From IMG/VR virus record IMGVR_UViG_2061766007_002377: a DNA stretch of 64,000 nucleotides, one strand, 5' to 3'. Below are positions 1 through 64,000 of the stretch, piece by piece; the stretch's first letter is position 1, and each line of letters begins with the position of its first letter. The notes beneath the pieces are model-generated. The model was not told the origin of the DNA and searched no databases. It worked only from the letters and a program-made list of their open reading frames with translations. This stretch comes from an uncultured virus (IMG/VR IMGVR_UViG_2061766007_002377) (taxonomy: Duplodnaviria; Heunggongvirae; Uroviricota; Caudoviricetes). Position numbers and translations under genes: made by a program.

Positions 1-1013
1 ACACGATGCCGTATGTGGAAGAAATGGGATGCAAGGTTACGGAGTAGCAGACTTGGCGGGAGTGAACGCAACCATAACGGCAAACGGGGGCGGGTTAGCC
101 AAAACGGGCGGAAATTTGATAGTGGAGAAGTTTGATGGATGACATCGGCTTTTTGGTGCTGAAGAGAGAGAGAGAGAGAGTAACCCTGCTAGTGCGTGAA
201 GCAACTTCAGAGGGTTACAGCGTTGCTCTTCCTGGGGATTCGATAAACATAGCTTTTCCCCAGTCGCAAACAAGAAGAGGCAGGGTGGGTCACGGCATAG
301 CACAGACCCTTCTGACCGAAAGTGAACAGGTGGTGGTAGTTGAAGAACGAATTGATACACATGGGAAACATGAGGGGCGGTAAATGGGAGAAGACCTTTG
401 AAGAGTCAAGGCGATTCTATTCCGCAGACGGAATAAGCCCAACTGTTACGGCAAAAGGCGGAGGAAATCAGGAAATCAAAATTGGGGAACTGATGCCTCG
501 TCTTGTGGGCGGAGTCGGAGAGAAGAAGTCCAACGGCGGAACGCAGTTCTATCAACAGGACAGGATTTATTCTTCTGACACAGTTGCAATGGCACATCCT
601 GCACAGATTCCAGGTGGAAGTTATATGTACGCAGTTGAGGAGGAAATAGAAGTGTTTGAGAAACAGGTGCGAATTGCTGCAAGCAGAGGGAGAGATCCTG
701 AAAATCCGTCATGCAGAGAGAGAGAGAGCAGAATCTTTCTCAACGCTTGGAAATGGGCGAGGAAGGCATGGCGAATACTCTGACGACAGTAGCAAAGGAC
801 AATCTGTGTGTAGAGACCGTTGTGAGAGTCCGCCGCCTTACTCCGAAAGAGTGTTACCGCCTTATGGGGTTCTCTGACGAGGACTTTGACAGAGCAAAGG
901 CTGTTGTCTCGGATGGACAGCTCTACAGACAGGCAGGCAACAGCATAGTGGTGGATGTACTTGAGGCAATCTTTACCAACCTCAAGCCGTATTTTATGGA
1001 AGAAGCGGTCTGA
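1..1013 (+). CDS. C5 DNA cytosine methyltransferase, variable and C-terminal region, split over several frames
   Basis: RRLTPKECYRLMGF...QLYRQAGNSIVV (motifs IX-X) in ORF 711-1013; phage-MTase-type variable modules in ORFs 132-383 and 340-783; AG repeat tracts near 163-180 and 715-728. Confidence 0.7.
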
Positions 1014-1061
1014 CCGCTTATCAAACAATCTCCGATACCCGTTGCTAGGAAAGGAGAGGAA

Positions 1062-1430
1062 ATGCAGGTTTTGGATGACATGATTCGCAAGGCATTAAGC
1101 GAAGGTCTTTTGGAAGTTGATGCGGAGAATGGCAAGGTTTACAGCCTTCTCAAAGGCTCAAGGCGTGAACTCAAAGGCGAGAGAAACAAGAAGGGCTACA
1201 AGCGGTTTTCTTTCTACATCAACGGACAGAGATGTCATTTCAGATTCAATAGGGTGGTCTATATCGCACAGCACGGATTCATACCGGAAGACATGATGAT
1301 AGACCACATCAACAATGACAAGAACGACAACAGGATTTGCAATTTGCAGGCACTTAGCAATGCCGACAATATCCGTAAGTCCTTCAGCGACAGGAGGAAC
1401 AGAGAGGCAATACAGCCGGATCTGTTTTAG
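1062..1430 (+). CDS. HNH endonuclease (HNH_3-like)
   Basis: DHINNDKNDNRICNLQAL motif; AGGAGAGG RBS. Confidence 0.8.
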   Translation: MQVLDDMIRKALSEGLLEVDAENGKVYSLLKGSRRELKGERNKKGYKRFSFYINGQRCHFRFNRVVYIAQHGFIPEDMMIDHINNDKNDNRICNLQALSNADNIRKSFSDRRNREAIQPDLF

Positions 1431-1627
1431 ATGCCCATGCTCAACCAGATAATCAAGACCCTGGAGTCAAGCGAAAGGGCAAGGCGCAGGGAGTACGAGG
1501 ACTTGAAACTCAAGGCTCTGCAAGCAGAAGGGGATGCTGCCGTGGTACTGGCGAAGAAAGCCGAATATGCGCGCGGTATGGCGAATGGACTGGATTTGGC
1601 AGTCACGTTTTTGAAAAACAAAGAGTA
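1431..1627 (+). CDS. Phage hypothetical protein (variant copy inverted at 3603-3743)
   Basis: Near-identical ORF occurs twice; truncated by a gap. Confidence 0.5.
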
Positions 1628-1890
1628 NNNNNNNNNNATGCCGTGGCACTGGCGAAGAAAGCCGAATATGCGCGCGGCATGGCGAATGGACTGGATTTGG
1701 CAGTCACGTTTTTGAAAAACAGAGTATGAAATGGAGGGACAAGATGGGAATACAGAAACTTGAAGGCTATGGCCGTATGAGCGAAGAAGAGCAGAGGTTC
1801 TATGAGAACACAAAGACCGTGAGCATGGTGGACAGAATCTGCTTTGCAATCAGGGCGGTTCTGATGCACAGAAGGGCTGTNNNNNNNNNN

Positions 1891-2211
1891 GTCATCACTA
1901 CCCCAAGGGCGGATGAGAATATCTTTATCAACGAGATAATTTTCGCAACCCTTGTCATAGGTATGATAAATAGACACTGACTGACCATGTGTATATGTCC
2001 GCTCTCCATTTCCTTTTCCGCACCATTCTGCCAACTGGCGGTTAGTCATTCTCTTGGGCTTTTCTTCGGGCTTAATACGGTATTCATGATGATTCCAGTC
2101 CCATGATGGACTTTCGTTATTCCACCAACCATCCTTACCTATCATTCTTGTCTGAATCTTCTTACCTTCTTCATAAGCCTGCATTACGGCTATCATCTCT
2201 TTTGTTGTCAT
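1891..2211 (-). CDS. Phage hypothetical protein (3' end lost in gap)
   Basis: ORF with RBS overlapping the upstream stop; PSWDWNHHEYRIKP motif typical of small phage proteins. Confidence 0.55.
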
Positions 2212-2630
2212 TTCTCTTCCTTCTTTCCGGTCGCTATTACCAGATTGTTAATTGTCTGCTTTGCTGCTTTCAAAGACTCTGTAAGCGGCATAATTACGCC
2301 CTTGAGCAAGAGCATCAGCGCACACATCTGCGCAGGGTTTCTTCCCGACATTGACAAGATAATTGCGTCCTTGCAGTCCTCTTTCATCTGTGCATTTCCA
2401 AGGCTGTCGAGTAAAGCTTCAGTGTCCATATCGCCCGCAAAAGCGGCGACCGTGAACGCACCGAAAATCTGTTCACTTGTCAGGCATTCGCAATTTGTGT
2501 CATTCTCCCTGAACGATTCTTTACAGATGCCTCTGATTTTCTCCAATCTGTCACCTGCAATCATGGCGCACATCATACTGTTCTCAAACGGTGAAATACT
2601 GTTCAGCATTTTCTTTTCGTTATCAGTCAT
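2208..2630 (-). CDS. Phage hypothetical protein
   Basis: 140-aa ORF with GGAGG RBS in a coupled leftward operon. Confidence 0.55.
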   Translation of the reverse strand: MTDNEKKMLNSISPFENSMMCAMIAGDRLEKIRGICKESFRENDTNCECLTSEQIFGAFTVAAFAGDMDTEALLDSLGNAQMKEDCKDAIILSMSGRNPAQMCALMLLLKGVIMPLTESLKAAKQTINNLVIATGKKEEK

Positions 2631-3751
2631 TTTTCTTCCTCCTTGTTTCTTCTACTTCCACGCTGAAATCAAATACATGACAGCCTGGAACATATACATC
2701 GGTAAGATTCCCAACAGACTCAGCACCAGAACTATCAAGCATACAAATCCCGCCTTTGCAAAGACTTCTCTGTCCGTAATGAGATGCAGTGCCAAGCTCA
2801 GAATCAGTAATACCACCGAGCCTGAGACAATCAGAAACAGCACCGTTATTGCCTTATCAAGTCCTGCCATACTCACTCCTTCACCCGGTCAAAAAGCCTG
2901 CAATGGAATATATATCCATCCGTATAATGCTCCTTGGCTCTGCACGTTTTGTCATGCGTACAGGACAGACAGAGAGCCTTGGCAGTCAGAATCATAAAAT
3001 CGTTCAAATCCGGCTTCTGATTCGCAATTTCAAAGTTCACTCTCAAATACTCCTGCCTTTTCATCTCGCCCTCGTGCTTTGAGTCTGCAAACGCAGCACA
3101 TGAAGCACTGCAATATGCCTTGTTATCATATTTTGCACCGAACACTGTTCCGTCACCTATACTCTTGTGACAGGTCGCACATACGTTCACCCTTCTGCCC
3201 TCCTTCTCTGTGCAGTCAAAATGCGCTCGACTGTCATAAACTTGGCAGTGCATTTGTTGCACCCGTAAGTCCTTGTAGTCACGCTCTCACCCTGTTTGAT
3301 TTCCACTACAACCGTCTTGTCTGAATTACACTTCGGACACTTCATTGCTCTCTCTTGCCTCCTGTGCTTCTTTCATGGCCCTCATAAGAGCCTCTGCCCT
3401 TTCTACAGCCCTTCTGTGCATCAGAACCGCCCTGATTGCAAAGCAGATTCTGTCTACCATGCTCACGGTCTTTGTGTTCTCATAGAACCTCTGCTCTTCT
3501 TCACTNNNNNNNNNNNNNNNNNNNNNNNNNNNNNNNNNNNNNNNNNNNNNNNNNNNNNNNNNNNNNNNNNNNNNNNNNNNNNNNNNNNNNNNNNNNNNNN
3601 NNGCCGTGCGCATATTCGGCTTTCTTTGCCAGTGCCACGGCAGCATCTCCTTCTGCTTGCAGAGCCTTGAGTTTCAAGTCCTCGTACTCCCTGCGCCTTG
3701 CCCTTTCGCTTGCCTCCAGGGTCTTGATTATCTGGTTGAGCATGGGCTCTC

Positions 3752-4190
3752 CTAAAACAAATCCGGCTGATATTCCCTGATGCGCTTTTCGGCAATCTGG
3801 AAATACTGCTCATCCAATTCAATTCCAATGAAAGGTCTGCCAAGTTCCCTACAAGCCTCTCCTGTTGTTCCGCTACCCATGAAAGGGTCAATTACCGTCA
3901 TATCTTCAGGAAGGATGCCTACGATCCGCCTCATTACTTCCAAAGGCATCTGACAAGGGTGTTTCTCTTTGTCAGTCGAAACATTCTTGACCTGTTGAAT
4001 TTCCCACCNNNNNNNNNNNNNNNNNNNNNNNNNNNNNNNNNNNTGAACCCTCTTGTCTGACAGATTCTTGTAAGGCTGTCTGACCTTCTTGAAATCAGGT
4101 TTTACATTAAAGAAAGCAATGTCCCTGTGTTGCCTTGGAAGGTTTGAATTATACACCCAACTTATTACCTTGTAAGGAATTATACCCCCC
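3752..4190 (-). CDS. N6-adenine/N4-cytosine DNA methyltransferase, C-terminal part (N-terminus probably at 6387-6442)
   Basis: HPCQMPLEV and VIDPFMGSGTTG...FIGIELD SAM-binding motif; MDYKLYCGDCREVI fragment elsewhere. Confidence 0.8.
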
Positions 4191-4300
4191 CCNNNNNNNN
4201 NNTACCCAATATTTGAAGAAGATACCCCAGTTTCTGATAGTTTCCACATCCGCCCTTGGGGTAGTGATGAATGGATTGAACCCACTGTGGACATCTACGA

Positions 4301-4340
4301 AAGGGACTGTAAGGGAAATTAAGGGAAATTAAGGGAAATT
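4301..4340 (+). repeat. 10-bp tandem repeats (AAGGGAAATT x3 plus one degenerate copy)
   Basis: Directly visible upstream of ORF 4357. Confidence 0.8.
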
Positions 4341-4356
4341 TCCCCAATTTAGGAGA

Positions 4357-4698
4357 GTGAAGATGCTTAATGCGGTAATTAAAAAACAGTGGGCCGAGAT
4401 GATTCTGGACAATATCAAGGGAGACGAGTACAGAGCAATGAACGCCTATTGGGCCCCAAGATTCAGAAAGGAAGTCGGAGCAGAAGAATTTTTGAGAGCT
4501 TTGACCGGAAAACCGACAAATAAGACCTACAAGATAAGGTATCAGGTTGGATATGCGAAGGACTGCACCGTTTTTATTGTAACATTCCGTCTGCGTACAG
4601 GATATGGCAAGGTTGAATGGGGAGCAGTTGAGGGTGAAAAGTATTTCATCATTGGCGTTGAGTCTTTTGAGGTAATCAGAAGAAAGAAAAAACAGTAA
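4357..4698 (+). CDS. ASCH/PUA-like domain protein
   Basis: IKKQWAEMILDNIKGDEYR...YW and EWGA...YF pattern. Confidence 0.6.
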   Translation: MKMLNAVIKKQWAEMILDNIKGDEYRAMNAYWAPRFRKEVGAEEFLRALTGKPTNKTYKIRYQVGYAKDCTVFIVTFRLRTGYGKVEWGAVEGEKYFIIGVESFEVIRRKKKQ

Positions 4699-4734
4699 TC
4701 CATGCCGTTTGGCAGAAAATACAGGAGGAAGAGA

Positions 4735-5409
4735 ATGTCTAAGTTGAACATTGGAAAGGAGAGCTTTGACAGGGTTTTGTCAGGCGTACAGAAGGAAGTG
4801 TATGTGCAGGATATTCCGTACAACGAAGAAGAACTTGTCGCTCTGTGGGGCAAGGACACTTCCGGTTGGAAGAATCCGCAGAGGGTAACGCTCACCGAGT
4901 CCGAGGAAGAAGGCGCAAGGTTTGCACTTGCCGTATGTACTCTTGCAAAGGGCGAAGGTTGGCCTGAATGGGGAGCGCAGAAGGATGTTTATTATTTCAT
5001 CCTCAAGATTCAGAAGGTCGAAGCATCCTGTGAGGTTGTCGCTGAAGAAGAAAAGGCCGAAGATCCGATTGCCGAGGACAAGGTTGAAAAAGTGCCTGCA
5101 CCTGATAAGGCAGAGCCTGTAGCAGAGCCTGAGCCTGTAGTCGAAGCAGAGCCGGAAGAAGAGAAGAAGGCAGAAGTCACTGTCGAAGACGTAAAGAAGA
5201 GTGCAGATGAACTTGCCAAGGCCGCAGCAGAATCCGGTGTGGCAACCGAAGAGGCGGCAAAGGCCTTTGAGAAGGCAGCTCCGGTAATTGCGGAACCGTT
5301 CCCTGTTGTCGGAGAAGTCAAGACCGGAGAAGAGCCTGTCGAGGAAAAGAAGGCCGAGGAAAAGACCGAAACGGAAGTAAAGAAGGAGAAGGTAGGTTCT
5401 GATGAGTAG
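4735..5409 (+). CDS. ASCH-like N-terminal domain with Ala/Glu/Lys/Pro-rich tail (variant tail at 6065-6367)
   Basis: Paralogous EWGA..YYFIL motif; AGGAGG RBS; low-complexity C-terminus. Confidence 0.5.
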   Translation: MSKLNIGKESFDRVLSGVQKEVYVQDIPYNEEELVALWGKDTSGWKNPQRVTLTESEEEGARFALAVCTLAKGEGWPEWGAQKDVYYFILKIQKVEASCEVVAEEEKAEDPIAEDKVEKVPAPDKAEPVAEPEPVVEAEPEEEKKAEVTVEDVKKSADELAKAAAESGVATEEAAKAFEKAAPVIAEPFPVVGEVKTGEEPVEEKKAEEKTETEVKKEKVGSDE

Positions 5410-5684
5410 GGCAATTCTACTGATGAGCCTTCTGGGACTTGTCGCCGTCAGGCTGTTAGTTAAAAAGGACAGTCAGGCGGCAGTCCTTATCAATCTGGTT
5501 TTGGGGTTCCTGTGTCTGCTGATGAGCATTATCATGCTTGCTTCAGGAGGGGCAAGATGAGCAAGTGTTCGGATTGCAGATTCAGAGAACAGTGCAGTGA
5601 AATCGAGCAGGAGCTTTCATGTGAACAAGTGTTGGCCTTGCTCGATACACCAAGCGAAGAAGAAATAAATAATTCAGAAGGAGA

Positions 5685-5867
5685 ATGAAATTGAAGAACA
5701 GGAAAACCACAGTTTTTGCAACGGTGCTGACCCTTGCAATTATCGCATTATTGATTATTGGCTCTCTGACCTCATGCTCTCATGCAGAAGTTGTGGCAAC
5801 GCCCAGGGGAGTCGGATTTGTACGCTTTGCGGATGCAAATACGTTTGCCTCTGTACCGAAAGAGTGA
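5685..5867 (+). CDS. Small putative lipoprotein
   Basis: Basic N-terminus, hydrophobic stretch, LTSC lipobox-like; AAGGAG RBS. Confidence 0.45.
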   Translation: MKLKNRKTTVFATVLTLAIIALLIIGSLTSCSHAEVVATPRGVGFVRFADANTFASVPKE

Positions 5868-6451
5868 CAGGAGAACAGAATCCTTATGTTGCTGAATCAG
5901 TATAGTAACAATTCTGTATGGGGGAGATATAATCTCCCCCTGTTTCCCTCCAAAAAGGCCAAAACAGGGGTCAAAACAGGGCAAGGGCCTACAAATACCC
6001 CGTCAACCTATAGGAATTTAGGGGATTAGAGAGCGAGGTCGGGGGTCCCGCGCCNNNNNNNNNNGAAGTGCCTGTTGTAGAGAAGGATGCAGCAGATCCG
6101 ATTGCCGAGCCGGAAGAAGAGAAGAAGGCAGAAGTCACTGTCGAAGACGTAAAGAAAGCCGCAGATGAACTTGCCAAGGCCGCAGCAGAAGCCGGCGTGG
6201 CAACCGAAGAGGCAACAAAGGCTGTTGAGAAGGTAGGCCCGGTAATTGCAGAAGCACTCTCCGGTGCCGGAGCAGTCAAGGCCGAAGAAGAGCCTGTCGA
6301 GGAAAAGAAGGCCGAGGAAAAGGCTGAAACGGAAGTAAAGAAGGAGAAGGTAGGTTCTGATGAGTAGGGCAATTCNNNNNNNNNNTATGCCTTCGTTCTT
6401 TATCACTTCTCTGCAATCGCCGCAGTACAACTTGTAATCCATACTTCCCTT

Positions 6452-7564
6452 TTAAAAATTGAAAGTTCTCTCTACTCCCACTAACGCCTGCGCCATCTTC
6501 GGACACACGGCATTACCTATTTGTTTCACTACATCAGCCCTGTTTCCTGTGAACTGATAGTCCTGCGGAAAACTCTGTGCCGCTGCAAGCTCATGCGGTT
6601 GCAACATTCTGAATCCAATGCGTACGTTTTCTTTTGCTTCAATCAAGGCAAAACGCTCTCTGGTAGTAACAACGGGAAGCGGACTTTCTTTCGGATCGTG
6701 ACAGGCTCCGTTGCTGTAATACTCCATTACAAGCGCATGGTGCGCCCCTGAACAGGACACCGTTGAAAGCGGCTCTGACACAGGACGGCATCCGCTCTTG
6801 CCCCTGAGTTCTGCAATCAGAGGTTGAACAAGGCCGTAACGATTGGAAGTGTCCAGAACGGGAACAGGCTCACTAATCGGGTGAACCCTGTTCTCTCCGC
6901 CGTTGTACCGGGCAAGGAACGGGATTGCCGCATCTCCCCAATACTTCTCTATGCCGTTGAGAATCCTTTTCATGGTTGCCTCGACAAGCGGTTTTTTCCT
7001 CTCGTCAATAGGCTGACAGGGAATAGACCAGTCAATGACATCCTTTGCCGGAATCCACTTCTGTTTTTCTTCAAACAGTCCGCTTTCCACCGTCTTTGCG
7101 TGTGTCGGCTCAGGCCACAGGATGCTCTTGTTGCCCTTGACCGCCTGCAGAAAGAATCTTGTTCTTGTTGTCGGTGCGCCGAAATCTGCCGCATTGCAGA
7201 ATCTCCAGTCAACGGTGTAACCCATTGCCTTGATAGCGTTCACGAACATATAGAAGAACTCGCCCTTTTTCTTCTCAATCGGCCTGTTCTTGCTGTTAAG
7301 CGGCCCCCATGTGACAAACTCCTTCACGTTCTCGACAATCAGGCGTTTTACATCCAACATGGAAAGCCAACGCAGAATGTCAAACGGGGTGCAACGGCTC
7401 TGATTGTCCATAGGCTTTCCGCCACGGGCCACAGAGAAGTTTGTACATTCAGGACTGGCCCACATCAGTTCAACTCTGCGGTCTTTGATAAGGTCTGTTG
7501 GCGTTATGCTCTGAATGTCCTGACAAACACACTCGTCTGCCGGGAAGTTCTTTGCGTGAGTTTC
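6452..7564 (-). CDS. C5 DNA cytosine methyltransferase (5' end lost in gap)
   Basis: WASPEC catalytic motif, ENV, GAPTTRTRFF, KQIGNAV. Confidence 0.85.
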   Translation of the reverse strand, partial: ETHAKNFPADECVCQDIQSITPTDLIKDRRVELMWASPECTNFSVARGGKPMDNQSRCTPFDILRWLSMLDVKRLIVENVKEFVTWGPLNSKNRPIEKKKGEFFYMFVNAIKAMGYTVDWRFCNAADFGAPTTRTRFFLQAVKGNKSILWPEPTHAKTVESGLFEEKQKWIPAKDVIDWSIPCQPIDERKKPLVEATMKRILNGIEKYWGDAAIPFLARYNGGENRVHPISEPVPVLDTSNRYGLVQPLIAELRGKSGCRPVSEPLSTVSCSGAHHALVMEYYSNGACHDPKESPLPVVTTRERFALIEAKENVRIGFRMLQPHELAAAQSFPQDYQFTGNRADVVKQIGNAVCPKMAQALVGVERTFNF

Positions 7565-7674
7565 NNNNNNNNNNTGCTGCCTTGGTAATTGACGGAAATG
7601 TCACAGCCAGATTACCTCTTGAAACCACAACTTCTCTCATACAACTGCCCTCCTGCAATCTTCTNNNNNNNNNN

Positions 7675-8418
7675 CCGTTGCCGTTCTCGGCATTACGCCT
7701 TGCGTGTTCTTCAAAGCTCTGTATGGTCTTCTCTGACAGGTAATACTTCTCTTCAACCTTGTCTTCGAGCATATCTTTCAGGCACAACTGAAGCGGTATC
7801 GGCTCCGGGAACACATATCCCATGTCAATGTCCTTGCGAATTGAAATGATGAACACTCTCTCTGTTCTGCGGTATGCCATAGTTCTTGGCGTTCAACACG
7901 GAAACATAGTTGTTGTACCCTGCCTCATCCAATGACTCCTGGACTGTGTGGTAAGCATCCAAAAAAGACTGCCCCATTAGATTCTTTACATTCTCGGCAA
8001 TGGCAATCCTCGGCTTACAATCGTTTATGATCCGCAAAGCTTCAAAGAAAAGACCGCTTCTTGTATAGTTGCCTTCCTCATCAAAGAACCCTTTTTGCTG
8101 TCCAGCCACAGAAATATCAGTGCATGGAAAACCATAGGTCAGAAGGTCTATTGTCCCCTTGTAAGGCTTGGCATCCACATTGCAGACATCCCATAAGTTC
8201 TTGTCTTCTGAAACTCCGTGAATTGCGGCATACGCTTTGGATGCGTACTTGTCTATCTCGCAGTAGGCAACAAGTTCATAAGGTATGTCGCATTTGTCCA
8301 ATGCCTTCTCAAAAGCACCTATCCCGGAGAATAAAGACAGGAGCCTTATTCTCTTTTTCGGAGCGTTCTGAGCATTTTTTATCTTGTCTTCAAAACCCAT
8401 AGTAAACAGGTCTTCCAT
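7675..8418 (-). CDS. C5 DNA cytosine methyltransferase N-terminal part, frameshifted at (AG)4 7856-7863
   Basis: LSLFSGIGAFE, GFPCTD, ENVKNL, GIPQNRE then RVFII in a different frame. Confidence 0.8.
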
Positions 8419-8585
8419 TACGCATACCTCACTTTCACCACCGCCCCTGTGTCCGTACTCAGATAGCGTTCTTTCTTTATGCACTTCCATACATGAGCAA
8501 ACGACCTTCCCATTTCCTTGGCCGCCCTTGTAATCGAGGGAAATGTCACGGCCAGATTGCCTCTTGAAACCACAACTTCTCTCAT
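8418..8585 (-). CDS. Small NUMOD1-like DNA-binding protein (further fragments near 7575-7640 and 28325-28414)
   Basis: FPSITRAAKEMGRS...KCIK pattern. Confidence 0.5.
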   Translation of the reverse strand: MREVVVSRGNLAVTFPSITRAAKEMGRSFAHVWKCIKKERYLSTDTGAVVKVRYA

Positions 8586-8945
8586 ACAACTGCCCTCCTG
8601 CAATCNNNNNNNNNNGCAATAAATTCTTTGCGGAATCCCTTCTCTGTTATTCTTTTGTTTAACTCGTTTGTTTCTGTCATGTCAGTATCTTACTACGATA
8701 CTTTCAGCCTTGTCAACAAGAATTGTTCAAAAAAAATTGCCAAATAAGATACTTGGGTTTATACTGAAAATCCCCACNNNNNNNNNNAGCGTTCTGCGCT
8801 CTGTGTTTCTTCTTTCGTGTCTGTCATTGTTTTTCCTCTTTCATGGCCTCTTTCATGTTCAACGCCAGAACAATATCCTCATACCTGACCGCTCCGTCCT
8901 TGTCCTTGGGAAGCGTGTCCGTCATCTGTGTAAGTTCTTCTGCCG

Positions 8946-9290
8946 TCATACAATCAACTCCAACTGGTCATCCCCTCCGAGAAAGCGTTTGAGATGCTTG
9001 AGCTGCACAAGCATTGCCTTTGCCTTCTTCTCGCGCTCCCTGTAATCCCTGCGTGCTATTTCCAACTCTTCAGGTCTATCCTTCCGAGGTCGGAAGTAAC
9101 CTTCCCTGTGGCAGGACGAGCAGATTATCACGCCTTTTTCCTTCATCTTCTGAATCTGAATCCTCATCTGCGAATCGGACAGCCCTGTCATTGCACACAA
9201 CTGCTCTCTTGTGACCGTGTTCTCGATTCCAAGACCTATCATGTCCACCTTCAGCAATTCAGAACGCCTGGCCTTCTTCATATCCGTCAT
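8946..9290 (-). CDS. Winged-HTH-like phage protein
   Basis: TREQLCAMTGLSDSQMR; homologue at 30774-31115. Confidence 0.6.
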   Translation of the reverse strand: MTDMKKARRSELLKVDMIGLGIENTVTREQLCAMTGLSDSQMRIQIQKMKEKGVIICSSCHREGYFRPRKDRPEELEIARRDYREREKKAKAMLVQLKHLKRFLGGDDQLELIV

Positions 9291-9968
9291 CTTCCTTCAA
9301 CTCCTCGTTTTTTCTCGGACACTCTTCAGGCACACGGCCTTCTTCTATGAGCATTCCGGTCTTGCAACACATGGCCGCCACGCTGTCGATGTGAATGTCA
9401 GAGCATCTTCTGCATCTGTCAGGAATGTCTGCGTTCATCTTTTTTCTCCTTTTCCTCGATACGGCTCTGAAGGTCTTCCAACTCCTTCAGATACCGTTCC
9501 TTTGTTTTCTTGTCCGGATAACAGATCCACCCGTTGTCCTCTCCTATCGGGGCATTGGTCGGATAGCCGTTGATTCCGTATCTCTTGGACAGTGCGCCTG
9601 ACATGACTTCCTGCGGATAGACGGGGATGGCCTTGAGTTTGGCAATCATCCTCGGATGCAGGTCGGTCTTCAGTGTCTTCGGCACTCTCACACCTCCTGA
9701 AGCAGGTAGTCTTCGATTTCCTCGGTACAGTGACCGCAGTTGTGTTCGCAGTCCCTGTCGGTCTTCAGCTCGCACACCAGAGTCAGCAGTTCCTCTGCCT
9801 TCTCACGCAGCGTCAGTTCCTTGTTTTCAAGTCTTTCAAGCCTTGTCACCTTCAACCCCTTTCCAAATTTGCCCGCAGAGGGGCAAAATCCTTGAAATTT
9901 CGAACTTTCCGGAAAAAGTAAGGTGTTTACTTGTCCGAAAGCCCTGCCCTTGCCTTCTGCCCTGTTTT

Positions 9969-10802
9969 TCAGAGCGGTATGCCATCATTATCATCTTCGG
10001 GACTCTCCGAACCGCCCTGCTCCATCATTTCCTCAAGGCTCGGTGAGTAGTGAAGTTTCATATAACTGTTCAACTCGACCTTGCTGTTCTGAGGGGCTTT
10101 GGAAAACGCTTTCTCAGGGATGGCGGACAATGCACTTCCTTCGGAGAGCAACACTGTCTTTCTCCTGAAAGCCGTTCTTGCGCCCAAAAGACCGACAAGG
10201 AACCTCTTGGCCCAATCCTCAAGGTTGTTCTCGATTTCATCGATAACCAAGAACGGATAGGCAATCATTTCGTTCAGCAGATCCTCGGTTGTCTTTCTGC
10301 CCTTCCATGAAGCCTGGATGCGGTAGGTCAGTTGGAGCATTGTCACCATCTGGGCCTGTCTTCCCCCACGGCAGACATAGACCACCATTGCGCAGGCTAA
10401 AAGGCTGTCCGTGTGTGTTGCGTTGTTGAATATCAGAAACAGTTGCTCTTTCTTGGAGATGAAAGCCTTTGCAATCTTTGCCTTGTCCCCTGTGAACTGG
10501 TCGAGGCTCAACTTGTACTGTGAGCGGAACAGACCGGAAGACGGAAGATAAGCCTTTGCAATGGCATCCTCGCTGTCTTTGATAATCTGCTCTTCCCTCT
10601 TGCAGTCCGCACACTCGGCTGTCGGAAAAGGTCTGCCTTCCAGACCTAGCACATAGAAGTCACCGTGCTTGTCACAATTCCAGTCTTCCCTGAGGAATCT
10701 GACATCACCTTCAAGTCTTGCGCACATCTTGATGAAATTCTTTTTGTCCTCAGTCATTTCATCCGTGCAGTCGTATCTGTCTTTGACCTTACTTATTGCC
10801 AT
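9969..10802 (-). CDS. DnaC/IstB-like helicase loader with degenerate Walker A
   Basis: CxxH/CxxC N-terminus, LLACAM, FLVIDEI Walker B, R...KTVL; directly downstream of the initiator. Confidence 0.6.
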   Translation of the reverse strand: MAISKVKDRYDCTDEMTEDKKNFIKMCARLEGDVRFLREDWNCDKHGDFYVLGLEGRPFPTAECADCKREEQIIKDSEDAIAKAYLPSSGLFRSQYKLSLDQFTGDKAKIAKAFISKKEQLFLIFNNATHTDSLLACAMVVYVCRGGRQAQMVTMLQLTYRIQASWKGRKTTEDLLNEMIAYPFLVIDEIENNLEDWAKRFLVGLLGARTAFRRKTVLLSEGSALSAIPEKAFSKAPQNSKVELNSYMKLHYSPSLEEMMEQGGSESPEDDNDGIPL

Positions 10803-11753
10803 TTGCCGCCTTCCTTTCCTCTTCATCGATTTCAGCAAGAAGCCTTGCTACCTGCCTGTCTGCCTCTTCACGCCTCTTTCTCTCGGCCTCTGTTTCTCCT
10901 GTAATTTCATGCGGGGCATCCTTCTTCTTTGCCTGTCGGTTGTCATAGTTGCCGTTGAAGACCTTGGTGAAGTTGTCAAGGTCTATGAACCATGTGAAAC
11001 TTGCAGACCAGTTCTTGTTGTTATATCCACGCAGGAAGTCACTCTTTGCGAGCTTGTCAAATGTCTCGTTGATGTCATCTGCGGAGAAGTGGCTCAGGAT
11101 CGTACTGACGCTCATTTCATCCTTAACGGTTGTCTTTCTGACCTTCTGGAGACCACTAACGCTGTTGAATTTACTCATCCACTCGGANNNNNNNNNNNNN
11201 NNNNNNNNNNNNNNNNNNNNNCGTTGTATGCAGCAGTGGTCTTGTCGACACTTTGGATAGAATTATTTTTTGTATCCGGTTCAGGAAGAGAGGGGGTAGG
11301 GGGTGTATTATTACCTATACTAACCTTACCTATACTAACCTTACCTAACCTATCCTGTGTATCCAAAATGTATCCATCTTGTATACATGGGTCACTTTCC
11401 TGCCCTTTAATCTTTTCCGTATAAGCATTTTTTTGGTCTAAAGTCAGGGTTCCCAACTCTTCAAGATAGGTTGTGTCTCTGTGTCTGTCATTCTGGAGAT
11501 AGTTATTTATCTTCCAGTGCTTGATGACGATGACTCCGCTCTCAAATCCAAGAACGTACCTCTTGGCAAGTAGGATCTGTAAGTCATCCGTGCTTGCTCC
11601 GCACTGTCTCATAATCGACCTAGGACTTCCTACAAATCCGTCATCATCTGCGAGCATACCGAGAGTGAAGTACAGACATCTTGCGCTCATCGGCATATCG
11701 AGGAACACATCAGACAAGACGATTGATTTTGCGAACATTCTACGTTCAGCCAT
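10789..11753 (-). CDS. Phage replication initiator (replisome-organiser type), gap inside
   Basis: MAERRMFAKSIV...FLDMPMSARCLYF N-terminus; internal ACCTATACTAACCTT iteron-like repeats ~11313-11350; NFTKVFNGNY C-terminus. Confidence 0.75.
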
Positions 11754-11808
11754 TACTCTCTTTCCTCCTTATCGAAAGTTCCCCTTGCAACGGCGGGCNN
11801 NNNNNNNN

Positions 11809-11952
11809 AAAGGCAGAACGCAGTGCCGTGCCTGCACTGTAACCTTCCGGCAGAACCAACTGATTCTTGCCCGCAAGGTCATCGATTCTTGCCATAACCG
11901 AATCCGAAATGTCCTTGACCAGAGCAGGGACATTGATTTTCTCTTCAGCCAT
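11809..11952 (-). CDS. recT: RecT-family recombinase N-terminal fragment
   Basis: LVLPEGYSAGTALRSAF; follows the YqaJ gene. Confidence 0.55.
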
Positions 11953-12194
11953 TTTTCTCCTCCTTCTTGGCTCTTGGGAAGTTGACTCTGAACTCCCTTG
12001 ACTTTGTTGTTGTGTTGTATGAGGCAAAGTCGATTTCCGGGTGGTCGGCTTTCAAGGCATCAAGGTCAAAGCCTTTCTTCTCTTTCTCCTGCCAACCGCA
12101 CAGGGTCTCCACCTTGCCTTTCTCATTGGTGTTTACAAAGGCTTTGCCTGCATCGAGCATCTCAACGAGTTTTGCCTTGTACTCNNNNNNNNNN

Positions 12195-13043
12195 GTCCTT
12201 CTCAATCCAACCGCACAGGGTCTCGACCTTGCCCTTCTCGTTGGTGTTCACAAAGGCTTTGCCTGCATCGAGCATCTCAACGAGTTTTGCCTTGTACTCC
12301 TTTTCCTTTGCCTCTGCCTTGGTCTTCACCGCATGGACGGCAGACAGTTTGCCGTAGATGGCAAGCACTTCATCGTTTGCCCCTGTGCCTTCTGCCTCAA
12401 GGTCTGCTTTGCGACCATAGAACGATACGATATTTTCATATCCTTCCAAGTTAGGAATGATTCCCTTCTCAAAGGCATCATGCGTTTCTCTGACTCTTTT
12501 TCTGATGTCATTGATAATCGTTTCATCCGGCAGAATCTCATAGATACAGACCCTGTTTCCCCTCATGCAGCCGACATAGACAACATCACAGGGAACACCG
12601 CAGGCAAAGTAGGACTGCACCTGAAAGAAGTAGTTCAGCGGGATTTGGTCTGTGCCTTCCTCTCCCCACCCCTCGGCAAAGGGAGCCACGCATTTGATTT
12701 CTATGGCCGCCCTTCTGTCCTTGCTATCTCTGCCGATTACAATGCGGTCAGGATGGCAGATGAAATACGGAAGGTCTGCTTTCCAGTAAGCTGTCTCTCC
12801 GCACTTCTTGATTCTGACATTGAGCTTCTTTGCCACAAACTGTGCGACACTCTCTTCAAAGAATGTGCCGAACTCCATGCTCTTTTCCGCTTCCTCGGAG
12901 ACTTCCTTCTTGCTCTCGATGCCTTGGAATTGGTCGAACAGTTCGACAATGGACTTATAACCGCATCCGTACAGAGTCCCTGTCTGTGAGGCCGAGAAGA
13001 CCATAGATCCGATGGCAATTTTGCCGTGACAGGTCTTACTCAT
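12195..13043 (-). CDS. YqaJ-like viral recombinase exonuclease (C-terminus continues after gap)
   Basis: SASQ, FGTFFE, HPDR, EIKC, YFFQVQSY motifs. Confidence 0.8.
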
Positions 13044-13288
13044 TTGCGGCCCTCATAGTTCTTGAAGATGATGCGGAAGGTGATTGTATCACCGCTCTTG
13101 AACTCTCTTGTGCAGTTGACTCCTTCAAACTGCATGAACTCCGGCAGACTCTTCTTTGAGCCGAATGTGAACACCTGCTGAAGGAAGGCTCTTGTGAAAG
13201 CCTCAATCCTTTCGTCCGTGTTGTCCACGGGGCGTGTTTCCTCTTTGGGCATTTCCGTTACATTGCCGATGTTTATATCCATGCTCAT
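13040..13288 (-). CDS. Phage hypothetical protein
   Basis: Homologue at 36583-36813. Confidence 0.6.
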   Translation of the reverse strand: MSMDINIGNVTEMPKEETRPVDNTDERIEAFTRAFLQQVFTFGSKKSLPEFMQFEGVNCTREFKSGDTITFRIIFKNYEGRK

Positions 13289-13466
13289 GCTCCTTCTCCC
13301 TCTTCCAGGACTTCATCTATTGCTTCCATGAGCCTTGTAAGTCTCTGAAGCTGACTGTATTTCTTGCGGAAGTACCGCAGTTCGTCCTTTGCTCTTTCCA
13401 ACAGATTCTCGGTCTTGTCGGAATCCAACAGGATTGTCCGAAGGCTCTCATAAGAACCGCCCTTTT
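13285..13466 (-). CDS. C-terminal fragment of the partner protein of the Cas7-like module (homologue of 28536-29009)
   Basis: KGGSYESLRTILLD...RAKDELRYFRKKYSQL. Confidence 0.75.
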
Positions 13467-13501
13467 NNNNNNNNNNCATTTTTATCCTCCGAAAGTCGGT
13501 A

Positions 13502-13601
13502 TAGGTTGCTGTTGCGAAATCGGATAGAATACAGATGTCTCATATATCTGTATTTATACCGATTGACCGTTGGGTTTCCGTTTTCCCGGCGGTCTCTTTT
13601 T
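13502..13601 (+). ncRNA. Putative promoter-sRNA-terminator unit antisense to the early operon
   Basis: TAGGTT-N17-TAGAAT (13502-13530); GACCG..CGGTC hairpin followed by a T run. Confidence 0.5.
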
Positions 13602-13602
13602 A

Positions 13603-13699
13603 TGCGGAGCAAAGGGGTTGAACCTTCAGGCAGTATTTCTATGGCTCTGTCCAACAGCATTCTTATATAAAGGAGTTCTGCCGTTACCGAACCTCCGCA
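13603..13699 (-). ncRNA. tRNA-like RNA with variable core
   Basis: TGCGGAG/CTCCGCA stem plus T-arm GG-TTCAACC-CC; homologue at 36956-37056. Confidence 0.55.
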
Positions 13700-14013
13700 N
13701 NNNNNNNNNGAAAGTCATCAAACTCCGCAAAGGCAACAGGCTCCCATCCAAGCGGATGCCATGCAACCGTACAGGCTTCAATGCCTGAAAAAAGTGAAAG
13801 GTATTTCATTCTGCGTACCTCACTTTCACCACCGCCCNNNNNNNNNNTGAACTGTCGTATATCGTTCTGCTCTGTGTTTCCTTGCCTGCTGCATTGCCAA
13901 TCTTTTTCACCCTTGCTACTCTCTCTCTCTCTCTCTCTCGGCGGGACCCACAGTCCGGATGAATGTCGATGTTGACTTNNNNNNNNNNGGGAGAAAAAAG
14001 ATTCCTTGCTATC

Positions 14014-14292
14014 CTATACGCACACCTCCGCAGCAGAATTTTTTATGTCCTTGCCTGTGAGCCGTATCTCATCGGCATGGTCATCAGTGATTGTCTTGAG
14101 GACGGAAGGCGGTACTATGATTCCGGGGTGAAACTCCAGGATTGACTTGAGATACCACCTTTCCCTTCCCATTGCCATGACAGGCTGTGCGAAAGCTTCA
14201 GGATGCTTTTCTCTGTATCTGTTGAAAGTAGGCAGAGAGACCTGAAGAATCTGTGCGTATTCGGTCTTGCCGATCAGCGTCAGGTCAGGCAT
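14014..14292 (-). CDS. Excisionase/AlpA-like HTH protein
   Basis: EYAQILQVSLPTFNRYR; homologue at 37129-37407. Confidence 0.6.
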   Translation of the reverse strand: MPDLTLIGKTEYAQILQVSLPTFNRYREKHPEAFAQPVMAMGRERWYLKSILEFHPGIIVPPSVLKTITDDHADEIRLTGKDIKNSAAEVCV

Positions 14293-14508
14293 TGGTTTCC
14301 TCTTTTCCTTCGAAAATCGAAGATTTCTCTGCAAAAAAAATCTTCATCATGTCCTTGTTCTCAATGTTCAGAATGCTCTGAAGGCTCTTTGCTTCAGGAA
14401 CGGTGAAAGAAGTTCTTCCTGCGAGTTTATTATTGAGTGAGCCGATAGAAATGCCCATAACTGCACAGACTTCTTCTTTTGTCTTGCCTGTTTTTTTGAT
14501 TCTGGCTG
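14285..14508 (-). CDS. Cro-like HTH regulator (5' end lost in gap)
   Basis: VCAVMGISIGSLNNKLAGRTSFT read from the minus strand. Confidence 0.6.
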
Positions 14509-14519
14509 ANNNNNNNNNN

Positions 14520-14715
14520 GAAACTGTCTGTGGCTTTAGGAGTCTCCCCTTCCGCGTTCTTCTTTGAAGAAAACACCCTGTCAGACGTTGAGCAGAGCAT
14601 AATCAGGCATTACAGGGAAAACCCATCCTTCCGTGCCGGAGTAGACAGTCTGATAGCCGCATTCAATGCACAAAAAAATTTTGGAGAGGAGTCCTCTCTA
14701 AAGCAGGCAAAATAA
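14520..14715 (+). CDS. CI-like repressor C-terminal part
   Basis: ALGVSPSAFF...EQSIIRHYR; same position as CI in copy B. Confidence 0.55.
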
Positions 14716-14775
14716 TAAAGGTGTTCTGAATTATACAAAACACCCTTGTTTTATAAACGTATACCCGTTATTTTA

Positions 14776-15933
14776 TCAGGCCAACGAGAACTGAACCTCT
14801 CTGACAACCTTCAGGTCATCAACATCCAAGTGTGCATAATGCTCGGTCATCTTGTCACTCTCATGTCCGATGATTGCCTGAATCTTGCTGTTGGGAATGT
14901 CCGCTGCAAGAAGCCTTGTGTTCAGGAAGTGTCTGAAGCTGTGGAAGGTCAGAGGAGCCGTCTTGTTCTCATAGTCAAAAAACAGGGCCTCCTTGGCTTT
15001 GTTTATCTCATCCATCTTGTCCTTCAGCCTTGTGTTGAAGTATTTGTCCTTGACCGGAGTTTTGCCGTTTAGAGTGAAGAACAAGGCATCAGGGAAAGGC
15101 GGTGCGATTTCCATGAGAAGGTTGTACACATCGCTGTTGATCGGAACCACGCGCTCCCATCCGCTCTTGGTGGACTTGCGGCCTTCCTCGTCCGACCAAG
15201 ATGCGTTTACAACGATGCGGTCAGAAAATACCTGTCTTGGAGTCAAGGCACGAACCTCACCGATTCTCATGCCTGTGCGTGAGGCAACGAAACAGGCGGT
15301 GTATGCCCACTTGTCTTCCCACGGATTTTCAAACAATGCCCTTATCTGCTCAAGGGTGAACGCACCCTTTCTGACGCTCTTTCTGACAAGGGGTTTGATG
15401 CCCTTTGCCGGATTGCGGTCAAGTCTTCTCTCAAGGGTGGCCTGGTCGAGCATCTGCCGTAGGACGAAGAAGGCATCGTTTGCCGTCTTGTTGGAGATGT
15501 TTGCCTTGGCAGGGAGGTCGAGCAGCCACTGTTCAATGACGGCATAGGTGAGGCTTCGCAGAAGGACTTTGCCGAGATACGGCTTGATGTGGTCATCGAA
15601 CTTCTGCTGATTCTGACTTGCGACCTTGGGGGAGAAATGACCGCCACGGGCAAGTTTGCCTCTGACAATGGGGCAGGTATCGAAGTTCCAGAAGTCCTTG
15701 CCGTAGGCAGACAGGGTGATTGTGCTTTCCCTGTGCCTGTCCTTTGTGCTTGGAATCAGAGTACCGCTCTTCTCTCTTTCAAGGACAAGCTCCTTGGCTT
15801 CTGCCTTCCTCATGCATCCTGTGGAGAACGTGCGCCTTTTGAGGTCTTCATCATAGACCCAATAGTACCAAGGAAGACCTTCTCCCTTTCTGTATAATTC
15901 CCACCGATATGCTTTTTTGGTCATGCCTCCCAT
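14776..15933 (-). CDS. int: Tyrosine integrase
   Basis: TGMRIGE, TKSG, HSFRH, IIGH, HYAH catalytic motifs. Confidence 0.95.
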   Translation of the reverse strand: MGGMTKKAYRWELYRKGEGLPWYYWVYDEDLKRRTFSTGCMRKAEAKELVLEREKSGTLIPSTKDRHRESTITLSAYGKDFWNFDTCPIVRGKLARGGHFSPKVASQNQQKFDDHIKPYLGKVLLRSLTYAVIEQWLLDLPAKANISNKTANDAFFVLRQMLDQATLERRLDRNPAKGIKPLVRKSVRKGAFTLEQIRALFENPWEDKWAYTACFVASRTGMRIGEVRALTPRQVFSDRIVVNASWSDEEGRKSTKSGWERVVPINSDVYNLLMEIAPPFPDALFFTLNGKTPVKDKYFNTRLKDKMDEINKAKEALFFDYENKTAPLTFHSFRHFLNTRLLAADIPNSKIQAIIGHESDKMTEHYAHLDVDDLKVVREVQFSLA

Positions 15934-15985
15934 ACTAAACCCCCTTTTTTTCATTGGATTACTGTTTCTTTTTTGTTTCTACTAG

Positions 15986-16018
15986 GGTTAAGTGTACATG
16001 GAAAATGTTGTCTTGTAA
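15986..16018 (-). promoter_or_regulatory. Sigma70-like integrase promoter
   Basis: TTTACA-N17-TACACT, conserved in copy B near 39340-39368. Confidence 0.55.
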
Positions 16019-16028
16019 AGAAATAAAA

Positions 16029-16220
16029 ACTGGGGAAGAAGGAATCGAATCTATGGGATTTACCTAATAAAACCTTACAAAACATAAAATTACTCGACAA
16101 AACTCGAAAAAAATCCTTCGAGTTTTGTTTAGTTTTGTTAGGTTTTGTTTAGTTTTTTTCAGTTTTGTTCAGTTTTGTTCAAAAAGTATTGTTTCTAGTA
16201 TTGTTTCTAGTAGAAACAAA
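16029..16220. other. attP-like region: 23-bp core resembling a tRNA 3' end plus TTGTTTCT arm-type repeats
   Basis: ACTGGGGAAGAAGGAATCGAATC identical at 39378-39400; TATTGTTTCTAG x2 plus inverted TAGAAACAA; AGTTTTGTT 10-bp repeats 16120-16180. Confidence 0.65.
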
Positions 16221-16335
16221 AAATCGATAAATTTTCGGCCTCAAAAATAAGGTAGAAAACGCCAATCGCACCAAAAAGGTGAGATTTGCCTGTCACACCA
16301 ACCTCTGTTTCTGTCATCCAATGGGAAAATGGCCT

Positions 16336-16745
16336 AAAAAGACCCCCTGTCGCAATGGCGGACGGCAGGGGGAACGCAACTATTAACCACAGGAGGTATC
16401 ATCTATGACACCTTTAGTATATCAGCACGGATGCGGGCAACCTATATCCAATCGGCAGAAAAAAGATGCCCTTGGGGAAATGGGCAAAACCCAAGGGCAA
16501 AACAGTAAGGAACTCAAATGAACAACTCAAGACGAACCAAGAAAAAGGCTATCTATCCGAACGGTTTGCTATAATCATTGTAAGGCCGCATTGCCGTACA
16601 ACCTATACTGACTTTCAAAAAAAGATGTCCGTGGAGAAATCACAAACCACGGACAAGCCACATAAAGGAAAAACAAAATACGGACAACAGAAAAACTGTT
16701 CGCAACTATCTATATTATATATAGGCTATCCTCTGTAACCTATAC
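16336..16745 (-). ncRNA. Three tandem promoter-sRNA-terminator units
   Basis: TAGGTT-N17-TATAAT/TACAAT/TATACT at 16714-16742, 16577-16605 and 16416-16444, each followed by a GC hairpin and TCTTTTT. Confidence 0.6.
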
Positions 16746-16776
16746 CGAGAAGAGATAAAATGGAATCCGAATGGAA

Positions 16777-18787
16777 TTATCTTAGCCCTGAAGAAATAAC
16801 ACGCCTTCTCATCTGCCGTGCTATCTGCACTTCGGCATCACTTCTTTTTGCCGTAAGGCTTGCTCTCTGCTCTGCTGCAATGCTCTCCCAATCATCATCA
16901 AGAAGGGTATCAAGTTGGGCAATGTAGGCCATAGCGTAGTTGTACACCACACAGTCCAGAACTTCGTTTCTCTCATGGCCGGGCATCTTCTCCCATTGCG
17001 GAAGGTCTGTCTTGGGATTGATGATAAGATGCTCGGAGATAAGTTGGTCATAAAACTGATCCGAGTATCCGTCCGGAAACTCCATGAACGAGTACACTCC
17101 GTCAAAGTCATTCTTCAGAAGGTCGCGGTACACATCCCTCTTTATCTGGTCGACAGGCACATCGTAGTAGACCACAGGCGTTTCTTCCCTGCTTGCCCTT
17201 GTCTGTTTCCTGTCAGGCACATTGGACAGCCTTCTTGGGTCTGAAAAACCTCTTGTAGGGTAGAATGTGGCACTCTGGTATCTTCTGTATATGTTGTCTA
17301 TGACACGGCTCTCAAAGCCTCGGTCAAGGCCGTTGGCAACGCTTCGCAGAACAAAACCGTCCTCACGCTCCCACAGACCACAGATAATCTTCTGATAATA
17401 CTCTGCCCAGATTGTGCCGTCCAAGTCCTTGATTTCCTCTCCCGGCGGAAGCTCAAAGATGTAATGGTCAATCGGAATATGGCGCATCCTCTTGCCCCAA
17501 CCCATGACAGTGACCTCGACACGGTTCTTCTGAACATCCCCTGCGGTGGTCACAATATTCACCCATTTCGGGGCAATTCCCCTCTTCTCTAGTGAGTCCG
17601 CACCCCGTTTCATGAGATTTTCGACACTAGGAGTGTCCGCAAGTTCATGGTACTGCTGACACAACACTGTGTTGTAGAAGGCAATGAGCAATGCCCTTTT
17701 CTTGCTCTCGTCCTTCTGCGAGAGGGCATTGTGGTACTCCTGTGCAATCTGAATCCAATTCAGCCACCCTTCAGGAGCATAGAAGGTCGGAAGGAAAAAC
17801 CCCTCATGGTCGGAAGGCGCACCCTCGTTGGTGGCAATCCACTCCGCTCCGTTGTCAGGGTCAAGCATCCATGTCTTGTCGCGGTTGTGTACGGCGTTGG
17901 TGCAGTACGGACACTGCATCCAAGCATCCGTGACCTCCTTACCTTCCTCATTGGTACTGTAGTGGAAATGCTCAAGCTCAAATGTGAACTTNNNNNNNNN
18001 NGCCTTCCTCATTGGTACTGTAGTGGAAATGCTCAAGCTCAAATGTGAACTTCTTCCCACAGCACGGACAGGGAACGAAATACTTGCGGAAGGTGGACTG
18101 CTCCATGCGTGTGAGGATATGGGAGTGGTCATTGCCCGGAGTCGATGAGAAGACCAGTTTTCGTGTCTCGGCAAACGTGTTGGTTCTCTTGGTCAGTTGT
18201 GTTATGGGGTCTCCGTTTCCGCCTACATCCTTTGGATATGTGTCTATCTCATCGGCAATCATAATGGCAACAGAGTACGAACGCATGGCGGCCTCTGTGT
18301 TTGCGGATATGAACTTGAGAAAGCCTCCGGGATATAACTTCTCATTCAGCGTATCTCCCGTTGACCTTGCCCCTTGTCCGAATTTTGCCTTAATCAGAGG
18401 ATTTGCCGTCATTATCGGATTGAACTTGGTCTTTACGAAGCTCTTTAACTCTCCGTCATTGGAGAAGGCAAAACCCTGCGGTCTTGGGTAAGAGTCGGCA
18501 TAATAGGCCATTGCTCCGCACTCGGTTATGGTCTTGCCTGTCTGTGCGCCGAAGCAAAGGTCTATCTCCCTGACCGGAGAAGATGGACTCATAGCCTCAA
18601 GCGGTGCAACCTGATACGGCGCACGTTTGGGATTGTACAGACCCGGTTCTGATGTGTCGGACGGAAAATGGAAGTTCTCTGCCATCCATTCAACCACGCT
18701 CTGCCGTTTGGCAGGCTCAAGCAGACCGATTATCTGCGCCGTTATGAAAGTCCTTGATATTTGCTTCTCATTCTGCTGCTGACTCAT
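16777..18787 (-). CDS. terL: Terminase large subunit, lambda gpA family (gap with duplicated flank at ~18000)
   Basis: PYQ, GAQTGKT, ADEID, STP, PCPCC, GDVQ, RNEVLDC motifs. Confidence 0.9.
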
Positions 18788-19557
18788 TTTCCGTTACCTG
18801 CCCTACGGCATCCTGGAAGTTATGGCAAATCTGCTCGGCCTCATCCTGAAGCACGCTCTTGAGAAGTGTCCTCTCTTCGTTTGTCATGCTCCGTCCTATC
18901 ATGTCCTCAAGCCTTCCATTCAGGCGCGAAGCATAGCGGTCAGGAATCTGCATGATGGAGGCCGTCAGAACAGGAAAGATAAGGGAGAGCATCTGCACCA
19001 CTTCCTGTCTTGAAATCAGTTCCTTCTGCTTTTCCTTGTACTGCTGATAGCGAAGGTTGGCCATGCATTTGTCGGTGGCCTTCTTCCAATCGACATAGNN
19101 NNNNNNNNNNNNNNNNNNNCAAAAATGACCCGCTCGGATCTACTTCCCAACAGTCGGCATTGTCAGGGTCTTCAGGGTCGAAGAATGAAAGAACCTCGGA
19201 GTTGGGAAGGTCGGGAACAGAGATGTCACTGACCTTTTCCGAAGGCACAGGAGGAGCCTTGTCGGAGAGTTTGCCACCTCCGAAAATAACAGCGTCCTTT
19301 TTGTCGCGCCGTCCTCCCCTGTTGCCTTTGGGATTCATCCTCTGCTTGGAGAATATTGCCCTTGTGACCGCCCAATCGTACCACTCGCCTTTGTATCCAT
19401 CGAGGGTGGTACGGGTGTACTTACCCTTCAGCGTTTCCCTTGAGAGAACCTGTCTTGCTATTCCGAGCCTTTGGGCGCAGACAATCTGTGTAACGTACTC
19501 TCTTCCGCCGACTCTGACAGACCCGCGCTGTTCGGCTTTACTCTTGGAAAGACCCAT
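18768..19557 (-). CDS. terS: Terminase small subunit (gap inside)
   Basis: N-terminal HTH, ELISR.EV coiled coil, directly upstream of terL. Confidence 0.65.
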
Positions 19558-19780
19558 CGCAGTTCCTTGTTATTCTCTGCACACTGTCAAGCAGAGCCGA
19601 TTCGACCTCATACTCATTGTCCGGTGTTGCAAGTTGCACAGAGTCTTCTCCGAGGCGGTTGAATATCGATGTGCGGAAATGGCATCCCTCGCTTCGCAGA
19701 TACTCAAAGACCCCTTCCTTGCCCGTCAGGGTGTTGAAGCGTCTAGTGTCCACAGGCTCGCCAAAACGTGTTTTGTACAC
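19538..19780 (-). CDS. Hypothetical protein leading the terminase operon
   Basis: Homologue at 42771-43034. Confidence 0.55.
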   Translation of the reverse strand: MYKTRFGEPVDTRRFNTLTGKEGVFEYLRSEGCHFRTSIFNRLGEDSVQLATPDNEYEVESALLDSVQRITRNCDGSFQE

Positions 19781-19903
19781 TATCGTAGGATTCTTTNNNN
19801 NNNNNNNNNNNNNNNNNNNNNNNNNNNNNNNNCCTATCCCTACATTTCCCTACGTTTCCCAAAAGACCCTTTTTTTGACCTTGCGTATGTTAGGGTGCGA
19901 ATT

Positions 19904-20167
19904 ATGAAAGACTACTCCGCCAAACTTGCTGCTTTGAGAGCAGAACTTGAGGAATACAAGAGCGCAAGAACCTCGATTCTTACAACGGGGCAGTCTTGGC
20001 GCATCCGCAATGGGGAAGATAGCAGGGAATACACCGCCGCCTCTCTTGGACAGATTAACGCACAGATTCAGGAAATCGAGCGTCAGATTGCCGTTCTTGA
20101 GGACATTGTAGAAGGCGGCTCTTATGGCTGTCCCAATGCCGTGCGTATCAGAGCGAGGGTCTTATGA
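19904..20167 (+). CDS. gpW-like head completion protein
   Basis: GQSWRI...REYTAASL; just upstream of the portal. Confidence 0.65.
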   Translation: MKDYSAKLAALRAELEEYKSARTSILTTGQSWRIRNGEDSREYTAASLGQINAQIQEIERQIAVLEDIVEGGSYGCPNAVRIRARVL

Positions 20168-21668
20168 GCGGAAGCATCTATCGTACCACCAAAAGAGGCC
20201 ATGTAGGGACAGCATACTACTCCCTCGATGTTAATGCCTATGTCACCGCTTTCCTGAAGAATCTTCAGGACAGAAACCTCAAGGCCGTCAGCGAGACCGC
20301 AATCGGGTCGATGCTGATTAACACCTTTGTCTCGTTCACCCTCGGAGAAGGATTAGAGCCGCAGTCCTCACCCGAAACATCCGTCACAGGATGGACGGAA
20401 GAACAGCGCAGTACCTTCATCTCACAGGCAGAGTCCTTCTTCCGCCGCTATGCAGGGTCAAAGAAAATCGACCACTACGGCAAGTGCAATTTCCAACAGC
20501 TTCAGGCAATCGCCCTTCGCAATTGCCTTGTGGACGGAGACAGTCTTCTTCACCGCTCATACAGAAACGGCTTCCATGATTATGAGCCGTATGTTCAGGT
20601 GCTTTCCGGCAGATGGGTCAGAAATCCCAATGCCGAGATGGACACAAAGAGACTCATAGGCGGTGTTGCCTTTGACAAGGCAGGCAGAGAAGTCGGCTAT
20701 TTCATCGGTGAGACATCTGCCGACCTTGTGGACAACTTCACTTCCTATTTTGTCCGCAAGTTCAACCCCAAGAGCGGTTTTGAGGAGTTCGACCTCATCC
20801 GCCTTGACCTGCATGAAGCCAATCAGGTGCGTGGTCTGCCTGTCCTTGCTCCTGTGCTTGAGGACATTTTCGACCTTGAGACCTTCAAGGCCGCATACAA
20901 GGCAAAGGCCGCAACACAGGCACTGTTCACAGGCATCATCACAAGTGAGAAGGACGCTCCGGCTCCTGTTGTCTCCACAGTCGATACACTTCGTAATCTG
21001 TCCAAACCAACTACTGTCGAGGAAGCAAAAGAAGCCATTGCCGCAGGTCAGGTCAACGATATTTCCCTCGGAAGCGGAAACATCATCCAACTCAATCCCG
21101 GAGAGAAGTGGGAACAGGCGGAGAGCAAAGTCCCTGCCACCGACTATGACAAGTTCGTGGAAAGCGAACTGACGCACATTGCATCCGGTGTCGGTAACGG
21201 CGGNNNNNNNNNNNNNNNNNGTACAACGATAACTACTCTGCGTCCAGAGCCACCATTGCCGGACAGGAAAAGAAATTCAAGAATCTGCGTTCTGTGTTCT
21301 CCACACAGTTCTGCGACCCCATTTGGGAACAGGTCATAGATTGGGGCATCCGCAAAGGCTACATCGAGGCACCCGGCTACATCGAGGGTGATTGGATGTT
21401 CCGCAAGAGCGTTCTTGCCTGCACATGGATAGGCCCGTCTCCCATCAACATTGATCCGAAGAAGGAAGTCGAAGCACACATCATGGCAATCAATGCAGGT
21501 CTTGAGACCAAGGAAGATGCCGTTCGTGAGATGTTCGGCAAGGACTATGAGGAGACAGTCGAGCGCAGAGTCCATGAGAAGGAACTTGAAGAGTCTTTCG
21601 GTCTGACAGAAGACCTTAATCCCGATATTAAACCTTCAAAACAGGAGGAAGAGGAAACAGATGAGTAA
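20164..21668 (+). CDS. Portal protein, lambda family (gap inside)
   Basis: GGVAFD..GR, QVRGLP, YSASR, IDPKKEV. Confidence 0.85.
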
Positions 21669-22845
21669 AAGAAATCAGGAGATTCTTGCCCTTCGTGACG
21701 AGGGCAGATACTACGCCTCCTTTGATGAAAGGCAGAGATGTGTCGCAGAAGATTGGGGAGTCTGTTTAGACGGCGAAACAGGAATTACTGTTGTTTCCGT
21801 TCTTGGCCCCACAAGGGCAAGCTATTGGGGCGCAGGAACATACTCAAGACTTCGTGCAACAATCGAAAGCCTTAAAGACAGAGACGATGTGAAGTGCATC
21901 GTGCTTGAAATCAACTCCCCCGGCGGAGATGTCAACGGCCTGTTTGAGTGTTGCAGATACATTTCAAAGGCAAAAGAAGACAAACCCATTCATGCCCATG
22001 TGACAGGAATGTGTTGCTCCGCAGCATATGCCATTGCCTGTTCATGCACAGACATCAGCGCAACAGACACATCCGAAATCGGAAGTGTCGGAGTCTATGC
22101 CGAGGCATGGGACGAAAGCGAATACCTGAAGAAAGAAGGAATCCTCGCAAAGATTTTCCGCTCCAAGAACGCGGAGAAGAAGAATCAGAGTGCCTTCACC
22201 GAAGAAGGGGCAAAAGACCTTCAGGCGAAGCTCGACTACTACGAAGACTGCTTCTATTCGGTGCTTTCCGAAGGCAGAAACATGGACAAGGAAAAGTGCG
22301 TTGAGGACTTCGGACACGGCTCTGTGTTCCTCGCATCCGAGGCCGTGCAGAGAAACATGATTAACGGCGTCATGAGTTATGACGAGTTGATAAATACACT
22401 TGCTTCTTCCGACACAAATGAAGAAGAGGCAGAAGGAGATGACATGGACATTACAACCATGAGCGCAGAAGACAGAATCTCTGCGTTTAATGCACTTGTT
22501 CAGGCAGAGCCTTCACTTCTCGCAGAGGTTGAAGGAAGAGCAAAAGCAAGTGAGCGCGAGCGCATCAATGCCCTGAATGCCGAGCGCAATGAAGCCAATG
22601 CCGAGATTATCGACAAGGCCATTGCAGACGGCACGGACATCAGCGCAATCGCTATGGATTTGTATAAGGCCGAGAAAGCCAACTCTGCAAAGAAAGCAGA
22701 GGAGGCAAAGAATCTCGCCCTTATTAGCGCACAGGCAGAGAGCGAACAGAAGATCGTTGGTCTTCAGAATCCCATGCCTGACGAACTGGCTTCCTTCGAT
22801 GCTTTGGTAGCCAGAGTAAACGAAGATGAAAAGGAGAAAAACTAA
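21661..22845 (+). CDS. S49 head maturation protease/scaffold
   Basis: INSPGG, CSAAYAIA, IGSVGV. Confidence 0.9.
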   Translation: MSKRNQEILALRDEGRYYASFDERQRCVAEDWGVCLDGETGITVVSVLGPTRASYWGAGTYSRLRATIESLKDRDDVKCIVLEINSPGGDVNGLFECCRYISKAKEDKPIHAHVTGMCCSAAYAIACSCTDISATDTSEIGSVGVYAEAWDESEYLKKEGILAKIFRSKNAEKKNQSAFTEEGAKDLQAKLDYYEDCFYSVLSEGRNMDKEKCVEDFGHGSVFLASEAVQRNMINGVMSYDELINTLASSDTNEEEAEGDDMDITTMSAEDRISAFNALVQAEPSLLAEVEGRAKASERERINALNAERNEANAEIIDKAIADGTDISAIAMDLYKAEKANSAKKAEEAKNLALISAQAESEQKIVGLQNPMPDELASFDALVARVNEDEKEKN

Positions 22846-23297
22846 TGGCAGAAGTTGTCAAACCCGCCCTTTCACTTGGTCTGGCTTCCACATGGAAGAC
22901 CGCAGTTGTGAAGATTGGTAAGGGTGCTGCAAATGCTCCCTCAAATGACACCATTCTTCCCGTAGGCTACCCTGTTCTGCTTTCAACAGTAAACGGACAG
23001 GAGTATGACGCACTCACAAAGACAGGCATTGCCGCCGCAATCGTTGACACCAAGGGTACAGTCGGTACATCCGTCACAACAGTCGGTGCCGCACTGGGCA
23101 TCCTGATGGAGCCTTGGAAGGTTTCCGCTACACAGACAAACGTAAAGATTGCCTATGCAGGCGAGTTCAACCTTGAGGGCATCTACGAAAGATGTGCAGA
23201 CTTCTTTGTTGCTACAGAAGTAACGCCGAAGATGCTCCGCAATGCTCATGGTCACATCACCATCGTTTCCAACGATGTCGAAGCAATCTACAGCTGA
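22845..23297 (+). CDS. Head decoration protein (gpD position)
   Basis: Between protease and capsid; ALGIL..AGEFN. Confidence 0.6.
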   Translation: MAEVVKPALSLGLASTWKTAVVKIGKGAANAPSNDTILPVGYPVLLSTVNGQEYDALTKTGIAAAIVDTKGTVGTSVTTVGAALGILMEPWKVSATQTNVKIAYAGEFNLEGIYERCADFFVATEVTPKMLRNAHGHITIVSNDVEAIYS

Positions 23298-23312
23298 TAA
23301 GGAGGAAGGCAT

Positions 23313-24368
23313 ATGAATTTCAGTCTTGATATTGTTTCAAAAGGCCTCCCCAGAGTGGCAATGAGGTCAACAACAGCAGCCCCTGTTGATACATTCCTTC
23401 AGGATATTCTCTTCGGCGCACCCTCAATCGCAGGCAATACAGCCGTTGACGGTGTAGTTCTTGAGTACCGCAAGTACGCACCCGGCATTGCCGAGGAAGC
23501 ACTGCGTGGCGAAGACCCCACAAGGATGAACTATCAGAGCAAGTTCAACGATTCCTACATCGTCCCCAACTACTACCATGTCACCGACAGGGTAACAATC
23601 GAGGATGCCGATGTAAGAGTTTTCGGTGAACCCCTTGAGGGCAACGAAGATTCAACAACACGCGTCATGAAGCGTTTTGCCGAGAAGAGAGATGCAATCC
23701 ACGATTCATTCCTCATGGCAAAGGAAGGCATGGCCGCCAATGCAATCTTCAATGCACAGATTGTAAACAAGGAAGGCACACAGGCTCTTCCCATGACAAG
23801 TTCCCTTCTTTCACAGACCGGATCGACAATGTATTCCGACTTCATCGGAACCATTAAGACAGGCTTTAACAACACAAGGAAGAAGAACAAGTCCTTCAGA
23901 CCCAACGCTCTGATTCTGAACCCCACATACGCAATTCTGCTTGTCGAGGCTCTGAACACAGCAGGTCTTCTGAACAAGATGGGTTATGACCTTGCAATCG
24001 CTCATTTTGCTCCTGTCTCCGACAAGGGCGTACAGGTAATGGGCAGTGTCAACACTCCCGCCGGACAGCTCGCAATCCTTGCCTACTACGGCAATGACGG
24101 CACTTCCGATTACATCCCCGACCAGAAGGCAATTCTCTGCAATGCAGACAAGGGTGGCATCGGTGCTTTCGCATACGGCAGAATCCAGGCTTGCGAAGAG
24201 AACGGCGCACCTCACTATGTTGTAGAACAGGAGAGATACCGCCCGTTCAAGGAAGGCAACGGAGACATGGCACACTTTGCAATCGAGGTTCAGAGCGCAC
24301 CGATTCCGGTCATCACAAACCTTGACGGTTACTGTGTATTCACCTCAATCCCCTCTTCATTGAGCTGA
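23313..24368 (+). CDS. Major capsid protein (lambda E-like)
   Basis: 351 aa, synteny, C-terminal QSAPIPV. Confidence 0.75.
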   Translation: MNFSLDIVSKGLPRVAMRSTTAAPVDTFLQDILFGAPSIAGNTAVDGVVLEYRKYAPGIAEEALRGEDPTRMNYQSKFNDSYIVPNYYHVTDRVTIEDADVRVFGEPLEGNEDSTTRVMKRFAEKRDAIHDSFLMAKEGMAANAIFNAQIVNKEGTQALPMTSSLLSQTGSTMYSDFIGTIKTGFNNTRKKNKSFRPNALILNPTYAILLVEALNTAGLLNKMGYDLAIAHFAPVSDKGVQVMGSVNTPAGQLAILAYYGNDGTSDYIPDQKAILCNADKGGIGAFAYGRIQACEENGAPHYVVEQERYRPFKEGNGDMAHFAIEVQSAPIPVITNLDGYCVFTSIPSSLS

Positions 24369-24381
24369 CAGAGGTGCATAG

Positions 24382-24714
24382 ATGATGTTCTACGATGAGA
24401 TATTCCAGAATGTTCTCGAAAACGGCCCCTTCTCACAGGAGGCAAAGCTTGTCATCGAAAACACGGAGTATCTCATCAAAGGCATTTTTTGTTCCGGCAA
24501 TTACGGCATGAACGAGTATGACAAGGGATACTCAACGAAGAAGACCGAAAAGAGACAGTCCTTCAAGATTTCCCTTGCCAGTATTCCGCAGGGCTTGAGT
24601 GAGTCGGACTTGATAAGACAGAGCCTTACCGTCAACGGCAAGGCATGGGTTATCAACGGCATAACGGGCAACGAGAGCGGAGTCCTTGAACTCTCTTTGA
24701 AGGCGGCATCCTGA
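24382..24714 (+). CDS. Head-tail joining protein
   Basis: Synteny; homologue at 47621. Confidence 0.55.
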   Translation: MMFYDEIFQNVLENGPFSQEAKLVIENTEYLIKGIFCSGNYGMNEYDKGYSTKKTEKRQSFKISLASIPQGLSESDLIRQSLTVNGKAWVINGITGNESGVLELSLKAAS

Positions 24715-25298
24715 TGGCAAGAATCCTTTCCGACATAGATACAAAGACAATCAAGACCGAGGGTTTTGAGGAGTTGGCGGAGAAACTGACCATCAGGCTT
24801 CCCTCAACCGTGAGAAGAATGGGCTTCTCCCTTGACGCGAAACTTGCCGTCATCGGAAGAAAACAGGAGCAGATTGAGGCCAACACCCTTGAGATGGGAA
24901 GACCGCAGAGAAAAGGCCGGGGCAGATACTCGGTCTATTCAATGTGGCATCCCCGCAGAGGTTGGGTCTCCACAACAAGAGAGGCCGCCGCAAGCAAAGG
25001 CGGTGGGCCGTTCATGCTTTCCAACATTTCATTCCGTGGGGCAAGAAAGTACAAGGACGCTGTTGTCGGTCACTACACAAGCCAACTTGCAAACCTTTGG
25101 AGTCACCAGACAAAACCATATACTGCCGAGTCTCCCGTAGTCGGACAGAAAGGCAGAGAGAAAACATGGGGAGTCGGAGACAGAAGACCTGCAAGGTACA
25201 GTTGGTCAGCCGTGGCTTCCGTCCTCGCAAGGATGGAAGGACAGGCAGTCAAGCGCACTGAAGCCGAATTTGCGGATCAGTTGAAGAAGGAGTTCTGA
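24714..25298 (+). CDS. Putative neck/tail completion protein
   Basis: Synteny, basic; divergent homologue at 47947. Confidence 0.45.
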   Translation: MARILSDIDTKTIKTEGFEELAEKLTIRLPSTVRRMGFSLDAKLAVIGRKQEQIEANTLEMGRPQRKGRGRYSVYSMWHPRRGWVSTTREAAASKGGGPFMLSNISFRGARKYKDAVVGHYTSQLANLWSHQTKPYTAESPVVGQKGREKTWGVGDRRPARYSWSAVASVLARMEGQAVKRTEAEFADQLKKEF

Positions 25299-25299
25299 C

Positions 25300-25743
25300 A
25301 TGACATTGAGACAGACCCTTGAACAGGTACAGCAGGACATCGTGAACAACCTTGATAACTACATCAGGTCAACCGAGGGTTCTGTGGAAGACTGGTATCA
25401 TCCTCTGGAGTATCACGATGATGCTCCGAGTTGGGAGACTGACAGATTCCGCATGGGTATCTATCTTTCCTCTCCTGACGGACAGGTATATACCTCTACC
25501 GCCTCTGCTTCAAATGTCATGGTGACTCTCGACTGCGTTCTTGATGATGTGCGTGAGCATAGCAATTATCCGCAGTTGTACCTGTCCGCAATCGTGGACT
25601 ACTTGAGAAAAAAGACCTACGGCGTGTCCTCAAATGTTGCAACCGCCCAAATTGTCAGAACGGATCTGGATGCTCCGGTTAATGCGTTAGCCGTGGCAAT
25701 CAGCATAACAGTCTATGCCAATGACATGGACTACGATTTTTGA
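25300..25743 (+). CDS. Putative tail terminator
   Basis: Acidic 147 aa directly before the major tail gene. Confidence 0.5.
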   Translation: MTLRQTLEQVQQDIVNNLDNYIRSTEGSVEDWYHPLEYHDDAPSWETDRFRMGIYLSSPDGQVYTSTASASNVMVTLDCVLDDVREHSNYPQLYLSAIVDYLRKKTYGVSSNVATAQIVRTDLDAPVNALAVAISITVYANDMDYDF

Positions 25744-25758
25744 TTTAAGGAGTAAGCT

Positions 25759-26472
25759 ATGGCACAGCTTAACAATGTTAGAGACGGAAGAAAAGCAAAG
25801 GTATTCCTTGCTTCTTTCGGCACAACAGAACTGACCACCGTTGCCCTTGGAAAGATATATGTAATCTCTGCAAAGGCAAGTGGCACAACTGCTTTCGGCA
25901 ACCTGAAGGTCGGTGACTTCTTCATCGCAACAGGCTCTACTGCACCTTCTCTTGAAACAGGAGACAAGTGCTTTGAAGTCACTCCCCTGTTCCTCGGCGG
26001 AGCAACGGACAAAGACATCTCCTTTGAGAAGTCAACTACAGATGTGACCTGCGACAAGGATGCCGCTTCCAATGTCACATCAGACGGCACTGTAGCCTCT
26101 TCAGGAAGCGTGACTGCCTATGACCTCATTCAGACAGGCACAACCGCAGCGAACACAATCCGCCAGAAGTTCAACAAGATGGTTGAGTACGCATCAGGTA
26201 CTCCCACCGCAACAGAACTCGACAGAACAGAGAAAGATGTTCTCATCTTCATCTGGGACGCAAGAGACCTTGAGACAGGCGAGTATGTCGGCGTTGACTT
26301 CGTACCTGCCTTCCTGTCTTCACAGGCTCACGGTTCTTCCTATGGCTCCGGTCAGACATTCACAGTCAACTTCACAGGAGCAGACAGTGATGAAGCCGGC
26401 CACAAGAGAAGTTATCAGCAGTTTGCATATCAGAGTGAGTTTGGCGCACAGCTCGACACTTGGTGTGCATGA
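25759..26472 (+). CDS. Major tail tube protein
   Basis: TTDVTCDKD motif; precedes chaperone and tape measure. Confidence 0.65.
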   Translation: MAQLNNVRDGRKAKVFLASFGTTELTTVALGKIYVISAKASGTTAFGNLKVGDFFIATGSTAPSLETGDKCFEVTPLFLGGATDKDISFEKSTTDVTCDKDAASNVTSDGTVASSGSVTAYDLIQTGTTAANTIRQKFNKMVEYASGTPTATELDRTEKDVLIFIWDARDLETGEYVGVDFVPAFLSSQAHGSSYGSGQTFTVNFTGADSDEAGHKRSYQQFAYQSEFGAQLDTWCA

Positions 26473-26576
26473 TAGAGCATTGACCCTTGCAACGGGTTGG
26501 GGTGCGATGACTTCAATCCCCTGTTCGTTGCAAGGTTTACTTTAATCAAAAATCGTTGCAAGGAGTTAAATACACA

Positions 26577-27334
26577 ATGCTTGATATTAAGATTGAGAAC
26601 ATTGATGAATCAAAGGCAGACCTCGGAGTAAGACACGAATACATTCCGCAGGTACTTTTCAATCTCGCAATAGAGAATGAGGAAGACAGGGTTGTAGTGG
26701 ATTGCGACCACTTCCTCCCCGGTGAGATGTCCAAGTACATGACCACCAACGAAGACAGGGAAATGGCCTATGACCTGCGTAAGGTCTTTGCCAAGAAGGT
26801 CAAAGGCATCCGCAATCTGCGGATCAACGGCAAACCTGTCACAACCGCAGAAGCCCTTCTCAAATATCCGTCAACTCTTGAACTTGATTCTCTGGTGATG
26901 GATGTTGCCCTTCACATAGTCAAGGGAGAAAGGCTCACGGGAGATGAAAGAAAAAACTTGTCATCGGCTTCCAACTCCTCCGAGGGAAACACCTCTACGA
27001 AGAGCTGAAGCCGAGGGATTATAGACCGTCTGCCCTACCGGAAGAGTTAATCCGATGTTGGGAGGATGTGACAGTCGATGAGAACGGCAAGCGGAAAGTA
27101 GAGAAGATTTCCCTCATGCAATGGAGGGATGTCCCGCAGTACCGCACAGAGTTCCTTGACCGCTGCATCAGGCTTTACAACCATTGGCACTTGTTCGACA
27201 AGGCACCGCCGAATGGTAACGGATGGGCAAATGAACGGAGCGTGATAGTCGAGATTCTTGAACTTCTTGAAATAGAGAACAACGAATACGATGCATGGCT
27301 CCGTGATAAAGAGGATGCGAAGCGTCCCAAATAA
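26577..27334 (+). CDS. Tail assembly chaperones G/GT via -1 frameshift
   Basis: A AAA AAC at 26951-26957 links ORF ending 27008 to the open -1 frame ending 27334. Confidence 0.75.
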
Positions 27335-27346
27335 AGGAGAGAGAGC

Positions 27347-28314
27347 ATGGCCGATTTGAAGTTGAAAATCGTTACTGACATATCACAGTCACAGAAAAAA
27401 CTGAACCAAGAAGTCGGCTCTGTAAACTCTCTTACAAATGCCCTTATCTCCACGGGAAAAGAGGGAGACAGGCTCATCAACGCCCTTGAGAGAGACCTTT
27501 ATCTTGCCGCAAGCAAGGCAGGCAACGGATTAAAGAGCCTTCAGGAACAGGCAAAGATTGTCGATAAGACCTTTGCCAAACTGAAGGTCGGCGTTAAAGA
27601 GACAGACGCTACATACAAGTCCGTGGCACAGGCATCGGAGTATCTTCATCGGCAGATAAGCATACTCACACAGGCCGAGAAAGACGCAACAGACGCAAAG
27701 AAGGCACACAACGAGGCCTCGGAAAAGGCTCTGGCCTTGCAGAAGTCCCTTGCCAACATTCAGAGCCGTACACAGGGGTCTGTCGATTTCCTGTCCGTCA
27801 CAGGCGGAAGTGAACTCGATGTGGCACAGGCTCAACTGCGTGGCTATGAGCAGACCCTGCATGAACTCATCGAGACCAAGGGTCTTGAGAACGATGAGAC
27901 CAAGAAGGCCATAGTCAACTACAACGAACAAAAAGACACCGTAGAGCGTCTGAAGCAGGCACAGGCAAGTCTTACCACCTCCATAAAGGCGACAGTCAAG
28001 GAGAACGAGAAACTGCCGTCCTCCTTCAACAAACTTCTCTCGGTTGCCAAGAACATCCTCAAGTTCCAACTTCTCATGGGGCCGATTACATCTCTTGTCC
28101 GTGGCTTCAGAAACACGCTCTCCGATTCAATCAAACTCGCAGGAGAAGCCGAGCAGAGATTCTCAAAACTTGCAACGGTCTTTGACGGATTCGGAGACTC
28201 TGCAAAGCGTATGGCTCAGAGTCTTGCATCTTCAATCGGTGTTGCAAATTCCACCGCCGCATCTGCCCTGTCCACTGTCGGAGACCTTCTGCAAGCTCAG
28301 GGCATGGGAACAGG
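27347..28314 (+). CDS. Tape measure protein, N-terminal part (ends at gap)
   Basis: MADLKLKI start, coiled coil, block shared with 50572-53574. Confidence 0.8.
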
Positions 28315-28535
28315 NNNNNNNNNNGGCAAACGACCTACCCATTTCCTTGGCCGCCTTGGTAATTGAGGGAAATGTCACAGCCAAATTGCCTCTTGAAACC
28401 ACAACTTCTCTCATACAACTGCCCTCCTGCAATCTTCTTTCCACTCAAACAGCCTGTCCGGTTTGCCTTTCAGACTGACCTCTATTTCCTTCTTGTCCTC
28501 GGTGCGTTCTGCGCTCTGTGTTTCTTCTTTCTCGC

Positions 28536-29009
28536 TCATGCGCCCTCCGAAAGAACTTCATTGATTGCGCTGATGACTTTTGAAAGCCTCTGAATCTGAC
28601 TGTATTTCTTGCGAAAATAACCCAATTCCTCTTTTGCCCTTGCAAGCAAATTCTCTGCCTTGTCCTCATCCAGAAGGATTGTCCGCAGACTCTCATAAGA
28701 ACCGCCCTTTTCAGGAAGGTTGAAAATCTTGACTGAAACATCCTCCCGGCCGTTCTCAATGACCTCTGACTCTCTGACAACGATTGCGCGGATCATTATT
28801 GAAGCCTGATGCCTTCTGTAGTTCTCCGCAGCCTTGGCGTCATCCCACTCAAAACCCTTGTGAATCGGAGAATCTATCGGCCTTGCCTCATCCACCAGAT
28901 CCTGCGGGGTGAGCCTTCCCTCGTTCTCCAATTTCTTCATAATCAGTCCGGCGTCTTCTGCCTTGACCGATGTTCTGTAACCGCTCATCCATGAACACTG
29001 AAAAACCAT
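28536..29009 (-). CDS. Conserved phage protein, partner of the Cas7-like/repeat module (second N-terminal variant at 29036-29233)
   Basis: LTPQDLVDEAR..DSPIH..FEWDDAKAAENYR..QA; GGAGG RBS. Confidence 0.7.
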   Translation of the reverse strand: MVFQCSWMSGYRTSVKAEDAGLIMKKLENEGRLTPQDLVDEARPIDSPIHKGFEWDDAKAAENYRRHQASIMIRAIVVRESEVIENGREDVSVKIFNLPEKGGSYESLRTILLDEDKAENLLARAKEELGYFRKKYSQIQRLSKVISAINEVLSEGA

Positions 29010-29249
29010 GTGTTTCCTCCTTATCNNNNNNNNNNTCTACGGTAATTCTCCGCAGCTTTGGCATCATCCCACTCAAAGCCTTTGTGAATCGGAGAATCTA
29101 TCGGCCTTGCCTCTTCAACCAAATCCTGCGGTGTGAGCCTGCCTTCGCTCTCCAACTTCTTCATAATCAGTCCGGCATCCTCTGCCTTAACCGATGTCCT
29201 GTAACCACTCATCCATGAACATTGAAAAACCATGTTTCTCTCCTTTATT

Positions 29250-29884
29250 CCTTGACTGCCTTAACGCGACCCACCGTGCCATAACTGGCCCTGCCAGTCC
29301 CTAACAGACCATAACTGCCGTGCCTTTGCTCACCTAGCCACTCCACAACACGCCCCACTGCGACCTGACCCACCTCGACTGCCACGTCCTAACTCAACAC
29401 ACCGTAACCGAGCGCACCTGTCCATGCCTTGCCTTAACTGCCTCGCCTAACCAGTCAAAACCTTGCCTCGCCAAACTCTGCCTGACCATGCCAGAACATT
29501 CCTGACCCCAACAGACCTCGCCTGAACGCACCATGACTGCCTTGNNNNNNNNNNCAACACGCCCCACTGCGACCTGACCCACCTCGACTGCCTTGCCAGA
29601 CCAGTCCAAGCCTTGCCTCGCCAAACTTTGCCTGACCATGCCAAAACATTCCTGACCCCAACAGACCTCGCCTGAACGCACCATGACTGCCTTGCCGTAT
29701 CTCACCCTAACTCGCCTTACATTGCCTTGCCGTACCTGACCGAGACTGCCACGCCTTGCCAGAACTAAACAGTCCTTACCCGAACACAGCCCACCTCGGC
29801 TCACCGAGACTGCCTTGCCGTACCTCACCCTAACTTGCCTTACATTGCCTCGCCAAACCAAACCCCGACACGCCCCGCGTTGCC
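29250..29884 (-). repeat. GGY-NN pentamer array divided by GGCAGTY into units; putative guide-like ncRNA
   Basis: Strict 5-nt periodicity; 9 delimiters spaced 59/64/59/99/[gap]/99/59/64 nt. Confidence 0.85.
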
Positions 29885-29888
29885 CTTA

Positions 29889-29932
29889 TGGGTGACAAGA
29901 GGAATCGAACCCCTTTTCAGCCATTGCCACCC
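29889..29932 (-). ncRNA. tRNA-like minihelix (acceptor stem plus T-arm only)
   Basis: GGGTGGC/GTCACCC-A stem; AAGGGG-TTCGATT-CCTCTT T-arm; 10-nt linker. Confidence 0.7.
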
Positions 29933-29940
29933 TGTTTGTG

Positions 29941-30624
29941 TCAGTTCTGTCCCGATACTTCAAACAGTCCATACTGACCTTTCTTCTCCATGCGCCACTC
30001 ACCGACTCCGCAGCACATTCCGCCTGCGTTGATGTAGTTGACAAGCTGTTCAATGGAGATTTTTCCACCTTCAATGTAGGTGATATTCAGATCCGCCCAC
30101 CAAGAACGGAACTCGCCTCTGTAACGGATGTCGGCAACCTTTGTCATTCCGCCGACCTTTACCATGTCCTCTCTCATAACGGGCATTTCGCCTTTGGGCA
30201 GATGAATTTCAACCATGCCGTCAAGACCGCCATCAATGTAGAACATGGCATCAAGTTCCGACTTCTTTGCGTCAAGAACTCCAAGTCTGTAGGCGCCGGA
30301 ACTGATTGCCTGTTTGAAGGCTGTTGCAGGGAAACCCCACCTTGCACCTTTTTCACAGGCTTCGACAAATGCCTCCATTGTCATTTCTTCGGGCATTGTG
30401 TTATCAAGCCAATACATTGACCTGATGAAGTCCGCAACAGGATTCTTTGCTTCCTTGGATGCGCTCTTTACTGCCTTGGTCTGCTTGTCCAGGATTTCCT
30501 TCTTTGCCTTCTCGCTCCATGCGTGCATGATGAGCGGACTCTTTCCTTCGATTCTGATTGTCACAGTCTTCTTCTTGAACTGGACAAGTCCTACCTGTAC
30601 GTCTGCTGTCTTTTTTGTTGCCAT
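29941..30624 (-). CDS. Cas7/RAMP-like protein
   Basis: IEGKSPLIMH, GFPATAFKQA, IRYRGEF..W, C-terminal Gly-rich loop GVGEWR..KGQYGLFEV; AGGAGG RBS. Confidence 0.65.
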   Translation of the reverse strand: MATKKTADVQVGLVQFKKKTVTIRIEGKSPLIMHAWSEKAKKEILDKQTKAVKSASKEAKNPVADFIRSMYWLDNTMPEEMTMEAFVEACEKGARWGFPATAFKQAISSGAYRLGVLDAKKSELDAMFYIDGGLDGMVEIHLPKGEMPVMREDMVKVGGMTKVADIRYRGEFRSWWADLNITYIEGGKISIEQLVNYINAGGMCCGVGEWRMEKKGQYGLFEVSGQN

Positions 30625-30773
30625 AATCCTTTATCCTCCTTGGTTATGCCTTTTTTATTTTTCCTCTTTCATGGCCTCTTTCATGTTCAAGGCCAGAACA
30701 ATATCCTCATAACTGACTGCCCCCTCATTGTCCTTGGGAAGACTGTCAAGCAACTTTGCAAGTTCGCCCTCTG

Positions 30774-31115
30774 TCACAGAATCAACTCCAACTGATCGTC
30801 ACCGACCAAAGACCGCTTGAGGGCCTTGAGCTGCCTGAGCATTGCCTTTGCTTTTCTCTCACGCTCTGCATAATCAGCCATTGCTATTGCCCTTTCTTCC
30901 GCATTGTCCAAACGTGGTCTGAAATAGCCTTTGCGGTTGCAGGAAGAACAGATAATCACGCCCTTCTCTTTCATCTTCTGAAGCTGTATTCTCATCTGGG
31001 AGTCACACAGACCCGTTTCCTCGCACAACTGCGCCCTTGTCTTGGTGTTCTCGATTCCGACTCCAATATCCTCAACACGCAGGTTTCTTGCACTGTTATT
31101 CCTGATACGCCCCAT
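30774..31115 (-). CDS. Winged-HTH-like phage protein
   Basis: Homologue of 8946-9290. Confidence 0.6.
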   Translation of the reverse strand: MGRIRNNSARNLRVEDIGVGIENTKTRAQLCEETGLCDSQMRIQLQKMKEKGVIICSSCNRKGYFRPRLDNAEERAIAMADYAERERKAKAMLRQLKALKRSLVGDDQLELIL

Positions 31116-31845
31116 AGCCTTCCTCCTGTTCTTTGTAAGGGTCTTTCAGCACGGGACACTCATCAGGTACACGGCCTTCAATCAGCATCCCCGTTCTTTT
31201 GCACATTGCTCCGCCACTGTCGATCTGAACCGACTTGCAGGCTTTGCACTTGTCTGGAATTTCAGTCATTTTCCCTGTTTCTCCTTTTGTTCCGAACTCA
31301 ATCGTTTGTATTTGTATCGTTTTCTTTTTCCCTGCTCTCAATACGGCCCTGAAGTTCCTCAAGCTGTGCCAGATACCTTTCCTTGGTCTTCTTGTCCGGG
31401 TAGCAAATCCAACCGTTGTCCTCGCCTACCGGAGCATTGGTCGGTATGCCGAATATTCCGAACCGCTTGGACAAGGCTCTTGCCATGACCTCATGCGGAT
31501 AAACCGGAATGGCTTTCATCTTGGCAATCATCCGAGGGTGGATGTCCGTCTTCAGAGTCTTCATCCGTCAGACTTCCTCGCTCAGATAGTTCTCTATTTC
31601 CTTGGTGCAGAGCGCACAGTCATGCGGACAGTTCGTGTCCTCCTTTGCCTCGCAAAACAGGGTCAGCAGAACTTCTGCCTTGCCCCTTGTTGTGTCTTCT
31701 TTCTCAAGCATTTCAAGCCTTTTCATGTTTGCTCCTTCTCATAACTTCCACGCAGAGGTGGAAAATCCTTGAAATTTCGAACTTTTCGGAAAAAGTAAGG
31801 TGTTTACTTATCCGAAAGCCCTGCCCTTGCCTTCTGCCCTGTTTT

Positions 31846-32670
31846 TCAGAGCGGTATGCCATCGTTGTTGTCCGGACCATCTTTCGACTCACCCAACTGC
31901 TCAAGAGTGGGAGAGAAATTCAGTTTCAGTTTGTTTGTCAGTTCAACTACGCTTTCGTTCTTGACCTTTGCAAACGCCTTGCCCGGAATCGATGCCATTA
32001 CGTCATTTTCTGCAATCAGCACTGTCTTGCGTTTGAGTGCGCCCCGTGCAGAGAGAAGACCGATAAGAAACTTTTTCAGCCAGTCTTCATATCCCGGCTC
32101 AAGGTCTTCGATAACCAAGAACGGATAGGCAATCATTTCGTTCAAAAGGTCTTCCGTGGTCTTTCTGCCCTTCCATGAAGCCTGGATGCGGTAGGTCAGT
32201 TGGAGCATATTCACAAGCTGCCCCTGTCTTCCCCCGCGGCAGACATATCCGACCATTGCACAGGCAAGAAGGGAGTCATTGCGTCTTGCATCGTTTATCA
32301 GAAGAAACAGGTTTTCTTTCTTGTTCAGAAATTCTTTGGCAAGAATTGCCTTCTCTCCCGAAAACTGATCGAGCGTAATACCCTGTTGGTCTTTGAACAA
32401 ACCGGAGTACGGAAGAAAACTCTTGGCTATTGCTTCTTCGCTGTCCTCAATGATTTTCTTTTCCCTCTTGCAGTCTGCACACTCGGCCTTTGGGAAGGGT
32501 CTTCCGACAACACCGACTTGGTAGAACGGTCCGTGTTTCTCGCACAGCCAGTCTTCACGGAGAAATCTGGGACTGTCTCCGGCGTTTGCATAGAACTTGA
32601 GTTTTTCATACTTTTCTCTAGGCATTTCATCCGTGAAGTCATATCTTTCGCCAATCTTAGTTAGTGCCAT
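31846..32670 (-). CDS. DnaC/IstB-like helicase loader with degenerate Walker A
   Basis: Homologue of 9969-10802. Confidence 0.6.
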   Translation of the reverse strand: MALTKIGERYDFTDEMPREKYEKLKFYANAGDSPRFLREDWLCEKHGPFYQVGVVGRPFPKAECADCKREKKIIEDSEEAIAKSFLPYSGLFKDQQGITLDQFSGEKAILAKEFLNKKENLFLLINDARRNDSLLACAMVGYVCRGGRQGQLVNMLQLTYRIQASWKGRKTTEDLLNEMIAYPFLVIEDLEPGYEDWLKKFLIGLLSARGALKRKTVLIAENDVMASIPGKAFAKVKNESVVELTNKLKLNFSPTLEQLGESKDGPDNNDGIPL

Positions 32671-33658
32671 TTCTTCTCTCCTCCTCGGCTATCTGTGCAA
32701 GAAGTTCCTCGTTGCGCTTGTTTATTGCGTCATAGCGTTCCTTGCTCATTCCTCCGTAAGTCTCATCAGAGGTCTTTTTCTTCTCGGCCTCTTTCTTGGG
32801 TTCCCGGTTGTCATAGTTGCCTTCCAAGACCTTGGTGAAATGGTCTATATTGAACAGCCAGTCAAAAGTGATTACAAAACCGGAAGAATTAGCTCCACGG
32901 AGAAAGTTGCTCTTTTCGATTCTTGTGAAAGCCTGCTCAATTTCCTCAGAAGAAAAATGCTGAAGGATTGAATCGACTGCGAGTTCTCTCTTAATAGTCA
33001 TTCTTTCGCACCTGACAACCCCACTGATTCTGTTGAATCTGTCCTGATAAATAGGGGCAATATCGTGTGCTTTAACGCCGTTATAAGCGGCAGTTGTCTT
33101 GTCCACTTGCTCTTTAACGGAGTCATTTGTTTGATTTTTCTGACTTTCTTGAGGACTACACACACTTTCTTCCTCGCGTGACTTGAAGGAATCTGTGTAG
33201 TTGTCTTGTACCGTAATATTATTAGAATCTTTGGTTATCTTATGTTCTCTTATGTTCTCTTCTCTGCTAGACTTTGCTAGACTTTGCTTAGCATCTGCTT
33301 GGCACTTGCTAGCCTTTGCTAGACCACCCTTACGGCCGGCTTCGGCTTTTTTCTTAATCCGCTCTTCGTTGAACTGTAATTCAGCATCAATCCTATGGCT
33401 CCGGAGATCCGAACCCACAAGGTATAGCAATCCGACATTACAGAGATAGTGAAGCTGCTCCTCTGACTCCTCTTCTGTCAGTCCGTCAATAAAGCTCAAC
33501 TCGTCAATGGCTTCCGAAAAGTCTGCCTTTCCGCCTTTGGAAAAGATAATCTCTACCAAAAACCAATAGATTCCCAATGCGGAAAATCCGTGTTTCTTCA
33601 GGAGTTTTTTGATTTTGATGTCGTCATGTGCATTGATGTCATGTTTGAACCAATCCAT
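32657..33658 (-). CDS. Phage replication initiator (DUF4373/Lin1244-like N-terminus)
   Basis: WFKHD.NAHDD.KI...GIYWFLVE; TGCTAG iteron-like repeats ~33265-33325; FTKVLEGNY. Confidence 0.7.
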   Translation of the reverse strand: MDWFKHDINAHDDIKIKKLLKKHGFSALGIYWFLVEIIFSKGGKADFSEAIDELSFIDGLTEEESEEQLHYLCNVGLLYLVGSDLRSHRIDAELQFNEERIKKKAEAGRKGGLAKASKCQADAKQSLAKSSREENIREHKITKDSNNITVQDNYTDSFKSREEESVCSPQESQKNQTNDSVKEQVDKTTAAYNGVKAHDIAPIYQDRFNRISGVVRCERMTIKRELAVDSILQHFSSEEIEQAFTRIEKSNFLRGANSSGFVITFDWLFNIDHFTKVLEGNYDNREPKKEAEKKKTSDETYGGMSKERYDAINKRNEELLAQIAEEERRNGTN

Positions 33659-33660
33659 CC

Positions 33661-34167
33661 TCAGTTTTGCTCCTTCATATCAAGATTTCCCCTAGCAACG
33701 GTAGGCATGAGTTCTTTTATCTGCACCGCCATTCCGAGCTGCCCGGACTCGGAAAAGCGTTTTTGTGCGCTGATTTTGACAACCTGAGAATCATCACCAA
33801 AGATGATTTTCGGAAGGTCTTTCAGGCCCACCCCGTCCAGAGCTGCCTTGATGTAGTTGTCAAGATCCGGCTTCTGCACAGGGAACAGTGTTCCGTCTGC
33901 AATGGCCTGTCTCTGCTTCTTTGTGTAAGACTTGGGTATTTCGCGCCAGACAATCAGAGACACTTCCAAGGGGCCGGCAAGCATCTTCTTTCCGCCTTTC
34001 TTGTAGGCATCAAGGGCATAGGTGTAAATGAGGGTCTTGTAGGCTTTTGCCTTCTCTGTGTCCCTTGCGTTTACGCCGACTGCCCTTCCGTATCTGTCCT
34101 TGCGGACTGAAAAGCGCGGTCTTGACTGCGGCTCCGGTTTGCCCGGCACGAAAAACGAATATTCCAT
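33661..34167 (-). CDS. rusA: RusA-like Holliday junction resolvase (second variant at 35105-35406)
   Basis: PQSRPR, KPDLDNYIKAALDG, DDSQV. Confidence 0.85.
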   Translation of the reverse strand: MEYSFFVPGKPEPQSRPRFSVRKDRYGRAVGVNARDTEKAKAYKTLIYTYALDAYKKGGKKMLAGPLEVSLIVWREIPKSYTKKQRQAIADGTLFPVQKPDLDNYIKAALDGVGLKDLPKIIFGDDSQVVKISAQKRFSESGQLGMAVQIKELMPTVARGNLDMKEQN

Positions 34168-35093
34168 CAGAAAAGCTCCTCGGTGTTGGAGGGGTCTTCT
34201 GCCATAGCAAGCTCTCTTTCAAGGTCTTCTGCATCCTCGGAAAGACCGCCGTCTTCCACAGGAGGCGCAACAGGCTCTTCTGTGGCCTTTTCCTTGTTCT
34301 CAAGGTCAAACTGTGCCTTGATTCTCTCTGCGGTTGTCTTGGCCGTTTCCTTGGTCTCTGACGGGGTCTGTGCATCGGTCTTGAACTCGGACTCTGTGGT
34401 GCGGTTGAATGCCTCGATGATTGCAGAGCGGCTCGGATCAAGAGAAGANNNNNNNNNNTTCTTTCTCAAGGTCTTCCGCATCCTCAGAAACCCCGGAAGG
34501 CTCAACAGGCTCTTCTGTCTTGCTTTCCTTTGGGTCAAGATTAAACTGTGCCTTGATTTTCTCCGCAGTTGTCTTGGGTGTTTCCTTGCTCTCTTCCTGA
34601 GTCTCCGCATCATCCTTGAACTCGCTCTCCGTTGTGCGGTTGAAGGCTTCAACGATTGCCATGCGGTCCGGATCAAGTGAAGAGTTCAGAAGATTCTTGC
34701 AAGCTCTGTTGATGAGCGTTCTCTTTGCCATCTCTTCCGGGAACTTCTTGTGTACGCTTGATTCTCCGCCGAAGTTACGGCTCTGCCTCCATGACTTCTG
34801 GATTTCATCCCATGTCATGTATGTGGCTCCGAGAACATTGCCCTGATTGTCGTAGATGGTGCAGAAACCGAAAGCAAATGGTTTGTTGACATTCTCAAAC
34901 GGGGTGGATGTGATGCACCTTATGTACCTCTCACCGAACTCCGTCATGCCCCATTCCATGTTGTCGCCCTGTCTGCCTATCTCGCAGACAATCTTGAACA
35001 CTGAGGGAACGGCACTCTTTAATGCTGCCTGTGTTCCGAAGTACGACCTCTGCATCTGGAGCTGATTGCCATAAACTACGAAATAGCACTGAT
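34167..35093 (-). CDS. recT: RecT-family recombinase (fragments of two variants)
   Basis: CYFVVYGNQLQMQRSYFG, FPEEMAKRTLINRACK. Confidence 0.8.
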
Positions 35094-35628
35094 TNNNNNN
35101 NNNNGTCAGGCTTCTGGGTGGGAAACAACAATCCGTCATGGATGGCCTGTCTCTGTTTCTTCGTGTAGGACTTGGGAACTTCACGCCAAACAATCAGATT
35201 CAGCTCAAGCGGACCTGCGAGCATGACCTTGCCGTTTCTCTTGAAGGCAATCAGGGCGCACGCATAAACCTTGACCTTGTAGGCTTTGGCCTGTTCCGTG
35301 TCTCTTGCATTTACGCCTGTTGCTCTGCCGTATCTGTCCTTTCTGACCGAGAATCTGGGTCTTGACTGCGGTTCCGGTTTGCCCGGCACAAAGAATGTGT
35401 ATTCCATCAGAAAAGCTCCTCGGTGTTGGAGGGGTCTTCTGCCATAGCANNNNNNNNNNNNNNNNNNNNNNNNNNNNNNNNNNNNNNNNNNNNNNNNNNN
35501 NNNNNNNNNNNNNNNNNNNNNNNNNNNNNNNNNNNNNNNNNNNNNNNNNNNNNNNNNNNNNNNNNNNNNNNNNNNNNNNNNNNNNNNNNNNNNNNNNNNN
35601 NNNNNNNNNNNNNNNNNNNNNNNNNNNC

Positions 35629-36425
35629 ACAAAGGCTTTTCCCGTGTCCAGAAGTTCAACGAGCTTTGCCTTGTATTCCTTCTCTTTGCCCTCTGCCTTG
35701 GCCTTGACCGCATGAACGGCAGACAGTTTTGCGTAGATGGCAAGCACCTCGTCATTTGCCCCCGTGCCTTCTGATGCCATGTCGATTTTTCTGCTGTAGA
35801 AGTTTGTAATGTCATCATATCCTTCCAAGTTAGGAATAAGACCTTTTTCAAAGGAATCATGGGTTTCTCTGACTCTTTTTCTGATGTCGGCAACGATTGC
35901 TTTGTCCGGAAGAATCTCGTAGAGATAGACCCTGTTTCCTCTTAGACAAGCGACATAGACCACATCACAGGGAACGCCGCACGCATAGTAGGACTGAACC
36001 TGAAAAAAGAACTTCAGGGGAATCTGGTCCGTGCCTTCTTCTCCCCAACCCTCTGCAAACGGAGCCACGCATTTAATCTCAATGGCCGCCCTTCTGCCCT
36101 TGGAATCCCTGCCTATAACAAGGCGGTCAGGATGGCAGACGAAATACGGAAGGTCTGCTTTCCAATAGGCCGTCTCTCCGCACTTCTTGATTCTGACTTT
36201 GAGCTTTTTGGCCACAAACTGAGCGACAGGCTCTTCAAAGAAAGTGCCGAACTCCATGCTTGCCTTTGACTGCTCGGAGATTTCGCTTTCATCTCTTTCT
36301 TTGCCGTTGAACTGGTCGAACAACTGGAGCATTGACTTGTAGCCGTATCCGTACAGTGTGCCTGTCTGGGATGCGGAGAAGACCATAGATCCGATGGCTA
36401 TTTTGCCGTGACAGGTCTTGCTCAT
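35629..36425 (-). CDS. YqaJ-like exonuclease (3' end lost in gap)
   Basis: Homologue of 12195-13043. Confidence 0.8.
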
Positions 36426-36582
36426 CTCTTGCCCCTGTTGACGTTGACATACGGCTTTTCGCCCGTACAAACAGTGCGTCTTGCAATGATGCGTTCTCCG
36501 CACTTCTTGCACTTTCCTATCCAACCGCCCTTGCGCATTGAGAGCTTGGCAGAACTCATATCGATTTCATGTTCACAAGCAC

Positions 36583-36813
36583 TCATTTCTTTACCTCCTT
36601 GAAAATGATTCTGAAAGTAATGCTGTCTCCGCTCTTGAACTCTCTTGTGCAGTTCACGCCTTCAAGCTGCATACTCTCCGGCAGATTCTTCTTCTTGCTC
36701 AACTCGTAAAGCTGATTCAGAAAAGCCTTGGTGAAAGCCTCAATCCTGGAATCCGTGTCATTGACAATCTTTGTCTCCGGCATTTCCGTCACATTTTTAA
36801 TTTCCAAATCCAT
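36583..36813 (-). CDS. Phage hypothetical protein
   Basis: Homologue of 13040-13288; GGAGG RBS. Confidence 0.6.
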   Translation of the reverse strand: MDLEIKNVTEMPETKIVNDTDSRIEAFTKAFLNQLYELSKKKNLPESMQLEGVNCTREFKSGDSITFRIIFKEVKK

Positions 36814-36841
36814 GTCCTCTCCTCCCGTAAAAAAGTCGGTA

Positions 36842-36954
36842 TAGGTTACAAAGTCGAAATCGGCTATTATACAAGTGAATCCATACAATCTCTTTGTATG
36901 TAGCCGTTTGACGATTGGTGAGCTTTCCTGAAAAAAAGGCCAATCGTCTTTTTT
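36842..36954 (+). ncRNA. Putative promoter-sRNA-terminator unit antisense to the early operon
   Basis: TAGGTT-N17-TATTAT; GACGATTGG/CCAATCGTC hairpin followed by a T run. Confidence 0.5.
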
Positions 36955-36955
36955 A

Positions 36956-37056
36956 TGCGGAGCCAAGGAGTTGAACCTTGGAGAGTCGGATAGTAACAAC
37001 TGATAAGGACGGTTATGAAGAATTATTTTTTCCATGCTTGTCACCGGACCTCCGCA
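36956..37056 (-). ncRNA. tRNA-like RNA with variable core
   Basis: TGCGGAG/CTCCGCA stem; CCAAGG-TTCAACT-CCTTGG T-arm. Confidence 0.55.
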
Positions 37057-37128
37057 AGTGGGCGAATACGCTTCCAAGCATCCGCCCGTGGTAATTAGTA
37101 TCTTTTGGGAGAAATTGAGTTCAGTATG

Positions 37129-37407
37129 CTATAGGCCCACCTCCGTAGAAGAATTGTTTATGTCTTCACTTCCGGTCCGTTTCCCGTCAGTGGAGTCACC
37201 GCTATATCCCTTGAGGATTGAAGGCGGAAGAATGATTCCGGGGTGGAACTCCAGAATGGACTTGATGTACCACCTTTCCCTTCCCATAGCCACAACAGGC
37301 TTTGCAAACCACTCAGGGTGTTTTTCCCTGTTCCTGTTGAATGTAGGCAGACTGACCTGAAGAATCTCTGCGTATTCTGTTTTTCCGATCATCAACAGTT
37401 CAGGCAT
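37129..37407 (-). CDS. Excisionase/AlpA-like HTH protein
   Basis: Homologue of 14014-14292. Confidence 0.6.
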   Translation of the reverse strand: MPELLMIGKTEYAEILQVSLPTFNRNREKHPEWFAKPVVAMGRERWYIKSILEFHPGIILPPSILKGYSGDSTDGKRTGSEDINNSSTEVGL

Positions 37408-37600
37408 TGGACTTCTCCATAAGAAAATCAGGGTCTTCATCCGGGAACTTCTGCCAGATGCCCTTAACCTCGCCAAATGTCCAATCTTTAAGTCCGTTGA
37501 TTTTTGAATAGAAGGAACGCTCAGACATTCCGAGTTCTTTTGCAAGAGCCTTGTTTGTTATCTTGTGCTTTTTCATAACCATCATCAGGTTAAGATACAT
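37400..37600 (-). CDS. Cro-like HTH regulator
   Basis: LAKELGMSERSFYSKING..DWT; divergent from CI. Confidence 0.75.
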   Translation of the reverse strand: MYLNLMMVMKKHKITNKALAKELGMSERSFYSKINGLKDWTFGEVKGIWQKFPDEDPDFLMEKSNA

Positions 37601-37640
37601 TCGCTTACTCCTTGTTACCTTGCATCGTATTCTTGCACAC

Positions 37641-37669
37641 AGTATGTACGATGTATCGTAACGTGTCAA
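37641..37669 (-). promoter_or_regulatory. Early leftward sigma70 promoter with palindromic operator
   Basis: TTGACA-N17-CATACT; TACGAT-GT-ATCGTA palindrome at 37647-37660. Confidence 0.7.
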
Positions 37670-37753
37670 GAAAAAAAATGCGTTGTATGGTAATTTTTTT
37701 CTTTCATTTTGTTTTTATTGTGGTAAAATTAAATTCCCAAAGGAGATACGCAG

Positions 37754-38101
37754 ATGAGATTTGATGAAAAACTTGCTTCCAAAATGAAAGAGAAGGGAAT
37801 CAAGAATGTTAAAGAGCTTTCAGCACTGTGCGGAATCCCTTATACAACCATTAGACATTGGGAAGGGAAGTCCCCTGATATTATTAAATTTGAGAACATT
37901 AGAGCAATCTCAAAGTTCTTTGGCGTTTCTGTAGCATATTGGGTTGACGATAATGACAACTCGACTTTTGATGTAACAGCGCATGAAAAGGAATTGATTA
38001 CGGCATACCGTACTTCTTCTGAAGACACTCAGAAGGCCGTATGCAGCGTCCTTGGTATTGCGAAAAAAAATGGCACGGAAGCCTGCTCAGAAATGGCATA
38101 A
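37754..38101 (+). CDS. CI-like HTH repressor
   Basis: ELSALCGIPYTTIRHW, ISKFFGVSVAY; AAGGAG RBS. Confidence 0.8.
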   Translation: MRFDEKLASKMKEKGIKNVKELSALCGIPYTTIRHWEGKSPDIIKFENIRAISKFFGVSVAYWVDDNDNSTFDVTAHEKELITAYRTSSEDTQKAVCSVLGIAKKNGTEACSEMA

Positions 38102-38119
38102 TCCTCCGTGCCTTTTGAT

Positions 38120-39280
38120 TTATGCCAGTGAGAACTGAACCTCTCTGACAACCTTCAAGTCATTCACATCCAAGTGTGCATAATGTTCCGTCATTTTATC
38201 ACTCTCATGGCCTATGATTGCCTGTATCTTACTGTTAGGCAGATCTGCAGCAAGGAGCCTTGTGTTCAGGAAGTGTCTGAAGCTGTGGAAGGTCAACGGA
38301 GCCTTTTTGTTGTCATAGTCAAAGAACGGTTCGTCCTTTTCTGCGTTGATTTCATCCATCCTCTCCACAAGCCTTCTGTTGAAGTATTTGTCACGCACCG
38401 GAGATTTGCCGTCAAGGGAGAAGAACAGACAGTCTGCAAACGGCGGAGCAATCTCCATAAGAAGGTTGTATATATCTTTGTTGATAGGAACCACACGCTC
38501 CCAACCGCTTTTGGTGGTCTTGCGGCCTTCACAGTCCGCCCATGAAGCGTCCACGTTGATGTGGTCGGGAAATACCTGTCCCAGAGTCAAAGCGCGAACC
38601 TCGCCTATTCTCATGCCTGTACGGGATGCCAGATAACAGGCAGTGTACGCCCACTTGTCTTTCCACGGCTTTTCAAACAGGGCCTTTATCTGCTCCAAGG
38701 TGAAGGCTCCCTTTCTTGTACTTTTGCGGACAAGAGGTTTTATGGCCTTGGCAGGGTTGCTTTTTATCTCTTCCTCAAACACCGCCTGGTCGAGCATCTG
38801 GCGTAGGACAAAGAAGGTGTCATTGGCCGTCTTGTTGGAAATGCGTGCCTTCTTGGGAAGGTCTAAAAGCCACTGCTCAATCATGTTGGCCGTGAGCTTA
38901 GCAAGTTCCACATCTCCGAAATACGGACAGATGTGATCATCAAATTTCTGCTGATTCTGATTTGCTACTTTCACGGAGAAGTGACCGCCACGGGCAATCT
39001 TGCTCCTGATAATAGGACAGGTATCATATTTCCAGAAGTTCTTGCCGTACTGTCTGATGGTCTTTCTGGTGTCCTTCTTGTGCCTGTCCTTCATGCACGG
39101 AATCAGCGTGCCGTTGCGTTCACGCTCAAGGACTACCTCTTTTGCCTCTGCCTTTCTCATACATCCTGTGGAGAATGTGTGCCTTTTGAGGTCTTCATCA
39201 TAGACCCAGTAATACCACGGCAAGCCTTCTTCTTTTTTGAAAAGTTCCCACCTGAAGGCCTTTTTTGTCATGCCTCCCAT
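38120..39280 (-). CDS. int: Tyrosine integrase
   Basis: TGMRIGE, HSFRH, IIGH, HY. Confidence 0.95.
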   Translation of the reverse strand: MGGMTKKAFRWELFKKEEGLPWYYWVYDEDLKRHTFSTGCMRKAEAKEVVLERERNGTLIPCMKDRHKKDTRKTIRQYGKNFWKYDTCPIIRSKIARGGHFSVKVANQNQQKFDDHICPYFGDVELAKLTANMIEQWLLDLPKKARISNKTANDTFFVLRQMLDQAVFEEEIKSNPAKAIKPLVRKSTRKGAFTLEQIKALFEKPWKDKWAYTACYLASRTGMRIGEVRALTLGQVFPDHINVDASWADCEGRKTTKSGWERVVPINKDIYNLLMEIAPPFADCLFFSLDGKSPVRDKYFNRRLVERMDEINAEKDEPFFDYDNKKAPLTFHSFRHFLNTRLLAADLPNSKIQAIIGHESDKMTEHYAHLDVNDLKVVREVQFSLA

Positions 39281-39377
39281 AAAAACACCCCCTTACATTG
39301 TATAGGTTTATTGTTTCTTTTTTGTTTCTTTCGCCTGTAAGTGTAAATGGAAAGTGTTTGTTTGTAAAGACTTATTT

Positions 39378-39550
39378 ACTGGGGAAGAAGGAATCGAATC
39401 CTTGGAATTTACCCCACAAAACCTTACAAAACATAAAATTACCTTACAAAAAATGTTAGTCTAACTTTCAGTTTTATTATGTTTTGTAGACTAATGTTAG
39501 CATTTGAGCGAAAAAGTATTGTTTCTAGTATTGTTTCTAGTAGAAACAAA
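39378..39550. other. attP-like region (same 23-bp core and arm-type repeats as copy A)
   Basis: Core at 39378-39400; TATTGTTTCTAG x2 plus TAGAAACAA at ~39517-39550. Confidence 0.65.
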
Positions 39551-39706
39551 TTACATGAAAATTTCCGCCCTCTGAAAAAAAATAAAAAACAATTTTGGCC
39601 TAAAAAAAGGGAAAAACTGAGTCCCCTTTTTGTTCGTTTTCGTCAACCTGATAAAACCGAAAAAAACTGAAAAAACCCGAAAAAAACCGAAAAACCGAAA
39701 AACCCG

Positions 39707-39822
39707 AAAAAAACCCTGCTGCAAGAACCCGGAAAGCAGCAGGGAAAGGTGTTAGACCGCCTTATTCAAGGAGGTATATTTATGGCACTTTTCATTATAA
39801 GGCCCGAAAGCCGTACAACCTA
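39707..39822 (-). ncRNA. Promoter-sRNA-terminator unit containing anti-SD ACCTCCTT
   Basis: TAGGTT-N17-TATAAT at 39794-39822; CCCTGCTGC/GCAGCAGGG hairpin followed by a T run. Confidence 0.6.
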
Positions 39823-39836
39823 TACTCGTTTTTATT

Positions 39837-39907
39837 CTGGGATGATAGGACTTGAACCTATAAGACCGGTACCAAAAACCGGTGTGTTACCGTTACACCA
39901 CATCCCA
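39837..39907 (-). tRNA. tRNA-Gln(TTG), CCA not encoded
   Basis: TGGGATG/CATCCCA-G acceptor, GTGT/ACAC D-arm, CCGGT-TTTTGGT-ACCGG anticodon arm, GGTTCAAGTCC T-arm. Confidence 0.9.
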
Positions 39908-39929
39908 AAGGCAATTACAGAATTGTAAT

Positions 39930-40053
39930 ACAGAAAGATGCCCGTGGCAAATGGAGAAACCACGGGCAAAGCCAAAAGGTAATTTAACAGACAAAAAAGA
40001 ACTGTTGGTACAAGACTCATCTATATTATATAGGCACTGCCCTGAGTAACCTA
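39930..40053 (-). ncRNA. Promoter-sRNA-terminator unit
   Basis: TAGGTT-N17-TATAAT at 40025-40053; TGCCCGTGG/CCACGGGCA hairpin followed by TCTTT. Confidence 0.55.
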
Positions 40054-40062
40054 TACTCACTT

Positions 40063-42012
40063 TCACCTTATTCCCGTGCTGATTACTCTTCTTCTCATCT
40101 GCCTCGCCGTCTGGACTTCCGCACTTGTGTTTGCCAGAGCCAGACTTGCCTTCTGTTCTGCTGCAAGACTGTCCCAGTCATCGTCCAGAAGCGTGTCTAT
40201 CTGAGCAATATAGGCCATAGCGTAGTTATACACAAAACAGTCCAGGACCTCGTTTCTCTCATGGCCGGGCAATTTATCCCACATGGGAAGGTCTGTCTTC
40301 TGGGAGATGATAAGATGCTCGGAGATAAGTTGGTCATAGAACTGATCCGAATATCCATCGGGAAACTCCACGAAAGAATACACCCCGTCAAAGTCCTCTT
40401 TCAGAAGGTCTCTGTAAACTTGTCTCTTTATCTGGTCGGAAGGCACGTCATAGTACACAACCGGAGTATCATCCCTGCTTGCTCTTGTCTGCTTTCTGTC
40501 AGGCACGTTGGACAGCCTTTTCGGGTCCGAGAAACCACGGGTGGGATAGAAGGTCGGACTCTGATACCGCCTTGCGAGGTTGTCTATGATTCTTGTTTCA
40601 AATCCCCGGTCAAGGCCGTTGGCAACACTGCGCAGTACAAAGCCGTCCTCACGCTCCCACAGGCCGCAGATAATCTTCTCGTAGTATTCTTTCCATACAA
40701 GACCGTCAAGGTCCCTGATTTCCTCTCCCGGCGGTACTTCAAATATGTAATGGTCTATGGGAATATGGCGCAGTCTCTTGCCCCAACCCATGACAGTAAC
40801 CTCGACACGGTTTTTCTGTACGTCCCCTGCGGTTGTAACTACGTTCACCCACTGCGGAGCAATGCCGCGTTTTTGCAGTGAGTCGGCTCCACGTTGCATG
40901 AGAACTTCCGCACTCGGCGTGTCTGCAAGCTCATGGTACTGCTGACACAACACGGTGTTGTAGAAGGCAACCAGAAGATTTCTCTTTTTGCTCTCATCCT
41001 TTTGGGAAATGGCATTGTGATATTCCTGAGCAATCTGAATCCAGTTCAGCCATCCTTCAGGAGCGTAGAACGTAGGAAGGAAGAAACCCTCATGGTCGGC
41101 AGGCGCACCGGGGTTTGTGGCTATCCATTCGGCTCCGTTATCAGGGTCGAGCATCCATGTCTTGTCGCGGTTGTGAATCATGTTGGAGCAATGCGGACAC
41201 TCCATCCACGCATCCGTTACCTCTTTGTCTTCCTCGTTCGTGCTGTAATGAAAATGCTCTATTTCAAATGTGAATTTCTCGTGGCAACACGGACAGGGAA
41301 CAAAATACTTTCGGTATGTGGATTGCTCCATGCGTGTCAGGATATGGCTGTGGTCGTTTCCGGGCGTGGAAGAAAAAACAAGTTTGCGTGTTTCTGCAAA
41401 GGTGTTTGTTCTCTTGGTAAGCTGTGTTATCGGATCTCCGTTTCCGCCTACGTCCTTGGGGTATGTGTCTATTTCATCTGCAATCATTATGGCAACCGAG
41501 TAAGAACGCATGGCCGCCTCTGTGTTTGCAGAGATGAACTTTAAAAATCCGCCGGGGTACAGTTTTTCGTTCAGCGTATCACCGGAAGACCTTGCCCCCT
41601 GTCCGAACTTGGCCTTAATCAGAGGGTTGGCCTGCATGATGGGGTTGAACTTGGTTTTGACAAAACTTTTGAGTTCTCCGTCATTTGAGAAGGCAAAACC
41701 CTGAGGCCTTGGGTAAGAGTCTGCATAGTAGGCCATTGCTCCGCACTCGGTATTGGTCTTTCCGGTCTGCGCACCGAAACACAGGTCGATTTCCCTTGCA
41801 GGAGAAGACGGACTCATAGCCTCAAGCGGTGCTATCTGATACGGCGCACGTTTGGGATTAAAGAGTCCAGGCTCTGATGTGTCGGAGGGAAAGTGGTAGT
41901 TTTCGGCCATCCAGTCAACAATGCTCTGCCGTTTGGCAGGCTCCAGAAGACCGAGAATCTGAGTTCTTATGAATGTCCGTGATGCCCGTTTTTCAGTCTG
42001 TTCCTGATTCAT
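40063..42012 (-). CDS. terL: Terminase large subunit, lambda gpA family
   Basis: Intact 649 aa; PYQ, GAQTGKT, DEID, GDVQ, NEVLDC. Confidence 0.95.
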   Translation of the reverse strand: MNQEQTEKRASRTFIRTQILGLLEPAKRQSIVDWMAENYHFPSDTSEPGLFNPKRAPYQIAPLEAMSPSSPAREIDLCFGAQTGKTNTECGAMAYYADSYPRPQGFAFSNDGELKSFVKTKFNPIMQANPLIKAKFGQGARSSGDTLNEKLYPGGFLKFISANTEAAMRSYSVAIMIADEIDTYPKDVGGNGDPITQLTKRTNTFAETRKLVFSSTPGNDHSHILTRMEQSTYRKYFVPCPCCHEKFTFEIEHFHYSTNEEDKEVTDAWMECPHCSNMIHNRDKTWMLDPDNGAEWIATNPGAPADHEGFFLPTFYAPEGWLNWIQIAQEYHNAISQKDESKKRNLLVAFYNTVLCQQYHELADTPSAEVLMQRGADSLQKRGIAPQWVNVVTTAGDVQKNRVEVTVMGWGKRLRHIPIDHYIFEVPPGEEIRDLDGLVWKEYYEKIICGLWEREDGFVLRSVANGLDRGFETRIIDNLARRYQSPTFYPTRGFSDPKRLSNVPDRKQTRASRDDTPVVYYDVPSDQIKRQVYRDLLKEDFDGVYSFVEFPDGYSDQFYDQLISEHLIISQKTDLPMWDKLPGHERNEVLDCFVYNYAMAYIAQIDTLLDDDWDSLAAEQKASLALANTSAEVQTARQMRRRVISTGIR

Positions 42013-42796
42013 TTTCCGTCACCTGAGTTACTGCATCCTGAAAGTTGTGGCAAATCTGCTCCGCTTCATCCTGTAAGACACTCTTGAGAAGGGTCCTTTC
42101 CTCGTTTGTCATGCTGCGCCCTATCATATCCTCAAGCCTTCCGTTCAAGCGCGAGGCGTAGCGGTCGGGAATCTGCATGATTGCTGCCGTAAGAACGGGA
42201 AAGATGGAAGAGAGCATCTGCACCACTTCCGCCCTTGAGATAAGCTCTTTCTGTTTTTCCTTGTACTGCTGATAGCGCAGGTTTGTCATGCACTTGTCCT
42301 GCGCCTTTTTCCAGTCTACATAATGACGAGGTGGGTCGGTGTTGGGGATGAATAGAAACTCTCCGCTCGGATCTGTCTCCCAACAATCTGCATTATCAGG
42401 GTCTTCCGGGTCAAAGAAGGAAAGCACCTCTGAATTGGGAATGTCCGGCATACTGACATCACTGACCTTATCAGAAGGCACGGGAGGTGTCTTGTCGCTG
42501 ACCTTTCCGCCTCCGAAAATAACGGCATCCTTCTTATCGCGCCTTCCGCCCTTGTTGCCCTGAGGGTTCATTCTCTGCTTGGAGAATATGGCCCTTGTAA
42601 CCGCCCAGTCATACCACTGGCCCGAATATCCGTCCAAGGTTATGCGGGTGTACTTTCCCTTGAGAGTGTCTTTGGAGAGATTCTGCTTTGTGATTCCGAG
42701 CCTTTGAGCGCAGACAACCTGATTTACATATTCTCTGCCGTTGACTCTGACCGAACCGCGCTGTTCAGCCTTACTCTTCGACAGACCCATCATCAC
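41993..42796 (-). CDS. terS: Terminase small subunit
   Basis: HTH plus coiled coil; upstream of terL. Confidence 0.65.
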   Translation of the reverse strand: MMMGLSKSKAEQRGSVRVNGREYVNQVVCAQRLGITKQNLSKDTLKGKYTRITLDGYSGQWYDWAVTRAIFSKQRMNPQGNKGGRRDKKDAVIFGGGKVSDKTPPVPSDKVSDVSMPDIPNSEVLSFFDPEDPDNADCWETDPSGEFLFIPNTDPPRHYVDWKKAQDKCMTNLRYQQYKEKQKELISRAEVVQMLSSIFPVLTAAIMQIPDRYASRLNGRLEDMIGRSMTNEERTLLKSVLQDEAEQICHNFQDAVTQVTENESGTD

Positions 42797-43034
42797 CTCT
42801 GCTGATTCTTCTGACGCTTGCCATCAAAGCGGATTCAACCTCGTATTCGTATTCGGATGTTGCAAGCTGAACACTGTCGTCCCCAAGATGGTAAAAAGTT
42901 GACGTGCGGAACTGGCATCCTTCTTTTCTCAGATAGCCAAATAAGCCTTCCGCCCCCGTAAGACTGTTGAATCGGCGAACTTCCACCAATTCACCGAAGT
43001 GTGTTTTGTGAACAATGGTTGGACTTTTCTGCAT
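42771..43034 (-). CDS. Hypothetical protein leading the terminase operon
   Basis: Homologue of 19538-19780. Confidence 0.55.
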   Translation of the reverse strand: MQKSPTIVHKTHFGELVEVRRFNSLTGAEGLFGYLRKEGCQFRTSTFYHLGDDSVQLATSEYEYEVESALMASVRRISRGDDGSVEE

Positions 43035-43043
43035 TTCAAGGTC

Positions 43044-43097
43044 ATGTTAGCACTGTTATCTTTCCCAACCTATCCCAATCTTTCCGCATATATCCCA
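43044..43097 (-). promoter_or_regulatory. Terminase operon promoter overlapping four 10-bp repeats
   Basis: TAGGTT-N17-TAACAT; TGGGATATAT/GCGGAAAGAT/TGGGATAGGT/TGGGAAAGAT. Confidence 0.5.
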
Positions 43098-43138
43098 TAA
43101 AGCCCTTTTTTACTAAAGGGCGGTGCTATTTTGAGGCT

Positions 43139-43402
43139 ATGAGCAGAGACTACGCCGCCAAATTGGCATCGCTGAGAGCAGAACTTGAAGAATTAAAGAG
43201 TGCCAAAAGCCAGATTCTCAGAACGGGGCAGTCTTGGCGCATCCGCAATGGCGAAGACAACCGTGAATACACAGCCGCATCCCTTGTGGAGATTAACCAT
43301 GAGATTCAGGAACTTGAAAGGCAGATAGCCATTCTTGAGGACATTGTTGAAGGCAATTCACATTGTCCCAACGGGGTGCGTATCAGAGCGAGGGTGCTGT
43401 AA
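43139..43402 (+). CDS. gpW-like head completion protein
   Basis: Homologue of 19904-20167. Confidence 0.65.
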   Translation: MSRDYAAKLASLRAELEELKSAKSQILRTGQSWRIRNGEDNREYTAASLVEINHEIQELERQIAILEDIVEGNSHCPNGVRIRARVL

Positions 43403-44925
43403 TGGGAAGTGAATACAAGACATCCGGCAGAAGCAACGTAAGCGCATACTATCCGATAGATATAAACGAGTTTGCATCCGTCTTTCTCAAACGCCTTCAG
43501 GACAAGACAACCAAGGCCGTAAGTGAGACTGCAATCGGGTCCATGATAATCAATGCGTTCACATCCTTTACCATCGGCGAAGGACTGGAGCCTCAGGCAT
43601 CCCCTGAATCATCCGCTCTCGGTTGGACTGAAGAACAGCGCAGTACCTTTATCACACAGGCAGAGTCTTTCTTCCGCCGTTATGCAGGGTCAAAGAGAAT
43701 AGACCACTACGGCAAGAGCAATTTCTATCAGCTTCAGGCAATCGCATTGCGTAACTGCCTTGTTGACGGAGACAGCCTTCTGCACCGTTCATACCGCAGT
43801 AAGGTCCATGAGTATGAGCCATACATACAGGTGCTTTCAGGTCGTTGGGTCCGCAACCCTATGGTCTCTGCCATAGACACAAAAGAGATAACAGGCGGTG
43901 TTGAGTTTGACAGCGTAGGCCGTGAAGTAGCCTATTACATAGCAAAGACCACAGAGGACAGGACAGATACCCTGGAATCTAAAAAGGTCCTGAAGTTCAA
44001 TCCCAAATCAGGCTTCATGGAATACGACCTTATCCGTCTTGACCTCAGAGAAAGCAATCAGGTGCGCGGTATACCCGTACTCTCCCCTGTTCTTGAGGAC
44101 ATATTCGACCTTGAGACATTCAAGGCCGCATACAAGGCAAAGGCGGCAAATCAGGCTCTTTTCACCGGAATCATAACAAGCGAAAAGGATGCTCCGGCGG
44201 CTCCCGTTTCCTCCATAGACACAATCAAGAAACTTGCAAATCCGACAACAGCCGAGGAAGCCAAGGCCATAATCGAGGCAGGCCAGGTCCATGACGTGAA
44301 CATGGGTAACGGCAATATCATAGCCCTCAATCCGGGCGAAAAGTGGCAGACGGCAGAATCAGATGCCCCTGCTGCTGACTTTGCTCAGTTTGTAGCAAGC
44401 GAACTTGCTCACATCTGCGCAGGTGTCGGAGACGGCGGTATTGCCGCAGAAATGGTCTTACAGAAGTACAACAACAACTACAGCGCATCCAGAGCCACCA
44501 TTGCCGGACAGGAAAAGAAGTTCCGCAACCTCAGAAGTGTGTTTGCTTTTGAGTTCTGCGACCCAATCTGGGAGCAGGTAATCGACTGGGCCATCCGCAA
44601 AGGCTATGTCGAGGCTCCCGGATACCTTGAGGGAGACTGGATGTTCCGTAAGAGCGTTCTTGCCTGCACATGGATAGGCCCGTCCCCAATCAATATCGAT
44701 CCGAAGAAAGAAGTCGAAGCACACATTCTTGCTATCAACGCAGGTCTTGAGACCAAAGAAGATGCCGTGCGCGAAATGTACGGAAGGGACTACGAGGAAA
44801 CGGTAGAGCGCAGGCTCCACGAAAAAGAACTTGAGCAGTCCCTTGGTCTGGCAGAAGACCTGAATCCCGACACTGAGCCTTCAGACAAGGAGGAAGAAGA
44901 AAACAATGAACAGAAGACCGAATGA
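43402..44925 (+). CDS. Portal protein, lambda family
   Basis: GGVEFD, QVRGIP, NYSASR, IDPKKEV. Confidence 0.9.
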   Translation: MGSEYKTSGRSNVSAYYPIDINEFASVFLKRLQDKTTKAVSETAIGSMIINAFTSFTIGEGLEPQASPESSALGWTEEQRSTFITQAESFFRRYAGSKRIDHYGKSNFYQLQAIALRNCLVDGDSLLHRSYRSKVHEYEPYIQVLSGRWVRNPMVSAIDTKEITGGVEFDSVGREVAYYIAKTTEDRTDTLESKKVLKFNPKSGFMEYDLIRLDLRESNQVRGIPVLSPVLEDIFDLETFKAAYKAKAANQALFTGIITSEKDAPAAPVSSIDTIKKLANPTTAEEAKAIIEAGQVHDVNMGNGNIIALNPGEKWQTAESDAPAADFAQFVASELAHICAGVGDGGIAAEMVLQKYNNNYSASRATIAGQEKKFRNLRSVFAFEFCDPIWEQVIDWAIRKGYVEAPGYLEGDWMFRKSVLACTWIGPSPINIDPKKEVEAHILAINAGLETKEDAVREMYGRDYEETVERRLHEKELEQSLGLAEDLNPDTEPSDKEEEENNEQKTE

Positions 44926-46087
44926 GATTCTTGCCCTGCGTGACGAGGGCAGATTCTACGCATCATTTGATGAAAGACAGCGTGCCATGGCAAAGGGTTG
45001 GGGCGCATCCGTGAACTCCGAGACAGGCGTTGCTGTTGTTTCCGTAAGCGGTCCGCAGGGCGGCGAGTCCTGGTATTGGGGCATAGGCACTTACACGGCA
45101 CTCAGAGCCAGGCTTGAAAGCCTCATGGATGATGAAAGAGTCAAGAACATTGTCCTTGAAATCAACTCCCCCGGCGGAGATGTCAACGGCCTGTTTGAGT
45201 GCTGCAACTACATAAAATCATGCGACAAACCGATTACGGCCCATGTGACCGGAATGTGTTGCTCTGCCGCCTATGCCATAGCCGCCTGTTGCTCTGAAAT
45301 CTACGCAACAGAGACTTCTGAAATCGGCTCTGTCGGAGTCTATGCCGAGGCATGGAACGAAGAAGAGTGGATGAAGAAGAACGGCATCCTTTCCAAAATC
45401 TTCCGCTCCAAAAACGCAGAGAAGAAGAACATGAGTGCTTTCTCCGAAGAAGGAGCTGCGGACCTTCAGGCAAAACTGGACTACTACGAGGACTGCTTTT
45501 ACAGCGTTCTTGCAGAAGGCCGTGGCATGGACAAGGAAAAGTGCATTGAGGCTTTCGGACACGGAGCCGTGTTCCTCGCTTCCGATGCAGTTGAAAGAAA
45601 CATGATTAACGGCGTCATGAGTTATGACGAGTTAATAGAAAAATTGGCCTCTTCCGAGACAGAAGAGGACGAAGGAGATGACATGGACTTTACAACCATG
45701 ACGGCAGAGGAAAGAGCCTCTGCTTTTCAGGCACTCGTTCAGGCTGAACCTTCACTTCTTGCAGAAGTCGAGGAACAGGCAAGAACGGCAGAGCGTGAGC
45801 GCATCAATACTCTGAACGCAGAACGCACACAGGCCAATGCCGAGATTATCGACAAGGCCATTGCGGACGGTTCGGTTCTGAGCGCAATCGCTATGGATTT
45901 GTATAAGGCCGAGAAGGACCATTCTGCCAAAGCCGCAGAAGAAGCCGCAAAACTCGCCCTTATTAGCACACAGGCTGAGAACACACAGACCCTTGCAGGT
46001 CTTCAGAATCCCACGCCTGACGACATGAAGGCCTTTGACGCACTTTGCGATGGCCTTAATGAAAAAGATGACAAGGAGGGAAAATAA
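44906..46087 (+). CDS. S49 head maturation protease/scaffold
   Basis: INSPGG, CSAAY, IGSVGV. Confidence 0.9.
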   Translation: MNRRPNEILALRDEGRFYASFDERQRAMAKGWGASVNSETGVAVVSVSGPQGGESWYWGIGTYTALRARLESLMDDERVKNIVLEINSPGGDVNGLFECCNYIKSCDKPITAHVTGMCCSAAYAIAACCSEIYATETSEIGSVGVYAEAWNEEEWMKKNGILSKIFRSKNAEKKNMSAFSEEGAADLQAKLDYYEDCFYSVLAEGRGMDKEKCIEAFGHGAVFLASDAVERNMINGVMSYDELIEKLASSETEEDEGDDMDFTTMTAEERASAFQALVQAEPSLLAEVEEQARTAERERINTLNAERTQANAEIIDKAIADGSVLSAIAMDLYKAEKDHSAKAAEEAAKLALISTQAENTQTLAGLQNPTPDDMKAFDALCDGLNEKDDKEGK

Positions 46088-46539
46088 TGGCCGAAGTCAT
46101 TACAACCAAACTTGCTCTGGGCCTTCCCTCTTCTTGGAAGACCGCAGTAGTCAAAATCGGAAAGGGTGCAGCAAACGCTCCCTCAAACGACACAGTTCTC
46201 CCCGCTGGCTACCCTGTTCTGCTTTCAACAGTAAACGGACAGGAGTATGACGCTTTCACCAAGACAGGCATTGCCGCAGCCATCGTTGATACCAAGGGAA
46301 CAGTGGGAACATCTGTCACAACAGTTGGCGCCGCACTCGGCATCCTGCTTGAGCCCTGGAAGGTCTCTGCAACACAGACCAATGTCAAGATTGCTTACGC
46401 AGGTGAGTTCAATCTCGAAGCCATTTATGCCGCTTGCGAGGACTTCTTCGATGATACAGAAGTCACACCGAAGATGCTCCGCAACGCACACGGTCACATT
46501 GTTTTCGCCGAGAACAAAGTCGAAAACATTTTCGAATAA
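46087..46539 (+). CDS. Head decoration protein
   Basis: Synteny and homology with copy A. Confidence 0.6.
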   Translation: MAEVITTKLALGLPSSWKTAVVKIGKGAANAPSNDTVLPAGYPVLLSTVNGQEYDAFTKTGIAAAIVDTKGTVGTSVTTVGAALGILLEPWKVSATQTNVKIAYAGEFNLEAIYAACEDFFDDTEVTPKMLRNAHGHIVFAENKVENIFE

Positions 46540-46551
46540 GGAGGGAGAAAG

Positions 46552-47607
46552 ATGAATTTTAGTCTTGACCTTGTAAAGCACGGACTTCCCCGTGTAGCAA
46601 TGAGAAGCACAACCGCCAAACCTGTTGACACGTTTTTGTCTGAAATTTTATTTGGTGCCCCGTCTATAGCCGGAAATACCGCCGTGGACGGTGTTGTGCT
46701 TGAATACAGAAAGTATGTCCCCGGCATCGCCGAGGAAGCTCTGCGTGGCGAAGACCCGAAGAGAATGAACTACAAGAGCAAGTTCAACGATTCCTACATC
46801 GTTCCGAACTACTACCATGTCACTGACAGGGTAACTCTTGAGGACGCAGACGCCAGAGTATTCGGCGAACCCCTTGAGGGCAACAACGATTCCATTCAGC
46901 GTGTTATGACCCGCTTTGCTGAAAAGAGAGATGCAATCCACGATTCATTCCTCATGGCAAAAGAGGCTATGGCCGCCAACGCAATCTTCAATGCACAGAT
47001 TGTCAACAAGGAAGGCACACAGGCTCTTCCCATGACATCAAGCCTGCTTTCACAGACCGGATCAACCATGTACACCGACTTCCTCGGAACCATCAAGACC
47101 GGATTTGCCAACACCAGAAAGCAGAACAAGGGCTTCAGGCCCAATGCTCTGATTCTGAACCCCACATACGCAATTCTGCTTGTTGAGGCTCTGAACACAG
47201 CAGGACTCCTGAACAAGATGGGTTACGACCTTGCAATCGCAAAGTTTGCTCCCGTCTCCGACAAGGGTGTTCAGGTAATGGGCAGTGTCAACACTCCCGC
47301 CGGACAGCTCGCAATCCTTGCCTACTACGGCAATGACGGCACAAACGATTACATCCCCAATCAGAAGGCAATCCTTTGCAACGCTGACAAGGGTGGAATC
47401 GGAGCTTTCGCATACGGCAGAGTTCAGGCATTTGAGGATGGCAGAGGCCCGCACTATGTAGTCGAGCAGGAGAGATACCGCCCCTACATTGAAGGTCACG
47501 GAGATATGGCACAGTACGCCATTGAGGTTCAGAGCGCACCGATTCCGGTCATCACAAACCTTGACGGTTACTGCGTCTTTACCTCAATCCCCTCTTCACT
47601 GAGCTGA
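46552..47607 (+). CDS. Major capsid protein (lambda E-like)
   Basis: Synteny and homology with copy A. Confidence 0.75.
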   Translation: MNFSLDLVKHGLPRVAMRSTTAKPVDTFLSEILFGAPSIAGNTAVDGVVLEYRKYVPGIAEEALRGEDPKRMNYKSKFNDSYIVPNYYHVTDRVTLEDADARVFGEPLEGNNDSIQRVMTRFAEKRDAIHDSFLMAKEAMAANAIFNAQIVNKEGTQALPMTSSLLSQTGSTMYTDFLGTIKTGFANTRKQNKGFRPNALILNPTYAILLVEALNTAGLLNKMGYDLAIAKFAPVSDKGVQVMGSVNTPAGQLAILAYYGNDGTNDYIPNQKAILCNADKGGIGAFAYGRVQAFEDGRGPHYVVEQERYRPYIEGHGDMAQYAIEVQSAPIPVITNLDGYCVFTSIPSSLS

Positions 47608-47620
47608 GCGAGGTAGCCGG

Positions 47621-47950
47621 ATGTTCTATGACGATGTATTTGCAGACATTCTCGCAGACGGACCTTTCTCAACGGAAGGCAAACTGACTGTGGGAACTAC
47701 TGAATACACCGTCAAAGGCATCTTTTGTTCCGGCAATTATGGGTCCAAGGAATACGACAAGGGATATTCGACAAAGAAGACTGAGAAAAGACAGTCCTTC
47801 AAGATAGCCCTTGCCGGTATTCCGCAGGGTTTGAGCGCATCGGATCTGATAAGACAGGCAATCACCATAAACGGCGAGAACTGGATTATCAACGATGTCA
47901 CGGGCAACCAAAGCGGCGTACTTGAACTTTCACTGAAGGCGGCAAGTTGA
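47621..47950 (+). CDS. Head-tail joining protein
   Basis: Synteny and homology with copy A. Confidence 0.55.
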   Translation: MFYDDVFADILADGPFSTEGKLTVGTTEYTVKGIFCSGNYGSKEYDKGYSTKKTEKRQSFKIALAGIPQGLSASDLIRQAITINGENWIINDVTGNQSGVLELSLKAAS

Positions 47951-48534
47951 TGGAACTGACTATTGAGGGATTCGACAAACTGCTGAACAAACTCAATGTG
48001 GTTTCCACGGACACCACAAAGAAGATGGCCTTTTCCGCCGTTGCCGTCACGGCAGCAGAAGGAAGAAAGGAAGAACAGCAGAGAGCGACCACGTTGCGTT
48101 TGGGATTACATCAGCACACTGCCCGAAAGAGAAAAACCGGAAAGTATGAGTTCTTGGACAGGGTGATGTTGAAATACACCCCTGCCGGATACTCTTCCAC
48201 AACAAGGACTACCACTAATCCCAAAACAGGCGCAGTTACTCCGTACAGAATGGCCAACTTCTCATGGGAAACCGTAAGAAGAAAGACATCTGCAACCGCA
48301 GGGTACACAAGCATCCTTGCAAACCTCTGGGCGCATCCGTCAAAACCCTATTCGGCAAATTCGCCCTTTGTGGGTTCCGGCAGATACCGCAAACAGTGGA
48401 AAGCAGGCCAGTCCAGACCAAGAAAATACAGTTGGTCCAGTGTTGCCTCAATTCTGGCACAGCACATGGGAACGGGCGTAACTGTCACGGAGCAGAGATT
48501 CAAGAAAGACTTTGAGGAGTTCAACAAAGAATGA
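47947..48534 (+). CDS. Putative neck/tail completion protein
   Basis: YTS.LANLW..SKPY shared with copy A. Confidence 0.45.
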   Translation: MMELTIEGFDKLLNKLNVVSTDTTKKMAFSAVAVTAAEGRKEEQQRATTLRLGLHQHTARKRKTGKYEFLDRVMLKYTPAGYSSTTRTTTNPKTGAVTPYRMANFSWETVRRKTSATAGYTSILANLWAHPSKPYSANSPFVGSGRYRKQWKAGQSRPRKYSWSSVASILAQHMGTGVTVTEQRFKKDFEEFNKE

Positions 48535-48977
48535 CATTGAGAGAGATTCTTGAGCAGGTCCAGATGGACATTGTTTCCAATCTCAACGCTTACATTCAGG
48601 CAAGCGAAGGCGCGGAAGAAGATTGGTATTCGCCTCTTTCCTTCCATGACGATGCTCCCAGAGTGGAAACGGACAAATACAGAATGGGAATCTATCTGTC
48701 TTCACCGGACGGAGAAGTTTTCACTTCCGGCCCTGATTCCTCAAATGTCATGGTGACTCTTGATTGTATTCTCGATGACGTTCGTGAACACAGCAATTAT
48801 CCGCAGTTATATCTGTCGGCAGTTGTGGACTACCTGAGAAAGAAACAGTACGGCGTGTCTTCAAATGTGGCAACCGCCCAGATTGTCAGAACGGATCTGG
48901 ATGCCCCGGTAAATGCGTTTGTCGTGGCAATCAGCATAACAGTCTATGCCAATGACATGGACTACGACTTTAGATAA
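48531..48977 (+). CDS. Putative tail terminator
   Basis: Synteny and homology with copy A. Confidence 0.5.
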   Translation: MTLREILEQVQMDIVSNLNAYIQASEGAEEDWYSPLSFHDDAPRVETDKYRMGIYLSSPDGEVFTSGPDSSNVMVTLDCILDDVREHSNYPQLYLSAVVDYLRKKQYGVSSNVATAQIVRTDLDAPVNAFVVAISITVYANDMDYDFR

Positions 48978-48988
48978 GGAGATAAGCA

Positions 48989-49705
48989 ATGGCTCATCTT
49001 AACAATGTAAGAGATGGAAGAAAGGCCAAGGTCTTCCTTGCATCTTTCGGCACAACAGAACTGACTTCCGTTGCTCTTGGAAAGATTTATGCAATCACCG
49101 CCAAGGCAAGTGGCACTTCTGCTTTCGGCAACCTTGTTGTCGGTGATTTCTTCATTGCAACAGGCGCAGCCGCTCCCTCTCTTGAGACAGGAGACAAGTG
49201 CGTTGAAGTCACTCCCCTGTTCTTTGGTGGAGCAACGGACAAAGACCTCAATTTTGAGAAGTCCACAACCGATGTCACCTGCGATAAAGATTCCGCTTCC
49301 AACGTGACCTCTGATGGCACGGTAGCCTCAAGCGGAAGCGTGACTGCCTATGACCTTCTTCAGACAGGCACAACCGCAGCCAACAAGATTCGTCAGAAGT
49401 TCAACAAGATGGTCGAGTACAGTTCAGGCGTTCCCACAGGCTCTGAACTGGACAGAACAGAGAAGGATGTTCTCATCTTTGTCTGGGATGCCAGAGACCT
49501 TGAGACAGGCGAGTATGTCGGTATCGACTTTGTTCCCGCCTTCATCAGCTCACAGGCTCACGGCTCTTCCTATGGAAGCGGTCAGACATTCACTGCCAAC
49601 TTCACAGGTGCAGATTCTGATGAGGCCGGACACAGACGCTCTTATCAGCAGTTTGCATATCAGACCGAGTTCGGCACACAGCTTGACGCTTGGTGTGCTG
49701 CCTGA
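48989..49705 (+). CDS. Major tail tube protein
   Basis: Synteny and homology with copy A. Confidence 0.65.
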   Translation: MAHLNNVRDGRKAKVFLASFGTTELTSVALGKIYAITAKASGTSAFGNLVVGDFFIATGAAAPSLETGDKCVEVTPLFFGGATDKDLNFEKSTTDVTCDKDSASNVTSDGTVASSGSVTAYDLLQTGTTAANKIRQKFNKMVEYSSGVPTGSELDRTEKDVLIFVWDARDLETGEYVGIDFVPAFISSQAHGSSYGSGQTFTANFTGADSDEAGHRRSYQQFAYQTEFGTQLDAWCAA

Positions 49706-49798
49706 TTTCACATCTTACCCTAGCAACGGGTTGGAGGTGCGATTGCATCAAGCCTCCGTTGCTAGGTCTTTTAAAAACACGTTGCTAGGAGAAACAAA

Positions 49799-50559
49799 AT
49801 GCTTGATTTAAAAGTTGAGAACATTGACACCAGTAAGGCAGACCTCGGACTCAGACATGAGTACATTCCGCAGGTCACTTTCAATCTTGCCATTGAAAAC
49901 GAAGAGGACAGAGTGGTTGTGGAGTGCGAGCACTTCCGCCCTGGAGAGATGGCGACCTACATGAGCGCAGACAGGACTGACGGAATAGCATACAACATTC
50001 CGAAGGTCTTTACCAAAAAGGTCAAAGGCATCCGCAATCTGCGCATAAACGGCACTCCTGTCACAACGGCAGAGGCCCTTCTCAAATATCCTTCATCTCC
50101 TGAGCTTGATGCTCTTGTGTGGGATGTTGCACTGCACATTGTCAGTGGAGAGAGGCTCAACGGAGATGAAAGAAAAAACTTATCATCGGCTTCCAACTCC
50201 TCAGAGGAAAAAACCTCTACCAAGAGCTGAAGCCGGGAGACTACAAACCATCTGCCCTGCCGGAAGAACTGATCCGTTGTTGGGAAGAAGTGACAATCGA
50301 TGATGACGGAAAGCAGAAGACTGAAAAGGTGTCTCTCATGCTTTGGAGAGATGTCCCGCAGTACCGCACAGAATTTCTGAATCGATGTATTCAACTTTTC
50401 AATCAATGGCATTTGTTTGAAAAAGCACCGCCTAACGGAAACGGATGGGCGAACGAAAGAGCCGTGATTGTGGAAATATTGGAACTTCTGGAAATGGAGA
50501 ACAATGCCTACGATTCATGGCTCCGTGATAAAGAGGACGACAAGCGCAATTCCAAATAA
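49799..50559 (+). CDS. Tail assembly chaperones G/GT via -1 frameshift
   Basis: A AAA AAC at 50173-50179, conserved with copy A. Confidence 0.75.
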
Positions 50560-50571
50560 AGGAGAGACATC

Positions 50572-53500
50572 ATGGCGGAATTGAAGATAAAGATAACAGC
50601 AGATGCAAAGCCCGCAAGCGAGGCACTTTCAAACCTTTCGGGAAACGTCAAAAAATTCCGCAATGAACTACTTAAAAGCAACTCCATCGAGGAAGCGGAG
50701 CAGGGAACCCTTGACAGATATGTTGAGGCGGTCAGGCTCCGCAATGAATACGACCGCGCAACAAAAAGCCAGATGCAGGCTCTGCGCTCTGAGTCCAAAC
50801 ACCTTTCAGAAGAAATATTCATCCTTTCAAAAAGATTCGGTGAAGACAATGACACCGTAAGGACTTTCCGTGAGCAGTTGGCCGGAACAAAACAGGAAAT
50901 GGAGAACTTCACGGCAAACATGGATGATGCCGGAAACGCATCGGGCAAGACAGGCCTGAAACTTCTCTCCGTTGCCAAGAACATCCTGAAATTCCAGTTG
51001 CTCATGGGGCCTATCACATCCGTTGTCCGTGGTTTCAGAACCACCCTTTCGGATTCTGTAAAACTTGCAGGTGAAGCAGAGCAGAGATTCTCAAAACTTG
51101 CAACGGTCTTTGACGGATTCGGAGATTCCGCCAAGCGTATGGCTCAGAGTCTTGCATCTTCAATCGGTGTTGCAAATTCCACNNNNNNNNNNNNNNNNNN
51201 NNNNNNNNNNNNNNNNNNNNNNNNNNNNNNNNNNNNAGAAAGCCTTTCAACCGCAGCTTCATGGGTAAGTGCCTTCCAAGACATTATAGCCTTCAAAGAC
51301 ATCAACATGAGCCTTGAAGAGTTTGCACAGAACTTTATGAGCGGTGCGGCCGGAAACCTGAGAAACTTTCGTACATTCGGCTCCATTGTCAAGGAAAGCG
51401 CAGTACAGGCTGAACTTGCAAAGAAGGGTCTTGATAAACTCACAGGAAGTGAACTTGAACTTGCCAAAATGACAACCCGTGCGAACATGGCCCTCGAACA
51501 GCAGAAGAACGCAATGGGTGCAACAGAAAGAGAATGGAATACCATGCTTTCTGTAAACCGCCGCTTGAACGAGGCACAAAAACAGTTCAAGGAAAACCTT
51601 GGTGATGAACTTAACCAAACTCTCAAGCCAATGAGAACCGTCCTTACTGACATCCTTGACGCGTGGAATAACATAGTCAAGGCAAAAGAGCGTTATGCAA
51701 ACGTCAAAGCTGGGACACTCGAAGCAACACCTCAGTACGATGAGAACAGTTCTTCTCAGAGAATGGCGCTTCAGCAGATGATAATTGAAAACAGAGCAGG
51801 AATAAGGCAAGGAAACTCAATGGTCTATAACATGACCGGAGATATTGCCTCAAGAATTGCCGCCGCTACAGGGGCTTCTCTTGTGCAAGTTCTTGATATG
51901 TTTGAGAAGATGGGCGGAGTTGATTCTCGGAACTATGACAGGGACCAGATACTCAAACAGGCCGCCGAAAGTCTTGCCGCAATAGTTCAGCAGCAGAAAG
52001 ACCAATCCCAAATTGAGAGCAATCTTGGAACAATCAGGTCAATGGTTCAGGGCGCAGATAATTTTATTGAACTGCTTGCATCCATAACTGGCGCAGGTGG
52101 CGGTATAAACGCCCAGAACTTGTCTTGGATGGAGACCCTGAAGTACAACATCAACGGCAAAGAGATTGTCCAGAAGAAAATTGCAGAATATATCAACGAA
52201 AACATAACCGGAGCAATGGAAAGTATAAGCAGTGCAGACCTTGCATCTTGGAGTGACGCAATCTCCGAAGCTCTTGGTGAATCCGACATGGATGCAATGC
52301 TCAAGGGCAGAGCCGAATCGTTCAGACAATTCTATGAAGCGTTGCACAACTACTTCAGCAAGGACGGCGTTCTGTCCGAGGATGAAATCTCAAGACTGGG
52401 TGACATCCGCATTGCCTATCAGGAAGCCAAGAAAGCCGCAGAAGATTACATGGCATCCCTTCAGGCGCAGGCTTCTCTGCAAAGTTACGGAGACAGACTG
52501 AGAACAAGCGCACTTGTGGCAACAGGCATGGATGCTTCCGAGGCAGGTGTGCGTGTTTCATGGGCCAATGAACTTGCGGAAATCGGCAAGCTCTTTAAAG
52601 AACTTGGCACAAACACCATTGAAATCAACGGGCAAATGTATAAGCAAAAAGACCTGATTGCCCTTGTGAACGAGCAGTACAACGAGCAGATAGACAAAAT
52701 CAAAGAGGCGAACAAGGCAATGACCTCATGGGAAAATGCACTGGCGCAGGTCAAAGACTCTCCCCTCTTTAAGTCCATAGACCAGTTCAAAACAGACTTT
52801 GCAGCCGGAAAGGAATGGGCCGCAGGAAAAGGCGCAACAGAAGGCGCGGCAAATGCAGCGGGTGTTGGCGCAGGCATTGCCGGCTTCCTTGCCACCCTTG
52901 CGACACAGACTGAGACATTCCAGAAGTTTATGGACATTCTACAGCCCGCCATAGAAACCATGAACAATTTTCTCAAGCCGTTACAGCCTGCAATCGAGGC
53001 TATTGGCGAGGCAATCAGTTATATGGTTTATGCCATATTGAAGCCTTTATGGGATTCCAAGGTTATTCAAATTATCGCCACAGCCCTTCTGACGATTGGC
53101 AAAGTCGTTGAAACCATAGCGGCCGCAGTAACCAATGTAGGCCGTGGAATAGGCAACTTCTTCCGTGGTCTGTTTGGCATGGAAAAGAAGGCGTATGAAG
53201 ACATCGGTGCAATATGGGATGACTACTATACAACGCTTGACCAGATTTGGGGCGCAACATTTCAGATTGCCAAGAACACTGATCCGAGCAATGACGAGCG
53301 TTTGAAAGCCTATCAGGAGATGTATCAAAAACAGATGATAACAGAGTCCGAGTTCTCTGCACTTCTGAGAGGTATTCAGGGGGCAAGATACGACAGCGTG
53401 AGAACATCAGGCTCTTACGCATGGAACAACGGCAGAGCCGGAACAACAAACGTCTATTACGGAGATTTGAAATTCACAATCAACGGCACGAATCTTTCAG

Positions 53501-53574
53501 CCGACCAAATAGCTGATGCGGTTGCCAGAAAAATTGAGTTCAACAACCGCACAGGACATTATTCATACGCATAA
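50572..53574 (+). CDS. Tape measure protein
   Basis: 1000 aa, helical, follows G/GT. Confidence 0.85.
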   Translation: MAELKIKITADAKPASEALSNLSGNVKKFRNELLKSNSIEEAEQGTLDRYVEAVRLRNEYDRATKSQMQALRSESKHLSEEIFILSKRFGEDNDTVRTFREQLAGTKQEMENFTANMDDAGNASGKTGLKLLSVAKNILKFQLLMGPITSVVRGFRTTLSDSVKLAGEAEQRFSKLATVFDGFGDSAKRMAQSLASSIGVANSXXXXXXXXXXXXXXXXXXXESLSTAASWVSAFQDIIAFKDINMSLEEFAQNFMSGAAGNLRNFRTFGSIVKESAVQAELAKKGLDKLTGSELELAKMTTRANMALEQQKNAMGATEREWNTMLSVNRRLNEAQKQFKENLGDELNQTLKPMRTVLTDILDAWNNIVKAKERYANVKAGTLEATPQYDENSSSQRMALQQMIIENRAGIRQGNSMVYNMTGDIASRIAAATGASLVQVLDMFEKMGGVDSRNYDRDQILKQAAESLAAIVQQQKDQSQIESNLGTIRSMVQGADNFIELLASITGAGGGINAQNLSWMETLKYNINGKEIVQKKIAEYINENITGAMESISSADLASWSDAISEALGESDMDAMLKGRAESFRQFYEALHNYFSKDGVLSEDEISRLGDIRIAYQEAKKAAEDYMASLQAQASLQSYGDRLRTSALVATGMDASEAGVRVSWANELAEIGKLFKELGTNTIEINGQMYKQKDLIALVNEQYNEQIDKIKEANKAMTSWENALAQVKDSPLFKSIDQFKTDFAAGKEWAAGKGATEGAANAAGVGAGIAGFLATLATQTETFQKFMDILQPAIETMNNFLKPLQPAIEAIGEAISYMVYAILKPLWDSKVIQIIATALLTIGKVVETIAAAVTNVGRGIGNFFRGLFGMEKKAYEDIGAIWDDYYTTLDQIWGATFQIAKNTDPSNDERLKAYQEMYQKQMITESEFSALLRGIQGARYDSVRTSGSYAWNNGRAGTTNVYYGDLKFTINGTNLSADQIADAVARKIEFNNRTGHYSYA

Positions 53575-53586
53575 TTGAGGTAGCAC

Positions 53587-55037
53587 ATGGCATATACATA
53601 TTCACTTGTTGTAAACGGAACAGACTACAATCTTGCAGAGTTTGTAGATTCTTCAACACTGTCTATTGTAAAGCCTTTCTGCTCCAAATCCAAAAAGAGC
53701 GGCAAAGGAACCATGAGCGTGACAATCAAAGGTGCGGCAAACAAAACTGCCTATCGCTCTTTCATGCAAGACCTTCTGATTCATGCCACTCAGACAAAGC
53801 AGGTCAATGACTGTCCTTTGCGTGTCAGTTGTGACGGGACTGTTGTGTTTTCCGGCTACCTTGATAAATCCTGCATAGACATCAAGAGCAAGAAGATTCC
53901 CGAATGGCTTGTTTTGGCAGGAATTGACAAAAGCCATCTTCTTGACCGCAAAATCCGCATAAACCGCTACTGGGAAAATCAGAGCAGAAACACTATTATC
54001 AGCGACCTCTTTTCCGCCCTTTCAACAGAGTGCGGCTTGTCGCTTTCCGTTGCCTCAAGCGAGATTCCGAATACAGAAGTGGTAGGCAACTTCTGCGTAA
54101 CCGAAAGCAAGGAACAAACCTACAGAGACGTAATTGATACCATTATTTTTGAGGCAATCGGTTACGTTCTTTTCTTTGACCCCGCCTCAGATGCGTTCAG
54201 AATCAAGAGCATACCTACAAGCGTATCAGGTCTTTCCCCCAGGGAAGTAACATTCCTTATCGAGAACGGCCTTGTGTCACGCAGTGTTATCTATGACAAT
54301 GACGGCATACTTCTTTCCTATCCTACAATCGTGGAAAGGGCAAATACCAACGTGTATGCCGAGAACATAAACCTTTCTTTTGACGAGAACAACCGTGTTA
54401 TCGGAGATACCGTCATTCCCGGAGAATACTTCCCTCACGATGCAGATGTGAAGGAAATCTATCAGACCTTCCGCCTTGCAGACAGACCGTATGTGTCCGG
54501 TGAAAGCCGTGTTGAGAATCAGGACCTTTCCCTGTTGTATGCAAAGAATGTCACAGTCAGCATACAGGCAAACCCGGCTCTGACTCTTGCCCCTGCCCTT
54601 CCCAATGTTCACTGGGACGGGACCGTTGAAATCTATCCTGATAAGGCAAGGGCAATCTATGTCAACAATGCCGTGGGAGAGAACAGCAACGTCACTGTTT
54701 TTGGTTACACCGCAACGGCAGTCTACATTGACTACTACAACAAAATCACCTACCCCAAGGCCTGTGCCAATCCGCAGGAATACAAGGTGCAAACAATCAC
54801 CGACCCAAACAAGGCCAAGGCTTTTGCAAACTGGCTGTACAACTCAAACAACTACGGCGCATCCACAAGCCAGTGGAGCGAGTACAACAGCAGTGCATAT
54901 CTGGGAGAAGTGGTAAACGTAATTCACAAGGACACAGGCGTACAAATGCCTCATGTCATTGTGCAGATAACGGATGAGAGCATAGACGGCTCAAGAGTCC
55001 GCAAGAGCAACATTGTTGCCATATCCATTTACTCATG
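53587..55037 (+). CDS. Putative baseplate hub/distal tail protein (3' end lost in gap)
   Basis: Position after tape measure; GAGG RBS. Confidence 0.5.
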
Positions 55038-55123
55038 NNNNNNNNNNNNNNNNNNNNNNNNNNNNNNNNNNNNNNNNNNNNNNNNNNNNNNNNNNNNNNN
55101 NNNNNNNNNNNNNNNNNNNNNNN

Positions 55124-58100
55124 CACATCCAAGGATGAGCTTATAGGCGGCACATGGCTTGATGAACTGCCTTCCACATACACAGGCTATGTCTGGTACA
55201 GAACAAAATACATCTACTCCAACGGAACCGTCACTTACTCGCAGTACGCTCACTATCTGACCACGGCAGAGATAGACGCTCCGTGGGTGCTGACTACGTT
55301 CTACGCCGTCTCTTCATCTAATGACTGGGAACAGGCAGACACAACACAGCCCCCGGTGCAGGGCGTGACATACTATGAGAGACTTCTTGACGGCTCTCTG
55401 AAAGAGGCAGATGTGTCCGATGGTTGGGTCACGGGCATCTCATATTATTTCATCCCGGACTGCACAGCATGGGGCAATTCTATTCCTTCTTCATGGAGAC
55501 ATGGGTTGTACGTCTGGACAAGGGACAATATCAACTACACGCTCAACGGCACAACGCAGCGCATGACTCCCGTGTTTTCGGCCTCTGCCACATCAGATGC
55601 AGAGAAAACCTGCAAGTTTGTAGTCACTCCGTCTTCCTACACATGGGCCAAGAACAAGAGAGCCGTGGATTCTGATTCCGTCATTGTCACATTCGGCTAT
55701 GAGATTCAGGGTTACGGAGAGAGCGTGGAGCCTTTGATTACCGTTCCTTCCGGGTACGATATAGAGACAGACAACAACTCCATTAAGTTCAACAGTGCAA
55801 TAACCTTGGACAGAATGGAAATATTTGTCAGCCTTGCACAGTTCCCGGACGTGACCCCTGTGAAAATAGTTCTGGAGAGCGTTGACGTCACGGACGAGCC
55901 TACATACCTTGGAATACTGAGTGCAATGCCGAGTGCGGACAATACCCGGTTTTCACGTTTCCTTGCAGGAGACCACTTTGTTGCCAACGGCATCACAGGT
56001 AAGACAGACCTCATGCCCTATGTATATGACGGTGTTTCTTGGGTTGCACCGAGCAGAAACGGCGTGTACGGCCCTATGGCCTACATCCAGATTCTGTACA
56101 ACTGTGTCCATGACATATTCTCCAACGCACAGGACGTATATACGCTCTGCGGTACAGGGGCAACGGCACAGGAAGGGGTTTCATACTATCAGCAGATAGA
56201 CGGAGTGTGGACTGGCGTTGTCGTGCGTACAGGAGAAGATGTATCTACCCTGTACACCAAGGGAACCAACGTGCCTTCTCAGGTGTTGGAATACTACAAC
56301 TATCAGGCGGAGATTATCTCTGACTATGTAGCATCCAATGACATTCAGCTTGTCGAGCAGACTGACCCGGTAACAGGCAAGACCAAGGTAGGCAAGATAA
56401 GAAGCGCAGGCTATGAGAAGGGAACGGTCAAGAAGCTCATTGAAACAGCACAGGGCGGTCAGTCTCTTGCCTCTTACAAGCAGGGATTCTACGGAGACAC
56501 TGACGGAAACTTTGAGGCCTTTGACGCATGGCTGTACAGAGCCAACATCTACAATGCGAACATTGTAGGAGAACTGCGCAATGACCTCTTTTTCACAAAC
56601 CTTGAAGCCAAGGTCGGAGCGACATACACGCAAAGTACACTGACCAATGAATCATGGTCGGGAACCAAAGCTCTTGAGTCTGTCCGCACTGCTATCGGAA
56701 GCGGTAACGTGGAAAAGGTACTGAGCATGGGTGCGCACTATCCCACTCAGGGCAATCAGTACAGCCTTGGAATGTTGGTGGACAATCCGGCAAGGGCAGT
56801 AGAAGCGTCTGTCAATGCAGGGGCAACCTTCACATCTCCCATATTTACGGCCTTTACTGCAAGCCTTCCTTTGTTCAACTCCGGCAACGTGCCTGTAAGC
56901 GGTGGAGATATCTACTACGGCAGTGTGCTGACCAACCGCAAGAGGTGGGCTATCTCATCCCTGTATGAGAATACCGATATTACCGAGAACGTAATCAATG
57001 CAAGTGGTATCTCTTGGAACGGCACCAACCTTGGTTTTGCAAGGGTGACTAATCCTGAGGCAACGGCTGTTAACGGATATTCTACGAGCCACAGTTCTGG
57101 TAACGACAGTCGTTATGACGATTCATGGAGTTTTACTATTCCTAATGGATTCAGAAATGCAACTATGAATTTCTCAGGAAATAGAAAGCAGGGCCGTCAA
57201 ACTTCATGGTTCCAGACTTTATATCGTCAGGGTTCAATGAGAATTTCTATAAATGGGGCAAGTTCATATTATATTGGTGCAACGGAAAACGGTAGTGTTC
57301 CGTTTAGTAGCTCTCTCACAGTAAACGCAGGAGATACTATTACTGTTGCATGGGGCAATGCCGCAGGTAGAACGTCTACAACAGACGAGGTATGGGGAAG
57401 TATCTCTATCTCTATTGCTGCTCAGACCTTTGCCGCTCAGGGAATGGATACAACGGGTTTCTACACCTTCACAACAACCACACAGAACGGATATACCCGT
57501 GTTGACACAGCCATCAACCGCAACAACCATCCTATCTACTATCAGGAGAACAACACTGACACTTACTACGAAAAGGCAACGGTAACGCTTTCCTCTCCCT
57601 CATGGAGCAGTGAGAATCATCTTCTGAGCGCAACGGTGAATTATACCTATGAGAAGTACCAGACAGGCTTGAACCTTCTTAACTCCACCGGAGAGAGACA
57701 GCAGACCGTCACCACAGGAGCGCACCCTGTCTCTGAATACTTTGACGTTACCTATGCCGGGACAGTGCGCTACAAGTCCGACACGGCACAGCACTATTGG
57801 CACATTAACAGTGCCGGAATACTGACAAGAAGTGCAACACAAGAAGAACCCGCAAAACAGATTGACAGTGCAAAGATATTTGCCATTGACTCCTGTACGG
57901 CGTACTACAAACTCTTTGGGGACAACTCAAGGCGCAACATCACAGGCGTTACCGGAGTTATCTGGACAAATACTTCAATCATCTTTGAAACAAGTAACGG
58001 CAACGTGATTGTCACAACCTCTGACTGGGTGGAAGAGTTCTATGTGAATCTTGTCTCGCAGTCCCAGAGAAGAGGAAACTTTGCGGACACGATTCTGCCG

Positions 58101-58973
58101 ATAATGGGAGAAGAAGACAGGAAAAAGCAAGACCCGGTTAAGGAAATAAATCTCGGCTCTGAGGAAAATCGTTTTGATGAAGGGTATCTAAAAAGGTTAG
58201 GCTCAGGTAATGTTCCCACGGAGATTGTTTATACCGAGAATCTCGGACAACTTGTCTCAGTTCCAGGCTCTTCTATTGCATCCTTTGAGCCAAGCCTTGT
58301 TTACTATGAGTATGACTCTGCCAAGGATGAATATATTGCCACAACGGACAGCACTCCCAACAGCAGCAAGACCTACTACAATGTTTATTCAGTGACTGAT
58401 GCCTATGTTAAGAATCAGTGGACAGTGACCCCGGAAAAGATTTCCAAGAACGCAGGTGGTGGAAGAATCCCCGGCACTGTGTTCTGGTATGCAGGGTCAG
58501 CAAACGACATTCCTGAAGGAACGCTTTTGTGCAACGGCGCAACTGTGCTCATTGCGGACTATCAAAACCTCTTTGACGCAATAGGTACAACTTTCGGGGG
58601 AAATGGCACTACCAACTTCAAACTTCCTGACTTCTTCCATGCAACTGACCCGGACAACAGTACGGTCAGTACAGGCTTGTTCATCAGGGCCACAGACGGC
58701 AGTTCCTTGGGTGCTGTGGGTAGTAAACAGTATGATGCGATAAGAAACATTACTGGAGACTTCTCCCACCGTACAGACAATGAGAGCATTCCTTTTGCAG
58801 GTGCTAATGGTGCATTTGCCCTTGACAACTATATATCGCACACCAATACCACAGGTATAGAATCAGGATATAACCGTTATTTCAAAGTCACTTTCAACGC
58901 TTCAAGAATAGTCAGAACCTCTGTAGATAATCGGCCATACAATATGTCCTTATTACCCCTAATATGCTATTAA
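55124..58973 (+). CDS. Tail fibre/receptor-binding protein with tail-collar domain and switchable C-terminus
   Basis: IPGTVFWYAG..IPEGTLLCNGA..YQNLFDAIGTTFG..FKLPD collar motif; DAIRNITG...NRPYN.SLLP.I.Y tip. Confidence 0.85.
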
Positions 58974-61372
58974 GGGGAGCATTGAAATATTATACGGGTG
59001 AATATCAAGACTATCTGCATGAGTTGACATAGGGTTGTCTGTAAAATTGCCATTATTGGCATTAGAAAATATTGTTTCCATGTTTATATATCCGTAATTA
59101 CCCGAACCAAACAAATAATTATAGGCATTCGTAATACTATGTTTCCACGAACCTATGCTTGTTGCACTTTGGCGATAAACAAACAAACCAGTTGCACTTC
59201 CAGTAATGTTTCTTAATATGCGATTAAAGGTAACAGCCCAATATTATATGGCCTATTTTCTAAGGCCGTGCGTACAATGCGAGACGCATCCATAACTATC
59301 CAGTTTAAGTGATTGGAAGAAGATGAAAAACGGTCATTTGTAGAATAAAAAGCCGTGTCTTGATGTATGGCGTACAAGGCTCCATCCCAGTTGCCGTTGT
59401 GCATGATTATACCACCACCAGAGACATCATCCCATGACGTGCGTATTTGTCCAGTAATGTTTCTTATGACTCTTCAATTTCTGAGAGATAATCGAATGGA
59501 CTTTCTTCTTCACAGTTGTCCTCAACGGTTTCTGTTCGGAGGTGGTCCAGAGCCTCTTCTCCATACTCTGCCACAATTTGTGCTTTCAATTCATTGGCCT
59601 GTGCTTCCCACAGATTAAGGTTTGGTCTTTCCTGTGCAAGCCTCTGGAGTTCTGATTTGTAGAAGGCTTCCTTTTCTGGATCAGAAGCATATCCGTTCTC
59701 AAACTCATAAAGTCTCCGGGCGTAATAGTCTGTGTCCTCAAGTTCTTTCTTGAGAGTTTCGTACTGCTCCTCAAGCTCTACAACCTGATTGCAGATTTCC
59801 GGCTTGTCCATCTTCTCCCATTCTCTGTCGGCAGGCTTGTCTCCGAGGGTGGTCATATATTCCTCTTCAGCCCACCAGAACTTCTCAGGGTTGTAGAAAG
59901 GCTTACCGCCTGAGTAGGTTCCTGTTTCGTCAAGGTGCTTGCGGTAGTCCGGTTTGATTACCCACTTTTCTCCGTCCCAACAAACAGCCTCAAACTCACC
60001 CTTTTCAGGTGGTTCCATCCATGTGCAGTTTGCAGGGAGAAGAAACTCTCCTTCATGTTTGGGGTTTTCCTGTGCGTATGCGGTTCCTGTGTATTCTCCG
60101 TTCTGTGCGTATCTGTAACAAGTTTTAATGGTCATGTTTGGTACCTCTAAATTGATTATACAATTACTATTAAGATAACTCTATATGCAAGGATAAGAAA
60201 CATTACTGGAACAATCAGGACATACCATGATACTTCATCAAATTATGCTTTTCCGACTGGAGCCTTGTATGCTGCATCAGGACAAACCAAAGGAAACAGT
60301 AATGCTTGGAATACATCATGGGATATTGGACTCGATGCTTCAAGAGTTGTGCCAACAGGGACAGACAACCATCCCTATAATATGAAGTTATTACCCCTAA
60401 TTGTCTATTAAAGTAAGAAACATTAGCGGTTCATTCTATGGTGGTGCTAGGCGAAACGGCAATTCTAGTGACTATTTAGGGGCATTCACAGGAGCAACAA
60501 ATTCTGGCGTTAAACTGACAACAGGTAGCAATGCCGATTTGGCAAAGTTTCTCTTTAACGCTTCTGGCTCTGTGCGTACAGCCTCAGACAACCGTCCCTA
60601 TAACATCTCATTGCTCCCCGTAATAAGTTACTAAGAAACATTACTGGAGAGTGTGAATTTTCTTTTGTTTGGCCTTCATTTGTTGGAGAACCTAATAGCG
60701 CAATTTATCTAATAGAAAGAGCTGTAGATAAGACAGCAGCTTCTGGCTCTGCCCTTGGGACTCGAAATGTGAGCATTGTTTTTAATGCCTCTCGTACAAC
60801 AAGCACATCACCCGAAAACCGTCCATATAACATTTCTATGCTTCCTCTTATTCACTATTAAGAAACATTACTGGTGTAATGAATAAGACCAAGGGTGACA
60901 ATATGTACCTTAACGCCCAAACTTACGAAATATCAACTAATGGCGTTTTATATATCTCGTCTTCACAATACGATACATGGGCATCAGGTACTGGCGGTGG
61001 AACAGTTGTGAAAGGAATTGGTATCAATGCAAACGCAGGAAGTACATCAAATAACCCAATGTCAGGCCACGCAGTTGGCCCAGATGTCCGTCCTTATAAC
61101 ATCTCAATGCTCCCGTTAATATGCTATTAAGGGCAACATCTTGATATTATACGGGTGGATGTCGCTTCCCGAAGCATGACGATACATTGGGTTGCCATAA
61201 GACGAGGTATCAGCATTAGCATTAAGGTAAAGATATCTTCCAGCATGGTTTCCTGCGTTACTTGCAGCTGCCCCGTATGATGCTGATGTATAGAAAGCCC
61301 CATTAAATCCGGTAGAAGAACCTGCTGCCTCCATAATAATCCATTTCTCTACACTTCCAGTAATGTTTCTTA
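58741..61372. mobile_element. Multiple-inversion cassette locus (tail-fibre shufflon) with 8 tip variants
   Basis: TAAGAAACATTACTGGA-type sites at +58741, -59199, -59450, +60194, +60414, +60632, +60859, -61356, each opening an RNI(T/S)G...PYN..LLP.I.Y* frame. Confidence 0.9.
59464..60135 (-). CDS. Tail fibre assembly chaperone-like protein inside the cassette locus
   Basis: GEY.G, LLPANCT..EPP, WDGEKW...DYR, L..TDY motifs; AGAGG RBS. Confidence 0.7.
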   Translation of the reverse strand: MTIKTCYRYAQNGEYTGTAYAQENPKHEGEFLLPANCTWMEPPEKGEFEAVCWDGEKWVIKPDYRKHLDETGTYSGGKPFYNPEKFWWAEEEYMTTLGDKPADREWEKMDKPEICNQVVELEEQYETLKKELEDTDYYARRLYEFENGYASDPEKEAFYKSELQRLAQERPNLNLWEAQANELKAQIVAEYGEEALDHLRTETVEDNCEEESPFDYLSEIEES

Positions 61373-61431
61373 TCACCCATATCTGTTTAACAAGCGAATC
61401 CTTATTAAACAAACTGCTGTCTTTTGTTTAA

Positions 61432-62208
61432 TCACCAATCCACCAACCTACTCATCCTCTTTGACACACTCTGCACAGTGACCCTGAGATACCTCAAAGT
61501 GGTCTGGATATTTCTGTGGCCTAAGAGGTCTTTCACCAAATAGATGTCCCGTGTCTTGGCATAAACCTTCCGTGCAAAGTACCGCCTCAGCTCATGCGGA
61601 GAAACCTTTGCCTTAATCCTTAACTTCTTCTGCAAGGTCTTGAGCTTGACCATGATGTAATTGTCCGGCCACAGCATGATTTTCTCTGTGTTCTGACGGC
61701 CTTTCAATAGGGGAAGTACATCCTGTCTCATCATAAGCGGAAACCATACAGTCCTTGATTTGGTGCCTTTTCCGACAATCTCTTTTCTGGTGCAGTTCCG
61801 CAGGTCTCCGACAGTCACCTGATATGACTCCGTGATACGCAGTCCTGTGCCGGAGAGAAGTCTGATTGCAACAAGCCAATCTGTTTGCTCGGTGTTTGCT
61901 AGAAAGGTCAGTATCTTGCCGTATTCCTTATCCGTCAGCACGTTCTCTGCAAAGATAGGCTCCTGAATACGCACCAAGGGAATCTCAACATCAAGACCTT
62001 TGTATTTGGCGTACTTTCTGATTGCGTTCAGCCGGAGATTGACAGTCATGGGCTTATGGACCTGAAGGCACATCTGACGGTACAGATAGACATTCTCCGT
62101 TGTGACTTCCGGGAAGAAAGAGAAGTAATGAATCATTGATGAGGTGTAGGCTTGCACGGTGGACTCTGACAGTGCTTTGCTCTGAAGGTAGGTGGGGAAA
62201 TCTGTCAT
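61432..62208 (-). CDS. Tyrosine recombinase (putative shufflon invertase)
   Basis: TGLRITE, GKGTKSR, HELRRYFA, LGHRNIQTTLRY; no arm-binding N-domain; adjacent to the last site. Confidence 0.9.
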   Translation of the reverse strand: MTDFPTYLQSKALSESTVQAYTSSMIHYFSFFPEVTTENVYLYRQMCLQVHKPMTVNLRLNAIRKYAKYKGLDVEIPLVRIQEPIFAENVLTDKEYGKILTFLANTEQTDWLVAIRLLSGTGLRITESYQVTVGDLRNCTRKEIVGKGTKSRTVWFPLMMRQDVLPLLKGRQNTEKIMLWPDNYIMVKLKTLQKKLRIKAKVSPHELRRYFARKVYAKTRDIYLVKDLLGHRNIQTTLRYLRVTVQSVSKRMSRLVDW

Positions 62209-62254
62209 GGGGAGACTCCTGGAATAAAAAGATTGAAAGGCAGAAAAAAGCAAT

Positions 62255-62376
62255 TAGGTTACTGCGCTGCCCTACTTTATAATTAAACCAAAAGCACGGC
62301 TTTTTTCTGCATGACAGGGCCATGTCGTTGCGGATTTTCCAGACCCCTTACGAAGTACAAGAAGGGGTCTTTTTTA
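62255..62376 (+). ncRNA. Promoter-sRNA-terminator unit divergent from the recombinase
   Basis: TAGGTT-N17-TATAAT at 62255-62283; AGACCCCTT/AAGGGGTCT hairpin followed by a T run. Confidence 0.5.
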
Positions 62377-62391
62377 TGTCCTTCTGCCTTT

Positions 62392-62455
62392 TGGGAAATA
62401 TGCGGAAATATAGGGATATATACGGGTAAGTTATTCAGGTCTCCGGCTTTATATT
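62392..62455 (+). promoter_or_regulatory. Lysis-module promoter with four 10-bp repeats
   Basis: TGGGAAATAT/GCGGAAATAT/AGGGATATAT/ACGGGTAAGT then TAAGTT-N17-TATATT. Confidence 0.5.
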
Positions 62456-62477
62456 GAGAGCGTGGAGGTCTTTTGCA

Positions 62478-62939
62478 ATGGATGAAAGAGCAGAAGAAAT
62501 AATCAATAAAGCCGAAGATATGAGAGTTGAGGAAATGCGTATGCCTGAAGACCCTATTGAAAGAAGAATATTCCGTCTTGAGATTTACGAGCGGAACAAT
62601 ACCAAAGATATATCCGAACTCAAAGACCGTACAAAGAACGCACACCACCGCATTGATGAAACACAGCGCGACCTTCAGGACTTCAGAACTGAGACCAGAG
62701 AGAACTTTAAGAATATCAATACAAAGCTCGACAACATAGGCGTGAACATGGCAAAGAACGCAGAAGCGAACGACAAGAAATGGAAGAAGGTTTTTGTCGT
62801 AATGATTGTTGTTGCAATCCTAGCACTGGCAGCCTTTGCAGGAACCTTTGCAGAGAGCAGTGAAACGAGAAAGACAGTCGGAGAGATAGCCGGAAAGGTA
62901 GCCACGGTAACGGCAACGGTTGCTCCGGCAGTGTTATAA
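62478..62939 (+). CDS. Coiled-coil membrane protein (XhlA/holin-region type)
   Basis: AHHRIDE motif, C-terminal TM segment, GGAGG RBS. Confidence 0.55.
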   Translation: MDERAEEIINKAEDMRVEEMRMPEDPIERRIFRLEIYERNNTKDISELKDRTKNAHHRIDETQRDLQDFRTETRENFKNINTKLDNIGVNMAKNAEANDKKWKKVFVVMIVVAILALAAFAGTFAESSETRKTVGEIAGKVATVTATVAPAVL

Positions 62940-62968
62940 GCAATCCATTACCTATAGGAGTAAATACA

Positions 62969-63442
62969 ATGGAAAAGAAAACAATTCTTGATGTACTGGT
63001 AGCGTTTTTCGACAAATACGGCGTTACCCTTGCAATCGGACTTGTGGCCTGCATCTGCGTAGGTCTTCTGGTTGAAATCTTCAAAAAGAGTGCTTTCACG
63101 GCCCTTGAAAAGAAGGTTGAAGCAGACGAGAAGAAGAAAGCAAATGTGGCTGCAATCAAGGCAGTGTCTTCACTTGTCCTTGCCGGAATCCTGACAGCAT
63201 TTTTCCTCGGATGTATTTGGAAGAGCGACCTTCCCAAGCTCGGAAACGGCGCAGTCCTTCCCATTCATTTCACAGTCATGTATCTCTTGCAGATGGTCTT
63301 TGACTTGAAGAGTCTCAAGGGCATTGTTGACAGAATCCTTAACAGCTTTGAGAAATCTCCCAAAGAGAAGAAACCCAAGATGAAGAAGGTTGTCACATGG
63401 GTTGAGGACACTGATTCGGATAAGGGAGATATTGTTCAGTGA
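62969..63442 (+). CDS. Putative holin
   Basis: 2-3 TM segments, highly basic C-terminus. Confidence 0.5.
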   Translation: MEKKTILDVLVAFFDKYGVTLAIGLVACICVGLLVEIFKKSAFTALEKKVEADEKKKANVAAIKAVSSLVLAGILTAFFLGCIWKSDLPKLGNGAVLPIHFTVMYLLQMVFDLKSLKGIVDRILNSFEKSPKEKKPKMKKVVTWVEDTDSDKGDIVQ

Positions 63443-63783
63443 CAGGTTTTATCAACACAGGAACATTATCACTCGCAGGGGCGGTTATTGCCGTCCTTGC
63501 CCTTATTCTTTTTGGCAGAAATCTGGGAAAGAAAGCAGGTGCCAACGCCCTTGCAAAAGAAAAGGCAAAGACCCGTGAGGCCCAAACTCAGAAACAAGTC
63601 TTACAGGCTGTCTCTCAGGCATCAAGTGAAACTGCAAAGGCACAGGGCATAAGTGAAGGCGAATATAGAACAGCACAGAGCCAGATAGACTATGCAAGGC
63701 GCACAGGCGACATTGAGTTTGCCCTGCGTATAGCGTCAAACATGGCACAGAAGGCTCTGGATAAGGGAGCGACAGAGAAATGA
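63439..63783 (+). CDS. Putative inner-membrane spanin-like protein
   Basis: N-terminal TM plus Ala/Gln/Lys helical tail; followed by a lipoprotein. Confidence 0.4.
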   Translation: MTGFINTGTLSLAGAVIAVLALILFGRNLGKKAGANALAKEKAKTREAQTQKQVLQAVSQASSETAKAQGISEGEYRTAQSQIDYARRTGDIEFALRIASNMAQKALDKGATEK

Positions 63784-64000
63784 GAAAGAATATCATCTTG
63801 CTTATCCTCGTCATTGTGGCCGTGTTCTCGTTTGTCTCATGCTCAACAACAGACCACTACATCCCTCAGACTGTGGACATAAGCAGTCAGACGGCAACAC
63901 TGTTTGCTCAAAGGCCGGACAACAGCAACTTTGCGGTTCACAGTGAAGTCAAGGATTTCTTTGACATGGTGGACAACGCTTCATCCTATCTTGCAGCATG
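63780..64000 (+). CDS. Lipoprotein (o-spanin-like), runs off the window
   Basis: MRKNIILLILVIVAVFSFVSC signal/lipobox read from the sequence. Confidence 0.5.
   Translation, partial: MRKNIILLILVIVAVFSFVSCSTTDHYIPQTVDISSQTATLFAQRPDNSNFAVHSEVKDFFDMVDNASSYLAA

Follow-up and report, generated by a model that had tools for sequence, protein, structure and literature searches.

The locus described here raises the question of whether the C-terminal tip of a phage tail fibre is exchanged by DNA inversion, and with which enzyme and sites. It lies near the end of the 64-kb stretch of viral DNA that was analysed (64,000 nucleotides, hereafter named the window). We conclude that it is very probably a multiple-inversion shufflon of a temperate phage, which exchanges the fibre C-terminal module among eight versions.

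The tail fibre gene and the exchanged module

The fibre gene occupies positions 55035–58973 of the plus strand (1312 amino acids) and is part of a prophage that also encodes TerL, portal, protease and capsid proteins. Its true start is uncertain, because positions 55038–55123 are masked (N). The constant part (55035–58740) closes with the sequence GSKQYDAI right before the first site. The initial annotation had recognized a tail fibre, and this was confirmed by a match to the Pfam Collar domain (PF07484, E-value of 7e-17, 61.6 bits against a cutoff of 24) at residues 1117–1170 of the 1282 scanned, by the PHROG assignment (tail collar protein) and by profile matches to solved structures. These were the phiTE short tail fibre (9cuy, 2.5e-32) and, for the last ~170 amino acids, the T4 gp12 chains 1ocy (8.7e-11), 1pdi (3.6e-11) and 5iv5 (3.4e-9). 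In the profile alignment the final strand of the fibre (...NRPYNISLLPLI) was aligned to the C-terminus of gp12 (...ETRPWNISLNYII). The model of the fibre monomer had a mean pLDDT of 55.9, and the gp12-like fold rests on the profile matches. Judging from these matches, the exchanged part is the C-terminal receptor-binding module of a T4-gp12-like, Collar-domain fibre. The head domain of gp12, placed between the collar and the last strand, reportedly binds the receptor.

Tip cassettes

Eight tip cassettes of 71–89 amino acids were found, each of them free of stop codons from its site to its own stop codon. Cassette T0 (58741–58973, plus strand), with site F0 (58741–58757) inside the 1312-aa fibre ORF, is fused in frame to the fibre and is hence the expressed tip. 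The other seven lack a start codon and are silent; four are in forward and three in reverse orientation. On the minus strand, T1 (58959–59215, site R1 at 59199–59215) overlaps T0 tail to tail by 15 nt, and T2 (59213–59466, site R2 at 59450–59466) uses the TAA of R1 as stop codon. Four forward cassettes, each consisting of a site and an open frame, follow on the plus strand: T3 (60194–60411, site F3 at 60194–60210), T4 (60414–60634, deviant site F4 at 60414–60430), which stops at the TAA of F5, T5 (60632–60861, site F5 at 60632–60648), which stops at the TAA of F6, and T6 (60859–61130, site F6 at 60859–60875). T7 (61116–61372, minus strand, site R7 at 61356–61372) closes the array and overlaps T6 tail to tail. 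The tip coordinates had been given correctly in the initial annotation.

The cassettes start with RNITG in seven of eight cases and with RNISG in T4, as had been described. The PYN-containing C-terminus was also confirmed, with some variation at (L/M)LP, as the motif (R/H)PYN(I/M)x(L/M)LP(L/V)IxY followed by the stop codon. The middles had been considered unrelated and AT-rich. The former does not hold, since the cassettes are divergent homologues (27–44% identity overall and 13–35% in the middles) that fall into two subtypes. Subtype 1 (T0 and T2–T5) carries the motif ...(N/D)AS(R/G)x(V/T)x(T/S)xxx(D/E)N(R/H)PYN, and subtype 2 (T1, T6 and T7) carries ...NPMxxHAxGxDxxPYN. The AT-richness is real but mild, the GC content of the middles being 0.34–0.46 and that of the constant fibre part 0.49. 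Repeat comparison also detected 51-nt stretches of 69–80% identity that are common to the cassette ends.

Crossover sites

The 15-nt core AAGAAACATTACTGG was searched for in the whole window allowing up to 3 mismatches, and 12 matches were obtained. Eight of them lie inside 58742–61371: seven are exact (58742+, 59200-, 59451-, 60195+, 60633+, 60860+ and 61357-) and one, at 60415+ (site F4), has 2 mismatches. The remaining four fall outside this interval and have 3 mismatches each. The chance expectation was 1.81 matches (sd 1.29, maximum 5), and none of 100 shuffles gave 12. The eight core copies, their eight stop-free frames and the shuffles thus bear out the annotated set of eight tips at a shared site, and the search returned the same orientations, five forward (F0, F3, F4, F5 and F6) and three reverse (R1, R2 and R7).

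The site had been described as 17 bp long; identity extends over 17 nt in six of the eight copies and over 16 nt in seven, whereas three sites have 19–20 nt in common in the repeat comparison. F4 deviates at 3 of 17 positions (...CATTAGCGGT, peptide RNISG) and may be a poor recombination substrate. The site, TAAGAA-ACATTACTGG(A), is asymmetric: 16–17 nt are kept in all eight copies, and the ~10 nt located 5' of TAAGAA are not. It lies within the conserved fibre peptide DAIRNITG, which is also present in 9cuy, the closest solved relative (residues 3–92 of which, and no others, were modelled according to PMC11972413). In addition, the TAA of the site serves as stop codon of preceding units (T2, the tfa-like gene, T4 and T5). 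These two features, a site inside a family-wide protein motif and a site TAA that doubles as upstream stop codon, are new details.

One important question is whether the protein motif by itself explains the identity of the sites. Among 79 IMG/VR loci with related fibres, D[AT]IRNIxG was found once in 24 loci and twice in 2. The resulting 28 copies showed 22 different 15-nt codings, each copy differing from the coding of the window at 2–6 positions. This indicates that the DNA identity of the sites goes beyond what the protein requires. No recombinase of the family present in the window was found in any of these 79 loci.

The array is followed by a fixed flank (61373–61431), placed between R7 and the stop codon of the recombinase gene. 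The end of the constant fibre part (58724–58757) and R7 with its flank (61356–61389) form an imperfect inverted repeat of 34 nt (79%).

The recombinase beside the array

The neighbouring gene (61432–62208, minus strand) starts with an ATG at 62208, with AGGAG 8 nt upstream, and encodes a tyrosine recombinase of 258 amino acids; the longest ORF, from an alternative TTG at 62253, would encode 273. The class proposed in the initial annotation was corroborated by a match to PF00589 (E-value of 8e-18, 65 bits against a cutoff of 27) and by the residues R124, K147/K150, H205, R208, H231 and Y240, invariant across 21 aligned sequences. A serine invertase of the Gin/Cin/Min type was rejected, because the sole recombinase beside the array is of the PF00589 tyrosine type. 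The protein shows an armless, Xer-like architecture with two domains, and its homologues are 258–260 amino acids long. The best solved relatives were XerA (4a8e, 1.2e-24) and 5hxy, and none of the NCBIfam models exceeded its cutoff (the best one, XerA, gave 103 bits against 220). The phage also carries a separate prophage integrase of 386 amino acids (38120–39280).

Among named proteins, PsrA from a Streptococcus dysgalactiae plasmid showed 29.9% identity over 100% of the query, and the integrase of Bacteroides phage BS-TP3, which adjoins type I restriction-modification genes, showed 28.7%. The best 25 plasmid matches were PsrA-like or unnamed recombinases, none of them named Rci. A tblastn search of 50,697 phage records gave 26 records, with no Bifidobacterium among their named groups. 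We propose that the recombinase beside the array is the shufflon invertase. It would catalyse inversions at the sites and presumably favours inversion over deletion.

The tail-fibre-assembly-like gene inside the array

The inverted sites R2 and F3 bound a tfa-like gene (59464–60135, minus strand, 223 amino acids), whose stop codon is the TAA of R2. Only the N-terminal ~65 amino acids matched PHROGs, namely 1807 (6.6e-9), 105 (tail fiber assembly, 8.8e-8) and 7290 (1.4e-5), and no match to Pfam or NCBIfam was obtained for the product. Twelve homologues were found (39–96% identity). The single tfa-like gene in the array probably serves all tips, and its product may act as a chaperone. Its upstream region (60136–60193, minus strand) would move with it inside the invertible segment and contains TGTATAAT, an extended -10-like box, followed by AGAGGT 7 nt before the ATG. 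This region is a candidate promoter, as judged from its sequence; a consensus promoter scan did not list the TGTATAAT box and showed no enrichment.

Layout in distant relatives

Locus L120, from a spirochaete MAG with a recombinase 38% identical to that of the window, contains eight sites with the core GAGACATTA, five in one orientation and three in the other, eight tips and one tfa homologue, which is found at the matching place between inverted sites. In L120, L199 (58% identical) and L122 (36%), a site opens with the stop codon TAA of the recombinase gene. L198, with a recombinase 53% identical and the gene order of the window, carries a 24-bp dyad site, TAATAGCGT-CAAGAA-ACGCTATTA, in four copies, and this site shows a 6-bp spacer nearly identical to TAAGAA. 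Besides the window, five loci with 36–58% identity have a site directly next to a recombinase gene of this family. The nearest recombinase homologues are mostly on contigs of 1–14 kb, and two contigs from MAGs break off at a site or no more than ~80 nt past one. Shuffling modules of this kind would explain why tail-fibre regions break metagenome assemblies.

Rearranged junctions in metagenome contigs

Rearrangement at the sites, which the initial annotation had predicted, was seen in relatives of the phage. In X3 and X5, two independent gut metagenomes, pieces are joined on opposite strands, and these joints coincide exactly with the sites. In X5, the constant fibre part was joined to T7 (58738 to 61374, 18 nt shared, shorter side of 132 nt), T1 to an inverted T5 (59198 to 60875, shorter side of 244 nt), and the inverted T5 adjoined the recombinase gene (60632 to 61430). 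In X3, the tfa flank left of F3 was joined to T7 (60209 to 61356, 18 nt shared, shorter side of 76 nt). These four interpretable joints are all tail-to-head, as the model set out below demands. The relatives in which they occur are ~88–99% identical to the window; contigs were matched at a threshold of 85% likeness, and metagenome joints below 95% may stem from other organisms or from repeats. In both metagenomes T5 is inverted and ~99% identical, whereas the flanking genes are ~90% identical, and the relatives carry differing subsets of the eight tips. A ninth tip was found in a relative with a 71% identical fibre (P0023).

In the contigs of X1 and X2, the two runs of the probable source sample, no alternative joint was detected, and one contig covers the complete array in the order of the reference. 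Contigs drop rare variants, so these neither show nor exclude switching in that population. The junctions of the relatives are proof that the sites recombined in the past, but not that they do so at present.

Proposed mechanism and alternative explanations

In the proposed mechanism, TAAGAA would be the spacer of 6 bp in which crossover occurs, and a single conserved arm for binding of the recombinase would come after it (compare the 9-6-9 dyad of L198); the other arm would not be conserved, like in the sfx sites of R64. The recombinase would pair two inverted sites and flip the intervening DNA. Every site would join a tail end (constant fibre part, recombinase flank, or the point where a cassette or tfa ends) to a head end, i.e. 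the start of a cassette. With such tail-to-head joining at every site, the fibre would stay in frame after any inversion and acquire a new tip, and the TAA of the site would act as stop codon for whichever ORF ends there. As the initial annotation had reasoned and as follows from the orientation of the sites, a single inversion would express T1, T2 or T7, and two would be needed for T3–T6. Five sites are direct repeats, between which a Cre-like enzyme would delete, and therefore a bias towards inversion must be assumed. The tips would differ in receptor and host specificity.

A shufflon that was built by past inversion and is now frozen or decaying, its recombinase unexpressed or inactive and its silent tips mere relics, would fit the single arrangement in X1 and X2, the degenerate F4 and the truncated second phage copy in the window, which indicates that decay does occur there. 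However, decay is at odds with 16-nt identity in seven of eight sites, with seven of seven silent tips free of stop codons and with a full-length recombinase that keeps all catalytic residues, and minority arrangements are invisible in contigs. We regard this explanation as unlikely. General homologous recombination or gene conversion at the short repeats and the cassette ends, with the recombinase devoted to dimer resolution or integration, could draw on the 51-nt stretches of 69–80% identity and on mosaic tips such as T5 (~99% against ~90% in the flanks), but all four interpretable joints map to the 17–18-nt site and none to the conserved C-terminal stretches, which are longer. For exchange of the RecA type, 17 nt is a very short repeat. 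Recombinases of this family abut a site in the window and in the five loci of 36–58% identity, and the phage has a separate integrase, all of which makes this explanation highly improbable.

The joints might also be chimeras produced by assembly at repeats, given that all of them come from contigs matched at 85% likeness and that joints below 95% may have a foreign or repeat origin. Nevertheless, the repeat at the joints (17–20 nt) is below the assembly words, which we take to be 31 nt for these contigs, the shorter sides measure 76–244 nt, the joints from two studies are concordant and fit the model, and public MAGs and metagenome contigs independently show the same architecture. We give this possibility hardly any weight. 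The multiple-inversion shufflon is thus the preferred reading.

An extension of it, for which we can claim only a tentative and rather doubtful standing, is that the array is a capture-and-display system for receptor-binding modules, integron-like for fibre tips. The idea derives from the presence of DAIRNITG also in non-switching gp12-like fibres of many phages. A tip taken over from another phage would bring along a near-site, already in the right place and frame, the formation of hybrid sites would homogenise the sites, and related phages would exchange tips with one another. The tip subsets of X3 and X5, the identity of T5 (~99%) compared with its flanks (~90%) and the ninth tip of P0023 hint in this direction.

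The published phage shufflons with a tyrosine recombinase are from Actinobacteria, and the locus adds a rumen/gut lineage to the few described. It also suggests design rules: a crossover site in a conserved structural motif of a gp12-type receptor-binding domain, a site that also supplies the stop codon of units upstream, a single chaperone-like gene for eight tips and, in relatives, an array whose fixed end is the recombinase gene itself. Modules of this type offer a natural blueprint for phages with switchable host range. Since the principle has been known since 2018, the value of the finding is incremental.

Comparison with known systems

The closest known system is the Rin shufflon, described in prophages of Bifidobacterium breve and Bifidobacterium longum (Mavrich et al. 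2018, PMC6109161) and of Eggerthella lenta (PMC8778435). It was missed by the initial annotation, which named Rci of R64 and the serine invertases as precedents. In both Rin and the window, the constant N-terminal part of an RBP or fibre gene stands before an array of C-terminal cassettes without promoters, a short asymmetric repeat precedes each cassette in both orientations, one site is within the gene and another right past its 3' end, and an armless, XerD-like or Xer-like tyrosine recombinase, distinct from the prophage integrase, lies at the far end. Comparison of relatives places the inversions at the sites in both systems, and for Rin they were also observed in reads (PMC6109161). The window differs from Rin in the number of tips (eight against five), in the site (16–17 bp against the 11-bp rix), in the tips themselves (71–89-aa T4-gp12-like Collar/head modules against 95–100-aa TP901-1-like RBP heads), in having the site inside a family-wide protein motif and a tfa-like gene within the array, and in its origin, a bovine-gut phage instead of actinobacterial prophages. 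The likeness to Rin drawn here is one of architecture.

The R64/IncI shufflon (Rci, sfx, pilV) is likewise a multiple-inversion system with a tyrosine recombinase that swaps the C-terminal end of an adhesin or fibre, and its numerous sites also occur in both orientations. Conservation of the sfx sites is reportedly limited to the spacer and one arm, as in the window. The target in R64 is the conjugative-pilus adhesin gene pilV on a plasmid, whereas here it is the gene of a phage Collar-domain fibre. The likeness drawn here is one of layout and site anatomy. Rci prefers inversion to deletion, according to PMC11850598.

Gin (Mu), Cin (P1) and Min (p15B) belong to phages and alter host range by exchanging the C-terminus of the fibre; Min works with several crossover sites, which the window has as well, and in all of them tail-fibre assembly genes are found within the invertible DNA. 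They are serine invertases, in contrast to the PF00589 tyrosine-type recombinase of the window. In Mu each alternative tip has its own assembly gene, whereas one tfa-like gene is present among the eight tips of the window. T4 gp12 is not subject to inversion. The closest named sequence relatives of the recombinase are the PsrA-type invertases of type I restriction-modification hsdS shufflons, which resemble it in size and likewise have no arm-binding domain. Their target is hsdS instead of a fibre gene, and the identity is ~30%.

Organization of the array and its recombination sites

The array is a real shufflon of eight tail-fibre tips, one expressed (cassette T0) and seven silent (T1 to T7), and is probably functional. 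At its left end the constant part of the fibre is followed by the forward site F0 and by T0 on the plus strand. T1 (minus strand, with the reverse site R1) overlaps T0 tail to tail, and T2 (minus strand, with R2) lies to the right of T1. The gene of a 223-aa tail-fibre-assembly-like protein (tfa; 59464..60135, minus strand) is located between T2 and site F3, where a series of four forward units begins (F3-T3, F4-T4, F5-T5 and F6-T6, all on the plus strand). T7 (minus strand, with R7) overlaps T6 tail to tail, and a 59-nt flank separates R7 from the recombinase gene (61432..62208, minus strand) at the right end of the array.

The sequence AAGAAACATTACTGG was found in eight copies within 58742-61371, seven of them exact and one with 2 mismatches. 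The site scan of the window bore out the initial annotation, which had counted five forward and three reverse sites. Elsewhere in the 64-kb window only four matches were present, all with 3 mismatches; the total of 12 compares with 1.81 expected by chance, and none of 100 shuffles reached it. From each site runs a stop-free frame of 71-89 aa, which starts with RNI(T/S)G and ends with (R/H)PYN(I/M)x(L/M)LP(L/V)IxY*. The cassettes had been placed correctly in the initial annotation, and its description of their middles as unrelated and AT-rich needs revision. They are divergent homologues of two subtypes, 27-44% identical overall and 13-35% in the middles, which are indeed AT-rich but only mildly so (GC 0.34-0.46 vs 0.49 in the constant part of the fibre).

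The conserved stretch of the site comprises 16-17 nt only, and the ~10 nt located 5' of it differ in all eight sites. Its leading TAA terminates T2, tfa, T4 and T5, that is, four of the five ORFs ending at a site; the exception is T3, whose stop lies 2 nt short of the site. An exact site scan of IMG/VR returned at least 119 stretches with one match each, which are chance matches in a very large collection and uninformative. No match to the array region (58100-62300) was obtained by blastn against 50,697 phage records, and counts in a promoter and terminator consensus scan of 58400-62600 were not above those of shuffles.

The tfa-like protein, presumably a chaperone, resembles tail-fibre assembly proteins in its first ~65 aa only (PHROG 105, 8.8e-8; PHROG 7290, 1.4e-5; PHROG 1807, 6.6e-9), and 12 homologues (39-96% identity) were found. 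Its gene is bounded by inverted sites. The 58-nt upstream region, which reads TGTATAAT and then AGAGGT ahead of the ATG, lies within the same segment, so that tfa should be expressible in either orientation.

The recombinase

The gene next to the array had been assigned to the tyrosine recombinases, and this was confirmed by a match to PF00589 (E 8e-18). The protein, which is a second recombinase besides the phage integrase, has 258 aa from the ATG at 62208, with AGGAG 8 nt upstream. Its 22 database homologues are 45-95% identical, full-length members having 258-260 aa, and R124, K147/K150, H205, R208, H231 and the catalytic tyrosine Y240 are invariant in an alignment of 21 sequences. A scan of IMG/VR with the recombinase alone gave no relative. 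The closest solved relatives are two archaeal XerA proteins, 4a8e (1.2e-24) and 5hxy, NCBIfam matches were to Xer models only (all under the cutoff), and the closest named relatives are the PsrA-type invertases of type I R-M shufflons (~29-30% identity). On these matches it is an armless, Xer-like enzyme.

Inversion at the sites in related phages

Public metagenome runs were searched with the region 57500-62300. Two runs from bovine gut, probably the source sample (X1 and X2), contained 0.98-0.99 of the words, and 18 other runs from ten further studies contained 0.09-0.17 each. Joints were examined in the contigs, not the reads, of four runs, namely X1, X2 and two of the others (X3 and X5); all claims draw on these four, X4 and X6-X20 (0.09-0.16 of the words) being left aside. 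In X1 and X2 one contig each spans the array (57926-61801 and 58077-61801) in the reference order, and no joints were detected in these contigs. The runs X3 and X5, from two other studies, contain relatives with pieces 88-99% identical to the window, and in their contigs known pieces are joined on opposite strands exactly at the sites. In X5, 58738 is joined to 61374 (constant part, site, T7; 18 nt shared, shorter side 132 nt), 59198 to 60875 (T1, site, inverted T5; shorter side 244 nt) and 60632 to 61430 (inverted T5, site, 3' end of the recombinase gene). In X3, 60209 is joined to 61356 (tfa upstream flank, site, T7; 18 nt shared, shorter side 76 nt).

In the proposed mechanism every site would couple a "tail" end (the constant part, cassette or tfa ends, or the recombinase flank) to a "head" end (the cassette starts). 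Each of the four joints obeys this rule, and none breaks it. One alternative is that the assembler created the joints by collapsing the repeats; this is unlikely, because the repeat (17-20 nt) is shorter than the assembly words, which we take to be 31 nt for these contigs. Four other joint rows did not run from site to site (60875 to 61136 in X3; skips from 58187 to 58305 and from 59949 to 60019; a step back of 1941 in X5). They probably represent diverged or novel cassettes aligning at their conserved ends only, and speak neither for nor against inversion. The joints at the sites show that inversions have taken place there in the history of this phage lineage, on evidence from contigs of relatives and not from the source population.

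At a likeness of at least 85% over the tips (58788-61041), X3 covers T2, T5 and T7 and lacks T0, T3, T4 and T6, and X5 covers T1, T5 and T7 and lacks T2, T3, T4 and T6. T5 is ~99% identical in both runs, the constant part of the fibre and the recombinase ~88-90%. This pattern suggests cassette turnover or exchange.

The tail fibre and the protein motif at the site

The ORF at 55035..58973 (1312 aa) encodes the tail fibre, with a Pfam Collar domain (PF07484, E 7e-17) ~110 aa before the C-terminus. A profile built from its last 277 aa and 19 homologues matches the phiTE short tail fibre (9cuy, E 2.5e-32) and three T4 gp12 entries (1pdi, 1ocy and 5iv5), the C-terminal strand included. By homology to gp12, whose domain boundaries we assume here, each cassette would be the counterpart of the receptor-binding head together with the strand leading back to the collar. 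An AlphaFold2 monomer of the last 277 aa (mean pLDDT 55.9) was confident in the Collar core only, and the tips were not placeable in its fold; the C-terminal domain is probably an intertwined trimer.

One question is whether the shufflon sites are the cause of the conservation of DAIRNITG, the protein motif at the site. The residues D, I, R, N and I are invariant in 20 fibre homologues, which are 28-39% identical to the query with the exception of the closest one. Such fibres are encoded in 79 IMG/VR loci, of which 24 have a single copy of D[AT]IRNIxG, 2 have two copies and 53 have none; the 28 copies show 22 different 15-nt codings, each 2-6 positions off that of the window, and within ~6 kb of the 79 fibre loci no recombinase of this family was found. 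The motif is therefore a normal trait of this fibre family, and since it is mostly single, with varied codons and no recombinase, an origin of its conservation in shufflon sites was rejected. The shufflon put its site inside the motif, and the nucleotide identity among the sites of the window is an extra constraint at the DNA level. Five database proteins (P0025, P0026, P0030, P0031 and P0034) are small collagen-repeat Collar fibres with constant parts near-identical up to DAIRNITG and unrelated tips beyond it, and resemble the output of a further shufflon of this type.

Conservation of the array and anatomy of the site

Relatives were sought in genome and metagenome contigs with the recombinase-family alignment. 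The array was present in five of the eight best loci, with the same site core in four of those five. L120, a locus in a Candidatus Ornithospirochaeta MAG (recombinase 38% identical), has 8 sites with the core GAGACATTA, of which 5 point one way and 3 the opposite way. It also has a Collar fibre of 628 aa with the ending ...DAIRDITASF..., 8 tips in total and, between inverted sites, a tfa homologue that has its stop codon within a site. L199 (58% identical) holds recombinase, site, forward tip, reverse tip and second site within 1.3 kb. In L122 (36%) and L121 (37%) a site directly follows the recombinase or is located at the end of the contig, and both contigs stop there. In L120, L122 and L199 a site begins with the stop TAA of the recombinase, and the recombinase gene is the fixed end of the array. 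No such site was found when L197 (56%), L200 (33%) and L209 (partial) were searched for the site patterns.

L198, a syntenic metagenome locus with a recombinase 53% identical, runs from tape measure, tail and fibre through the array to the recombinase and small membrane proteins, and a perfect 24-bp dyad, TAATAGCGT-CAAGAA-ACGCTATTA, is present in it four times. The classical core site of tyrosine recombinases consists of two binding arms flanking a 6-bp asymmetric spacer, and the dyad has this layout. By alignment, the site of the window would be made up of a TAAGAA spacer and one conserved arm, ACATTACTGG. The sequence that follows GAGACATTA on its right in L120 varies among cassettes and moves with the cassette, which places the exchange point at or left of the core. 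In L198 (3800-7400) open frames start in each of the four dyads (9-6-9) and run outward on both sides, reading ...ASRNAI... in one direction and ...AFLDAI... in the other; the neighbouring 514-aa fibre ORF contains a degenerate site copy only (15/18).

Phage setting

Upstream of the array lie genes for a gpA-type large terminase, a lambda-family portal, an S49 head protease and an E-type major capsid protein, a 1000-aa tape-measure-like ORF and a lambda-type integrase (38120..39280); the phage is temperate, and the array closes its structural module. The large terminase had no match in the three genomes to which L120, L121 and L122 belong, and among 301 sampled genomes of the phylum of the L120 genome 15 matched, with a best identity of just 29-31%.

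The window contains two collinear phage genome copies (8800-28300 and 30650-51200, ~76-83% identical), both of which extend from the replication module over integrase, terminase, portal and capsid into the tape measure. Near 28254 the first copy breaks off within its tape-measure gene, and next comes a short repeat that recurs at 7576-7664 and 8497-8605; the tail fibre and the shufflon are present in the second copy only. A 62-nt repeat (89%) adjoins both integrase genes (16181-16242 and 39511-39572), and a tRNA-Gln gene (39836-39908) lies between integrase and terminase of the second copy; both are possible attachment-site remnants. The copies represent either tandem related prophages, one of them truncated, or a chimeric metagenome assembly.

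Downstream of the recombinase, four small ORFs (62454-63998) encode proteins of 161 aa with a hydrophobic tail, 157 aa (membrane-like) and 114 aa, and one with a lipoprotein-like start, MRKNIILLILVIVAVFSFVSC. None had a significant Pfam match; the same set adjoins the recombinase in L198, and they are probably a lysis module.

Comparison with known systems

A site with one conserved arm resembles the sfx sites of R64, whose asymmetry, according to what Gyohda et al. reportedly found, blocks deletion between direct repeats. The preference of Rci for inversion is documented (PMC11850598). A programmed-inversion survey includes tail-fibre genes in its targets and names Mu-type cases (PMC9881135). 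In the open-access full-text literature, with subscription journals outside this scope, Rin was the sole tyrosine-recombinase shufflon of a tail fibre or RBP returned, and neither a gp12/Collar-type tip shufflon nor a rumen example was found. Rin, from Bifidobacterium prophages, combines 5 cassettes with an 11-bp rix site and an armless recombinase; its inversions were observed in virion and genome reads (PMC6109161), and it is reported for Eggerthella lenta prophages as well (PMC8778435). The eight-tip shufflon belongs to this Rin-like kind. Its principle is already known, and it is a well documented example with extra design features: a site placed in a protein motif, a stop codon supplied by the site, a single tfa common to the tips, and a recombinase gene that forms the fixed end of the array.
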